Shown here: positions 1 through 40,658 of the stretch, piece after piece
Layout: every line of letters starts with the position of its first letter
Position numbering within the stretch: position 1 is the first letter of the stretch
Virus record (IMG/VR): IMGVR_UViG_3300030372_004077
Span: 1 to 40,658 of that record
Source of the DNA: a virus
Lineage: Duplodnaviria; Caudoviricetes
Direction: 5' to 3' (one strand)
Length of the DNA: 40,658 nucleotides
Notes under the pieces: generated by a model
Told to the model about the DNA's origin: nothing
Database searches by the model: none
Seen by the model: the letters and a program-made list of their open reading frames with translations, nothing else
Translations under genes and position numbers: made by a program

Positions 1-194
1 TTATAGGCTCTTAGGTCTTTAACCTTCATTGCTAAACCAAGGGCATTCGAGTAAGCCGCTTCTTTTGATGCATCTTGACCAGCAAAAGGTGTTCCTGAAT
101 TAGCTGAAATCCCTTTTGCTATAGCGCGAGCATCAGAGGAAATAAACGTCAATACAGATAACAAAGACTCGGAGATAGCCCCAAAGAATCCTCC
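1..194. repeat. Terminal direct repeat, copy 1 (circular overlap with 40465-40658)
   Basis: Bases 1-194 match 40465-40658 at 188/194 positions; the reading frame of the giant gene continues across the junction. Confidence 0.97.
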
Positions 195-3100
195 CCCGTC
201 TTCAGGGTCAGTGGCCTCGGTAAGTCTTTTTGTTATTCTTTCCTCTTCTGGTGTTGGCTCCCCCGCCTCTTGCCCTGTACTATACAGAAGGTCTCCTGCC
301 ATTTGCTGCTGAAGAGCCCCGACTCCAAAAGCTATAAGGTCTCCTGGCGACGGAGAGCCTTCTTGATAGGCCCTTTTAGCTTTTTTAATAGTAGAGTCTG
401 ACTGCCCTCCCATAAATAAAGGGTCTAGCTTTATTTCAGCTTGACCAAGAGAGTACAGCGACTCTTCCCTTGGGGGATTGTCTCCCCTTTTAAGGGCTTT
501 TCTTTCCGATTGGGTAGACCTTGTAGCCGTTATCATTGGCAGGCCAAGCGTAGCGTCAAAGTCTTCGTCAGTATCAAACACCTCAGACTCATAGACAGTG
601 CCTAGCTTTAAAGCAGACTTAGTGGCTTCTGTGGTGGCTGTAAGAAGGGTGCCATCTACCATTGCTCTAAATGGATTTTTTTGGAAATAACTCCCAAACG
701 CTTTAGTAGACCAAACCAAATGACCAGCAAAAGGAAAACCAAGTAACGGCATATCCCTTAGCTTTTGAAATATCGGAGGAATATCTGGGTGATCAAAGAA
801 AACTTTTCTACCCAGACTTGCCGCTTCGTTCTTATTAACCCCCTTATGCTTTGCAACTTCATAAGCATAAGCAAGCCTTAGAGTTGCATCAATCCCCCCG
901 TACACAGCAACAGCCTCATCAGAAATATTTGACAAAAAATCTTTTGTTTCGCCAAGTAACTGCTCACCTAGTGGCTGTATTTTTAGCTGGGCGCTAGATC
1001 TCTCTTGGCCTGGAAGCCTGCTTGTATTAATCGATGCACCGTATCTTTGAGCCGATGGTCTATCAGGGTCAAGGACAGATACAAGAGGCTCTGTCACCGC
1101 TTTCCTTTCTCCAGTAATCTTATCTAAAGCAACTCCCATTGGAGCAGCGCTTTCGTCTCCAGATAAAATAGAAGCCATGTAATCAGCCTGAGCATCAGCC
1201 AAAGTTTGCCCAGACCTCCCAGACCTACGCATTTCGAGGTCTCTAACTCCCCGCCCTGGCCCACCAAGAAGCTCCGAAAGCTCTAGAAGCAGTGGGTCTG
1301 AAGGAGTTTCTCCTCTTTTTATGGCTCTATTTGCCTCGAGCGCTAGCTTAAAGTACCGCATTGTTGCTGGTATTTTAGCCATTCTAGCTTGAACAAGAAC
1401 CCCTGAAGTAAAGTTTCTAGCCATCGTTCCATTTAAGAAAGAAATAACAGCAAGTCTTTTTAGTTGCCTGTTTGCTTTGGTTAAAAACCCTCCCACATTT
1501 AATTCACCTGGAAGGCTTTTTTCAAACACAGCGTCAAGAATGTTTTTTTGATGAATCAGACCATCAGCAACACTTCTTTCAATAAACAGATCGGGGACAT
1601 CGTCTATCAAACCAGGGTACTCTTTTGAAAGACGAGTCATGCTCTCAAAGCGTGGGCTAGATGTTGATATTCCTGGAGTTGCGGCTATCTCATCTTTAGA
1701 TAAGATCAACCCATTTTCCCTCAAAGAGTTAAGAAGCCTATAGTGCTCTACTCTTTTAAATAAATCTGAATGCGCTTTTTGTGAAGACTCAGAATATAAA
1801 GAAAAGAAGTCTTTTACCATATCAAAGCCAAGTCCAAACTCTCGCTCTTTATTTAACCACAACCTCTCTTTAAAGAACCTTCCAGAGCCTTTTGCTGATG
1901 GGGCGGGGATTGCCCCCTCCTCAACCTTTCTTAAGAGCGCTCTTGCTATGTCAATGGGAGCCATCCCATCCCGCTTAACTTTATTGACAACATTATCAGG
2001 AAAAGAAGCAATAACCATCGTTGCACTCATGTTGTCTTGTTGCAGCATTTGGTCAAAAGTAAGCTCACCCTTTTCTAATTTCTTAAACACTGAGTACATG
2101 TGGTCTAAGATAGCAGTCTCTGAAAAGTAAGCGCTCATGTACCCTGCTGTTTTATCTACAGCGTCGAACCCCTCAAGCTCCAAATCTCTTTTTCCAACAA
2201 CAGTGGACTTTTGGGACTGAGCCGAGTCTGCTTCTACTGAAGCAATAATCCCTTTGTTTCCTTTTGACTGGTAATCTTCGTTTATTCTTTGAGCATACGA
2301 AGCGGCTTTTTCTGCAGCGTCATCTCCCTTAAACTTCTTAACAATTTTTATTGAGCCGTCTCCAGTCCTGACAGCAACAACATTTTTTATTTTCGTTGTT
2401 TCTACAGACATTCTGTAGGCTTTTACTCCAGCCGCCAAGTTTGCGCCTAAAGACATAATCTCACTTTGAATTGGCCTAACGTATGTATTTAAAACACCTA
2501 AGAGGGTTTTTTCCGCGTCACCAATAACCCCGTCTATGTCTTTTTTAAAGTTAAACCTTATATCAGTAACGCCTTTTACTTCCCCATCAACAACCATAAA
2601 AACATTTTTTGCAGAACCAAACTCATCTTTTTTGTCTTGAATTAATTTCTTGAGATTTGAGTTCATTTCTATTCTGTTTCGCTTTTCTTGCGTAAGGGCG
2701 GCTGTTTTTGCCTCATTAGGACCTAGTCTACCAGTCCCCAACCCACCTGTGTATGCTGACCCATCTGGCAAGGTTCTAGACGGAGACAGCCCAGACCGCT
2801 CAAGAACTTGCGCTGCAGCCTCTTTGGCAACGGCCTGCCTTGCTGAAGGGCCAGTCATGTCGTCTAGCTCTTTGTTTATCTCATTAATTCTTTTTGTGTT
2901 TTCTTTAATTGTTAATGTGTAGCCAGCTATTGTGTCGGTGGCCTCTCTTGCGTTTACAAATTTTCCATCAGGAGTTTTGTATTCAATATCAAATATTTCA
3001 TTGATGTATACTCTAGACTTGCCTGTAGAAGAGCCGTCCGGCAAATCAACGTATGCGCCCTCCCCAGCAAATAATGCAGTTGCGACTGCCTCTTTAAATC

Positions 3101-6100
3101 TTCCAGACAGAGTTCCTCTTGGAGAGATTCTGATTACCGATTCGCCAGAAGAGTGCTGATCAAGGCCAACCTCTTGAAGAGACTTGTCTATGTCGAGCTT
3201 TGCTGCAACAGAGTCCTCATCAACACCTAGCTTACGAGCTAAAGCCCTAAGCTTAAACTCAAGTATCTCTGCCTTGCCTTGTCCTCTAATTACCTCCGCG
3301 TAAAGGTCTTCACCCAAAATAGAGGAAGGAGACATAAAGTTCTGAAAGACTCTACCAAACGATTTAGAAAAAGAGTTACTGTTTGTAGAGTTCATGTACA
3401 TGTAACGAACAAAGTCGCCCATCCAAGAAGGAAAATTAGTGAAGGCAAAGGGCTCTTTCATGAATTCAAGTGTTGCAAGCATTGAAGCTTCTAGCAAAGG
3501 TAGCATGGCCTTTGCAGCAGACTTGCCTTTAACCTGGTTTAACCTGTTCGAGATTATGTTTGCCGGCCTTCTTCCTAGCGCGACTCGAGTTAAACCGTAG
3601 GGAATGTCAGACGCAAACTTACCGGCAGTCATGCCCTCTGTAGATGCATCGACAGTTCCCTCATAAGGCATATCCTCCCCTCGTGTCTTTACTCTAATGT
3701 ACGGCATTTCAGGGCGAGACTTTCCTTTTGCGGCATACTGTTTTGACTGGGCGTCATCTAATCCCAACAAGGCGTACATGTTTACATCTTTCACTCCATT
3801 CGCAGCCATGTCTTCAGCGACGCTTAGCTTGTTTACCTCAGACTTAACTTTATCAACGGAAACGCCTCGGACCTCTGCTACTTTCTGTATTTCTTGATTG
3901 TATGCTTTTTTAAGAAAGCCAAGTTTAGATCTTTCCGCTTGTAAAACAAAAGAAGATATACTGTTTGGTCCGTCAACAGGAAGCTCTGGCATAAGGGCTC
4001 GATAAACCCTTGGGTCAACAATTCCATCTTCGGCGAGCGACCTAGCAAAGGAATGTCTTTGGTGTACCTCTCCTAAATGGTCAGCTTTAAACTTTTTTAA
4101 ATTAACTCTTATTGAACTAGATGTTGTCATGCCTGGGTCTGTGTAATAGCCAAGGTCAATTGCAATATCTCTAATTAAAGAGTCTAGTTTTCTCTGCCCA
4201 GGGGGCTTATATTTCTTGTTTGCTGCTTTTTTCTCTTTTATCTTTATCTGTTCAGCGTTTAATTCAGCTTTGATCGAATCAACTCTTTTGCTTCTGGCTG
4301 TCACTTGAGCTTGAGCTTTCTCAAATGGCTTGGATGTTGTTTTTTGAGCCACTTTATCAAGTGTTGGAGTAATAGACTCCATGATTGAAAATGTTCTATC
4401 TCCAGCCTCAGCCTCTTTTTGCTTCTCAAGCAAGATATCATCCACAACCCTTCCTGCAGCTTCATAAGCCTGGGCTGTCTGCTCGAGAGATCGACGGGAG
4501 GTGTCATCGAGCCCAACCTCTTGAGATTTTTTTCTTGCTTCTTTTGCTGCATTTTTAAGTGCTGTTGGGGTATCAACAACCGGAAAAGCTTCATCTGCCG
4601 TTACCTTTACTACAGCAGTCTTTTCAGGGATAGACTTTTCCCTTACAACTCCAGTCTCTAAAGCATCGTACTCTCCCCCAACTATCTTCCCAACCTCAGA
4701 AACTTTTTGCTTAGGAGTCATAGTTGGGTCGTTAACTGTTTGCTTTATTGATGGTGCTGATTTAGCTAAAGATATCGCGCCTTTTACAATAGGAGAAACA
4801 GCCGCTCTAGTTCCGCGTAATACGCCAGGAATAAAAATTGACATAACTCCGGGCATGTCTTCCCAGATTTTTTCAACCTCTTCGTCTGTTATCCCAAGAC
4901 CCTCTAGGCCTTCCGCACTTATTGCGTCAAAACTAAAAGCACCATCAACCTCAGCAAAAGGAAGCATAGAAGGGCCAAGGTATTTCTTTGCTCCAAGCAA
5001 AGCCATAAGAGCCATCTTGCCTGTTTCTTCAGGCCCCATCATTTTTAAGAAGCCCCTAGTAAACTCCTTAAGAACTGTATTGTATCTGTATGGACTTATT
5101 TGAGCAGCGTTAATGACATTGGCCGCCGTCTCAGGATTTTTCTGTGCTACTTCTCCAAGGACACCTTTTTTTATTTCTTCCTTTAATCTCTCTTTGTTAA
5201 CAGAATCAACAAACTTTGGCAGGTTGTCGTGGTATCTAAAAAACCTTTCTATGGTTGTGCTTGGCAAAGCAGAAGCGCTAACACCCTGCCTTTTCATTCG
5301 GTCAGAAAATTCTTTGGTCTGTGCCCTCCCTGACTCCCTTAGGGCCTGCTCTATTGCCCAGCCGCCAGGAGGAGGCTTGACAGGGCTATACCCCTCTAAA
5401 AACTCCCCATAAACGCTGTCTAAACCATCGACATATGAGTACAAAGCGAAGTCTTTTAAGAAAGAGTACACTTGCTCTACAGATGGCATTTTGCTGTCGA
5501 CTATCCGTTCCATCGACACAATTTGATCTTTGTTTAATAAAGCTCTTCCTACCGCAAACTTTCTTGCTCTGAGTATCTCTTTATGTCTTTTTTTAATGTG
5601 ATTTAACAGACCCTTTTGCCAAGGCACTCTGACGCTGTCTTGAGACATATACAGTATGTCACTTGATGTCATCTTTATGGAGTCTTCAATTCCGGGGATG
5701 TCTTTGTTGGGGTCAGGTTGAGGCTGATACGACCTTGCTGCAATTCTCTCTGCAGGCTTAACCCTTGAAGCATTAACCTCTCTGTTAAGAATTCCGGTAT
5801 CGTTTTCCGTGGCTGACTGCAAATAAGAAAGATTGTCATGTGGCTCACCAGGGTTTCTTGGCTTTCCTGCAAATGCCGCAACAGCAAGAGATACTGGAGT
5901 TAGTATGGTATTAAGGAGCAGCGTCCCCATCTGAGCATAAGTTCTTGCGGTTCTATCTCTAATGCCCTCGCCTGTTATAAGGACGTCTTCTGCCGTAACG
6001 TCATCAAAGTCATCCTTAATCATTTCGTAGTTTTTCTGTACTTTTGTGATTAAAGAGTTTGGGGCGTTTGCTTCAAACAAGTTTTTAATTACTCTGTTAA

Positions 6101-6875
6101 TTGCAAACTCAGCGTAATCCTCTCGGTCTGTTAGAGGTTTAACCCCTGGGGGTGTCAGTAAGTCACTATCAATAGTTGCTCTGTAGTCTCTAGACCCCTC
6201 TGGAGCTTTTATTTTTTCAGCCAGCTTGTCATAGACTCTTCGTCCAGCGAGTTCTGAAGTAGCATCAATGAAAACAGTGGCCACTATGTTTTCAGCTAGA
6301 TTGTTTTCATCAAGCTCTTTGTCTTTGTCATTTACATCAGAAGATGAATGCTTTAGAGAAAACTCTTCGTACATTGCGTTGACCCCGGCATACGGAGTAA
6401 ACAAAACGAGCCCTTGCTGCACTGTTGGGTTTTCATCTGCAGAGTACACCATTGGTGGAGCAAATTGGACATCCGGGCTGTCTTTTCTAAACCTTAATTG
6501 TGGAAACACCTCTCCAAAAACAGGGAAATCATAAGGCTCAGTTACTCTTTTAAATCGGTCTTCTTGGGCCTTAATTTGTTCTGGGGATACTTGAAGGCTG
6601 GGGTCATTAAAAACAGAATATTCTTCTTCTGGCTTTTGAGGCGGCAGCTCAATACTGCCCATAAGGTCTTGTTCAGTTGACTCATCAACATCGACTCTTT
6701 TGTCTTGGTCGTCGCTTTCAAGAGCATAAAGATAAGAATCAATTCCTTCAGGCGTGAGTGAATCTTTTTTTTGCTCAGGTTTTGCAGCTACTAAATCTTC
6801 GGGCTTGGGAAGCTCTTCTTCCTCGACACCTAAAGAGGAGTCATCAAAAACGCTATAGTCATCGCCCATTACCAT
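1..6875 (-). CDS. Giant internal virion/DNA-ejection protein, N-terminal ~2291 codons; continues across the circular junction to 40113 (total ~2408 aa)
   Basis: ATG at 6875 (or 6869), just after the upstream stop at 6878. Both ends read by eye have no stop, and the ORF track reports no closed ORF in this frame, implying it runs off the edge. It joins ...DLRAY/KQNF... of the 40113-40628 ORF. The segment LRLAYAYE...EAASLGRKVFFDHPDIPPIFQKLRDMPLLGFPF resembles C-terminal regions of large phage ejection/polyvalent proteins; position after the tail genes fits. Confidence 0.85.
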   Translation of the reverse strand, partial: MVMGDDYSVFDDSSLGVEEEELPKPEDLVAAKPEQKKDSLTPEGIDSYLYALESDDQDKRVDVDESTEQDLMGSIELPPQKPEEEYSVFNDPSLQVSPEQIKAQEDRFKRVTEPYDFPVFGEVFPQLRFRKDSPDVQFAPPMVYSADENPTVQQGLVLFTPYAGVNAMYEEFSLKHSSSDVNDKDKELDENNLAENIVATVFIDATSELAGRRVYDKLAEKIKAPEGSRDYRATIDSDLLTPPGVKPLTDREDYAEFAINRVIKNLFEANAPNSLITKVQKNYEMIKDDFDDVTAEDVLITGEGIRDRTARTYAQMGTLLLNTILTPVSLAVAAFAGKPRNPGEPHDNLSYLQSATENDTGILNREVNASRVKPAERIAARSYQPQPDPNKDIPGIEDSIKMTSSDILYMSQDSVRVPWQKGLLNHIKKRHKEILRARKFAVGRALLNKDQIVSMERIVDSKMPSVEQVYSFLKDFALYSYVDGLDSVYGEFLEGYSPVKPPPGGWAIEQALRESGRAQTKEFSDRMKRQGVSASALPSTTIERFFRYHDNLPKFVDSVNKERLKEEIKKGVLGEVAQKNPETAANVINAAQISPYRYNTVLKEFTRGFLKMMGPEETGKMALMALLGAKKYLGPSMLPFAEVDGAFSFDAISAEGLEGLGITDEEVEKIWEDMPGVMSIFIPGVLRGTRAAVSPIVKGAISLAKSAPSIKQTVNDPTMTPKQKVSEVGKIVGGEYDALETGVVREKSIPEKTAVVKVTADEAFPVVDTPTALKNAAKEARKKSQEVGLDDTSRRSLEQTAQAYEAAGRVVDDILLEKQKEAEAGDRTFSIMESITPTLDKVAQKTTSKPFEKAQAQVTARSKRVDSIKAELNAEQIKIKEKKAANKKYKPPGQRKLDSLIRDIAIDLGYYTDPGMTTSSSIRVNLKKFKADHLGEVHQRHSFARSLAEDGIVDPRVYRALMPELPVDGPNSISSFVLQAERSKLGFLKKAYNQEIQKVAEVRGVSVDKVKSEVNKLSVAEDMAANGVKDVNMYALLGLDDAQSKQYAAKGKSRPEMPYIRVKTRGEDMPYEGTVDASTEGMTAGKFASDIPYGLTRVALGRRPANIISNRLNQVKGKSAAKAMLPLLEASMLATLEFMKEPFAFTNFPSWMGDFVRYMYMNSTNSNSFSKSFGRVFQNFMSPSSILGEDLYAEVIRGQGKAEILEFKLRALARKLGVDEDSVAAKLDIDKSLQEVGLDQHSSGESVIRISPRGTLSGRFKEAVATALFAGEGAYVDLPDGSSTGKSRVYINEIFDIEYKTPDGKFVNAREATDTIAGYTLTIKENTKRINEINKELDDMTGPSARQAVAKEAAAQVLERSGLSPSRTLPDGSAYTGGLGTGRLGPNEAKTAALTQEKRNRIEMNSNLKKLIQDKKDEFGSAKNVFMVVDGEVKGVTDIRFNFKKDIDGVIGDAEKTLLGVLNTYVRPIQSEIMSLGANLAAGVKAYRMSVETTKIKNVVAVRTGDGSIKIVKKFKGDDAAEKAASYAQRINEDYQSKGNKGIIASVEADSAQSQKSTVVGKRDLELEGFDAVDKTAGYMSAYFSETAILDHMYSVFKKLEKGELTFDQMLQQDNMSATMVIASFPDNVVNKVKRDGMAPIDIARALLRKVEEGAIPAPSAKGSGRFFKERLWLNKEREFGLGFDMVKDFFSLYSESSQKAHSDLFKRVEHYRLLNSLRENGLILSKDEIAATPGISTSSPRFESMTRLSKEYPGLIDDVPDLFIERSVADGLIHQKNILDAVFEKSLPGELNVGGFLTKANRQLKRLAVISFLNGTMARNFTSGVLVQARMAKIPATMRYFKLALEANRAIKRGETPSDPLLLELSELLGGPGRGVRDLEMRRSGRSGQTLADAQADYMASILSGDESAAPMGVALDKITGERKAVTEPLVSVLDPDRPSAQRYGASINTSRLPGQERSSAQLKIQPLGEQLLGETKDFLSNISDEAVAVYGGIDATLRLAYAYEVAKHKGVNKNEAASLGRKVFFDHPDIPPIFQKLRDMPLLGFPFAGHLVWSTKAFGSYFQKNPFRAMVDGTLLTATTEATKSALKLGTVYESEVFDTDEDFDATLGLPMITATRSTQSERKALKRGDNPPREESLYSLGQAEIKLDPLFMGGQSDSTIKKAKRAYQEGSPSPGDLIAFGVGALQQQMAGDLLYSTGQEAGEPTPEEERITKRLTEATDPEDGGGFFGAISESLLSVLTFISSDARAIAKGISANSGTPFAGQDASKEAAYSNALGLAMKVKDLRAY

Positions 6876-6877
6876 TA

Positions 6878-8734
6878 TTAATTTCCTATTTTTATAATGC
6901 CTACATCTACTAGCGCATCCTTGACAACCTTTGCGTTAGTGTCATCACGAACTCTTAATGAGTCTCGGTTAGCTATTGCCTGAACTATATCTTGCATTTT
7001 TTCTTTGGGCACATTTTCACCTTCAATCTGACTGTTTAATTCCTTTAGCAACCCCGGTTTTTTCATCAGAGTGCTGGTTTTAAGATCTTCTTCATGAGGA
7101 GCAAGGTTGGGGTACTTGTCATTAAAGGTTTCTTTTGGATCTAACAAGAATTCTTTTTTAATTTGTCCGTCTAAATCTAAGAATGAAGCTAAATTATCAG
7201 CGGCACCTCTGCTGGGTTTTTTGTTTTCGCTTTTTTGGCCTTCGTCCATGTATGTATCATACGCATCCGCAGCATCTTTTGTTAACCGGCCCTCCCCTTT
7301 ATACATAGCTAGTGGGTTAAGAATTCTTTTAGCATCTGTTGATCCAGCCACAAGAATGTCACTGACAGTGTCAGAGCTTGGGGCAACCCCTACTCCACCG
7401 TAGTTTTCTGCTGTTGACCTGCCAACAAGAACATCTCCGTTTTCGTCTACAACTACTGGACCTGTGCTGCTTTTGTTTCCTTGAGATTTGACAACAATTG
7501 CATTTTTTTCTGCCTCTGCTTTTTTAAGAGCTTTTGCAATTTTATTGTATCTTTTAGTCCCAGGGGATTCTGCCGCAAGAGATTTTCTTAGTCTGTTTAC
7601 AACGATCTGAGCCTTCTCTGCTGCCGACTGAAAGCTATAAGTGCTAGGCATTTTAATGTTAGTACCGCCTCTTTTTCTGGTGTCTGCTTGGCCAACCTTG
7701 CTTCCTCCTGGGGAGTCAACCTTTTCTTTAGCATTTAGAATTTGACTTTCTGTAGGCAGAGCAGCGAGAGCGTTAAGGTACAAATCAATTTCATCTATAT
7801 CATTAGATGCAGCCATTGAGTTTAGCATGTTGTCTTGAGATTTGCGTAAGTCATCAACTCCGCTAATGCCAATATACTCAAAAGACTTTGTTACCGTGGT
7901 TTTTAGCATGTCCTGAAGCTTGTCCAGCTTTTTTCTGCCGGTCTTCATTTGCTCGCCAAATTCTTTTTCTGCAATTGCTTGGCTTCTGCTTAAAGCTTCC
8001 TGGTAGTCTTTTTGCCTTAGCTCTGTTGCTTGTTGAACCTCTGCGGTTGACGCAAAAGACCCAGGCGCAATGTAAACAGGTGGAGGTATATTTGGCGCAG
8101 GAGCTATGGTAGGACGGGTAAGCTGTGATTTTCTTTCACTGGCAACATACCTAGCAGACTGCTCTTGATTGAGAACCCTGTACGGAATTCCATCAATAAG
8201 GACTATTCCTTGTCGTCGCAATTTATCATCCAATTCATCTGGAGTGCCTTCGTGCTGGGACAAATCCATGTCCACCCTGACTCCTATTCTTCCGTCTCCA
8301 AAAGACCGAGTACGTAAAGCGTCCGAACCCTTACGGGTTTCAGGCGGTTGTTCTTTTCGTGGTTTTTTTTCTTGCTCTAATTTTAAAGGTCTCTGGGCCG
8401 ACCTGGCTTGCTGCGATGGTGGAGTTTTTGCCCTTTGTCGAGCTTCCATGGCTTTGTCGTAGACATCTCTGTGATACTTTTTAAAGAAGGGGTCTCGGGC
8501 GTCTGGAAACTGTAGCGCCTCATCGGCCATTTGCTTTCGCTGACCCCCCAACAAATAGTAATCTGCGGCACCTAATCCCATTTCAACCCCACCTTTGACA
8601 AGCTGCTGGGGTACAGTTTGAGATAAAGATCTTAAAAAAATGCGGCCAGGGTCATTTTCCAGTTGAAGCCTTCGCTCCTGTAGCCTTTGCTGTTGTTGAC
8701 CTAAAACAAACTCAGGATTAAATAAACGAGCCAT
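6878..8734 (-). CDS. Putative internal virion/ejection protein (618 aa)
   Basis: Long ORF, K/Q-rich and helical-looking, between the tail genes and the giant protein as in podovirus ejection clusters; function from synteny only. Confidence 0.6.
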   Translation of the reverse strand: MARLFNPEFVLGQQQQRLQERRLQLENDPGRIFLRSLSQTVPQQLVKGGVEMGLGAADYYLLGGQRKQMADEALQFPDARDPFFKKYHRDVYDKAMEARQRAKTPPSQQARSAQRPLKLEQEKKPRKEQPPETRKGSDALRTRSFGDGRIGVRVDMDLSQHEGTPDELDDKLRRQGIVLIDGIPYRVLNQEQSARYVASERKSQLTRPTIAPAPNIPPPVYIAPGSFASTAEVQQATELRQKDYQEALSRSQAIAEKEFGEQMKTGRKKLDKLQDMLKTTVTKSFEYIGISGVDDLRKSQDNMLNSMAASNDIDEIDLYLNALAALPTESQILNAKEKVDSPGGSKVGQADTRKRGGTNIKMPSTYSFQSAAEKAQIVVNRLRKSLAAESPGTKRYNKIAKALKKAEAEKNAIVVKSQGNKSSTGPVVVDENGDVLVGRSTAENYGGVGVAPSSDTVSDILVAGSTDAKRILNPLAMYKGEGRLTKDAADAYDTYMDEGQKSENKKPSRGAADNLASFLDLDGQIKKEFLLDPKETFNDKYPNLAPHEEDLKTSTLMKKPGLLKELNSQIEGENVPKEKMQDIVQAIANRDSLRVRDDTNAKVVKDALVDVGIIKIGN

Positions 8735-8753
8735 AACAAATTCCTTTTTAAAA

Positions 8754-10010
8754 TTAGTACTTAATTGTTATCCCAAAATCTGCCGGGTAATCTGAACCAA
8801 GGCCAATTGCTTCGTATATTTGGTTTAACTTAAAGTTAACTATACTCTCGTCTTCCCTTTGGATGTAAGATCGTAGTAAATTCATAAAGTCAGCGTTAAT
8901 AGAAGAGTACTTCAAATAGATACTTTGCCTTGCCTCCGCATTTGTGGCCGACATGTATTCTTTTTGGAATTGATTCTCTATTGTTGTCAAGTAATCTGAA
9001 AAGCCAGCAATCTGGTTGTCTGTGGGAAGCTGATCAATTCTCAAGGCTGCGTCTGCAAACATATTTGTAGCCAAATCTATTCCTGCTTGGACATCATACA
9101 TAAAGGCAGCTTCTGCGTCTTCAGCCTCTCTAATTCTGTCCAGCAGCTCCATTTTTTTGTCTTGCTCTAATATGCTTAGGTCTGCGTACTCTCCAGCCAT
9201 AGTCTCTAAAACATCAGATATCGCTGTGTTTATCATGTTTGTGTGGGCCGGAGAACCTAACATGCCCATCATTGCCGCCTGCCTATCCAATCCAGCAAGA
9301 ACGGACTGAAGTTGCAGTGCATACTTTTCATCAAGCTGCTCCTCAACGCCTGGGTAAGGATCTTCGTAGAACTCGTACAAATCGTCTTCATAGGTAGCTG
9401 GGTCTGGAGACCCTTCTTCAGCCTCAAGGAATGGATCTTCATACTCCATCATTGCCTGCTGCTGAGCCGAGACCTCCTCTTCTGTTGGACCCTCTTCTGT
9501 CGAGCCAATATTGGCAACAGCATCCACGACTTTATCCATAAACATAGGCTGTCTCTGCATTGGCCCTTCCGCAGCCACAAGGCTTGGGTCTGGCATAGCT
9601 GGCCTTACAGGGGCAACAGAAGACATGTCAGGCAATGCTGTTAAATTAGACATTCCCATCGTTCTGTTCATGTCTGATATCTGGTTGGCATCCATACCAG
9701 AAAAAACATTATACCCTCGACCTTGGTCCATAGGCATCCCACGGCTTACAACAGGGCGTCCGGCAGGCATTCTTTGCCGCGCTACAGCAGGCGATGGCCT
9801 TGGCCCTTGTCCAGGGGCAGGAGGCGTAACAGACTGTTGAAAGCTACTGCGTTGGCGCTTTTGCATCTGAGGACCAGCAGGCATGTTCGGATTAAGGTTT
9901 AGTCCTCCGACATTCTGCAACGCAGTCCGCTGCGTACCAGGCGTACTTGCCATTTGGTTTGAATTGCTTGGCCCCTTTGGAGCTTGACCTGCTTTGTAAT
10001 CAATAGCCAT
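8754..10010 (-). CDS. Putative internal virion/ejection protein (418 aa)
   Basis: Pro/Met/Gln-rich disordered N-half and acidic helical C-half; first of three large genes after the tail genes. Confidence 0.6.
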   Translation of the reverse strand: MAIDYKAGQAPKGPSNSNQMASTPGTQRTALQNVGGLNLNPNMPAGPQMQKRQRSSFQQSVTPPAPGQGPRPSPAVARQRMPAGRPVVSRGMPMDQGRGYNVFSGMDANQISDMNRTMGMSNLTALPDMSSVAPVRPAMPDPSLVAAEGPMQRQPMFMDKVVDAVANIGSTEEGPTEEEVSAQQQAMMEYEDPFLEAEEGSPDPATYEDDLYEFYEDPYPGVEEQLDEKYALQLQSVLAGLDRQAAMMGMLGSPAHTNMINTAISDVLETMAGEYADLSILEQDKKMELLDRIREAEDAEAAFMYDVQAGIDLATNMFADAALRIDQLPTDNQIAGFSDYLTTIENQFQKEYMSATNAEARQSIYLKYSSINADFMNLLRSYIQREDESIVNFKLNQIYEAIGLGSDYPADFGITIKY

Positions 10011-10017
10011 AATTCAC

Positions 10018-10653
10018 CTACGCTACGTGGAATGCTTTCCAAGTGCAGTTAACATGTATCTGTGGGTAGTCTGGAGCGTATGTCCCTGGAGTAGCAGGCA
10101 CAAAAAACACAGCCCTAAAAAACTCATTTTGATCTAAAGCAGCATCAGTAACACTCATCGTTATCGATGCTGGGGTTATGGTTGAAGCCCCTGAGTTTAA
10201 AACAAAATTTCCAGTTGCCATATTAGCATAAGTCCCATTAACACTAGATGACTTTTGCAACTTAAGAACATAGTTGTCGGCCACAGTTCCGTTCTGCTGA
10301 TAAACAACAGCGTCAACAGAAACAAGCCTTAAGGCAGCCGGAGCTTTCTTTACGGAATCTAGTAACATAAAGTGCGCGTTTGTGCTGTTAAGATTTCCCC
10401 AGCCTGAGACATCTATGCTGCCAGTCTCTGAAGCTACCCTCAAAACATTAGTGTCAACTTGACCCGTTGTTCCAAAAACAGCAGAACCAAACCCAGTGCC
10501 AAAGCTCCAGTTAAGAATAGACTGTGGCGCTGCTAAATTATCTTTATTTATATTTCCGTTAAGAACACTAGCAATTGCGCCAAACTTATTGTTGTGTAAG
10601 GCCGCGGTATGCAGGTCACCGTCGCTATCTCCTGTAAGAGTTATAAAACCCAT
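10018..10653 (-). CDS. Putative tail appendage/receptor-binding structural protein (211 aa)
   Basis: AAGGAGG RBS upstream; N-terminal ALHNNKFGAIASVLNGNI resembles fibre-attachment helices; beta-rich C-terminus; follows the nozzle gene. Confidence 0.5.
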   Translation of the reverse strand: MGFITLTGDSDGDLHTAALHNNKFGAIASVLNGNINKDNLAAPQSILNWSFGTGFGSAVFGTTGQVDTNVLRVASETGSIDVSGWGNLNSTNAHFMLLDSVKKAPAALRLVSVDAVVYQQNGTVADNYVLKLQKSSSVNGTYANMATGNFVLNSGASTITPASITMSVTDAALDQNEFFRAVFFVPATPGTYAPDYPQIHVNCTWKAFHVA

Positions 10654-10678
10654 GACTATCCTCCTTAAAACATCCTAC

Positions 10679-12664
10679 TTAAGACTGCTCTCTTTGTGAA
10701 CCACCTTTTATATTTGCATGTACCCGAACCTCAGATATTTGCATTCTGTGAGGCTCGGCTGTCGGCATAGAGTAAAGATCTACGTAAGCAGCCCTACCTT
10801 CCTCGTCAGGGACATTCACCCTGGCGTATGCCTCAAAGTACTCGGAGTTCATAAGAGGCGCGTTACTGCCTGTAGGAGAGGCTCCAAGCTTCATTGTGTT
10901 TAACACTGAGTTTGTGTTCTCGCTAACTCCTTGTTGAGCATTAAGAATTGTATCAGTGAACTCAACATCTGTCTCAGAAACATCAAAGTGTTTAAGACCC
11001 TCTCCCTCAGAGCGAACAATTGTTTGAAGCTTTGTCGCAGTAGAGGAGTCCTCAACATTCTTTGAAAGCTGCTTTCTTCTAACAGCAACGTCAGTGCAAA
11101 TTATTCTGCCGTCAGAATCTACTCTACCTATTCTTCCCAAACTAATTGCTACAGGAAAATGAACAGGGGTGTCAGCGCCAGAACGGTCACCATCCGCAGC
11201 GTAAGTTGCAACCGACCTTAAGTCCTGCCTAGACACTCCAAACTCGTATATAGCGCCTAAGTCATTACCAACAAAAACTCTTTGCTTTCCGTTTTCAAAA
11301 TCTTCTGCCACAGCAGTCCAGTGAAACAGATTAAAAGTTGTGTTTGATTGGAACGGGGCTGACGGATTTGTCGGAAAAGAAGAGCCGGACAGTGCTGTAC
11401 CTGAAAAGGTTGGCTCTTCATCGCTTCCCCATATGGACCACTTGCCTTGACCAGACCCATCTATTAGGTCTGAGTAGTTGTAAACCCAAACCATGTTATT
11501 GACAGGCGAGTCGTTTGCAGGAAGGCAGACCATTACCTGCTGTCTGTTATGGTCGTTTACGCAACATACATTATGAAGAGCCCTTGTGTTTACATGAAAA
11601 GGATAAGCCCCTTTTTGTAGCTGTTGCTCAACATGCCTTGTTGTCTGAGGCTCTTCTCTTGAAAACCACAAAGCATCCATCTCAAAAGATACTTTTCTTA
11701 CTACGGTTCCGTCTGTAATGTAACAACCGTCTGTAGAAACAAAGAAAACATACCTATCAAAATAACATACTCCCCTTGTGCTTACTGCAGGGGTATCTCC
11801 TAGCCTGACTCTTCTAGGCTGTTGGGTTCCGAAGTTTTGTATTTTGTAAAGTCTTTTTGTGCCAAACACCAAAAGCTCAAAGTTAATTCCAGCAGTGCAT
11901 AGAATGTCTTCGTTATATATCCAGAACAATCCGCTTGGATCGTTAACGGGGTAGCTTCTCCACAGAGCAGGCTCTCCAGCTAAAACTATGCTTGGATTAA
12001 TATCAATTGCATCTCTTTGAAGGTTTAAAAGGTCTCTAGGAGGATTGTTTTTGTTTTTTAAAAACTCACTCGGTATAGACAAGGGACATGAAACATTATT
12101 TAAAAAACCAGAGATGACTATTTGATCATAAAAATATGTAAAAGATTTTGGCTTAAGGTTTCCTTCTACATAAGAAAACTGCAGAGGGGTCAACCCTTCT
12201 TCAAACTCCATGCTTTTTAAACTAAAATTGTTTGATGTTTTCTTTAACTCAAACAAAGAGCTAGTCCCATTGCAGAAATAAATAAAGTCGCCAGCGTTTA
12301 TAAAGTTAAAATAATTAACTCTGTCAAAAGGAGCAGTGCCAAAATCAGAAAGCGCGTTAACTGTAAACATTGTTGAGCCAACGCCATTGTAAACATAAAG
12401 AGTCATTTCATTGTTTATGCCGTTAGCATACACAACGATTACGCAAAAAGAGCCACCTATAGACTTTGCATATAAACCCATTACCTTGTTTGAAACATTA
12501 GTGCTTGCAAACAATTGGACACCTGGTCGCTCTCTCCAGAAACCCCTGTTAGATAAATCAACATTAAACAAAAGGTTGGGAGAGTCTTGAGGTTTAACCT
12601 CTCTGGTGTCCATTCCTTTTAAAGGTGTTTTGTATATTGCTATTGGAGGTGATGATGCTCGCAT
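10679..12664 (-). CDS. Tail nozzle / packaged-DNA stabilisation protein (P22 gp10/T7 gp12-like, 661 aa)
   Basis: N-terminal LKGMDTR...SPNLLFNVDL...RERPG pattern, beta-propeller-like repeats (VFFVSTDGCYITDG, VWVYNY...KWS), size and position after the adaptor. Confidence 0.75.
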   Translation of the reverse strand: MRASSPPIAIYKTPLKGMDTREVKPQDSPNLLFNVDLSNRGFWRERPGVQLFASTNVSNKVMGLYAKSIGGSFCVIVVYANGINNEMTLYVYNGVGSTMFTVNALSDFGTAPFDRVNYFNFINAGDFIYFCNGTSSLFELKKTSNNFSLKSMEFEEGLTPLQFSYVEGNLKPKSFTYFYDQIVISGFLNNVSCPLSIPSEFLKNKNNPPRDLLNLQRDAIDINPSIVLAGEPALWRSYPVNDPSGLFWIYNEDILCTAGINFELLVFGTKRLYKIQNFGTQQPRRVRLGDTPAVSTRGVCYFDRYVFFVSTDGCYITDGTVVRKVSFEMDALWFSREEPQTTRHVEQQLQKGAYPFHVNTRALHNVCCVNDHNRQQVMVCLPANDSPVNNMVWVYNYSDLIDGSGQGKWSIWGSDEEPTFSGTALSGSSFPTNPSAPFQSNTTFNLFHWTAVAEDFENGKQRVFVGNDLGAIYEFGVSRQDLRSVATYAADGDRSGADTPVHFPVAISLGRIGRVDSDGRIICTDVAVRRKQLSKNVEDSSTATKLQTIVRSEGEGLKHFDVSETDVEFTDTILNAQQGVSENTNSVLNTMKLGASPTGSNAPLMNSEYFEAYARVNVPDEEGRAAYVDLYSMPTAEPHRMQISEVRVHANIKGGSQREQS

Positions 12665-13441
12665 CTAGTACTCCCATCGCATCGAGTCTCTTTGTTGCGG
12701 CTGCTGCCTTTGTCTTTGTCGGCAACCCATCTTAAGATTTGAATCAAACTGGCCAATAATCTCTTGGTATAACGAGACCAGCTGTCCTGTCTCCTCACCT
12801 TTAGCGCTCTTTGCTTGTATTGCAGCCTTGTACACAATTGCAGGGTGGAACTGCGGCAGGAAGCCATTTAGAAGATCTTGGTCTTCATCGACCAAAGGAG
12901 CAAGCTCATCAGGAGTCCACCTTATCTGCATAAACACATCTTGCGTTGGTATTGGCCTGATACTAAGCTCCTTACCTAAGTAATACCCCTGATATGTAGA
13001 ATACTCTGATCCTCGACCCAAAGGAAAAGAACCTGGTAGGTCTATGTTTCCGTAAGGCGTGGAGAACCCAGTGGTAGAATTAACTGAAGACCCAGCAGAC
13101 GCAGAGTCCATATTGGTCCTTCTTAGCATCTGTATTGGTATAGGTATATTGCTAGCGCTAATATCCTCGTCTTTATTTAAAACACCAATGTACCAGATTG
13201 CCATAGGCAAACCACTTAACTTTGAGTTTAAGTCTATAGAAGAAGCGTTTGCGTCGTAAGTGAAACGATCAGCAAGCTGGAATATCTCCGGGCCGTAATT
13301 AACTACCCTGTGGTACATATCCAGGTTTGCATCCGTGAGTATGTCGAGCAAGTACTGTTCTGTCCAACCGCCGGAACCATCCACCTTTCCACGGCGTTGC
13401 AAATAACCATTGAGGCGGCGAACAGCTTCCTTTACTTTCAT
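12665..13441 (-). CDS. Head-to-tail adaptor (258 aa)
   Basis: N-terminal helices (WTEQYLLDILTDA), LSIRPIP and LPQFHPAIVYKAA motifs typical of podovirus adaptors; synteny. Confidence 0.75.
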   Translation of the reverse strand: MKVKEAVRRLNGYLQRRGKVDGSGGWTEQYLLDILTDANLDMYHRVVNYGPEIFQLADRFTYDANASSIDLNSKLSGLPMAIWYIGVLNKDEDISASNIPIPIQMLRRTNMDSASAGSSVNSTTGFSTPYGNIDLPGSFPLGRGSEYSTYQGYYLGKELSIRPIPTQDVFMQIRWTPDELAPLVDEDQDLLNGFLPQFHPAIVYKAAIQAKSAKGEETGQLVSLYQEIIGQFDSNLKMGCRQRQRQQPQQRDSMRWEY

Positions 13442-14043
13442 GGCAATATAATCCCAGATGCAGTTTTGTTTCTATCAAAGACAGCACCAAAGTGCTTGCC
13501 ACCATGGTTCGGACCCTTTCCATCAGCGCCCAGGGTAAAGTTCATGTCCTCACCCATGGCCCGTTTCCAAATCCAGAACATGTCATCAACGCGCCCTTGA
13601 GCTTCATTGATAGCATCTTTCATCTTCATGTCGTTAGCTTTTTCTTTCTCTCGTTCCATTCTTTCTAGCGCAGCATGTCGCCCTTCTCGCCAGTCTAAAA
13701 CAAGCATTCTTAAGCCATCTAAATGGATATCGTTTGGAGTTTCATAAACTCCAGCCTGTCCAATCTTTTCAATGGTCATAATTGTAAAGATTGGTTTTTC
13801 ACCACGATACATGGGTGTGTTTGGCTTTTGTCCAAACACAATCCATTTGTTTATCGGAGATCCATCAAAGTTCTTTTCAATAAATCTAAGATAAAACTCT
13901 TCATCAGGAAGTAGGCCATCAAGAAGATTGGCCCTCCGCTCCCACTCTTGGTGAGGAGCAGAGGTTCCGTTCCTGACTATGTTACGAAAATAATCCATTT
14001 CCTCTCGGATAAGATCATTCCTGTTTTCTAACATAGGCAACAT
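13438..14043 (-). CDS. Hypothetical protein in head-tail module (201 aa)
   Basis: Tightly packed ORF with a 4-nt overlap with the adaptor gene; no recognised motif. Confidence 0.75.
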   Translation of the reverse strand: MLPMLENRNDLIREEMDYFRNIVRNGTSAPHQEWERRANLLDGLLPDEEFYLRFIEKNFDGSPINKWIVFGQKPNTPMYRGEKPIFTIMTIEKIGQAGVYETPNDIHLDGLRMLVLDWREGRHAALERMEREKEKANDMKMKDAINEAQGRVDDMFWIWKRAMGEDMNFTLGADGKGPNHGGKHFGAVFDRNKTASGIILP

Positions 14044-14046
14044 AAA

Positions 14047-14556
14047 TTAAACTCCAAGAGCGCTTTCGTTTGGACCACCACCAACGGCTTCCATTTCAAG
14101 CATTACAAAAATATCTCCATCTGCTCCTGCTCCTTTTGCATGAAGTCGAAGTCGAGGAAAATCGCTTGAAGTAAAAACGTAGTCAAAAAGAGCACCCGCT
14201 GCACCAGCAGCACCCTTAGTGGGTGTAAAGACTTGCTCTACACCAACCGCTGTCAACGCTTCAGTAAGTTCAATTTCAATTACACCATCTACATCACTAG
14301 CTGGTCCAATTTGAATTTTTGCTGTGTTGCCTGCTGCAAGGTCTTGCGTAGCAATAGTAATCACACGCTTAACTTTAAACTGACCACCATTGGGCAAAAG
14401 AAACTTAGCTACACTGTCTGCCAATGTTCCTCCACTCCCAATGACAATGTGAGCAGGTGTAAAAAGGTTTGCTGTTGGTGGAGCACCTCCATTGAGATCT
14501 GTCCCAACAACCAGACGCGATCCATAGCGCCATACTCTTAAATTATCGTTAGCCAT
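14047..14556 (-). CDS. Putative capsid decoration/cement protein (169 aa)
   Basis: Small A/G/T/V-rich beta-sandwich-like protein, AGGAG RBS, downstream of the major capsid gene. Confidence 0.55.
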   Translation of the reverse strand: MANDNLRVWRYGSRLVVGTDLNGGAPPTANLFTPAHIVIGSGGTLADSVAKFLLPNGGQFKVKRVITIATQDLAAGNTAKIQIGPASDVDGVIEIELTEALTAVGVEQVFTPTKGAAGAAGALFDYVFTSSDFPRLRLHAKGAGADGDIFVMLEMEAVGGGPNESALGV

Positions 14557-14567
14557 TTTTATTCTCC

Positions 14568-15062
14568 TTAAAATTTATATTCTACGTTTGGCGCAAGCTT
14601 TGCGTAAAAAACAACTTTTGGCCCATCAGTAACATTACCTTTTGGGGCAACAACCATTAACTCTCCAGAAACAATCTGAGGAACTCCATCTTGGTCAACA
14701 CTTGTTGGTGTTCCAGTTGTGCTTATTGCTTGAAACTCAAAAGTAACACTACCGGGGCTGCTTGTACTAATTGTTGTTTTTGCAGGAGCGCCTGCCGCTG
14801 GAGGCAGATCGCCAGAAAGAACGAGCGAATTTGTAGCTCCCTCAATTCCAACATCAACAAAATCAGTGTCCCTAGCAGCATTTGTTCCGGCTGTAATTAT
14901 CGTGTATCCAATCTCTAGAACTCGATAGTTTTTACCAGCAACAGCAGTGCTTGGCTCAAAGTAAACAGCAGTTGTTCCCATGCTTGTTGTATCAACTAAT
15001 GGAGTGCTTATAAGAACTTCTCCAAGTTGATTAGACACATTATGTGCTTTTTGAAAACTCAT
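14568..15062 (-). CDS. Putative capsid decoration/cement protein (164 aa)
   Basis: Immediately after the MCP; beta-rich; AAGGAG RBS; similar layout to 14047-14556 (VDVGIEG vs IQIGPAS). Confidence 0.55.
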   Translation of the reverse strand: MSFQKAHNVSNQLGEVLISTPLVDTTSMGTTAVYFEPSTAVAGKNYRVLEIGYTIITAGTNAARDTDFVDVGIEGATNSLVLSGDLPPAAGAPAKTTISTSSPGSVTFEFQAISTTGTPTSVDQDGVPQIVSGELMVVAPKGNVTDGPKVVFYAKLAPNVEYKF

Positions 15063-15073
15063 ATTTTCTCCTT

Positions 15074-15099
15074 AAAAGGAGGGGGGCCAAAAGCCCCCC
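15074..15099 (-). terminator. Intrinsic terminator after the major capsid gene
   Basis: Minus strand GGGGGGC-TTTTG-GCCCCCC followed by TCCTTTT, 6 nt after the MCP stop. Confidence 0.75.
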
Positions 15100-15105
15100 A
15101 ACTCA

Positions 15106-16473
15106 TTAAGTTGCGATTAGACCAGTTGGGACTCGAATGTCCTCTTCCCGTCCTTGGCAACGTGGGTTTTCACAAACAAGTTCAAACTCATTGTACGCAT
15201 ATGCTTGGAAAGCAAACGTACCCGGAATCTGCTTGAAGATAGATCCAGTTGAGGTATCCCAACCGTAATCACCAAGCTTGACTCGCTTCATAGCAGAACG
15301 ATCCATAATGGTGTAGCTGTTCAATGGAGCAGACCGTGCGGTCTCCCATGGAATCTGACGTGCACCATACTGGTATGCAATCGTGCTATGACCTTTAAGA
15401 GCTTTAAGGTCTGTCTGCATGTATACAGGGTCAATCTCTTGCAGGTATACCTGAAGCAAAGAGTTGTGTGAGAAGATAACAGGATCCATCTCATCAACAT
15501 CCTTAGGCCCAAGGTCTCCCATACGCATCAACAGGCTCGTGATTCGCCAGTGGTTAAAGTCACGAAGATTATTGTTATTGTCAATAATGAATGACTGCCA
15601 AGGTGAAGCTGTAGATCGATCAATCCCATGGTAAACACCAGTGTTATTAATTGCATCAGCAAGACCTGTAATACAGTTACCCCATTCGTTGCCGTTTGCA
15701 TCACCCTCAACAACAAAGTCATTATCAGCAACATTAACAGCAGGGCTAACAGTAATTGTCTGTGCAGCTTGATCGACAGAGGTAACAGTGCATGTATCAG
15801 CAGTATTAGCTTCAAGTTGAGCGGCCGTACCAATAGCAAGCTGCATTCCGGGACGCATGTAACGAGCACCCGCATAAGTGCTCATGTATGCCTTTGTTTT
15901 AAATGCAGCAGCAGGGTCACACTCACGCTGTTGAAGCGTAATGGTTGTTCCAGCAACAGCACCATTTACAAGAGCAAGAACACCAGAGTTTGCATTGCTT
16001 GTCCCTGCAACAGTGCTACCAACAGCACCACCAGCAGTACCACCCCAGTACTTAGGTCCGATACGATTACGGTGAGAGTTTTTCGCATCGGAAACCAACT
16101 CGTCCATAATCTGCCGGTACATACCTGGCTTCTCATGAGCGCGAATTAGCTTAGGTCCGGTGATCTCCACAATGTCCATGTGGGGGAACAACCGAACAGC
16201 AGCCTCATCGTATGACGGTGGGTTGTACACGGGAAGCACAGGTGCTGCCGCTCCAGGTCCACCAGAAACAAATCGGCTACCGCTACCACCTGCTGTTTTG
16301 TACAGATAGTATTGAGAGTCTCCACCATTCCAATCTTCTTGATTAACAGAATCAATCCACTTTTCAACATCATCAACTGTGTCAAGAAGTTTAATAATTA
16401 CATCAGCGTAAGTGTACTGAAACAGTTCACTAAACGCTCCAAACGAACTTTGGGCTGACTTTGGAAGTGCCAT
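15106..16473 (-). CDS. Major capsid protein (HK97 fold, with a central insertion domain; 455 aa)
   Basis: Follows portal and scaffold; ITGLADAI...YHGIDRS..PWQ motif and C-terminal ELVCENPRCQGR typical of MCPs; AGGAG RBS; terminator downstream. Confidence 0.88.
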   Translation of the reverse strand: MALPKSAQSSFGAFSELFQYTYADVIIKLLDTVDDVEKWIDSVNQEDWNGGDSQYYLYKTAGGSGSRFVSGGPGAAAPVLPVYNPPSYDEAAVRLFPHMDIVEITGPKLIRAHEKPGMYRQIMDELVSDAKNSHRNRIGPKYWGGTAGGAVGSTVAGTSNANSGVLALVNGAVAGTTITLQQRECDPAAAFKTKAYMSTYAGARYMRPGMQLAIGTAAQLEANTADTCTVTSVDQAAQTITVSPAVNVADNDFVVEGDANGNEWGNCITGLADAINNTGVYHGIDRSTASPWQSFIIDNNNNLRDFNHWRITSLLMRMGDLGPKDVDEMDPVIFSHNSLLQVYLQEIDPVYMQTDLKALKGHSTIAYQYGARQIPWETARSAPLNSYTIMDRSAMKRVKLGDYGWDTSTGSIFKQIPGTFAFQAYAYNEFELVCENPRCQGREEDIRVPTGLIAT

Positions 16474-16485
16474 TTTATTCTCCTA

Positions 16486-17184
16486 TTAATTTGCTCGCTT
16501 TTGGCGTTGCAATAAATCTTCGAGAAGATCTCCAGCTTCCTTCGCATTTTCAGGAGCTTTGGGGAGTTCTTCAAAACCAGCAGAAGCAAACATATCTGGG
16601 ACCATAGCTTTTCTCTCAGCCTGCTCCCGACGCTTCTTGTTTTCTTCTGCAATCTTTGATTCCATTTTGTTAAACTTGCCGACCCTGTCTTTAGCAATCT
16701 GTAAAGCAATCTCTTTAACATCGCCTACAGGCTGGTTAACAGCTTGTCGTCGTTTAACTTCATCAGCAGCATCAAGCATAATCAATCGCTCAAAGTCCAT
16801 AATCTTAGCTGACTCTGGATGTTTTTCTTTAAACGCAGTTAACGCACGATCTACCTCTCGACCAGCAGTTTGCTGCAAAGCATCGGTTGCATATTTTTCT
16901 ACCATCTGGAGACGAGGCTCAAGACGCTCAGCCACAAGCTTTTCAATAACTTGATTAACATTGCCTGTGTCTACATCAGAGTAATCATAAGAAGACTCTT
17001 TAGGTTCTTGAGCCTGGCTAGACGCCGACTCATATTGGCCCCTGTAGTAAGCTTCGTTCTGCTTAGCCTCTTCCATAGCTTTATAAGCCTGGCTATAATA
17101 GTTTTGTAGCTTTTGGTTTTCCTGATTAGTTTCATTTAACCTAGCTTCTAATTCTGCAATCCGTTCTTCAGCACTTTTACTCAT
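16486..17184 (-). CDS. Capsid scaffolding protein (232 aa)
   Basis: Acidic coiled-coil composition; lies between portal and MCP. Confidence 0.75.
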   Translation of the reverse strand: MSKSAEERIAELEARLNETNQENQKLQNYYSQAYKAMEEAKQNEAYYRGQYESASSQAQEPKESSYDYSDVDTGNVNQVIEKLVAERLEPRLQMVEKYATDALQQTAGREVDRALTAFKEKHPESAKIMDFERLIMLDAADEVKRRQAVNQPVGDVKEIALQIAKDRVGKFNKMESKIAEENKKRREQAERKAMVPDMFASAGFEELPKAPENAKEAGDLLEDLLQRQKRAN

Positions 17185-17208
17185 CGTTTACCCTTTAAGT
17201 TATGGCAG

Positions 17209-19290
17209 TTACCCTTGACCACCTAGTTCACCTACAAACCCGTTAGCAACAGCAGGAACTTGCGCTGCGCCACGGCCCTCTTGACCTGCACCCTGAAGCA
17301 GTTCTAAAGGATTTTGACCCTGCTGCTGAGCACCTTGTCCACCGCCCATATCAACAGGCGCTTGGTTAGGAGCAATAGCAGCTTGATGTTTTTGAAGCAA
17401 TGCTTCCAACTTCATTTGTTGGTCTAAGTTATAATCTAAAAAGAACTTAGGGTCACGCATTGCTGTCAATAAAATATCAATATGTTTTTGATGATTCATC
17501 CAAGGCTTAAAGAAAGGCTCTTGGCCCTGCTGGATTCTCATTACGTTTATTTCGGCCACAGCTTTATCGCCAGGCTCTTCAACATCTCTTAACTTATAAG
17601 CAACAGGAGCGCCCAACAAAAGCTCTACAACAGCGTTTGTTTTGGGGTTATCATCCTGGAGCATTCCGTTTGCAGCCAACTGCATAATAGATGTTCTTAT
17701 TTGATTTGGATAAGAAACTGCCGCTGAACCAGGGACAATCCTAATGTCAACTAAGTTAAACGGAGTGCCGTCAAACTCATAAACAGAAGGCTGTTGGTCT
17801 TGACCAAGTAGTGAAAACTTATAACCAATAGGCAAGTATTCTTGGCATAGCATAATAAGATGGGTCGCCTGGTGAGCTTGAGCTGCTTCAATTTCCTGAA
17901 CAGTCGGTGCCATTGCAACTTGATTCTCTTCGAGGAGGCGATCAAGATAAGCTGCGCTGTCACCGCGAGACGGAACAGAACCACCAACAGGAGAAGCCGT
18001 AAGGCTCAACGCCTCCAAATCAGCCATTGCATCCTGTCGCATTTGGTACAGGTGCTGCGGTATTTGAGGGGGAACCATGAAGGTTGGCTTCTCTTCACCA
18101 TAAGGAATGTACTCGTAAATCTCACCAGCACGACCCTGAAAATTTGTGTCGTTAGAGCCCTGTGGCTTTAGCATGGGTGGGTCAGCAGTTCTTTCTGCAG
18201 CCCTAATCTCAATGTGCTCTACAAGGTCTAATCTCTTTTGGGCTTGTCGCAAAACATCAACGACACAAAGTCCCCATCCTCTGTCTGTAAACTGACGGTC
18301 TCTAAATGTAGAGTGAGGGTAGTCGTTATAGGGCAATCCATCTACGATCTTTATAATTTGATCACCAGTATAGATACACCTAAAACCTTTTCTATAATCA
18401 ATTCCATACTTTGTCGAAACAACAGGGGAATGATAAAAGTCATAAACTTCAATCATTTGACTAGATGAGTACCCATAGTCATCTCTAAGACCAAAAACAG
18501 AATCAACTTCTCTAAACAAAAACCCATCTTCAGGGTCAGTAATTTTCTGGACCTTATCTAAGTCAAGGTCTGGAAAATATATCTCAGCCAAGTCAACCGG
18601 AATCATCTTTCTTTCAGCGTAGTTCATACACTGACTTACTGTAAGATGTCTCCACTGCGGGTCAGGAAAGAAGTTAAACGGGTGAACAGACCTAAGCCTT
18701 GGGAGTCCTGTCTGGTAACTGGCTGTGTTTAATTCTTTAACTGTCTGGAACGGAGCGTCAACCAAAACAGGCTGATCGTCTTCATCTAAAGCCGGGACAC
18801 TGACCTCTGAATATGATGGTTCATCATTTACATACTGAATGTCTTCAACCCATTCTCCTGAATGAGGATCCCACTGCGTAGCAAAGATGCCGTTACCAAA
18901 CACCATCATGTTCATCATCGCAGCATGCCTGGAATAAATGCTCTCTCTTTTTTCAGCAAAGTGAAGAATCAAAGAGTTTGCCACAGAAGCTCTTTTTCTA
19001 GCATCTCTGCTGTTAGAGCCTGGAACACATTCGGCCATCATTCGGGGAGAAGTTAACTTTGCATGGTACTTTCTAAGTTTATCTTGAACTTGAGGGTTGC
19101 TGCTCTCTCCACCACCAGGACCAAAAGAGCTTGGACGCTGTGTCATTGGATTAAACTCAATGTTTGTAAACCCAGCAGCAAATGCAGCGTTTTCATACCA
19201 CCTGTACTCAAGCGGCTTTCTTGCATCTTTGTTTCTTGCTACACACTTCTTAACGTAATCAAGAACATTGTATTTTTCGTTTGCCGCCAT
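17209..19290 (-). CDS. Portal protein (693 aa)
   Basis: RSVHPFNFFPDP, GWGLCVVDVLRQAQKRLD and ADPPMLKPQG motifs typical of P22-like portals; Gln/Gly-rich C-tail; synteny. Confidence 0.88.
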   Translation of the reverse strand: MAANEKYNVLDYVKKCVARNKDARKPLEYRWYENAAFAAGFTNIEFNPMTQRPSSFGPGGGESSNPQVQDKLRKYHAKLTSPRMMAECVPGSNSRDARKRASVANSLILHFAEKRESIYSRHAAMMNMMVFGNGIFATQWDPHSGEWVEDIQYVNDEPSYSEVSVPALDEDDQPVLVDAPFQTVKELNTASYQTGLPRLRSVHPFNFFPDPQWRHLTVSQCMNYAERKMIPVDLAEIYFPDLDLDKVQKITDPEDGFLFREVDSVFGLRDDYGYSSSQMIEVYDFYHSPVVSTKYGIDYRKGFRCIYTGDQIIKIVDGLPYNDYPHSTFRDRQFTDRGWGLCVVDVLRQAQKRLDLVEHIEIRAAERTADPPMLKPQGSNDTNFQGRAGEIYEYIPYGEEKPTFMVPPQIPQHLYQMRQDAMADLEALSLTASPVGGSVPSRGDSAAYLDRLLEENQVAMAPTVQEIEAAQAHQATHLIMLCQEYLPIGYKFSLLGQDQQPSVYEFDGTPFNLVDIRIVPGSAAVSYPNQIRTSIMQLAANGMLQDDNPKTNAVVELLLGAPVAYKLRDVEEPGDKAVAEINVMRIQQGQEPFFKPWMNHQKHIDILLTAMRDPKFFLDYNLDQQMKLEALLQKHQAAIAPNQAPVDMGGGQGAQQQGQNPLELLQGAGQEGRGAAQVPAVANGFVGELGGQG

Positions 19291-19784
19291 TATACCATTC
19301 CATACGGGCCTTGAACGCCATACATACCAACCATACTTGGCTGTGAATACCTATTCGCATATCTATCTAAACGCGGCCTGGGGGGAGGGGGCGGCGCTTG
19401 ATACACAGGCTCCTTTTCTTCTTCAAAAAACGAATCGACAACCCCGCCCACCAAGCCACCAGCAAGTCCACCTATGATTGTTCCAGCACCTGGAAGCAAG
19501 TATGAGCCGAGAGCAGCGCCTCCAGCAGAACCTACTGCCTCACCAGCACCACCCGTTGCGCTTTCTTTTTTAGGCTCTTCCTCTTCTTTCATATGCTCAA
19601 TAAAAGAATCTTTTGCCATTTGGCCAGCGCCTTTAGAAACACCTTGAAGGCCAAGCCTTGCTAGCTTTGACCCAAAAGAAGGTTCCTTTTGCTCATAGCC
19701 AATCATTTGCCTTGGCTGAAAAAGACGCCCTCTTGACGGCGGCATAAAAGGACTTTGTGGGTACATTGGGTTGTATCCGTACAT
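19290..19784 (-). CDS. Glycine-zipper protein (164 aa from ATG 19784)
   Basis: ATG directly after the upstream stop at 19786-19788; segment GGAGEAVGSAGGAALGSYLLPGAGTIIGGLAGGLVGGVV has repeated GxxxG. Confidence 0.7.
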   Translation of the reverse strand: MYGYNPMYPQSPFMPPSRGRLFQPRQMIGYEQKEPSFGSKLARLGLQGVSKGAGQMAKDSFIEHMKEEEEPKKESATGGAGEAVGSAGGAALGSYLLPGAGTIIGGLAGGLVGGVVDSFFEEEKEPVYQAPPPPPRPRLDRYANRYSQPSMVGMYGVQGPYGMV

Positions 19785-19785
19785 C

Positions 19786-21183
19786 TTAGTATCCTTGGTA
19801 TGGGTCAAACGCAAACAACGGGCCTACTGCTGGAAGCTCTTGGCCAAGCTCTCTATAAAGCCTAGCCTCTCTATCCGCTAAAACTTCTTTTATCTGACGG
19901 CCTGCTCTAGCTGGCATTTTCTTGGCGTCTGCTTCTCTGGAGAACCTTTCAAAGTCTTCACGAAAAGCGGGACTGTTGGCCATTGACTCGTCAAAATCCT
20001 TAAAAGCAGAATCAGGAATTTGCCCCGCAAGCTCATTATAGTAAATTGAAGGTGTTGGTATTTTAGCCCCAGCCTGTCTAACTGCCATGCGCTGCTCTCC
20101 GCTTGGGTCCATGTATCTTGTGTCCCCTTCGCCGAAAGTCTCGTCATAAGCTTCTCCCGCGACTCCACCTGCTAATGTTCCTGAAATAGATCCTGGACCA
20201 GAAAGCCCTTCACCCATCATTTGCAAATTTCTAGCATTTACTAGCCTGTTTATGGCTGCTTGTCGATTTAAATTCAAATCCGCTAAAACAGGATCACTGT
20301 GTGCGCCCCTTGCAGTTCCTGTTTGGTAAAGCTTTCTATCATAAGCAGGGCTGACTCTTCGCTTAAAGGGAGACCTTGCTCTTACTTCCATCATTCGCCT
20401 GTCTGCAAAGTCTGCCCCAGACTGGTACGGCGTAAAACTTTCTTCGTCCGGCCCTCGAACATTGCCAGTCCTTTTTGTTATTTCAGGAGCCAGTCTTTCA
20501 TCTCGCATGGTGCTGTGCCGGAATGTGTTTGGCCCACTATCACGATTAATTCTCGACTCTTTTGGAACCATCATCAGCCTCTCTCGGCTAACTTCTTTGG
20601 CCATTCTCTTATCTGGAAACTCACCCCTATAGCTTGTTGGGCGATAAGGCTCATCAGAAAATTGAACAAACTTCCTTGGATTAACATAAGAAGGATCGTA
20701 GGCCACTTTATCCCCAGCCATCGCCCTTCTATACAAATCCGCAGCATCGCTTGCAGCTTTTTGCTTTTGCGGAACCCCAGATGCAGCAGAAAGGCCTGTG
20801 CCTGCTCCAAAGGGTAGCGATCCTCCAAACATAGCTCCAATTAAGGCAGGGTCCATGCCCCTTTCATCTGAAAATGAAACCCCTTCGGGCACATTTGGAG
20901 CCATAGGATTTCTGTTTTCAAATGTTGGGACAAAGTCTCCGTACCCCCCACCATCATAACGAACTCCCTTTAACTCTCTTCCAGGGTTTGTTGGCACTGT
21001 AGTTGGAAGAATAACAGGTACGCCGGGGTTATCTGCCGCGATGGCAAAGCCTGGGTTCCTGTTAGAAAGACCAAAAACTGTTGGGTCTACAAAAGTAGGG
21101 ACTATTGGAAGCTCTCCGTATGCATCGATTAAGTCTGCTTCGGGATCATAAGCTCCAAACCTAGGGGTATTGCCTTCTGCCAT
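19786..21183 (-). CDS. Hypothetical protein (465 aa) between terL and portal
   Basis: Long ORF with GAGG upstream; P/G/R/D-rich; no recognised domain. Confidence 0.8.
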   Translation of the reverse strand: MAEGNTPRFGAYDPEADLIDAYGELPIVPTFVDPTVFGLSNRNPGFAIAADNPGVPVILPTTVPTNPGRELKGVRYDGGGYGDFVPTFENRNPMAPNVPEGVSFSDERGMDPALIGAMFGGSLPFGAGTGLSAASGVPQKQKAASDAADLYRRAMAGDKVAYDPSYVNPRKFVQFSDEPYRPTSYRGEFPDKRMAKEVSRERLMMVPKESRINRDSGPNTFRHSTMRDERLAPEITKRTGNVRGPDEESFTPYQSGADFADRRMMEVRARSPFKRRVSPAYDRKLYQTGTARGAHSDPVLADLNLNRQAAINRLVNARNLQMMGEGLSGPGSISGTLAGGVAGEAYDETFGEGDTRYMDPSGEQRMAVRQAGAKIPTPSIYYNELAGQIPDSAFKDFDESMANSPAFREDFERFSREADAKKMPARAGRQIKEVLADREARLYRELGQELPAVGPLFAFDPYQGY

Positions 21184-21186
21184 AAC

Positions 21187-23274
21187 CTACCTCTGTATCC
21201 AAAAATTTAACATTGCATTAGAATTATAATTTTTATTTCTCTTATTATTCGCCTTAACGGTCGCCCTTAAGTCATCAAATGTCAAGACTTTAGGTTGAGC
21301 CATTGGTATCTCCTTTCTGCATTTTAAACAGACACCTCCCGCTACTACAGCGTGTTGACACTCTGGCTCTTTTTCTTCTGGGGGCTGATAAAGCGTAGAC
21401 CCCATGTATGGCAACTGACGACTGGCGTATATACCTAGCATTAAACAGGTTACCTCATCATCATGATATCTTTCACCTGTCACAGGGTCTGTACCATCCA
21501 TAGCCTCTGGCAACATCCTCGAGCTTTTCTTAACAAAAACTTCTAGCTCTCTTAACGTGTTCGGGTTTTTAACAACACACATTCCTTTTTTAAAAAATGC
21601 AGTAGCTGCACTAACTGCCTCTGATTTACTTCGGCCAGTCATCCTCCAACCTAAGTATTTTGTTGGAGCTTCGTTCTGGATGTTGTCTGTATTCTTACGT
21701 CTAAAGATTCGATGAAGCGGGTAACACGACCGGAACAGGGCTAATGCTGCGGCTCCACATGAGTTAACCTCCGGTATCTGCCAAGCCATGTTATAATACG
21801 CCCCAAGGGCAATGGCTTCAGAGGCAGACTCTTCTGGGTAGCACTTCTCTCTAAAGTGGGCTACCTGAGTTAAAACATCTCCCCTTTTATAAACATGGAT
21901 AACATTATAATCGCACTGGGCGCTTTGTCCTTCAGCGTAATCTGATGAAACAATGTACTCTTCTCCAGGTATAGGGTCTTCGTATATCCTTATCGGTCCA
22001 AAGCTCTCAGGAACAAACTTAAACATATCAGGCGTTACCTCATGTTTAGTTTTGCTAACCTGGCTCATCATAGCTTCTGGGTCTGGCTCTATAGCCTTCC
22101 TGCCATCCCTGGTTATTAGCTCACCCCTTACCGCCTTAGGTTCGTCTTTAATTCTTTCCGCTTGAGAGGCAACCTGACCCATATCAAAGATGGTGAGCGT
22201 AGAAGACATAAAGGCTTCACGCCAATGAGTGGGGTACTGGTTTTTAAATACCTTGGACTTACCGTCACAACGGTCCTGAATAGCCCAGCGTCTCCAGTCA
22301 ATCCAACCCATAGGATGAAGCTTTTGAGAATCAGGTTCTTTATTCCACCTGGGAACAATATGTGTTTTTAATAAATCAAACTCATCGTCATCCAGGTTTA
22401 ACAAAGACGAATACTTCTCTAGCCCAGTACTGTCTTTTCTCGAGAAACATTGAAGCCAGTCATAAAATAGGCCTTGGTTTTCTTTAGTAGGCTCTTGCCA
22501 GCACTGCTGCTCATCATCAAGCCACGATATAAACACAGGCTCAAACTCAGAACGACCAGCAACAGCCTCTTCCCATAAACGAGAATAAGAGTCACCACGG
22601 CTCTCAGCAGTTGTATCGATAACAATTGCACCTGTATTCTTCCTAACAGTAGGAAACATCTCTTTAATAATTGTGCTTTGATTACGGTACTTTGCAAACT
22701 CTGAGAGCAAAAGGTACTGAATAGTAGCACCCGTTCTTGCTAAAGGAGTTCTTTCTGTGAAGATAGATATGGTTGAGTTAAGACCGCTGTTTGGTTTAAC
22801 ACCACCTCTTTCCCAATTAAGAAGTTCTTCTTGGGGGATATCCCTTCTAAACTCCATAGGCTCTTTGAACGACCTGGAGTTACCCCAGCGCTCTGCTCTT
22901 AACGTAGACGGGTAGTTGTTATAGAATATATGGTTTCGTCTGTGTATCTCAGCAGCCATGTCATCTAGCTGCGCTCCAATAACTACGTTTGTGTTTTCTG
23001 TTAAGGACGCTTGCCTAAATGCATCCATACAAAAGAACGTAGTGGAGCCAATACGTCTGGCCTTGCAAACAACAATACGAAGAAAGCCCCTGCTAAACCA
23101 TTGCCTGTTGACAGCTTCAGCAAGTCTTTGTTGGACTCTTCTTAATTTAACTCTGGCAATTGGCCCATCTTCTGGGGCGATGTGAAGTGGGGCTATGTCG
23201 TTTTCAGCAAAGAACGATATGTCAGAAAGGCAGTCTTGCCTAAACTTCTTAACATGTTCACTCTTTACTTCCAT
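21187..23274 (-). CDS. terL: Terminase large subunit (695 aa)
   Basis: LRRVQ Q-motif, Walker A KARRIGSTT, Walker B LLLSE, coupling motif DTTA, RNase H-like SSDYAEG...CDY and HDDEV. Confidence 0.93.
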   Translation of the reverse strand: MEVKSEHVKKFRQDCLSDISFFAENDIAPLHIAPEDGPIARVKLRRVQQRLAEAVNRQWFSRGFLRIVVCKARRIGSTTFFCMDAFRQASLTENTNVVIGAQLDDMAAEIHRRNHIFYNNYPSTLRAERWGNSRSFKEPMEFRRDIPQEELLNWERGGVKPNSGLNSTISIFTERTPLARTGATIQYLLLSEFAKYRNQSTIIKEMFPTVRKNTGAIVIDTTAESRGDSYSRLWEEAVAGRSEFEPVFISWLDDEQQCWQEPTKENQGLFYDWLQCFSRKDSTGLEKYSSLLNLDDDEFDLLKTHIVPRWNKEPDSQKLHPMGWIDWRRWAIQDRCDGKSKVFKNQYPTHWREAFMSSTLTIFDMGQVASQAERIKDEPKAVRGELITRDGRKAIEPDPEAMMSQVSKTKHEVTPDMFKFVPESFGPIRIYEDPIPGEEYIVSSDYAEGQSAQCDYNVIHVYKRGDVLTQVAHFREKCYPEESASEAIALGAYYNMAWQIPEVNSCGAAALALFRSCYPLHRIFRRKNTDNIQNEAPTKYLGWRMTGRSKSEAVSAATAFFKKGMCVVKNPNTLRELEVFVKKSSRMLPEAMDGTDPVTGERYHDDEVTCLMLGIYASRQLPYMGSTLYQPPEEKEPECQHAVVAGGVCLKCRKEIPMAQPKVLTFDDLRATVKANNKRNKNYNSNAMLNFWIQR

Positions 23275-23635
23275 ACATCTTCTCCAAAGCTGAAGGTAGG
23301 GACGTGTCCTCTTCTTTGCTCACAACCGAAGGTCCGATCATTTTATGTATTGGCTCTGAACAAACAAGACGACAAGCGTCCCTGAATCCATCTTTAAACT
23401 GTTTTGATGCCATAAGTCTATCTTTTGGTGATAAACTATCATCTGACATTATCTCAGCTTCTACCTTGGCAGCAGCAAAAGTGGCAGCCACAACCGCTCT
23501 CACAGACACGCCATGGTCTCGCTCAGCTTCCCATGCAAGCCCAGCAAACATAGCGTCTACTGTAGACTGAGGCAGGTTGCCAAGCTCAATTCCCAGAGTT
23601 ACCTTCTCAAGCTTATCGTTTTTCTTTTTAGACAT
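23258..23635 (-). CDS. Putative terminase small subunit (125 aa)
   Basis: Small helical protein overlapping the terL start; positional inference only. Confidence 0.5.
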   Translation of the reverse strand: MSKKKNDKLEKVTLGIELGNLPQSTVDAMFAGLAWEAERDHGVSVRAVVAATFAAAKVEAEIMSDDSLSPKDRLMASKQFKDGFRDACRLVCSEPIHKMIGPSVVSKEEDTSLPSALEKMYGSKE

Positions 23636-24078
23636 TAAGCCTCTAGCTCAATACTTAAAACAAATACAGTGACATCTGTGTCTGTAGTTGCATCTACTGC
23701 GGTGTAGTTGGGAGCGCCAAGGGTGTTGCTGTAGGTTAATATCGTGCTGCCATGAGAAGCAGAGCCAGAGCGGTCTCGCATAGAAACAAACATGCTTGTG
23801 TTAAAGTTTGCTACGCTAGATCCATTAACCGCCGTTACCAACACAGGATTTGAAAAAATAATAACAGCCGCGCTCTCACTGGCGCTAGCACGATCAATTG
23901 TCTGCCCTGTCTCTCCAGCGAGAACAGCAAATGTACGCGCATTAAAAGATTTTACCTTTAAGTTCTCAAACTTACGCAAGTCCTCAGGCAAACGGTAGCT
24001 AGTGTTGGTTCCGCTTTTATTGCTTATGGTTAAAGACAATGCAGCATTTAAATAATCCTGAACTAAAGATAAAGCCAT
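23635..24078 (-). CDS. Hypothetical beta-rich protein, first gene of the late arm (147 aa)
   Basis: AGGAGG RBS upstream; S/T/A/V-rich composition like small virion proteins. Confidence 0.75.
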   Translation of the reverse strand: MALSLVQDYLNAALSLTISNKSGTNTSYRLPEDLRKFENLKVKSFNARTFAVLAGETGQTIDRASASESAAVIIFSNPVLVTAVNGSSVANFNTSMFVSMRDRSGSASHGSTILTYSNTLGAPNYTAVDATTDTDVTVFVLSIELEA

Positions 24079-24185
24079 TGCACCCTCCTGGTACGGGATC
24101 CCTCACGAATCCACTCACAAACACGTATAACACAATTAAACAAAAAACACCCCCTGCAATTATGTCGGGAGATTTCTTTTAAACT

Positions 24186-24201
24186 TGGCACAGCGTTTGC
24201 A
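24186..24201 (+). promoter_or_regulatory. sigma54 (-24/-12) promoter motif 1
   Basis: TGGCAC-AGCGT-TTGCA, an exact match to TGGCAC-N5-TTGCW. Confidence 0.75.
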
Positions 24202-24300
24202 ATTTATAATAGTTATATATTAATAATATAATACTAGGTTTATTATATTATTATTAATACGATAACTAGTGATTAATATATTAATAAATCCATATATGCA
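24202..24300. other. Very AT-rich tract (candidate unwinding element/origin)
   Basis: About 100 bp composed mostly of A/T (aatttataatagttatatattaataatataat...). Confidence 0.5.
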
Positions 24301-24336
24301 CTACCCTCGAAAATAATAACCAAGGAATACCATGAA

Positions 24337-24349
24337 TAACAACAACTTA
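24337..24349 (+). promoter_or_regulatory. IHF-like site
   Basis: TAACAA-CAAC-TTA, one mismatch to WATCAA-N4-TTR. Confidence 0.4.
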
Positions 24350-24494
24350 CGCATTGTCTGGCCTGAATCATGGGTTAACAAGGGTTCTTTGGGGAAGGGG
24401 AATAGGGGAGTCAAGTATATCGAGGGGGTACCCCTAGGCATTTGGTGTCACCCTTACCCTCGCATATAGTAACTCTGCAGAGAGTTACGGATTC

Positions 24495-24547
24495 ACGTAT
24501 GGTACCATATATGGTCACTCTGAAACGTATGGTACCATATATGGTCA
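24495..24547. repeat. Two exact 23-bp direct repeats with nested palindromes
   Basis: ACGTATGGTACCATATATGGTCA at 24495-24517 and 24525-24547. Confidence 0.95.
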
Positions 24548-24735
24548 TTTATTACAGGGACCCTAAGACCCCGTGATAAACGCAACACTGGAAGCCGTAG
24601 GCCATGAGGTTAACGGAATGCCCCTTTAAACGCCCTTGTGGGTTATAGGTATACTTACCCCTTCCAAACCCCTTTACGCGCACGCGCACGCGTAGCCAAG
24701 CCCCTTGCCCGTTTTGTCACTTTGGTCAATTATTG

Positions 24736-24828
24736 GTGACAATTTGCGCACCGATGCACTGCGGTCCAATTGTGCAGTATATCGCCCATATTGGCCAATT
24801 CACCTGTGACAATTTGCGCACCCATGCA
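24736..24828. repeat. Two 23-bp direct repeats (22/23 identical), candidate activator/operator sites
   Basis: GTGACAATTTGCGCACC(G/C)ATGCA at 24736-24758 and 24806-24828. Confidence 0.9.
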
Positions 24829-24840
24829 ATAGTGATGCCA
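24825..24840 (-). promoter_or_regulatory. sigma54 (-24/-12) promoter motif 2, facing the late arm
   Basis: Minus strand reads TGGCAT-CACTA-TTGCA. Confidence 0.7.
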
Positions 24841-24901
24841 GTGCCCACTTGTCCCGAATAGCTGCCGAAACGGCCAATTGACACAACAAAAACCCCAATG
24901 A

Positions 24902-24914
24902 TATCAGTGACTTA
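24902..24914 (+). promoter_or_regulatory. IHF-like site upstream of the early sigma54 promoter
   Basis: TATCAG-TGAC-TTA, one mismatch to WATCAA-N4-TTR, with an A-tract upstream; lies between the repeats and the promoter. Confidence 0.55.
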
Positions 24915-24964
24915 CAACAATCGTTCATCCAGGTCTCCATTATTCTCACCTATTTGGTAAAAGT

Positions 24965-24980
24965 TGGCATTGGCATTGCA
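24965..24980 (+). promoter_or_regulatory. sigma54 (-24/-12) promoter motif 3, driving the early arm
   Basis: TGGCAT-TGGCA-TTGCA; predicted +1 near 24991, just before a 5' hairpin and the first early gene. Confidence 0.75.
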
Positions 24981-24997
24981 ATACTACAGAATTGAAA

Positions 24998-25028
24998 GGC
25001 GGGGAAACCTGCCACGTTCTTTGAAAAC
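24998..25028 (+). promoter_or_regulatory. boxB-like GNRA hairpin plus rrn-type boxA (nut-like site)
   Basis: GGCGGG-GAAA-CCTGCC (24998-25013) followed by GTTCTTTGAAAAC (25016-25028). Confidence 0.55.
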
Positions 25029-25458
25029 TAGACAGCGCGTAACGATAGGGACCTATATAGGAGGCTATCATGAAAGAAAAGAAGACACGCAACGCACGAC
25101 GCAAAGCGGCCCAACGGCTCCGTAAGGAATGGAAAGGTAACGATGCTCCGAGTGTTGCAACACTAAAGAAAAGGAAGAAGGCAACCCAATGGGTGGGGCT
25201 TCAAGATGTGATGCGCGTGGTGTTTGTTCCTGAGTGCAAGAAAACCGTTGCCAATGGTCGCGGGTTTCATCATAAGCACAAACACCACAACACATCGTCG
25301 CACGTAGAGCTTGCACGATACGAACGAGAAACCAACAGGATTGCGGACCGTATCGAATACGCATCGGAACCAGTGAAGAAGAGAGAACAATTCAGGACGG
25401 GCCTTGTAGTTTACAAGAGAGACCGTCGAACCTTTTAACCTGTTACGCGCTGTCTAGT
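25027..25458. repeat. Perfect 17-bp inverted repeat enclosing the first early gene
   Basis: ACTAGACAGCGCGTAAC (25027-25043) and GTTACGCGCTGTCTAGT (25442-25458), then A and T9 (25460-25468). Confidence 0.95.
25070..25438 (+). CDS. Basic protein with N-terminal arginine-rich motif; candidate antiterminator/RNA-binding protein (122 aa)
   Basis: AGGAGG RBS; TRNARRKAAQRLRKEWKGN resembles the lambda N ARM; central His-rich HHKHKHH. Confidence 0.6.
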   Translation: MKEKKTRNARRKAAQRLRKEWKGNDAPSVATLKKRKKATQWVGLQDVMRVVFVPECKKTVANGRGFHHKHKHHNTSSHVELARYERETNRIADRIEYASEPVKKREQFRTGLVVYKRDRRTF

Positions 25459-25543
25459 ATTTTTTTTTGTTTCATCTCGTCGCCTGTCCTTTCCTATGAG
25501 GGGGGGAGGGGCTACGGGATGTGACTGAAAAAGGAGGTGTTAC

Positions 25544-25591
25544 ATGTACTCAGTACCTGAGGATATTTGGAGAAAGGCTGGGGGTGAATGA
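25544..25591 (+). CDS. 15-aa mini-ORF MYSVPEDIWRKAGGE
   Basis: AAGGAGGTG RBS; stop overlaps the next ATG (ATGA). Confidence 0.5.
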   Translation: MYSVPEDIWRKAGGE

Positions 25592-25794
25592 TGAGATTCA
25601 TAACCAAAGGAAGGCCGTTACCGCCAGCCCCTGAAGGGACTAGGTGGGGCCTGATAAAGGTCAGTGAAGAGGTGATAGTCTCTCACAAGGGTGACCCGTT
25701 CGGAGACAACCCGGAACCGTTTTACGGGAAGACGGTTATGATGAAGAAGGGAACCATCGCACGTTGGGTGTGGGTTCTGAAGGAGGTGAGGTGA
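25588..25794 (+). CDS. Small early hypothetical protein (68 aa)
   Basis: GGGGGTG RBS; coupled to neighbours. Confidence 0.7.
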   Translation: MMRFITKGRPLPPAPEGTRWGLIKVSEEVIVSHKGDPFGDNPEPFYGKTVMMKKGTIARWVWVLKEVR

Positions 25795-26009
25795 TGGAGT
25801 TTATGTCGAGCAGGGCGAGACACCTTTCAGTCCTAGGGCAAAACTTGAAGTTTCGTTCCATTCGAGAACACGCCAAGTACTGCGAGGAAGCGATTGCTGA
25901 GCAATACGAGCAAATCAAGTTCCTTGAGAACGAGCTTGAAATACTGAAACGAAGGGTCTTTATGAAAGACCTTAAGTTGGCCAGCCTTTACATGAAGGAG
26001 GTAGAGTGA
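25794..26009 (+). CDS. Small early coiled-coil protein (71 aa from ATG 25794)
   Basis: GAGGTG RBS; TGATG overlap with the upstream gene. Confidence 0.7.
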   Translation: MEFMSSRARHLSVLGQNLKFRSIREHAKYCEEAIAEQYEQIKFLENELEILKRRVFMKDLKLASLYMKEVE

Positions 26010-26155
26010 TGACCCAGGACAAGTTCAAGAGGAACATCAAGGGTTACCGCAAAGGGGGCAAGGCCTGTCCCTGCTGCATGGAAACAACGAAGAAGGAGTC
26101 GCGACGATTGGCACGGCGCCGATTGAAGCAATCCGACAGGAAGGAGATGAGGTGA
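26009..26155 (+). CDS. 48-aa basic protein with CPCC motif (not in ORF track)
   Basis: MTQDKFKRNIKGYRKGGKACPCCMETTKKESRRLARRRLKQSDRKEMR; GGAGGT RBS; TGATG overlaps at both ends. Confidence 0.7.
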   Translation: MTQDKFKRNIKGYRKGGKACPCCMETTKKESRRLARRRLKQSDRKEMR

Positions 26156-26352
26156 TGACGCTATTTGAAACGACCGAGAGCAAAGCAAAAGAAATATTGC
26201 GAGCACAGTTTGCCAAGCGAAAGGCACCCAAAACTCACAAGGTTTGTTGGGACCATGCATGCTATGTGCAGGATGCGCGGGAACGACACCGAGTGTACCG
26301 AGAAATGTTAACGGAGCATGGACTCCCATTTAAAAGACCATTGCATAAATAA
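26152..26352 (+). CDS. Small early hypothetical protein (~66 aa)
   Basis: AAGGAG RBS; HKVCWDHAC possible metal site. Confidence 0.7.
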   Translation: MMTLFETTESKAKEILRAQFAKRKAPKTHKVCWDHACYVQDARERHRVYREMLTEHGLPFKRPLHK

Positions 26353-26395
26353 TTAGCGGAGAGTTGAGTGATGGAAGAGGTGGCAAGGAGGTAGG

Positions 26396-26659
26396 TTGAT
26401 GGCCATTATCGGCAAAACATATACCTATGAGGTGAGCACTAGGGACAAGGCAATCGAGATTGTAGCTGAGTACCTTAAGAAGTACGGCCATTCACTAGGC
26501 TCAAGGATTGACTATTCAGTGGAGGATTTATCGGACGACGTGGAGCAAGTAACCTTGGGTGTGGTCCTGAAGATAACGCCACCTAGACTGATGACGCAGA
26601 GGGGACTGGAGCAGGTGGTCTTTTCTCTGAGGGATGCGACCTGCCTATGGAGTGAGTGA
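26396..26659 (+). CDS. Small early hypothetical protein (~87 aa)
   Basis: AAGGAGGT RBS; coupled to the next gene. Confidence 0.7.
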   Translation: MMAIIGKTYTYEVSTRDKAIEIVAEYLKKYGHSLGSRIDYSVEDLSDDVEQVTLGVVLKITPPRLMTQRGLEQVVFSLRDATCLWSE

Positions 26660-26844
26660 TGCTTATGGATGATGACATTGATTTTGAATTACTTGAGCAA
26701 GTAATGATGGACGGTTACGTGGATGTGGACTGCACTGCGGAGTGCGGGTACTCGGCAAGGATTGAGCCGGATGCTGACTACCCGTGCCATGAGTGCAAGG
26801 AAGGTCGTCTGGTTTCTCCAATGGTGAAGGCTGGAATCATTTAA
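26656..26844 (+). CDS. Small zinc-ribbon protein (~62 aa)
   Basis: CTAEC...CHEC cysteine pairs. Confidence 0.7.
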   Translation: MMLMDDDIDFELLEQVMMDGYVDVDCTAECGYSARIEPDADYPCHECKEGRLVSPMVKAGII

Positions 26845-26852
26845 GGGGGTGA

Positions 26853-27077
26853 GTGATGAGCAAAGAAACCAAAAAGTACAAGGTTTATGTGACATGGACA
26901 GTAGGCGCTGAAGCGGTAATAGATGCCGAGAGTGAAGAAGAAGCGGTAGATTTAGCGCATGGCATGGACTTGGATACATTCGACGGCCAAGACTATGTGT
27001 CGAACTCTTTCGAGGTGGACCACAACATGACTGAGGAGGTAAGTAATGCACCAAGTGAGGAGGAAAACCATCAGTAA
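26853..27077 (+). CDS. Small acidic protein, DpnD/PcfM-like pattern (~74 aa)
   Basis: KKYKVYV...VIDAESEEEAVDLA pattern. Confidence 0.6.
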   Translation: MMSKETKKYKVYVTWTVGAEAVIDAESEEEAVDLAHGMDLDTFDGQDYVSNSFEVDHNMTEEVSNAPSEEENHQ

Positions 27078-27840
27078 TTACAGCAGGTTCTATAAGGACG
27101 CGGGCTGTAGTTATCTGGTGACAACCAACAATGCCAAGACTCTCAAGGGTGAGGGATACCTGACAAGCATCATCCACCTGTCCCCGCATAAACTGGCAGG
27201 GGTTGTGGTCGATGGCAAGCGCGTCTCAGTGTGTGAACGTGCGACCCCTGAGTGTATCGGGGCGTGTCTCAATGGCTCGGGCCATACCGAGATAAGGATG
27301 AACAAGCTTGGCCTTAACTCTGACCCGGCAAGGGACGCCAGGACTAGGCTGCTATTCAGTGACCCGGACAAGTTCAAGGAGTTAGTGGTCAAAGAGCTGG
27401 ACGCTAATGTTCGGAGGGCTGAGCGTGAGGGACTCATCCATGTGATACGTCCCAACGGGACCAGCGATATCCTATGGGAGAAAGTTTTCCCTGAATTGTT
27501 TGACCTATTCCCTCAAGTGTACGATTATACCAAGTATAACCCAGAAGAGAGGATTGTTCCGAGCAATTACGACTTGACCTACAGTTGCAATGGGGATGTC
27601 GAGCGCACCGAGGGACTGTTGGTCAATGGTCATAGGGTGGCCAAGGTGTTTGGTCTAGTCAAAGGGCAAGCCCTGCCGGACACATGGCGAGGGTTCAAGG
27701 TGCTCGACGGTGACTTGGATGACCTAACCTTCACCAAGCCAAAGGGTGTGGTGTTAGGCCTGCGTATTAAGGGTCAAAGAAACAAAGCAAAGCTCAAGGT
27801 GGGCAAGCTTAAACTAGGTAAGTTTATCGCAGCAGCATAG
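27046..27840 (+). CDS. GP88-like protein (radical-SAM-like, Cys triad; 264 aa)
   Basis: GAGGAGG RBS; HLSP...CERATPECIGAC (C-x6-C-x3-C), IRPNGTSDILWE, YDYTK and LDGDLDDL motifs of the phage GP88-type family. Confidence 0.7.
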   Translation: MHQVRRKTISNYSRFYKDAGCSYLVTTNNAKTLKGEGYLTSIIHLSPHKLAGVVVDGKRVSVCERATPECIGACLNGSGHTEIRMNKLGLNSDPARDARTRLLFSDPDKFKELVVKELDANVRRAEREGLIHVIRPNGTSDILWEKVFPELFDLFPQVYDYTKYNPEERIVPSNYDLTYSCNGDVERTEGLLVNGHRVAKVFGLVKGQALPDTWRGFKVLDGDLDDLTFTKPKGVVLGLRIKGQRNKAKLKVGKLKLGKFIAAA

Positions 27841-27848
27841 GAGGCAAT

Positions 27849-28100
27849 GTGAAGGGACTTAAAAAGTACAGTGTGCTGATGACAGTGCACAAGGATATTG
27901 AGTTAACCATATGGGCGAAGGATGAGGACGCAGCAAACAGCATAGCGCTGGAGCTATCCCAAGACCAGTATGAGAGTAGCTACATAACAACAACCGATGA
28001 GGGGGAAATTGAGGTGCAGATGTCTCAATCAGTAGACCAACTGATGGGGCCAACTTACACAACAGGCAGTGAGATTCATCAAACAGTGGAGGTGAAGTGA
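27849..28100 (+). CDS. Small acidic protein, DpnD/PcfM-like pattern (83 aa)
   Basis: AGGAGG RBS; KKYSVLM...TIWAKDEDAANSIA. Confidence 0.6.
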   Translation: MKGLKKYSVLMTVHKDIELTIWAKDEDAANSIALELSQDQYESSYITTTDEGEIEVQMSQSVDQLMGPTYTTGSEIHQTVEVK

Positions 28101-28381
28101 TGAGAGGTGAAGACGTAGGTATTTTTTCTGATGACATGCAAAGCTTGGTCGATGACCTTAACCGAATCTATGACATGGCAGGGGATGAGCCCCTTGATGA
28201 GTCGCATCTTAAGATGCTCATGCATACGATAAACATGATGGACCTGACAATCCAGGGCAACATTCAGCAGGTGTCTGAGTCTTTGGCTCGGATTCCTGAC
28301 CCGATAGGTCAAGCTGAGAGGGCGTTTGACATACGTAAAGAGGAGGCAATGTTCGAGAAGATGCAACAGAACTCAAACTAG
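28097..28381 (+). CDS. Hypothetical helical protein (~94 aa)
   Basis: GGAGGTG RBS; overlap with upstream stop. Confidence 0.7.
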   Translation: MMRGEDVGIFSDDMQSLVDDLNRIYDMAGDEPLDESHLKMLMHTINMMDLTIQGNIQQVSESLARIPDPIGQAERAFDIRKEEAMFEKMQQNSN

Positions 28382-28391
28382 AGGAGGTAAG

Positions 28392-28580
28392 ATGGGTGGA
28401 AGGCTAACAGGGTCCAAGGTTTTGGTGCACACCATTGGACCAAATGGAGTGTACGCAAAGGTGTTAAGCACTTATTACAACAAGGTGAAGGTTAAGTATT
28501 ACGACGCTGCTGATGGTGGAGACATTGTCAGATGGGTTCACGTTGGAGAGATAACCAACGAAGGAGGCACTAATGGGTAA
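28392..28580 (+). CDS. Small SH3-like beta protein (62 aa from ATG 28392)
   Basis: GAGGAGGT RBS; GSKVLV...AKVL...KVKVKY...RWVHVGEI pattern. Confidence 0.65.
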   Translation: MGGRLTGSKVLVHTIGPNGVYAKVLSTYYNKVKVKYYDAADGGDIVRWVHVGEITNEGGTNG

Positions 28581-28794
28581 GGTTAAAAGAGGGGCGGCAA
28601 CGGCAGACCTCACGCATTTAGTTGAGCTAGTGCTCATGCAACTAACAACAATGTACGAGGTTCTAGAAAGGAACGAAGGCAACCCGTTCCTTAACCCCAT
28701 AAACAAACAGCAAGCTATCGACTCGATGGAGGCTGTTGGTAACTTGTGTCACATGACAGCACAAGAGTTTAGAGGTTCTGATGAATGGACGTGA
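28573..28794 (+). CDS. Hypothetical protein (73 aa)
   Basis: AAGGAGG RBS. Confidence 0.7.
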   Translation: MGKVKRGAATADLTHLVELVLMQLTTMYEVLERNEGNPFLNPINKQQAIDSMEAVGNLCHMTAQEFRGSDEWT

Positions 28795-28856
28795 TCCTAA
28801 GTTGCATTTTATGGTGGGTGGTTTTCTTTTTATACCTTTGGTTTATCCAAGAATGA
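28785..28856 (+). CDS. 23-aa single-TM peptide MDVILSCILWWVVFFLYLWFIQE (not in ORF track)
   Basis: GAGGT 8 nt upstream; fills the gap between neighbours; almost wholly hydrophobic. Confidence 0.55.
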   Translation: MDVILSCILWWVVFFLYLWFIQE

Positions 28857-28865
28857 GGAGGAGTT

Positions 28866-29075
28866 ATGGATATTAAAGAGCAAGAAGTGACGGTGACAGA
28901 AGTAAAGCTCAACAAAGAGGAGTTGGTTGAACTCTTTGTTCAGAATATCGAGGCGCTGAAAGAATACGGTGCGCTCGATGATAAGTTCTCTTACAAGTTT
29001 ACGCTTGTGACAGATGAGAGCGGGGGTGACATTGCCCACATTACATTAACAAAAGTAAGGGAGAGAAGTCTTTAA
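28866..29075 (+). CDS. Hypothetical protein (69 aa)
   Basis: GAGGAGGAG RBS. Confidence 0.75.
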   Translation: MDIKEQEVTVTEVKLNKEELVELFVQNIEALKEYGALDDKFSYKFTLVTDESGGDIAHITLTKVRERSL

Positions 29076-29539
29076 TGTATTTATTAACTGCAATCAAACT
29101 AAGCCCTGACACACGCAAGTGGTTAAACAGTTACGCAATTAAGTTATCAAGGGATACTTGGCTGCATAACTCAACATGCCCAGGAACGGAAGCTGCTGTT
29201 ATCGATAGAAAGATAGCAAGGCAGATGCAAAGGTGCATACTTCTCTACGCCATACCTTGGATTGACAGGGTACATAGCATGGTGATGGAGGACAGATTCA
29301 ACAGGAAAGACCTCCATCTTATCAAGAACAAGCTGGAGCTTTTGCATGAAGCAGTCGAGTGTGGAGATATCATGCTGCAGATTGCTTCATACATGGATAT
29401 ATTTTCTGATATAGTTGAAGAGCATTCAGAAAATATTACACAACAAGAGCCAAATGAAAACGCCAAGTTACTTGGCATTGAGGAAGATAGTGTACAAAAC
29501 TTTCTTTTATCTCTTGTAAAAAAAGAAACGATGCACTAA
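29075..29539 (+). CDS. Hypothetical protein (154 aa)
   Basis: TAATG overlap; GGGAG RBS. Confidence 0.75.
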   Translation: MYLLTAIKLSPDTRKWLNSYAIKLSRDTWLHNSTCPGTEAAVIDRKIARQMQRCILLYAIPWIDRVHSMVMEDRFNRKDLHLIKNKLELLHEAVECGDIMLQIASYMDIFSDIVEEHSENITQQEPNENAKLLGIEEDSVQNFLLSLVKKETMH

Positions 29540-29565
29540 GTTCTCCATAGCTCAACGGAGCATAC

Positions 29566-29964
29566 ATGAACAATAAAAAACCTAGCACATACAGGGAGCT
29601 AAGTGACCCTAGCTCTCCACCTTCCTCTAGTATTGAGGCAGCAGAGAGAATCATGGCGTCACTTGAGTCCCAGAAAGGAGGCATGTTGTCTGACCAGAAG
29701 TTCCTTGAAAACATCTTGAGGCACGTTGTTGACAGCCCGGATGAATTCAACAGGGAGATACAGGGGGAGCCGTCCGCATCAACCAGGAAGGTTGAGAGGC
29801 ACTCTCTTGCTGGTCGAACCAACAAGACAAAGGTTGTGCTTTGGTTAAGCGATGTTGAGTTAGAGCAGCTTCAGTCGTTAGTTAAACACCGTGGTGATAG
29901 GAGTCCTTCGGACCTTATTAACCATTTAATTTGTTTAGCCCTTGGGGCATTGAGGTCGATATGA
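29566..29964 (+). CDS. Protein with C-terminal ribbon-helix-helix DNA-binding domain (132 aa)
   Basis: KTKVVLWLSDVELEQLQSLVKHRGDRSPSDLINHLI matches the RHH strand-helix-G-S-helix pattern. Confidence 0.65.
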   Translation: MNNKKPSTYRELSDPSSPPSSSIEAAERIMASLESQKGGMLSDQKFLENILRHVVDSPDEFNREIQGEPSASTRKVERHSLAGRTNKTKVVLWLSDVELEQLQSLVKHRGDRSPSDLINHLICLALGALRSI

Positions 29965-30830
29965 ACGATGGAGCAAGGCTTGCCAGCATAGTGCTGGAGA
30001 TGACCAACCAGGATGCTGTTCAGAAAGGTGATGGTGATTACTACCCTAGGACATCTGCTGTCTCGAGGTGTGTTCGTGACATGACTATGCACAGGTACGG
30101 TGAGCCATGGAGTGATATGCCTGAGGCGTCATGGGGTACACAGTTTAGGTTCGACGTTGGTCATGACACCGAAGAGAGAATGATAACTGCTATGGAGGAT
30201 GCAGGCATTGGTGTCGTCTGCCAGCAGATGAGAGTCAAGGCAACTACGCCCGGTGGCATTGAGGTTATCGGACACATGGATGGTATCGCCTTAGTGCCTC
30301 ATGAGTACCCGCTTGGAGGCAAGTGGTACGTGCTGGATATCAAGTCAGCAGGAAAGTACATGTACGGGAGGGTATATGACGAGAGCGTTAGCAAGCCAAA
30401 GCGTGAGCACATTAAACAGATTGCAGTCTATTCCCAGAGTAAGGTTATTGACTTCAACTTCCCAGCTATTGAAGGGGTCAAGGTCCAAGACCTACACTTT
30501 GAGGGGTATGAGTTCGGAGGTGGTTTGGTTGGGTATCTCTCCATCGAGAGACCAACTAAGGGATACGGAAAGAATAAGGTTGATCTCCCAAAGATTCACT
30601 TCTGTGACTTTGAGATTGACCCGATTGAAGTGGAGGTGTGGCTCGAAGACACATACGACTGCGTCGAAGAGCACTACCAAAACAAAACTGTGCCAGGGAT
30701 TCCTGACGAAGACGATGACATGGTGTGGGGAGGCATACGGTGTTCACCAAGATGGTGCCGAAGGTACAGCATTTGTAAGGGGCATGTTCCCCCAAGTAAC
30801 AAAGAACTAGAGGAGGTTCTACATGGATAA
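29961..30830 (+). CDS. PD-(D/E)XK (Cas4/RecB-like) exonuclease (probable start ATG 29961)
   Basis: SRCVR, G.H, GHMDG, VLDIKS, HIKQIAVY and C-terminal CSPRWCRRYSIC motifs. Confidence 0.85.
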   Translation: MNDGARLASIVLEMTNQDAVQKGDGDYYPRTSAVSRCVRDMTMHRYGEPWSDMPEASWGTQFRFDVGHDTEERMITAMEDAGIGVVCQQMRVKATTPGGIEVIGHMDGIALVPHEYPLGGKWYVLDIKSAGKYMYGRVYDESVSKPKREHIKQIAVYSQSKVIDFNFPAIEGVKVQDLHFEGYEFGGGLVGYLSIERPTKGYGKNKVDLPKIHFCDFEIDPIEVEVWLEDTYDCVEEHYQNKTVPGIPDEDDDMVWGGIRCSPRWCRRYSICKGHVPPSNKELEEVLHG

Positions 30831-31911
30831 CAATACTTTATTTAGAGAGCTTGCCAAGCATTACAAGTTCACAGAGAAAGACTGGTGGCAGCATCGCCAG
30901 TCAGGCAGTTGGATTCTTGCACACAGCGCTGTACTCAAGATGTCCTGTGTGCCTACACCAGAAGGCAACACCATTCTCTTGCCCAGCATGACCGAGTACA
31001 ACTGGATTAAGAAGGGCGAGGAGGGCGTGTTTGGTCGCGAGGTTCTGGTCGGCGGTACGTTCAAGTTGCTTGACCCCAAAGGCAAAACCATTCGTAGTGT
31101 TGTCGCTTGGGGTGAGGCTAACCCACTGAATGTAAACAAGAATGTGTCATACCCTAACATCATGGCAGTCAAGCGAATGATTGACCGTGGCGTCTTGGGT
31201 GTGTTGGCATTCAACCAACTTAACATTTACTCCGCTGTTGAGGCAGAGACATTCTCTGACCCAAAGCAGAAGGTGGAAAAAAAGCCAGAGCCTAAGCCAG
31301 ATAACGTCCTCAAGGTGGGTGAGACTATAACTCGCCCAACTAGGACAATGCCTCAACCTCAGCCACCAAAACCAAAGGCTCCACCAATACAGGCTGAAAA
31401 AAAAACTCTTGAGGTAAATGATTCAGGAGAAGAGGTAATGATTCGGTCTCACAAAAAGATGGTTTTAGATGCGTTATCTGCCGGAAGTGAGCATGTGTTC
31501 CCGTCTGGCGTGACAAGGGGTAAAGCTGAAAAGGTTTCAAGGAATGGCCTATCCGAGTGCACTGGCCTTGACAACAGCGCCGTTGACAGGGCCTTAAAGG
31601 AACTGATGAGCGAGGGACTTGTTGTTAGGGAGGGTATCAGACGAGGCACAAAGTATGGCCTTGCTGTCTCCCCTTCTGGCTCAAGCCTGACCCATGAGTT
31701 GTTCAATGACCTATGGCGTGATGCTGTTGGTCGAATGACAAACATGGGCGTTAGTTACCAGCAGATAGGCCAGTACACCAGGGAGGTCACAGGCCATGAC
31801 ACAGCAGTGTCTGCCTACAACGCAGGAAATTTGTCCATAGATAAGATTGAAAAGATCTTTCTTTTAGGACAGAATTGGGCGGCATCCAAAGCGGATAGCG
31901 TCCAAGTTTAG
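30823..31911 (+). CDS. Putative single-strand annealing protein fused to a winged HTH (362 aa)
   Basis: Lies between exonuclease and ssb; AWGEA...YPNIMAVKRMIDR...IYSAVEAE N-domain; Pro/Lys linker; wHTH SRNGLSECTGLDNSAVDRALKELMSEGLVVREG..RGTKY. Confidence 0.5.
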   Translation: MDNNTLFRELAKHYKFTEKDWWQHRQSGSWILAHSAVLKMSCVPTPEGNTILLPSMTEYNWIKKGEEGVFGREVLVGGTFKLLDPKGKTIRSVVAWGEANPLNVNKNVSYPNIMAVKRMIDRGVLGVLAFNQLNIYSAVEAETFSDPKQKVEKKPEPKPDNVLKVGETITRPTRTMPQPQPPKPKAPPIQAEKKTLEVNDSGEEVMIRSHKKMVLDALSAGSEHVFPSGVTRGKAEKVSRNGLSECTGLDNSAVDRALKELMSEGLVVREGIRRGTKYGLAVSPSGSSLTHELFNDLWRDAVGRMTNMGVSYQQIGQYTREVTGHDTAVSAYNAGNLSIDKIEKIFLLGQNWAASKADSVQV

Positions 31912-31921
31912 CGTCTTTGAT

Positions 31922-32128
31922 GGGGTGAGTAGGGTTGCTCTTACTCTCTCTAGGGGCATAGGTTGGTGGACGCATCAACTGACCGGGAGCATGGCCTGGG
32001 CCATGTGGCAACCACTGGAAAGTGGGGAGAAGAGTTAACCCTGATTCTTCTCTGCCGTCCCCACCCGGAAGGCGCGGGTGACACCTACCTTAAGTGGTGT
32101 GACTGTCGGGAGAGTTCGGCGTTTTTTT
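31922..32128 (+). ncRNA. Candidate structured RNA: eight consecutive hairpins ending in T7
   Basis: Hairpins at 31922-31950, 31961-31980, 31990-32005, 32012-32025, 32026-32053, 32062-32080, 32081-32100 and 32105-32120, many with G-U pairs valid only on the + strand. Confidence 0.6.
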
Positions 32129-32144
32129 ACAATAAGGAGGAGCT

Positions 32145-32336
32145 ATGTCGCTCGATATTGCCTTAAAGGCAAAAGATCTCGTTGAGAAAGTCAATGAGTG
32201 GAACGAACAGGTGGTCGCTGGTGTTGGTGGAAACGTCAGCGCAAACAAGCGCGCTCGCAGCATGAGCGTTGACATCAGGAAAGAATTTAAAAGCTTAAGA
32301 CTTGAACTGCTTGAACTGGAGAAGAAAAAGAAATGA
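32145..32336 (+). CDS. Histone H1-like Hc1-family protein (63 aa)
   Basis: GNVSANKRARSMSVDIRKEFKSLR resembles the GNKAAxxRAR..S..I.K..K..R core of Hc1; TAAGGAGG RBS. Confidence 0.65.
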   Translation: MSLDIALKAKDLVEKVNEWNEQVVAGVGGNVSANKRARSMSVDIRKEFKSLRLELLELEKKKK

Positions 32337-32935
32337 GAGATATAAACGAGGTAAAGATACTTGGCACAGTAAGCCAAGCTGTCAGGGTTAATTCAACTCA
32401 AAGCGGCAGTGTTGCTAACGTGTCAGTGGTCACAATTAAAAAGCGTGGAGAGTACGACATCAAGAAGTTTCACTCTGTAACCTGCTGGAATGACTTGGCA
32501 AACGAGGCATCTAACCTGAGAGAAGGGGACAGGGTTTTTGTTAGTGGGTCTTTGGACACAGACAAGTATGAGAAAAACGGACAGACTGTTTACAAAGATA
32601 AGATAACGGCATCGGCACTTATCAAAGCAGCTTCTGGCTCTAGCGCTAGCCAAGGTGCTCCATCAAACGGAGGCCCCCCAGGTTCTTTTAGTCGTGGGGG
32701 AGGAATGAAGAGCACCTTCCCCTATGCCGACAAGGCACACAAAGTCTCTTGGCCAAAGCCAGATGAGTCTGGGTTTAGCTACGCTGATGATGGGATTGCA
32801 AACCTGTGTGTTGCTTGGACGAATCCTTCTGACCCAAGTCAGGGCGGGACTGTGTACCAGTTTGCTGACAACGATTGGCAGGAGCACGGAAAGGTGGACC
32901 AGGTTCTTATCAATGATGATGACATCCCATTTTAA
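32333..32935 (+). CDS. ssb: Single-stranded DNA-binding protein (200 aa)
   Basis: INEVKILG, FHSVTCW, GDRVFVSGSL OB-fold motifs; C-terminal DDDIPF. Confidence 0.93.
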   Translation: MRDINEVKILGTVSQAVRVNSTQSGSVANVSVVTIKKRGEYDIKKFHSVTCWNDLANEASNLREGDRVFVSGSLDTDKYEKNGQTVYKDKITASALIKAASGSSASQGAPSNGGPPGSFSRGGGMKSTFPYADKAHKVSWPKPDESGFSYADDGIANLCVAWTNPSDPSQGGTVYQFADNDWQEHGKVDQVLINDDDIPF

Positions 32936-32943
32936 GGTGAACT

Positions 32944-33558
32944 ATGAACATTACCCTAGACTCAGAGACAATAAGAAAACATCCTGCTTTCGCCTCGCCT
33001 CTAAGGCTGGGTGTGTTAGCTCACTTGGCTGCCTTTGCTAGCGGGGAGACGACAACATGCGACGGTGTGCCACTGCCTCCATACTGTGTTGTTGTTTCTC
33101 CTGCTGCCCTGGCGGCAACCCTTTCATGCTCAAGGGGTCAGATTGAAAACGCAATATCCTCTTTGTTTAAACACGAGATGGTCTCGGTGGATAAGACAGT
33201 GGGTAAGCGAGGATACTGGCTGATTGACATGAGAAACTCTAAAGAGTTTTTCTCTGACGGAAAGACTTTATCTCCACCAACAGAAGTCAACATTCGTTCT
33301 TTGATGGACAAATGGGACAGGCTGTACGAAAAAAGAACGGGTGTAAAGTACATGCGTTCAAGGTCTGACTACTGGAAAGAGCAGGCAGACTGGAACAACC
33401 TTTTTCAGAACCTGGGCGGTGACGTCATGGTTGCTATGGAGAAGTACTTTGATGACATACGCTTCGGACAATGGGGCTATGCATTCAAGGTGTTCTTTAA
33501 AGCAGCACCTAGACTAACTGCTCAGCCCAACAAAGCGGAGCCTTGGCAACTCAGATGA
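32944..33558 (+). CDS. Putative replication initiator / HTH protein (204 aa)
   Basis: HTH-like SPAALAATLSCSRGQIENAISSL; directly upstream of the helicase. Confidence 0.55.
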   Translation: MNITLDSETIRKHPAFASPLRLGVLAHLAAFASGETTTCDGVPLPPYCVVVSPAALAATLSCSRGQIENAISSLFKHEMVSVDKTVGKRGYWLIDMRNSKEFFSDGKTLSPPTEVNIRSLMDKWDRLYEKRTGVKYMRSRSDYWKEQADWNNLFQNLGGDVMVAMEKYFDDIRFGQWGYAFKVFFKAAPRLTAQPNKAEPWQLR

Positions 33559-34898
33559 CACAGACACTTGGAGGAGAAGTTACATGGAAACCAGAGTTTT
33601 ACTTTCTTGCATCCCTGGTTGGAGCGCCACGATACCTATCAACAGTAGACAGTCCCCATAGTTTATTCTCAAACAATGACCTGCTGTCCGTGTTCAGGAT
33701 GATGGAGCAAGCCATTAACCTGAGGGGGCATGCAGACCCTTTGATTGATAACGTGAACAAGGGTGAACTTGAGTTAACCGCTGAGTATCAGAGAAGCAAG
33801 GTGGACTTGAATAGGTTGTGGCCTGACCTGTCAGACCCAACGATAAAAGGATCTCCCGATAAGTTCCACGGGCTGCTCGAGCACTACGCTGCCCTGAGGT
33901 TTATACAGAAGACGTTTGCCTCCAGGATAACAGACATGAGCAACGGCATGTATGGCCCTGAGGAGGCAGTGTCTCACATACAGAAAGACGTTGTGTCCGT
34001 TCACATGTCAGAGCAGTACGAGTCCAGAACTATGCAGTCAATGATTCAAGACATGTGGTTCGATAGACTTAAGAACCCACCAGCCACAATAAAGACAGGC
34101 TTTAAAAAGATGGACAGCGTCATTGGGGCTTTGATACCCGGATGCACCTACCTTTGGACAGCAAGGACAAGCCACGGTAAAAGCTCCTGGGTGTCTCAGA
34201 TTGTAGACAATCAAGCTGAAGCAGGGCATCGAGTGGGTATCATAAGCCTCGAGGACTCCAAGTCCGTATGGGCATCAAGGTGGATGTCGAAGGTGTCAGG
34301 CGTTACACTCGGGAAGATTAGAGACAACGTGCTCACTGCACCAGACGAAAACACACTGACGGAAGATGACCAAGCCGCTCTCGAGAAGTCCACATACAAA
34401 GAGCACTTAAAGAATGTTGTTCTTGTTGATGCTAAGGGGGCAAAGATAACTGACCTGCTTAGAATCATGAGCGATATGGTCGTTAGACAGGGGTGTCAAA
34501 TCGTCTATGTCGATTATCTTCAGGCGATATATGCTGACGCCAGGAACACGCGCTCCAGGAGAGACTGGCTTGAGTATTGCTGGGCAATGATGGAGAAGGA
34601 GGCTGACAGGCTAGAGGTTCCACTCATGTTAACAGCACAGCTAAACAGAGAGTGGGAAGGCAACCCTCTTCCTTCAATGCCTGGGTTAAGGAACACGGAG
34701 TGGATGGGTGCGGCTGAGCAGAAGTGCTATGTCGGCGCTGTTATCTACAGACCATTCCGAGACCCAAGACTTCCCCAGTCAGAGAGAGAGGATAGGTTTG
34801 ATGAGCTTTTAATTAACATTGAGAAGTGCAAGCAGGGAGAGAATATTGCCATTCAATATGCGTTCGACCCTTCTCGTTCAAAGATAACGGAGTTATGA
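33555..34898 (+). CDS. dnaB: DnaB-like replicative helicase (probable start ATG 33555)
   Basis: IKTGFKKMD, Walker A ARTSHGKS, ISLE, Walker B VYVDYLQ, AQLNRE, IEKCKQG. Confidence 0.92.
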   Translation: MTQTLGGEVTWKPEFYFLASLVGAPRYLSTVDSPHSLFSNNDLLSVFRMMEQAINLRGHADPLIDNVNKGELELTAEYQRSKVDLNRLWPDLSDPTIKGSPDKFHGLLEHYAALRFIQKTFASRITDMSNGMYGPEEAVSHIQKDVVSVHMSEQYESRTMQSMIQDMWFDRLKNPPATIKTGFKKMDSVIGALIPGCTYLWTARTSHGKSSWVSQIVDNQAEAGHRVGIISLEDSKSVWASRWMSKVSGVTLGKIRDNVLTAPDENTLTEDDQAALEKSTYKEHLKNVVLVDAKGAKITDLLRIMSDMVVRQGCQIVYVDYLQAIYADARNTRSRRDWLEYCWAMMEKEADRLEVPLMLTAQLNREWEGNPLPSMPGLRNTEWMGAAEQKCYVGAVIYRPFRDPRLPQSEREDRFDELLINIEKCKQGENIAIQYAFDPSRSKITEL

Positions 34899-35140
34899 GA
34901 TTTTTTGCTGACATATTATTTATTATCGCAACGGTTTTAATGGTGAGCAGTGTCGTTAGCAGACACAGAAGCGCAAGGCCATACAGAGAATTGTTAAAGA
35001 AAGAAAACAAAACACCCTTGGAGCAGAAGTGCGTAAAGGAGTTTGAAAGGTTCTTTAAGTTAAGCAAATGGAATAAGCTTTATCTGGCTGCTGTTGTTCC
35101 AAGTTATTTTCTGGTGGTAATGTTTTATGATTCATATTAA
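34895..35140 (+). CDS. Small two-TM membrane protein (81 aa from ATG 34895)
   Basis: GGAG RBS, ATGA overlap; hydrophobic N- and C-terminal segments. Confidence 0.65.
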   Translation: MRFFADILFIIATVLMVSSVVSRHRSARPYRELLKKENKTPLEQKCVKEFERFFKLSKWNKLYLAAVVPSYFLVVMFYDSY

Positions 35141-35627
35141 AGTCAAAGGTTCGTTCATGCCCTTAAAAAAAGATGGAGCTACGGAGAAGGATAAGAAGGT
35201 CTTTAAAAGAAGAGACCCGATAAACCTTCTTCGTAAAGCGCTCGCTAACAAATTAAGGAGCAAGCACTGGAGAGCAGCCCATGCCGCTAAAGCAAACTGG
35301 ATGGAGGCAGCGAAAGAAAACGCCGAGGTCAGCGGGGATGCGGTCGAAGGTGATGCAATCGTCATCGTGGTGCATGCACTGCCAGGTAAGTGTGATATCG
35401 ACGCTCCCATCAAGGTTCTGCTCGACGCATTTCAAGACGTACTGTTCAGAGGAGGGGATGACAAGTCTGTTGAATCTCTCGTCATCAGAAAACTTGAGCC
35501 CACCCGAAAAGGAATAGAGCCCCAAGTTCACCTGTTTGCACTGTCAAAGGATACAGAATATGAAGAAGCTATCAGAATGTCCTCAGAAGCCTTCGCAACG
35601 TCCGACCCATGCCTTGGCACAGGTTGA
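35127..35627 (+). CDS. RusA-like Holliday junction resolvase (166 aa)
   Basis: DIDAPIKVLLDAF...GDDKSV matches the RusA DxDNxxKxxxD...DD pattern, with N replaced by A. Confidence 0.75.
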   Translation: MIHIKVKGSFMPLKKDGATEKDKKVFKRRDPINLLRKALANKLRSKHWRAAHAAKANWMEAAKENAEVSGDAVEGDAIVIVVHALPGKCDIDAPIKVLLDAFQDVLFRGGDDKSVESLVIRKLEPTRKGIEPQVHLFALSKDTEYEEAIRMSSEAFATSDPCLGTG

Positions 35628-35814
35628 CACCCTCGAGGGCCTTGAGCAGTACCTAGCGTCCCTTAAAATGGGTGTAAGGGTATCGGTCAAAGAGCTGAGT
35701 TCGGTGAAGAGAAAAGATAGGAGTTCAGAATTAAAGCGCTCTATCCGGGAGGGGAGGGAGCTTATTAATAATATTAATAATATAATATATACATTGAGGA
35801 ATACTAATGAGTAA
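35614..35814 (+). CDS. Small hypothetical protein (start uncertain, TTG 35614)
   Basis: Open frame filling the gap between the resolvase and 35807. Confidence 0.5.
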   Translation: MAQVDTLEGLEQYLASLKMGVRVSVKELSSVKRKDRSSELKRSIREGRELINNINNIIYTLRNTNE

Positions 35815-36046
35815 TAAAGATAGTAATGTAGTATACTATACTGATAGAAGAAACGTATTAATAGAATCATTAAATGATTTAACAGACAAGGCGCAGGATG
35901 GTCGTATCCAGGCCGTTGCTGTTGTTGCTTTAACTAGTGTTGGTGATGTTGAGATCTTGGAGTCTTACAAGAACAACACCGACAGGATGGCTTTGATTGG
36001 GGCCACCCAAGTGTTGGCTCAGCACATTATGGCAGGGGGTGATTGA
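35807..36046 (+). CDS. Hypothetical protein (79 aa)
   Basis: GAGGA RBS; GRIQAVAVVAL...ALIGA pattern common in small phage proteins. Confidence 0.7.
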   Translation: MSNKDSNVVYYTDRRNVLIESLNDLTDKAQDGRIQAVAVVALTSVGDVEILESYKNNTDRMALIGATQVLAQHIMAGGD

Positions 36047-36447
36047 CTATGAGCGATAGGACACCTATCGATGAAATAGTAGAGCAATTCGGAGTTACCC
36101 CAGATGAAATTTTAAAGAGCTATCGCCATGAGATAGACAGGCTTGAGCTGCACTTAAGAGGTGCCAATAAAAGCATTGCTGAGTTAATGGCTAAAAAGTG
36201 CGAGCGATGTGAAAAAAGAGAGCCTTTAATTGGCAAGCTAAAAAGAGAAAAGGTTCATTACGATGGCCTTGTAAAAGCAGTGACAAAGTCAATGTATGGA
36301 TTAACTGACGAAGAGTTCTATAAGTTTATAGCCAAGATAACCCCAACCCTGCCCATTGGATATATTAACAAATACAAAAGAGAAAAGGCAGACGTTTTAA
36401 AAATGTACAAGGGCAGGCTTAGGAAGTACAGAGAGTTAAAGGATTAA
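36043..36447 (+). CDS. Hypothetical protein, last gene of the early arm (~134 aa)
   Basis: Coiled coil then CERC; probable start ATG 36048 region. Confidence 0.7.
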   Translation: MTMSDRTPIDEIVEQFGVTPDEILKSYRHEIDRLELHLRGANKSIAELMAKKCERCEKREPLIGKLKREKVHYDGLVKAVTKSMYGLTDEEFYKFIAKITPTLPIGYINKYKREKADVLKMYKGRLRKYRELKD

Positions 36448-36753
36448 CTACCACTTAACCTTATCTGCCCAGTAAGCAGCAGACATCTTGCCCTTGGCGA
36501 TGTTTTTTCCGTGTCTAGATTTAAATGATTTGCGTTTAGCTTTCATTTTAGCAGACTCTCCAGCCTTGGGCTTGCCTGCTGTCTTAGCGCCTTGCTCTCC
36601 AAAACGGATGGTTTTAATTTTATCCCCTTGCTTAGCAACAACAACGTGGCTTTTCTTGGGGTGATTGGGTGTTCGCTTTGGCTTATTATACCCAGAGACG
36701 CCTGCCCTTGTGAGCCTGGAGTCTTTCTTTTTGGCGGGTTTCTTTGTGGCCAT
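36448..36753 (-). CDS. Small very basic conserved viral protein (DUF5754-like pattern; 101 aa)
   Basis: KKSHVV...KTIRFG...RKSFKSRH...SAAYWA...W pattern; GGGAG RBS. Confidence 0.7.
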   Translation of the reverse strand: MATKKPAKKKDSRLTRAGVSGYNKPKRTPNHPKKSHVVVAKQGDKIKTIRFGEQGAKTAGKPKAGESAKMKAKRKSFKSRHGKNIAKGKMSAAYWADKVKW

Positions 36754-36754
36754 T

Positions 36755-37267
36755 CTAATCTCCCATACATGCTACTCTATAGCAGTATGCCACAGCGGAG
36801 ACGGCTTCGCTCTCAGTTTCTAAAGTAACATCCGAAACACAGCTTTCAATTTCTTGTAGAGACGAATCATTAACGCAGCCAACACCCCCAGCAGCCACAG
36901 AAGTTGTGCCTACTACACTTGCGATCCCCTTCAAAAGACACATGCCCAATCCTCGACCAGAGCAGGAGGCTGAACGGTTCACTAAACATTTTCCAAACTC
37001 TCCATAACCTTCGCCCCCGGAAGGTTTGTCGCACCCAGCAGTTGCCTGAGAGGCGCAGCCAAGTGAGGTGTGGAACGCGCAGTCAGAAACAGATACTGCT
37101 GCGTCCCGAAACGTCCTCTTCATTTGTTCCGTACATCCACACAAAGACATAACAAGACAAATAAAAAAAGTAGCAAGACAGACAGAGATAATTTTGATGG
37201 CGTCTGCAAAAGCTCCGTCATTCAGTACCTGGTCCTGCTGTTTGCTTTGCTGCTTCTTGTAAGACAT
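36755..37267 (-). CDS. Cys-rich exported/lipoprotein in the lysis cassette (spanin position; 170 aa)
   Basis: Hydrophobic segment ending LCGC (lipobox-like); 14 Cys; follows the endolysin and holin candidates. Confidence 0.6.
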   Translation of the reverse strand: MSYKKQQSKQQDQVLNDGAFADAIKIISVCLATFFICLVMSLCGCTEQMKRTFRDAAVSVSDCAFHTSLGCASQATAGCDKPSGGEGYGEFGKCLVNRSASCSGRGLGMCLLKGIASVVGTTSVAAGGVGCVNDSSLQEIESCVSDVTLETESEAVSAVAYCYRVACMGD

Positions 37268-37589
37268 GTATCACACTCTCTATGTGTTGGTGGTCTATCT
37301 GTCCTGACCCCATAAAACGGTTGAGAAGATTATCACCAAGCCCCAAAAACAAAGCAACCAAAACAATAAACACAATTGAAATAAGCGCTTGGCTGTTGCC
37401 GAGGATAGTTTCAAGAGTAGTCTTAGGCTTCGCAGCTTGTTCTCCAACCTTCTCAATCAACACATCCATCTTCTCATTTAAGATGACTAGTTGTCCGTTT
37501 AAGTTTAAAGCTTCTTTTTGGTTGTCTAGTATTTGGTTGAGGACTGACTGAGACTCCTCTCCGGCCAAACCGTTACCTGATTTAAGCAT
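37218..37589 (-). CDS. Single-TM protein with coiled coil; holin or inner-spanin candidate (start probably ATG 37589)
   Basis: ALISIVFIVLVALFLGLG transmembrane segment; overlaps the endolysin stop. Confidence 0.55.
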   Translation of the reverse strand: MLKSGNGLAGEESQSVLNQILDNQKEALNLNGQLVILNEKMDVLIEKVGEQAAKPKTTLETILGNSQALISIVFIVLVALFLGLGDNLLNRFMGSGQIDHQHIESVIHVLQEAAKQTAGPGTE

Positions 37590-38427
37590 TCTTATTACCC
37601 CCAACACATGAAGCTTTAATAATCTTAACCTGGTCTGATAGTACAGGATTGATATCGTTAGGCGCTACCATTATATCTTCTTTCTGAATTAGTCCAGCTC
37701 TAAAGAAGTTAAGGTAGGTGGGTTTAAAATCCGGGACAAGCTTGTCGAGTCCAAATTGTTCATGATTGCGGCCAGTTGACTTAACATACCCCCACGCCTG
37801 CTTAGTATTTTTAGGGTTTTTTCTTCCCGTACCAACCATAGCGCATCTTTTATTCTTGGGTATACCAGGGGAGCCGAACCTCTTCTTAAACTTATTTGCG
37901 ATAGTAGAAATTCTAGTTCCATAAATCATTGGCTCGTAATAGTCGAAATAAACCATCATCTCTTTTGTCACAGGAGCAGAGAAGCAGTTGGCGAATAGTT
38001 TAACGTCAGGGGCATGAAGCTTAAAGGTCTCGGCAAAAGCTATTGCATTTTCTTCGGGGTCGTCTGAGCCAGCCCATTGCTTCTCAGCATTCCAGTGGTA
38101 CGAAGCTATAGACAGCTCTTCGCATAGACCAGCAGCAGCCTCTGCCTCAACGCGAGCATCAGTCTCATTGGTGCAGTAGTGGAATCCCCAGCCATGAGCT
38201 TCCATGCCCAGAGAGTCTGCGTAAGCCACGATCTCTGCAGCATCCTTCTTTCGATAAGACTTACTGCCATCACAAATCTTTATAGATAAAGCATCAAAGC
38301 CCTGAATCATTAGGTCCCAGTCTTTATTCATCTGGCTCTTTATCCAGATAGTAAGGATGCACTTTGGCTGGTACTTTTTGCCAACCAAAAGCTTAAGCTT
38401 ATTGAGGGTTGAATTAAAAAAGCTCAT
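37582..38427 (-). CDS. Putative endolysin, glycoside-hydrolase TIM barrel (GH25-like; 281 aa)
   Basis: SIKICDG, GMEAHGWGFHY, EAEAAA, YHWNAE and EPMIY motifs; adjacent membrane proteins. Confidence 0.6.
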   Translation of the reverse strand: MSFFNSTLNKLKLLVGKKYQPKCILTIWIKSQMNKDWDLMIQGFDALSIKICDGSKSYRKKDAAEIVAYADSLGMEAHGWGFHYCTNETDARVEAEAAAGLCEELSIASYHWNAEKQWAGSDDPEENAIAFAETFKLHAPDVKLFANCFSAPVTKEMMVYFDYYEPMIYGTRISTIANKFKKRFGSPGIPKNKRCAMVGTGRKNPKNTKQAWGYVKSTGRNHEQFGLDKLVPDFKPTYLNFFRAGLIQKEDIMVAPNDINPVLSDQVKIIKASCVGGNKNA

Positions 38428-38885
38428 GACTTCTTCCTGGTTGTCTTTCTTTTAGCAGTTCTCTTCGCAGTAGACTTTCCGCGAACAGACTTGCTCGCCT
38501 TTGCAGCAGCCTTGGTATTCTTGACCACCTGCTTGCCCTTCTTAGAGCCAGCCACCTTCTTCTTGTCAGTCGCTTTCTTTTGAGCAGGGGTAAGTTTATC
38601 CCAAGCTTTCTTTGGAAGGTATCGTTTGGTGACGGTCTTGCCTGACTTTGTTTTCCTGATGGCTGGCTTCCCATCACTAGTCTGCCACTTCTCACCAGTC
38701 CACTTCTTAAGGCTCTTTTGCTTAGCCGTCTTCTTGCCCTTATAACCACCACCTGCTTTTTCGTAGGCAGCGGTAAGCATCTGAGCTTTACGAGCACTCC
38801 ACTGACCAGCCTTACCGCCCTTGGTCCCCGCCATGATGCGGTTCTTTATGCGAGTTCTCATTGCTGGTTTGGTGTAGTTGCTCAC
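38424..38885 (-). CDS. DUF5872-like basic protein (153 aa)
   Basis: GGKAGQWSARKAQ...YEKAGGGY...SLKKWTGEKWQT...RYLPKKAW signature. Confidence 0.8.
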   Translation of the reverse strand: MSNYTKPAMRTRIKNRIMAGTKGGKAGQWSARKAQMLTAAYEKAGGGYKGKKTAKQKSLKKWTGEKWQTSDGKPAIRKTKSGKTVTKRYLPKKAWDKLTPAQKKATDKKKVAGSKKGKQVVKNTKAAAKASKSVRGKSTAKRTAKRKTTRKKS

Positions 38886-39091
38886 TTCCCAACCTTCTTC
38901 ATGGCATGCTTATGAGACTGAGTAAACGACTTACCCTTCTTCATAGCATCAACCATACCCTTAAGGTGTTTAGCTGTATGATGCTTTGCATGTTTCTTCA
39001 TAGAAAGGCGCTGCCTAGTAGTAAGAGAAGACACATCAACACCCTTTACTTTATTAGGAGCTTTAACAGATGTTTTCTTTTTTACTGGCAT
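38882..39091 (-). CDS. Small Lys/His-rich protein (69 aa)
   Basis: KHAKHHTAKH...MKKGKSFTQSHKHAMKKVGK; overlaps both neighbours. Confidence 0.75.
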   Translation of the reverse strand: MPVKKKTSVKAPNKVKGVDVSSLTTRQRLSMKKHAKHHTAKHLKGMVDAMKKGKSFTQSHKHAMKKVGK

Positions 39092-39297
39092 TACTTTTTC
39101 TTTGCTGGTTTTTTGGCTGCCGCTTTTTTAGCTGGTGCCTTTTTAGCCTTAAGGTTAGCGATCTCTTCAGATAATGCTTTAATTAAAACAAGCATATCAT
39201 CAAACTTAGACTCAAGATCATCGAGACGAACATCAAATTCATCTACACCATCAAGAACCAACTTAACTGTTCTTTCTTTTCTTCCTGTCATTCCCAC
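39091..39297 (-). CDS. Coiled-coil protein with histone-H1-like PAKK tail (~68 aa)
   Basis: C-terminus KAKKAPAKKAAAKKPAKKK. Confidence 0.75.
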   Translation of the reverse strand: MGMTGRKERTVKLVLDGVDEFDVRLDDLESKFDDMLVLIKALSEEIANLKAKKAPAKKAAAKKPAKKK

Positions 39298-39299
39298 AA

Positions 39300-39731
39300 T
39301 TAAACTCCCGTATCTAAAATGTCACCATAGTTCCAAGCAGTAACGTAATAATTCAAGGTTCCAGAGTTTGAGGTGGAAACAAAAGTAAAATGAGTAAAGG
39401 GACCATAAATCTCTTCACCACCAACCCCACCTTTAGTTAAAGAAACACCAGCACCAAGTGAAGTAGCAGCAATCAATTCTTCTGCAACTCCCGATGGTCG
39501 ATGACCCATAACCTTAACTGTTCCAGTACCACTACCAGTATTATTAATCTGAACAAGCCAGTTAGTTTTAGAACCCCAGCCAATGAAATCAATTGATCCG
39601 CCAAATCTTAATTTAGGGTCACTAACAGATCCTATTGGAAAATCTAAAGTTTCATCAGTTCCTGTACTGTTTCCAGAACCCCAGTTTCCATCTCCAAGAT
39701 TAGAAACAAGTACTCTTAAATTAGATGCCAT
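39300..39731 (-). CDS. Gly/Thr/Ser-rich beta protein, possibly virion-associated (143 aa)
   Basis: GGAG RBS; beta-sandwich-like composition. Confidence 0.7.
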   Translation of the reverse strand: MASNLRVLVSNLGDGNWGSGNSTGTDETLDFPIGSVSDPKLRFGGSIDFIGWGSKTNWLVQINNTGSGTGTVKVMGHRPSGVAEELIAATSLGAGVSLTKGGVGGEEIYGPFTHFTFVSTSNSGTLNYYVTAWNYGDILDTGV

Positions 39732-39734
39732 TAC

Positions 39735-39902
39735 TTACTCCGGGTATTTGCCGTCTCCACCAGAGGTGGGGGCAGTGTGTTTATCTTTACCACCTTCGCC
39801 AGTGCTCATCTTCTCGCTGGAAGATTTTGCTCCAGGAGGAAGACCTGGGTCTTTGGTGGATGAATACTTTGGAAGACCATAATTCATGTCGTTATATGCC
39901 AT
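39735..39902 (-). CDS. 55-aa low-complexity protein (true start likely ATG 39902)
   Basis: MAYNDMNYGLPKYSST...; ATG directly follows the stop of 39904-40074. Confidence 0.6.
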   Translation of the reverse strand: MAYNDMNYGLPKYSSTKDPGLPPGAKSSSEKMSTGEGGKDKHTAPTSGGDGKYPE

Positions 39903-39903
39903 G

Positions 39904-40074
39904 CTAGTACCCCATGTTCTTTCGTTTCTTGTAGCCCATGTTACTGGAGTTACTCTTTTCAGATGTCGTAGCCTTTGCAGATGCAAGCTCTTTAGAGTTA
40001 GATGCTTTTGCAGCTGGTGTAAGCTCAGTGCTTGTGGCCTTAGCAAGGCCGTACTTCTTATCATAATCTGGCAT
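39904..40074 (-). CDS. 56-aa repeat-containing protein (not in ORF track)
   Basis: MPDYDKKYGLAKATSTELTPAAKASNSKELASAKATTSEKSNSSNMGYKKRKNMGY; AAGGAG RBS. Confidence 0.65.
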   Translation of the reverse strand: MPDYDKKYGLAKATSTELTPAAKASNSKELASAKATTSEKSNSSNMGYKKRKNMGY

Positions 40075-40112
40075 GACTGTCTCCTTTTGACATTATTATT
40101 AATGGAAAAGAT

Positions 40113-40658
40113 TTAATTTTCCAACATGTTTGTTTGGCCTGTATCGTAGCCTTCTTGATAAAAGTAATCTAACAGGTTTTTGTACGAGGCTTCAAACTCT
40201 GGGGTTTCAGGCCTGTTCTTTAGCATGCCTCTCATTAACGTTACAATCTGTCGCCTCATGCGAATGCCATCTGCTGCTCTTTTTTGTTTAAATATATTGT
40301 CAGCTCTTTCTATTTTTCTAATGGCATTAAGGGCTCTATCTCTTTTTATTTTTAATTTTAATTTACTTTTTTTGTCAGTAAGGCTGCCGTCAGTCATCCC
40401 GTAAACCTTTACTGCGTCAAGCAAATCTTTCATTTTCTTTTGGCCTACATTGTTAAAGTTTTGTTTATAGGCTCTTAGGTCTTTAACCTTCATTGCTAAA
40501 CCAAGGGCATTCGAGTAAGCCGCTTCTTTTGATGCATCTTGGCCAGCAAAAGGTGTGCCTGAATTAGCTGAAATTCCTTTTGCTATAGCGCGAGCATCAG
40601 AGGAGATAAACGTCAATACAGATAACAAGGACTCGGAGATAGCCCCAAAGAACCCTCC
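40113..40658 (-). CDS. C-terminal end of the giant ejection protein (continuation of 1-6875)
   Basis: Same frame and peptide as bases 1-194; stop TAA at 40113-40115. Confidence 0.85.
   Translation of the reverse strand, partial: GGFFGAISESLLSVLTFISSDARAIAKGISANSGTPFAGQDASKEAAYSNALGLAMKVKDLRAYKQNFNNVGQKKMKDLLDAVKVYGMTDGSLTDKKSKLKLKIKRDRALNAIRKIERADNIFKQKRAADGIRMRRQIVTLMRGMLKNRPETPEFEASYKNLLDYFYQEGYDTGQTNMLEN
40465..40658. repeat. Terminal direct repeat, copy 2
   Basis: Matches 1-194 with 6 substitutions. Confidence 0.97.

Follow-up and report, generated by a model that had tools for sequence, protein, structure and literature searches.

Predicted sigma-54 promoters, one of them heading the early arm, in the divergent control region of a marine tailed phage

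The divergent control region of the phage genome under study contains three motifs that, as judged from sequence, very probably bind the host sigma-54 RNA polymerase, and for the one heading the early arm (P3) the full model, in which a host enhancer-binding protein acting via palindromes and IHF looping opens it as the first early promoter, appears fairly probable. The window, which is the whole 40,658-nt stretch of DNA analysed (IMGVR_UViG_3300030372_004077), was scanned on both strands with the strict pattern TGGCAY-N5-TTGCW, using shuffled sequences as the null. Exactly three matches were obtained in 40.7 kb, all within the ~1-kb control region (Table 1), versus a mean of 0.10 in shuffled sequence, with three or more being reached in none of 100 shuffles; the reversed pattern gave no match in the whole record against three for the true one, and the same three sites are the three top scores in a looser consensus scan of the window. 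This bears out the sequence-only reading, which had claimed three sigma-54 consensus matches in about 800 bp. At all three sites the GG and GC elements stand at fixed spacing. Across the relatives, 18 distinct copies of the motif hold three to four different bases in the spacer columns, and the base preceding TGGCA varies as well (T in 11, G in 4 and C in 3). That TGGCA and GC never vary in this alignment is imposed by the search pattern itself, so that the evidence consists only of positional recurrence and free spacers, which nevertheless argue for the motifs being sigma-54 promoters. P3 and P1 are intergenic, oriented towards genes and kept in place with a free spacer, P2 only in close strains; conservation of the motifs among relatives is thus found for sites 1 and 3, which recur, and fails for site 2 beyond close strains.

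Table 1. Coordinates of features in the control region, early arm and late arm (positions in the window)
Feature	Position	Strand	Remarks
Major capsid	15106-16473	-	late arm; family search
P22-like portal	17209-19290	-	late arm; family search
TerL	21187-23274	-	late arm; family search
Site 1 (P1), -24/-12 element	24186-24201	+	predicted +1 near 24212
AT-rich block, directly 3' of P1	24202-24290		inverted repeat 24218-24259
45-codon ORF behind Shine-Dalgarno-like word	24332-24469	+	no family match
Clade-wide element	24402-24457		GGTGWCWCCCTTAC at 24444-24457 and imperfect inverted arm ~29 nt upstream, G-rich spacer
Two 23-nt repeats with CCATATATGG palindrome	24495-24547		candidate distal enhancer sites
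Enhancer-like array	24706-24828		TG(A/C)C-N6-GTCA at 24706; 23-nt repeats at 24736 and 24806
Site 2 (P2)	24825-24840	-	only late-pointing site in window; predicted +1 near 24814
IHF consensus site, between P2 and P3	24902-24914	+	exact match to WATCARNNNNTTR
Site 3 (P3), heads early arm	24965-24980	+	predicted +1 near 24991
GC hairpin with GAAA loop	24998-25013	+	just past predicted P3 start
boxA-like word	25016-25027	+	only copy in window
20-bp leader-trailer-like helix	25024-25043 with 25442-25461	+	then T9 tract to 25468; encloses first early ORF
First early ORF, 122 aa	25070-25438	+	Arg/Lys-rich N-terminus; translation
Clade-wide protein, likely C-terminal ribbon-helix-helix	29566-29964	+	weak matches, E >0.7

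The record represents a near-complete phage genome (estimated at 99%) whose ends overlap, so that the largest late ORF (>2291 aa, no family match) spans the join; the terminal overlap, between positions 1-150 and 40510-40658 of the window, shows few differences. The late arm runs on the minus strand, starting from 24078, and the early arm occupies the plus strand from 25070 to 36447, with SSB, DnaB and a Cas4-like nuclease among its products. Integrase, sigma factor and RNAP families gave no match among the 45 window ORFs scanned, no iterons were found in the putative initiator gene, and the Rfam search returned two chance miRNA matches only. A 63-aa ORF at 32145-32336 has a near-cut-off match to the histone H1-like Hc1 (E 7e-5). 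The 14 runs listed with the region, none of them an RNA run, all come from marine or seawater metagenomes, and only two hold more than half of its words. A single public contig, from a run that may itself be the source of this record, covers the control region with 2 differences and the same three sigma-54 sites are also found in other assemblies (L001, L051), and therefore the control region is not an assembly artefact.

Searches with TerL gave 24 viral and 51 metagenome loci, plus one new contig from a further search; the motif scan covered the window and the 43 loci whose sequence extends 850 nt or more upstream of TerL, and site 3 was counted in the 16 relatives, window included, whose sequence reaches the first early gene. 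It precedes this gene in eight of them (the window, L052, L055, L056, L063, L101/L019, L085 and L073, the last copy having one mismatch at -14) and is absent in the other eight (L005, L006, L009, L059, L094, L013, L020 and G009), while the carriers of sites 1 and 3 together span three TerL clades, at 65-100% identity. The palindrome TG(A/C)C-N5-7-G(G/T)CA occurs in 8/8 site-3 regions versus 0/8 of the others, a comparison in which the pattern is post hoc, having been derived from the site-3 regions, the relatives are not independent and G009 has no clear anchor; its background is 0.2 per 600 bp in the window, which holds one exact copy and related repeats. The full CCATATATGG palindrome was found in six of nine regions upstream of site 3, the nine including a contig that ends before the site (L024), versus none of the eight other regions.

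The IHF-like site noticed in the earlier reading also stood up, being conserved and an exact match to the consensus WATCARNNNNTTR printed in PMC7962754 (excerpt), whereas a stricter consensus gave a chance-like result. This consensus alone is not rare, with 3 exact matches in the window versus 4.3 expected, and a random 65-bp window contains it exactly only 0.3% of the time. An exact copy lies within 260 bp upstream of site 3 in four of the eight site-3 regions; with up to one mismatch, a match at -80 to -15 is seen in 4/8 versus a background of 6.9%, and is missing in the other 4/8. Bacterial sigma-54 promoters carry GG and TGC at -24/-12 with upstream sites ~70-150 bp away (PMC3844500, excerpt) and have IHF between enhancer and promoter (PMC7962754, excerpt), a layout which the P3 region appears to share, with the palindromes as candidate activator sites; it differs from them in belonging to a phage without a detectable activator of its own and in having three sites around one putative enhancer block. 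The clade-wide element GGTGWCWCCCTTAC, a candidate packaging or late-control site, is found with up to two mismatches at 24 of 32 loci, with or without sigma-54 sites. Several contigs stop 100-300 nt past this element. A ACGCGCAC-type run (24674-24692) and CACCCCCTGCAATTATGTCGG (24148-24168) are both common to many relatives.

Site 1 shares its orientation with site 3 and faces away from the late genes, a point not brought out in the earlier reading; it is found at the equivalent place in 11 lineages after near-identical records were collapsed (the window, L052, L053, L055, L056/L003, L024, L063, L013/L072, L067, L069 and L070), all within one TerL clade of 79-100% identity. It is missing from a nested subclade (L005, L006, L009/L062, L059, L094 and L065), whose placement comes from a quick tree, with clade labels assigned by hand from the motif scan. 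Three distant relatives outside the site-1 TerL clade (L020, L077 and G008) have a sigma-70 promoter match (TTGACA-16-(-10)) at the site-1 position and in its direction. The 60 nt following every copy of site 1 are 80-90% AT, and no IHF match with up to one mismatch lies near any of 13 copies. At the equivalent of the 45-codon ORF, the relatives have ORFs of variable length, from 18 to 45 codons. An 80-aa ORF is inserted in the control region of L009 (1912-2154), L005 (1360-1599) and also L067, L072 and L024; in L009 it has a weak FlbD match (E 8e-4).

Downstream of P3, the hairpin and the boxA-like word occur at identical offset in three of the eight site-3 genomes (the window, L052 and L056) and are absent in five. 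The long helix enclosing the first gene is found in two of the eight: in silico it folds with a z of -4.2 in the window, and in L056 the same fold arises from different letters (z -4.5), the L052 contig being too short to judge. The hairpin-boxA cassette is exchangeable, as close strains swap sequence right after site 3. By analogy, the hairpin-boxA order near the 5' end fits a candidate rrn-type antitermination leader. Lambda N is an Arg-rich product of a first gene, as is that of the first early ORF of this phage, which has weak Atlas neighbours among N-type antiterminators (score 0.80, below the Atlas bar) and no Pfam or PHROG match to the lambda N family. In rrn leaders a hairpin and boxA are followed by a long leader-trailer helix (PMC10250234, excerpt), and the phage leader has hairpin, boxA and enclosing helix in this same order; however, the phage helix encloses a protein gene instead of 16S rRNA and lies downstream of a sigma-54 motif, and only 3/8 genomes have the hairpin-boxA. 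Hosts using sigma-54 and boxA at rRNA operons were also considered and set aside, with no convincing 16S start among at least 120 genome loci, 40 of which had short flanks. One chromosome of a Fidelibacterota MAG (L171, 1501-1555) carries a sigma-54 motif, a hairpin and a boxA-like word before a long non-coding stretch.

A distinct picture emerges for site 2. In the window 736 nt separate it from the first late ATG and it converges with P1, and a late-pointing site is absent in 7/8 site-3 genomes, including L052, which has 99% TerL identity, the window being the exception. In a strain-level contig showing 31 differences over 240 nt, site 2 is altered at four inner letters and one flanking letter, leaving the GG and TTGC core untouched and bringing the site closer to the consensus; in two short contigs from another run the core is unchanged among the rows listed. 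Dismissal of site 2 as a chance match is partly overturned by this retention of the core which, taken together with the absence of the site in other site-3 relatives, indicates that site 2 is probably real but lineage-restricted. As for the suggestion that both arms are gated by sigma-54, the early part holds, with sites 1 and 3 reading into the early arm, and the late part is weak, since it depends on a sole late-pointing site that most site-3 genomes lack. P2 being a true late promoter, so that both arms would be sigma-54-gated, is thus unlikely, even though its core is retained with spacer-only changes, late-pointing sites also exist in L013, L070 and L084, an IHF site sits between P2 and P3, this window has no late-pointing sigma-70 match and the unrelated phage G024 has sigma-54 sites in both directions: the analogues in those relatives are at differing positions, P2 is distant from the late genes and convergent with P1, and the sigma-54-independent clade-wide element is closer to these genes than P2.

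A sigma-54 promoter needs an activator to fire, and at the very start of infection the phage has yet to make any protein. We found no GAFTGA-like word in the six frames of the window, and the profiles PF00158 (Sigma54_activat) and PF02954 (Fis-type HTH) gave no match in five complete genomes, window included; these motif and profile searches agree with the earlier statement that the phage has no visible activator, sigma factor or RNAP. As the motifs are present and no phage activator is recognisable, the earliest genes are likely turned on only with an active host signalling protein, and the activator is most economically explained as a host bEBP. Opening of the promoters without a DNA-bound host activator, whether through a phage protein that is small or injected with the virion, through an activator in solution or through AT-aided bypass melting, would be in line with P1, which has no IHF match nearby and always AT-rich sequence after it, and with the large internal virion proteins that have no annotation; yet it is improbable, considering that no AAA+, GAFTGA or RNAP motifs were found in the phage, that the palindromes co-vary with P3 and that bypass transcription is rare in vivo (PMC4551910, excerpt). 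Moreover, no gene co-segregates with the promoters in four complete relatives: none of 47 window ORFs is present in both genomes with sigma-54 sites (G011 and G006) yet missing from G004 and G009. Because no gene tracks sigma-54 presence, the proposal of a small phage protein activating sigma-54 is not supported. The clade-wide ORF at 29566-29964 is the only conserved small DNA-binding candidate and is unlinked to sigma-54 presence. The ORF at 29075-29539 was rejected as an activator, having no informative match, and the large virion protein as an RNAP or AAA+ protein, having no such motif.

Searches directed at the host were negative within their scope, and gave no prophage or homology link for the earlier suggestion of a host among Myxococcota or other former Deltaproteobacteria. 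Looking for a TerL relative in GTDB species genomes gave 121 pattern stretches, none of them confirmed; the lysin-like ORF and the capsid had no informative match among cultured phages, and TerL had only 21-27% identity in the 20 matches listed. The enhancer palindrome was found in 18, 16 and 11 of 151 genomes in three phylum samples, with no enrichment over the reversed control, and none of the 41 genomic palindrome loci lay within 400 bp of a sigma-54 site. In L282 and L284 (genomes G444 and G420), tandem CCATATATGG-like palindromes lie between porin-like and transglycosylase-like genes, as labelled by eye, with no sigma-54 site nearby.

The sigma-54 holoenzyme could also act as a repressor, its closed complex blocking overlapping sigma-70 promoters until displaced. 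Sites 1 and 3 indeed overlap weak sigma-70-like matches (9/12 positions), and repression by sigma-54 is documented (PMC4551910, excerpt). However, the sigma-70 reading fails in L101, L085 and L073, where the -10 agrees at 2-3 of 6 positions, and site 3 is accompanied by palindromes and IHF sites, neither of which pure occlusion would need, making this alternative quite improbable. It is very improbable that the motifs are -35 boxes of a variant type or serve some other protein, for instance an origin or packaging factor. In favour of this, the unrelated phage L032/L033 has the same motif and an AT-rich block, next to words resembling DnaA boxes and to a helicase gene; against it, TGGCA is preceded by different bases, the 18 copies keep one constant distance from GG to GC, and the motif stands at a fixed distance ahead of a conserved RNA leader. 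In L033 (42-320) the motif is followed by the AT-rich block and several DnaA-box-like words and lies upstream of a 154-aa ORF and the DnaB-like helicase; the L032/L033 region is possibly a promoter-coupled origin.

The sigma-54 promoters of Pseudomonas phage YuA reportedly serve structural and lysis genes; here, by comparison, a conserved predicted sigma-54 promoter heads the early arm, along with IHF and enhancer-like sites. That phages can use sigma-54 is already known, since YuA depends on the host factor (PMC5053324 and bioRxiv 10.1101/2023.10.13.562163, excerpts), and its rarity among phages had been overstated in view of this published precedent. The likeness to YuA lies in a tailed phage that lacks its own RNAP and makes use of host sigma-54 (PMC5053324, excerpt), the difference in that YuA uses sigma-70, sigma-54 and a phage-specific motif, with one promoter assigned to sigma-54 by long-read start mapping (bioRxiv 10.1101/2023.10.13.562163, excerpt). 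No sigma-54 promoter at the head of a phage early arm, also with boxA, was found in the mostly open-access literature, which leaves absence unproven; the excerpt of PMC5418858 holds no passage on such a promoter. Scanning viral contigs with a motif and boxA pattern gave 11 loci, one of them this phage; in four (L235, L239/L240 and L242) small genes are preceded by a good site, with a divergent arrangement relative to the terminase genes in L239 and L242, and the rest look like chance. Among these records, PF00158 gave no match in G024 and G025 (67% and 46% complete). In G024 (L292: 3630, 3840 and 4708), three sigma-54 motifs in both directions lie close to the terminase end, and the early-pointing one is preceded by an exact IHF match.

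According to the model that we favour, host activation of P3, the sigma-54 holoenzyme would be held at P3 after injection as a closed complex until the host activator switches on, with the host enhancer-binding protein sitting on the upstream palindromes and being looped to P3 by IHF. The RNA would start near 24991, and its hairpin-boxA leader may recruit host Nus factors, perhaps joined by the Arg-rich product of the first gene, allowing transcription to continue beyond the T-tract and into the replication arm. P1 would be a second promoter in the early direction, probably served by the same enhancers acting from downstream and giving a short AT-rich RNA. P2 would be a lineage-specific, late-pointing promoter which may compete with P3 activation, as its -12 element overlaps the second 23-nt repeat of the enhancer array (24806).

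Extending this to integrase-less marine phages of several unrelated families, in which a host two-component enhancer gates the first transcript, a counterfeit rRNA leader runs the early arm and sister lineages escape by a sigma-70 swap, is a tentative and rather doubtful generalisation. If true, the injected genome would stay silent until one specific host signal, which amounts to signal-gated dormancy without a repressor, and the early arm would borrow the host ribosomal antitermination complex. The clade offers a natural experiment, with sigma-54 and sigma-70 versions, and both the activator and the host could be identified through the palindromes. Should P3 be the entry promoter, the phage would read directly from host physiology whether to begin infection.

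Follow-up and report, generated by a model that had tools for sequence, protein, structure and literature searches.

Why should the first early gene of a phage lie wholly within a predicted long-range RNA helix whose leader strand begins in the tail of a boxA resembling those of bacterial rRNA operons? The window analysed here, the whole stretch of 40,658 nucleotides, is a near-complete phage genome (99% complete, with a 194-nt end repeat) in which the minus strand carries the structural genes (terminase at 21187-23274, portal and capsid) and the plus strand carries the replication genes (Cas4-like nuclease, SSB and DnaB). The helix-enclosed gene stands at the head of this plus-strand early arm. 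A first-pass annotation of the sequence had listed a sigma54 motif, a GAAA hairpin, a boxA, two arms, an ORF and an A-T9 tract at this locus, and every one of these elements proved to be present where it had been placed (Table 1); two structures absent from that list, the SD hairpin and the long downstream hairpin, were added here. Full copies of the sequence occur in public runs from two marine metagenomes of the same study, one of which may be the source of the window, and no RNA dataset is among the public runs listed as carrying it. The DNA copies of the gene that were found (L001 and L192; L252 is the same contig as L001 and so is not a further copy) are identical to the window over the part compared and so show no covariation of the two arms.

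Table 1. Elements that open the early arm, listed 5' to 3' (window coordinates).
Feature	Position	Strand	Remark
Sigma54 (-24/-12)-type promoter motif	24965..24980	+	probable start site near 24991
GAAA-tetraloop hairpin, 6 bp, in the boxB position	24998..25013	+	-11.9 kcal/mol
rRNA-type boxA, GTTCTTTGAAAAC	25016..25028	+	sequence match to bacterial rRNA leaders
Arm 1, leader strand, beginning in the boxA tail	25027..25043	+	
Weak hairpin over the Shine-Dalgarno sequence (SD, 25059-25064)	25044..25068	+	predicted to stack on helix/arm 1
First early ORF, 122 aa	25070..25438	+	
Arm 2, trailer strand, 3 nt past the stop codon	25442..25458	+	exact reverse complement of arm 1
U9 tract (T9, preceded by an A)	25460..25468	+	candidate pause/release site of a terminator with a 398-nt loop
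Long irregular hairpin, no U after it	25469..25535	+	candidate RNase III site or 5' shield of a read-through message

The enclosing helix and the control region

No exact inverted repeat in the 40.6-kb genome is longer than the 17-bp arm pair, the runner-up having 14 bp, and inverted-repeat pairs of 17 bp are expected 0.003 times within 1 kb and 0.06 times at any distance. The long-range stem proposed in the first-pass annotation therefore holds up: it is an exact complement, and its stem score of 21.8 tops the maxima of 20/20 shuffled genomes, narrowly (highest 21.4). Leader/trailer pairing around this gene ranks first among the 46 SD-bearing ORFs, at -47.3 vs -32.7 kcal/mol for the next. Folding, which had been suggested as a check, gave a z of -6.5 for 24992-25535, with predicted probabilities of 0.93-1.0 for the arm base pairs in a transcript ending at U9. 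The helix is 17-18 bp long and closes a loop of 398 nt; in folding, the 5' half of the SD is unpaired at 0.17-0.38 without the trailer and at 0.03 with it. The helix is real, and it probably acts in RNA.

The T9 that follows arm 2 is the longest T run on the plus strand of the genome and lies 1 nt from the helix. It is one of two T runs of at least 7 in the early arm; the other is the T7 of a weak hairpin at 32104-32128, between a replication-initiator-like gene and SSB. As in an intrinsic terminator, whose stem is directly followed by 7-9 U, the 17-bp stem is followed closely by a U tract, but the 398-nt loop is far from the 3-5 nt given for canonical intrinsic terminators in PMC3643576. Folding also offers the U9 tract other partners, namely the A residues of boxA or the base of the downstream hairpin, which can absorb the U tract when the hairpin spans 25460-25535 (z -6.15). 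In its shorter form (25469-25535), the base of this hairpin overlaps the SD of the next gene. Rfam returned no match at the gathering level, and its sub-threshold, miRNA-like matches fall on the downstream hairpin alone.

Strict sigma54-type motifs occur three times in the genome (24186-24201, plus; 24825-24840, minus; and the promoter motif of Table 1, plus), all in the control region and against 0.55 expected; 2 of 100 shuffles matched this count. The minus-strand copy faces the late genes, and the one at 24186 recurs, along with its AT-rich tract, in the related genomes G013 and G012. A sigma54-like motif is found as well at the early-arm head of the relative G018 and before boxA in L005, a locus from an unrelated phage. 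A palindrome pattern that we take to be that of an activator site is matched upstream in G013, G015 and G018 and has no match in the window, and neither an RNase III nor a sigma54 activator encoded by the phage was found in the genome.

Several other features were noted in and beyond this region. A purine-pyrimidine alternating CGCACG motif (24676-24693) and a CCCTTAC motif (24446-24460) recur in most relatives; several contigs begin, stop or break near them, and the region is a probable genome end or packaging site. A 23-bp direct repeat with a palindromic core lies at 24495-24517 and 24525-24547, and CCATATATGG repeats in G013 and G018 are related to it. At the start of the window, an unannotated ORF of at least 2291 aa (3-6875, minus strand) runs off the window end.

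The boxA and bacterial rRNA leaders

The boxA 14-mer is present as a single exact copy in the phage genome. A host search returned a sole genome match, 21% identical, which was used merely as the centre of a boxA survey. This survey covered 151 bacterial genomes from the phylum of G027, and 16 of the 151, which are a convenience set and not the host, carry the 14-mer. Of 25 boxA loci fetched, 20 were scanned for rRNA genes, and the 14-mer precedes such genes in 11 of the 20 (ten before 16S, at 47-97 nt, and one before 23S, at 412 nt), in agreement with the earlier comparison with rRNA leaders. Window positions 25016-25036 match one bacterial 16S leader, L240, at 20/21 nt.

Three rRNA loci were tested for an enclosing helix, which is clear in L246 alone. 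There, the leader and trailer of 16S form a 40-bp helix that begins at boxA and keeps the register of the window helix, with boxA itself forming the helix base, and the trailer ends in TAGT and then U residues, like that of the window. L249 has no leader-trailer helix, and the L247 contig stops 30 nt past 16S, too early to show one. By its sequence, the boxA of the window is of the rRNA type. The locus is not an rrn operon, as it encloses a 122-aa ORF, but it appears to work like the boxA/leader-trailer module of one.

The first-gene protein and the recurrence of the helix

The enclosed gene encodes a protein of 122 aa with a net charge of +21 and an N-terminal Arg/Lys-rich helix (11 K+R in 25 residues); it is a likely nucleic-acid binder. 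Its family has seven members at 35-57% identity (an eighth candidate, a weak match, is not in the alignment), and the conserved core, W..G.V..VV..P...K....G.GF..KH, is the middle of the protein, beyond the ARM. In Pfam, P0001-P0004 have no match at E<=1 except one DUF at 0.14, so that neither lambdoid N family (PF11438 or PF25694) is matched, and PF11438 is absent from 5/5 genomes. PHROGs gave nothing for P0001 under E 0.1, a PDB sequence search gave nothing under E 0.5, and GenBank phages gave no match for P0001 or P0007. AlphaFold, another check suggested at the outset, yielded low-confidence models (pLDDT 51.5 and 56.5) in which a predicted helix at residues 7-19 reaches 74-79 and the rest stays below 65, values to which a shallow alignment may contribute; with these models Foldseek found nothing at E<=0.001. 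The ESM look-alikes are N proteins (nearest named clusters N36 and N_peptide) at scores of 0.79-0.80, a level that one in three shuffled proteins attains, and the assignment to this family is rated probably wrong by the tool.

The first-pass label of an N-like ARM protein is thus borne out in size and in the Arg-rich N-terminal helix, and not in sequence, where no match to N was found; membership of the N family itself is supported neither by Pfam nor by the ESM scores, which are in the noise range. The protein resembles N in build and position, but the locus does not have the boxA-then-boxB order of a lambdoid N, since here the hairpin precedes boxA.

Relatives were collected by a terminase search, which gave 24 loci in 22 records; eight were fetched whole and three more in part, and eight genomes, the window among them, can be read at the point where the early arm begins. 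An Arg-rich first gene inside a helix is present in three of these eight (the window, G016 and G018), and the remaining five (G004, G005, G008, G012 and G019) have neither feature. Because G004, G005 and G008 look closely related, the five helix-less genomes are not five independent cases. The helices around the first genes of G016 and G018 are about 30 bp long and unrelated in sequence to that of the window, and the leader/trailer pairing of these genes ranks 1/69 and 1/93, respectively; the three runner-up duplexes inspected are ragged, not continuous helices. The family profile of the window protein does not align to the first proteins of G016 or G018, and a profile search found a homologue in 0/23 related records. 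The first proteins of all three genomes tie for the top N-terminal K+R content, with 11/25 residues, a value that 5 of 457 ORFs reach. These observations support the conclusion that the Arg-rich first gene and the helix go together in this phage family, and the repeated use of the design with unrelated arms and unrelated Arg-rich first genes suggests selection for architecture rather than sequence. No boxA was found in G016 or G018 despite their ARM gene and helix, so that the earlier tie between an ARM gene and boxA does not extend to them.

In G016, the second gene has a helix of its own (19 bp exact, about 24-27 bp extended), which directly follows gene 1 (L059, reverse strand 2008-2955) in the manner of tandem 16S/23S; no close relatives of this second gene were found. 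Long structured non-coding leaders precede the first early gene in G018 (L060 385-640) and G008 (L053 3661-3815), and in G008 109 nt that contain no ORF are also closed off by a 23-bp helix. The late region of G012 (L055 11442-11705) has an 87-aa, extremely Lys/Arg-rich ORF with a ragged predicted leader/trailer duplex.

Unrelated phages were reached by two scans. A search for sigma54 plus boxA gave 24 loci, one of which is the same phage and one of which, L005, has a convincing helix: a sigma54 motif and boxA stand before a 23-bp helix that encloses a gene for an acidic 113-aa protein, with a hairpin-U terminator directly after arm 2. A viral scan with the boxA 15-mer returned 120 of ~370 stretches, with 103 distinct matches; among these listed matches, 3/103 passed the stem threshold vs 1/103 controls, and 100/103 were below it. 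A single ORF is enclosed by a 35-bp helix in L091 and by a helix of ~26 bp, with one bulge allowed, in L147, which probably has a separate terminator-like hairpin at the place corresponding to that in L005. Three loci from unrelated phages (L005, L091 and L147) show the order boxA, arm, ORF, arm, each around a gene that encodes no ARM protein. Hairpins 5' of boxA are also present in L091 and L147, and SD hairpins are similarly predicted in G018 and L005. L147 (G025) and G026 have two or three exact boxA copies, and both copies in L147 follow a hairpin with a GCAAAG motif.

We counted seven helices in all (the window, G016 twice, G018, L005, L091 and L147), leaving out as doubtful L125, where arm 2 lies 162 nt past the ORF, and L111, with 14 bp and arm 2 59 nt past the stop. 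The sense-strand duplex is the stronger one in 6/7, via G-U pairs; this asymmetry is reversed for the second gene of G016 and marginal in the window (-34.4 vs -33.3). The helices of the relatives contain G-U pairs and bulges, and arm 2 lies within 1-10 nt of the stop codon in 6/7 helices. The window helix is the shortest of the seven, the others having 23-35 bp, and it is the only one followed by a run of at least 8 U; L091 has 6 T in the 10 nt after its helix, paired with the leader in the extended fold. The terminator proposed in the first-pass annotation thus fits the window, where the T9 abuts the helix, and is not supported as a general design.

Proposed action of the helix and its place among known systems

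The explanation that we prefer, and to which we give about an even chance, is that boxA-loaded Nus factors promote closure of the helix, and that a sealed mRNA of one gene results, its 3' end fixed either by the helix with U9 or by RNase III. The order at the early-arm head is promoter motif, hairpin, boxA, arm 1, SD, ORF, arm 2 and U9. Host Nus factors would load at boxA, keep arm 1 at the polymerase and pass it to arm 2, as in an rRNA precursor. By analogy with E. coli work, the boxA-loaded complex should transcribe fast, resist Rho and loop out RNA, and it would probably delay translation of the gene just behind boxA. Arm 1 and arm 2 are predicted by folding to pair as arm 2 emerges, and the helix would form without need for the encoded protein. 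Leader-trailer helices are described for bacteria in PMC10250234, and the rRNA Nus complex is reported to bridge the 5' and 3' helix halves and boost RNase III cutting (bioRxiv 2026.03.17.712431) and, in contrast to the complex formed with N, to leave the exit channel open (PMC8632103). From the bridging of strands and the open channel we infer that boxA loading favours helix closure; the first-pass proposal that Nus loading at boxA blocks arm pairing runs against both properties.

Antisense oligonucleotides can replace a terminator hairpin. The short helix with U9 may pause or release a share of polymerases, replacing the separate terminator of L005. Because the window helix is the shortest, is marginal for RNase III, is the sole one with an abutting U9 and stands at the place of the L005 terminator, helix and U9 together likely end a share of the transcripts. 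Read-through polymerases would make the downstream long hairpin, and host RNase III could split gene 1 there or at the helix; relatives with 23-35-bp helices that lack a U tract would depend mainly on cleavage. The product would be an mRNA made stable by its paired ends, from which a highly basic first protein is made in abundance.

Several observations count against this explanation. The 17-18 bp of the helix are below the minimum for RNase III, given as a 22-nt helix in bioRxiv 2026.03.17.712431. The rRNA complex is described as shifting NusA away from hairpin stabilisation (PMC8632103), an effect expected to make termination weaker, and the 398-nt loop is far above the canonical 3-5 nt. BoxA is missing from G016 and G018, the helix is missing from 5/8 family genomes, and 100/103 viral boxA matches fall under the stem threshold. 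The boxA was matched to a convenience set of bacteria, only 1/3 rRNA loci tested shows a clear helix, and the strand asymmetry is marginal in the window and reversed for the second gene of G016. Finally, this explanation does not account for why helix and Arg-rich cargo go together so tightly in the family.

In lambda, the tL1 terminator stands after N, and the N leader has an RNase III site. The window could hold a similar switch, in which the helix with U9 is a tL1-like terminator and the ARM protein binds the GAAA hairpin, joins boxA-Nus, blocks the duplex and opens the early arm; we consider this possible but doubtful. The layout does parallel lambda pL-nutL-N, where nutL lies upstream of N (PMC5725501), and 122 aa with an N-terminal basic helix and a low-confidence remainder (pLDDT 56) agree with N, which is described as an unstructured protein of about 110 aa (PMC8632103). 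The nearest named ESM clusters point the same way, as does the joint presence of helix and Arg-rich gene in 3/8 genomes and of neither in five, with tied-top K+R content. However, no N-family profile matches the protein, the ESM scores are at noise level, and the conserved part is the middle of the protein, not the ARM alone. The order of hairpin then boxA is that of rrn, the reverse of lambda nut (PMC8632103). G016 and G018 have neither boxA nor a U tract, and their proteins are unrelated to that of the window, whereas L005 has sigma54, boxA and helix around acidic cargo. Further, no strong conventional terminator was found downstream in the early arm, which counts against a strong need for antitermination and leaves the opening of that arm, as first proposed, with nothing of the kind to open.

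There is likewise a limited chance that the gene itself is the loop of a terminator, that its stem is closed at the polymerase when Nus factors bring in a strand transcribed 400 nt before, and that the gene's own ARM protein, unrelated to lambda N, turns the complex into an antiterminator and opens the early arm of a sigma54-driven phage, which would be the logic of N and tL1 built from rRNA parts.

A translation-coupled attenuator is improbable. Under this explanation, a ribosome ending the ORF, whose footprint would reach over arm 2, allows read-through, and repressed translation lets the helix form and stops transcription at U9; the repression would come from the Nus loop or, as negative feedback, from the ARM protein acting on the leader of its own message. 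The stop codon does lie close to both arm 2 (3 nt) and U9 (21 nt), a closeness of stop and arm 2 that recurs in 6/7 helices, and in folding, helix formation increases the pairing of the SD. In PMC5725501, a boxA shortly before the start codon is reported to repress translation of suhB and lambda N. Yet the attenuator requires a U tract, found at 1/7 helices, and 122 codons make a long timer.

The chance is similarly slim that pairing of the 5' and 3' ends shuts the SD into its hairpin and exposes the mRNA to RNase III, so that the protein is made in a short pulse. This has a precedent in the S. aureus icaR mRNA, whose 5' and 3' UTRs are reported to pair into an RNase III substrate (PMC3868564), and it would fit the drop in unpaired SD with the trailer and the SD hairpins predicted beside arm 1 in G018 and L005, but the SD itself is no pairing partner of arm 2, its hairpin is weak, and boxA and U9 are left unexplained. 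A DNA invertible segment, or chance, is very improbable: the 17-bp core is a flawless inverted repeat that exceeds shuffled genomes by a small margin, but the 99% complete genome has no integrase, resolvase or other tyrosine or serine recombinase that our search detected, two spanning contigs show no strand-change joint (though rare variants are lost from contigs, and the window may derive from one of the two), the helices of relatives hold G-U pairs and bulges, and a flip would turn the gene away from its promoter and leave boxA outside.

The preferred explanation, Nus-promoted closure of a helix that seals a one-gene mRNA, would place on an mRNA a combination regarded as dedicated to rRNA, namely boxA/Nus with a leader-trailer helix, to which the exceptions are a few boxA-repressed mRNAs and the lambda nut sites. 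As the first-pass annotation had supposed, the open-access literature on boxA, leader-trailer helices and large-loop terminators on phage mRNA gave no phage gene enclosed in this way. The 480-nt, clonable locus could serve as a test of whether a Nus loop delivers a distant strand on an mRNA, and of whether a duplex with a 400-nt loop beside U9 can terminate transcription. A possible spin-off is a simple end-sealing cassette for bacterial expression.

Among known systems, E. coli suhB shares a boxA within about 50 nt of the start codon; in the account of PMC5725501, that boxA represses translation and triggers Rho termination, and no enclosing helix is described there. The icaR mRNA shares the pairing of mRNA ends, but as characterised in PMC3868564 it pairs through a short anti-SD motif, whereas the window has a 17-bp helix beside the SD, and boxA in addition. 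The T7 sites are local hairpins, unlike a gene-enclosing helix; the 25469-25535 hairpin of the window, between early genes, could play the same part as these. With lambda pL-nutL-N the locus shares a promoter, boxA and hairpin, a small basic ARM-type first gene and a candidate terminator, and it differs in the reversed order of boxA and hairpin, in the tetraloop, in the lack of sequence kinship to N, in a helix that brackets the whole gene instead of being local and in the integrase, of which none was found.

The bacterial rRNA operon leader has the same hairpin followed by boxA just past the promoter and the same long-range helix running from the boxA tail, in the register of L246, and enclosing one product. 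The window differs from it in its protein-coding cargo, its sigma54-type promoter, a helix of 17-18 bp vs 40 bp in L246 and a trailer that does not pair with the boxA core, abuts U9 and has no identified boxC. New at this locus are the sigma54-type promoter, the abutting U9 and, across three genomes, the pairing of such a helix with unrelated Arg-rich first genes.
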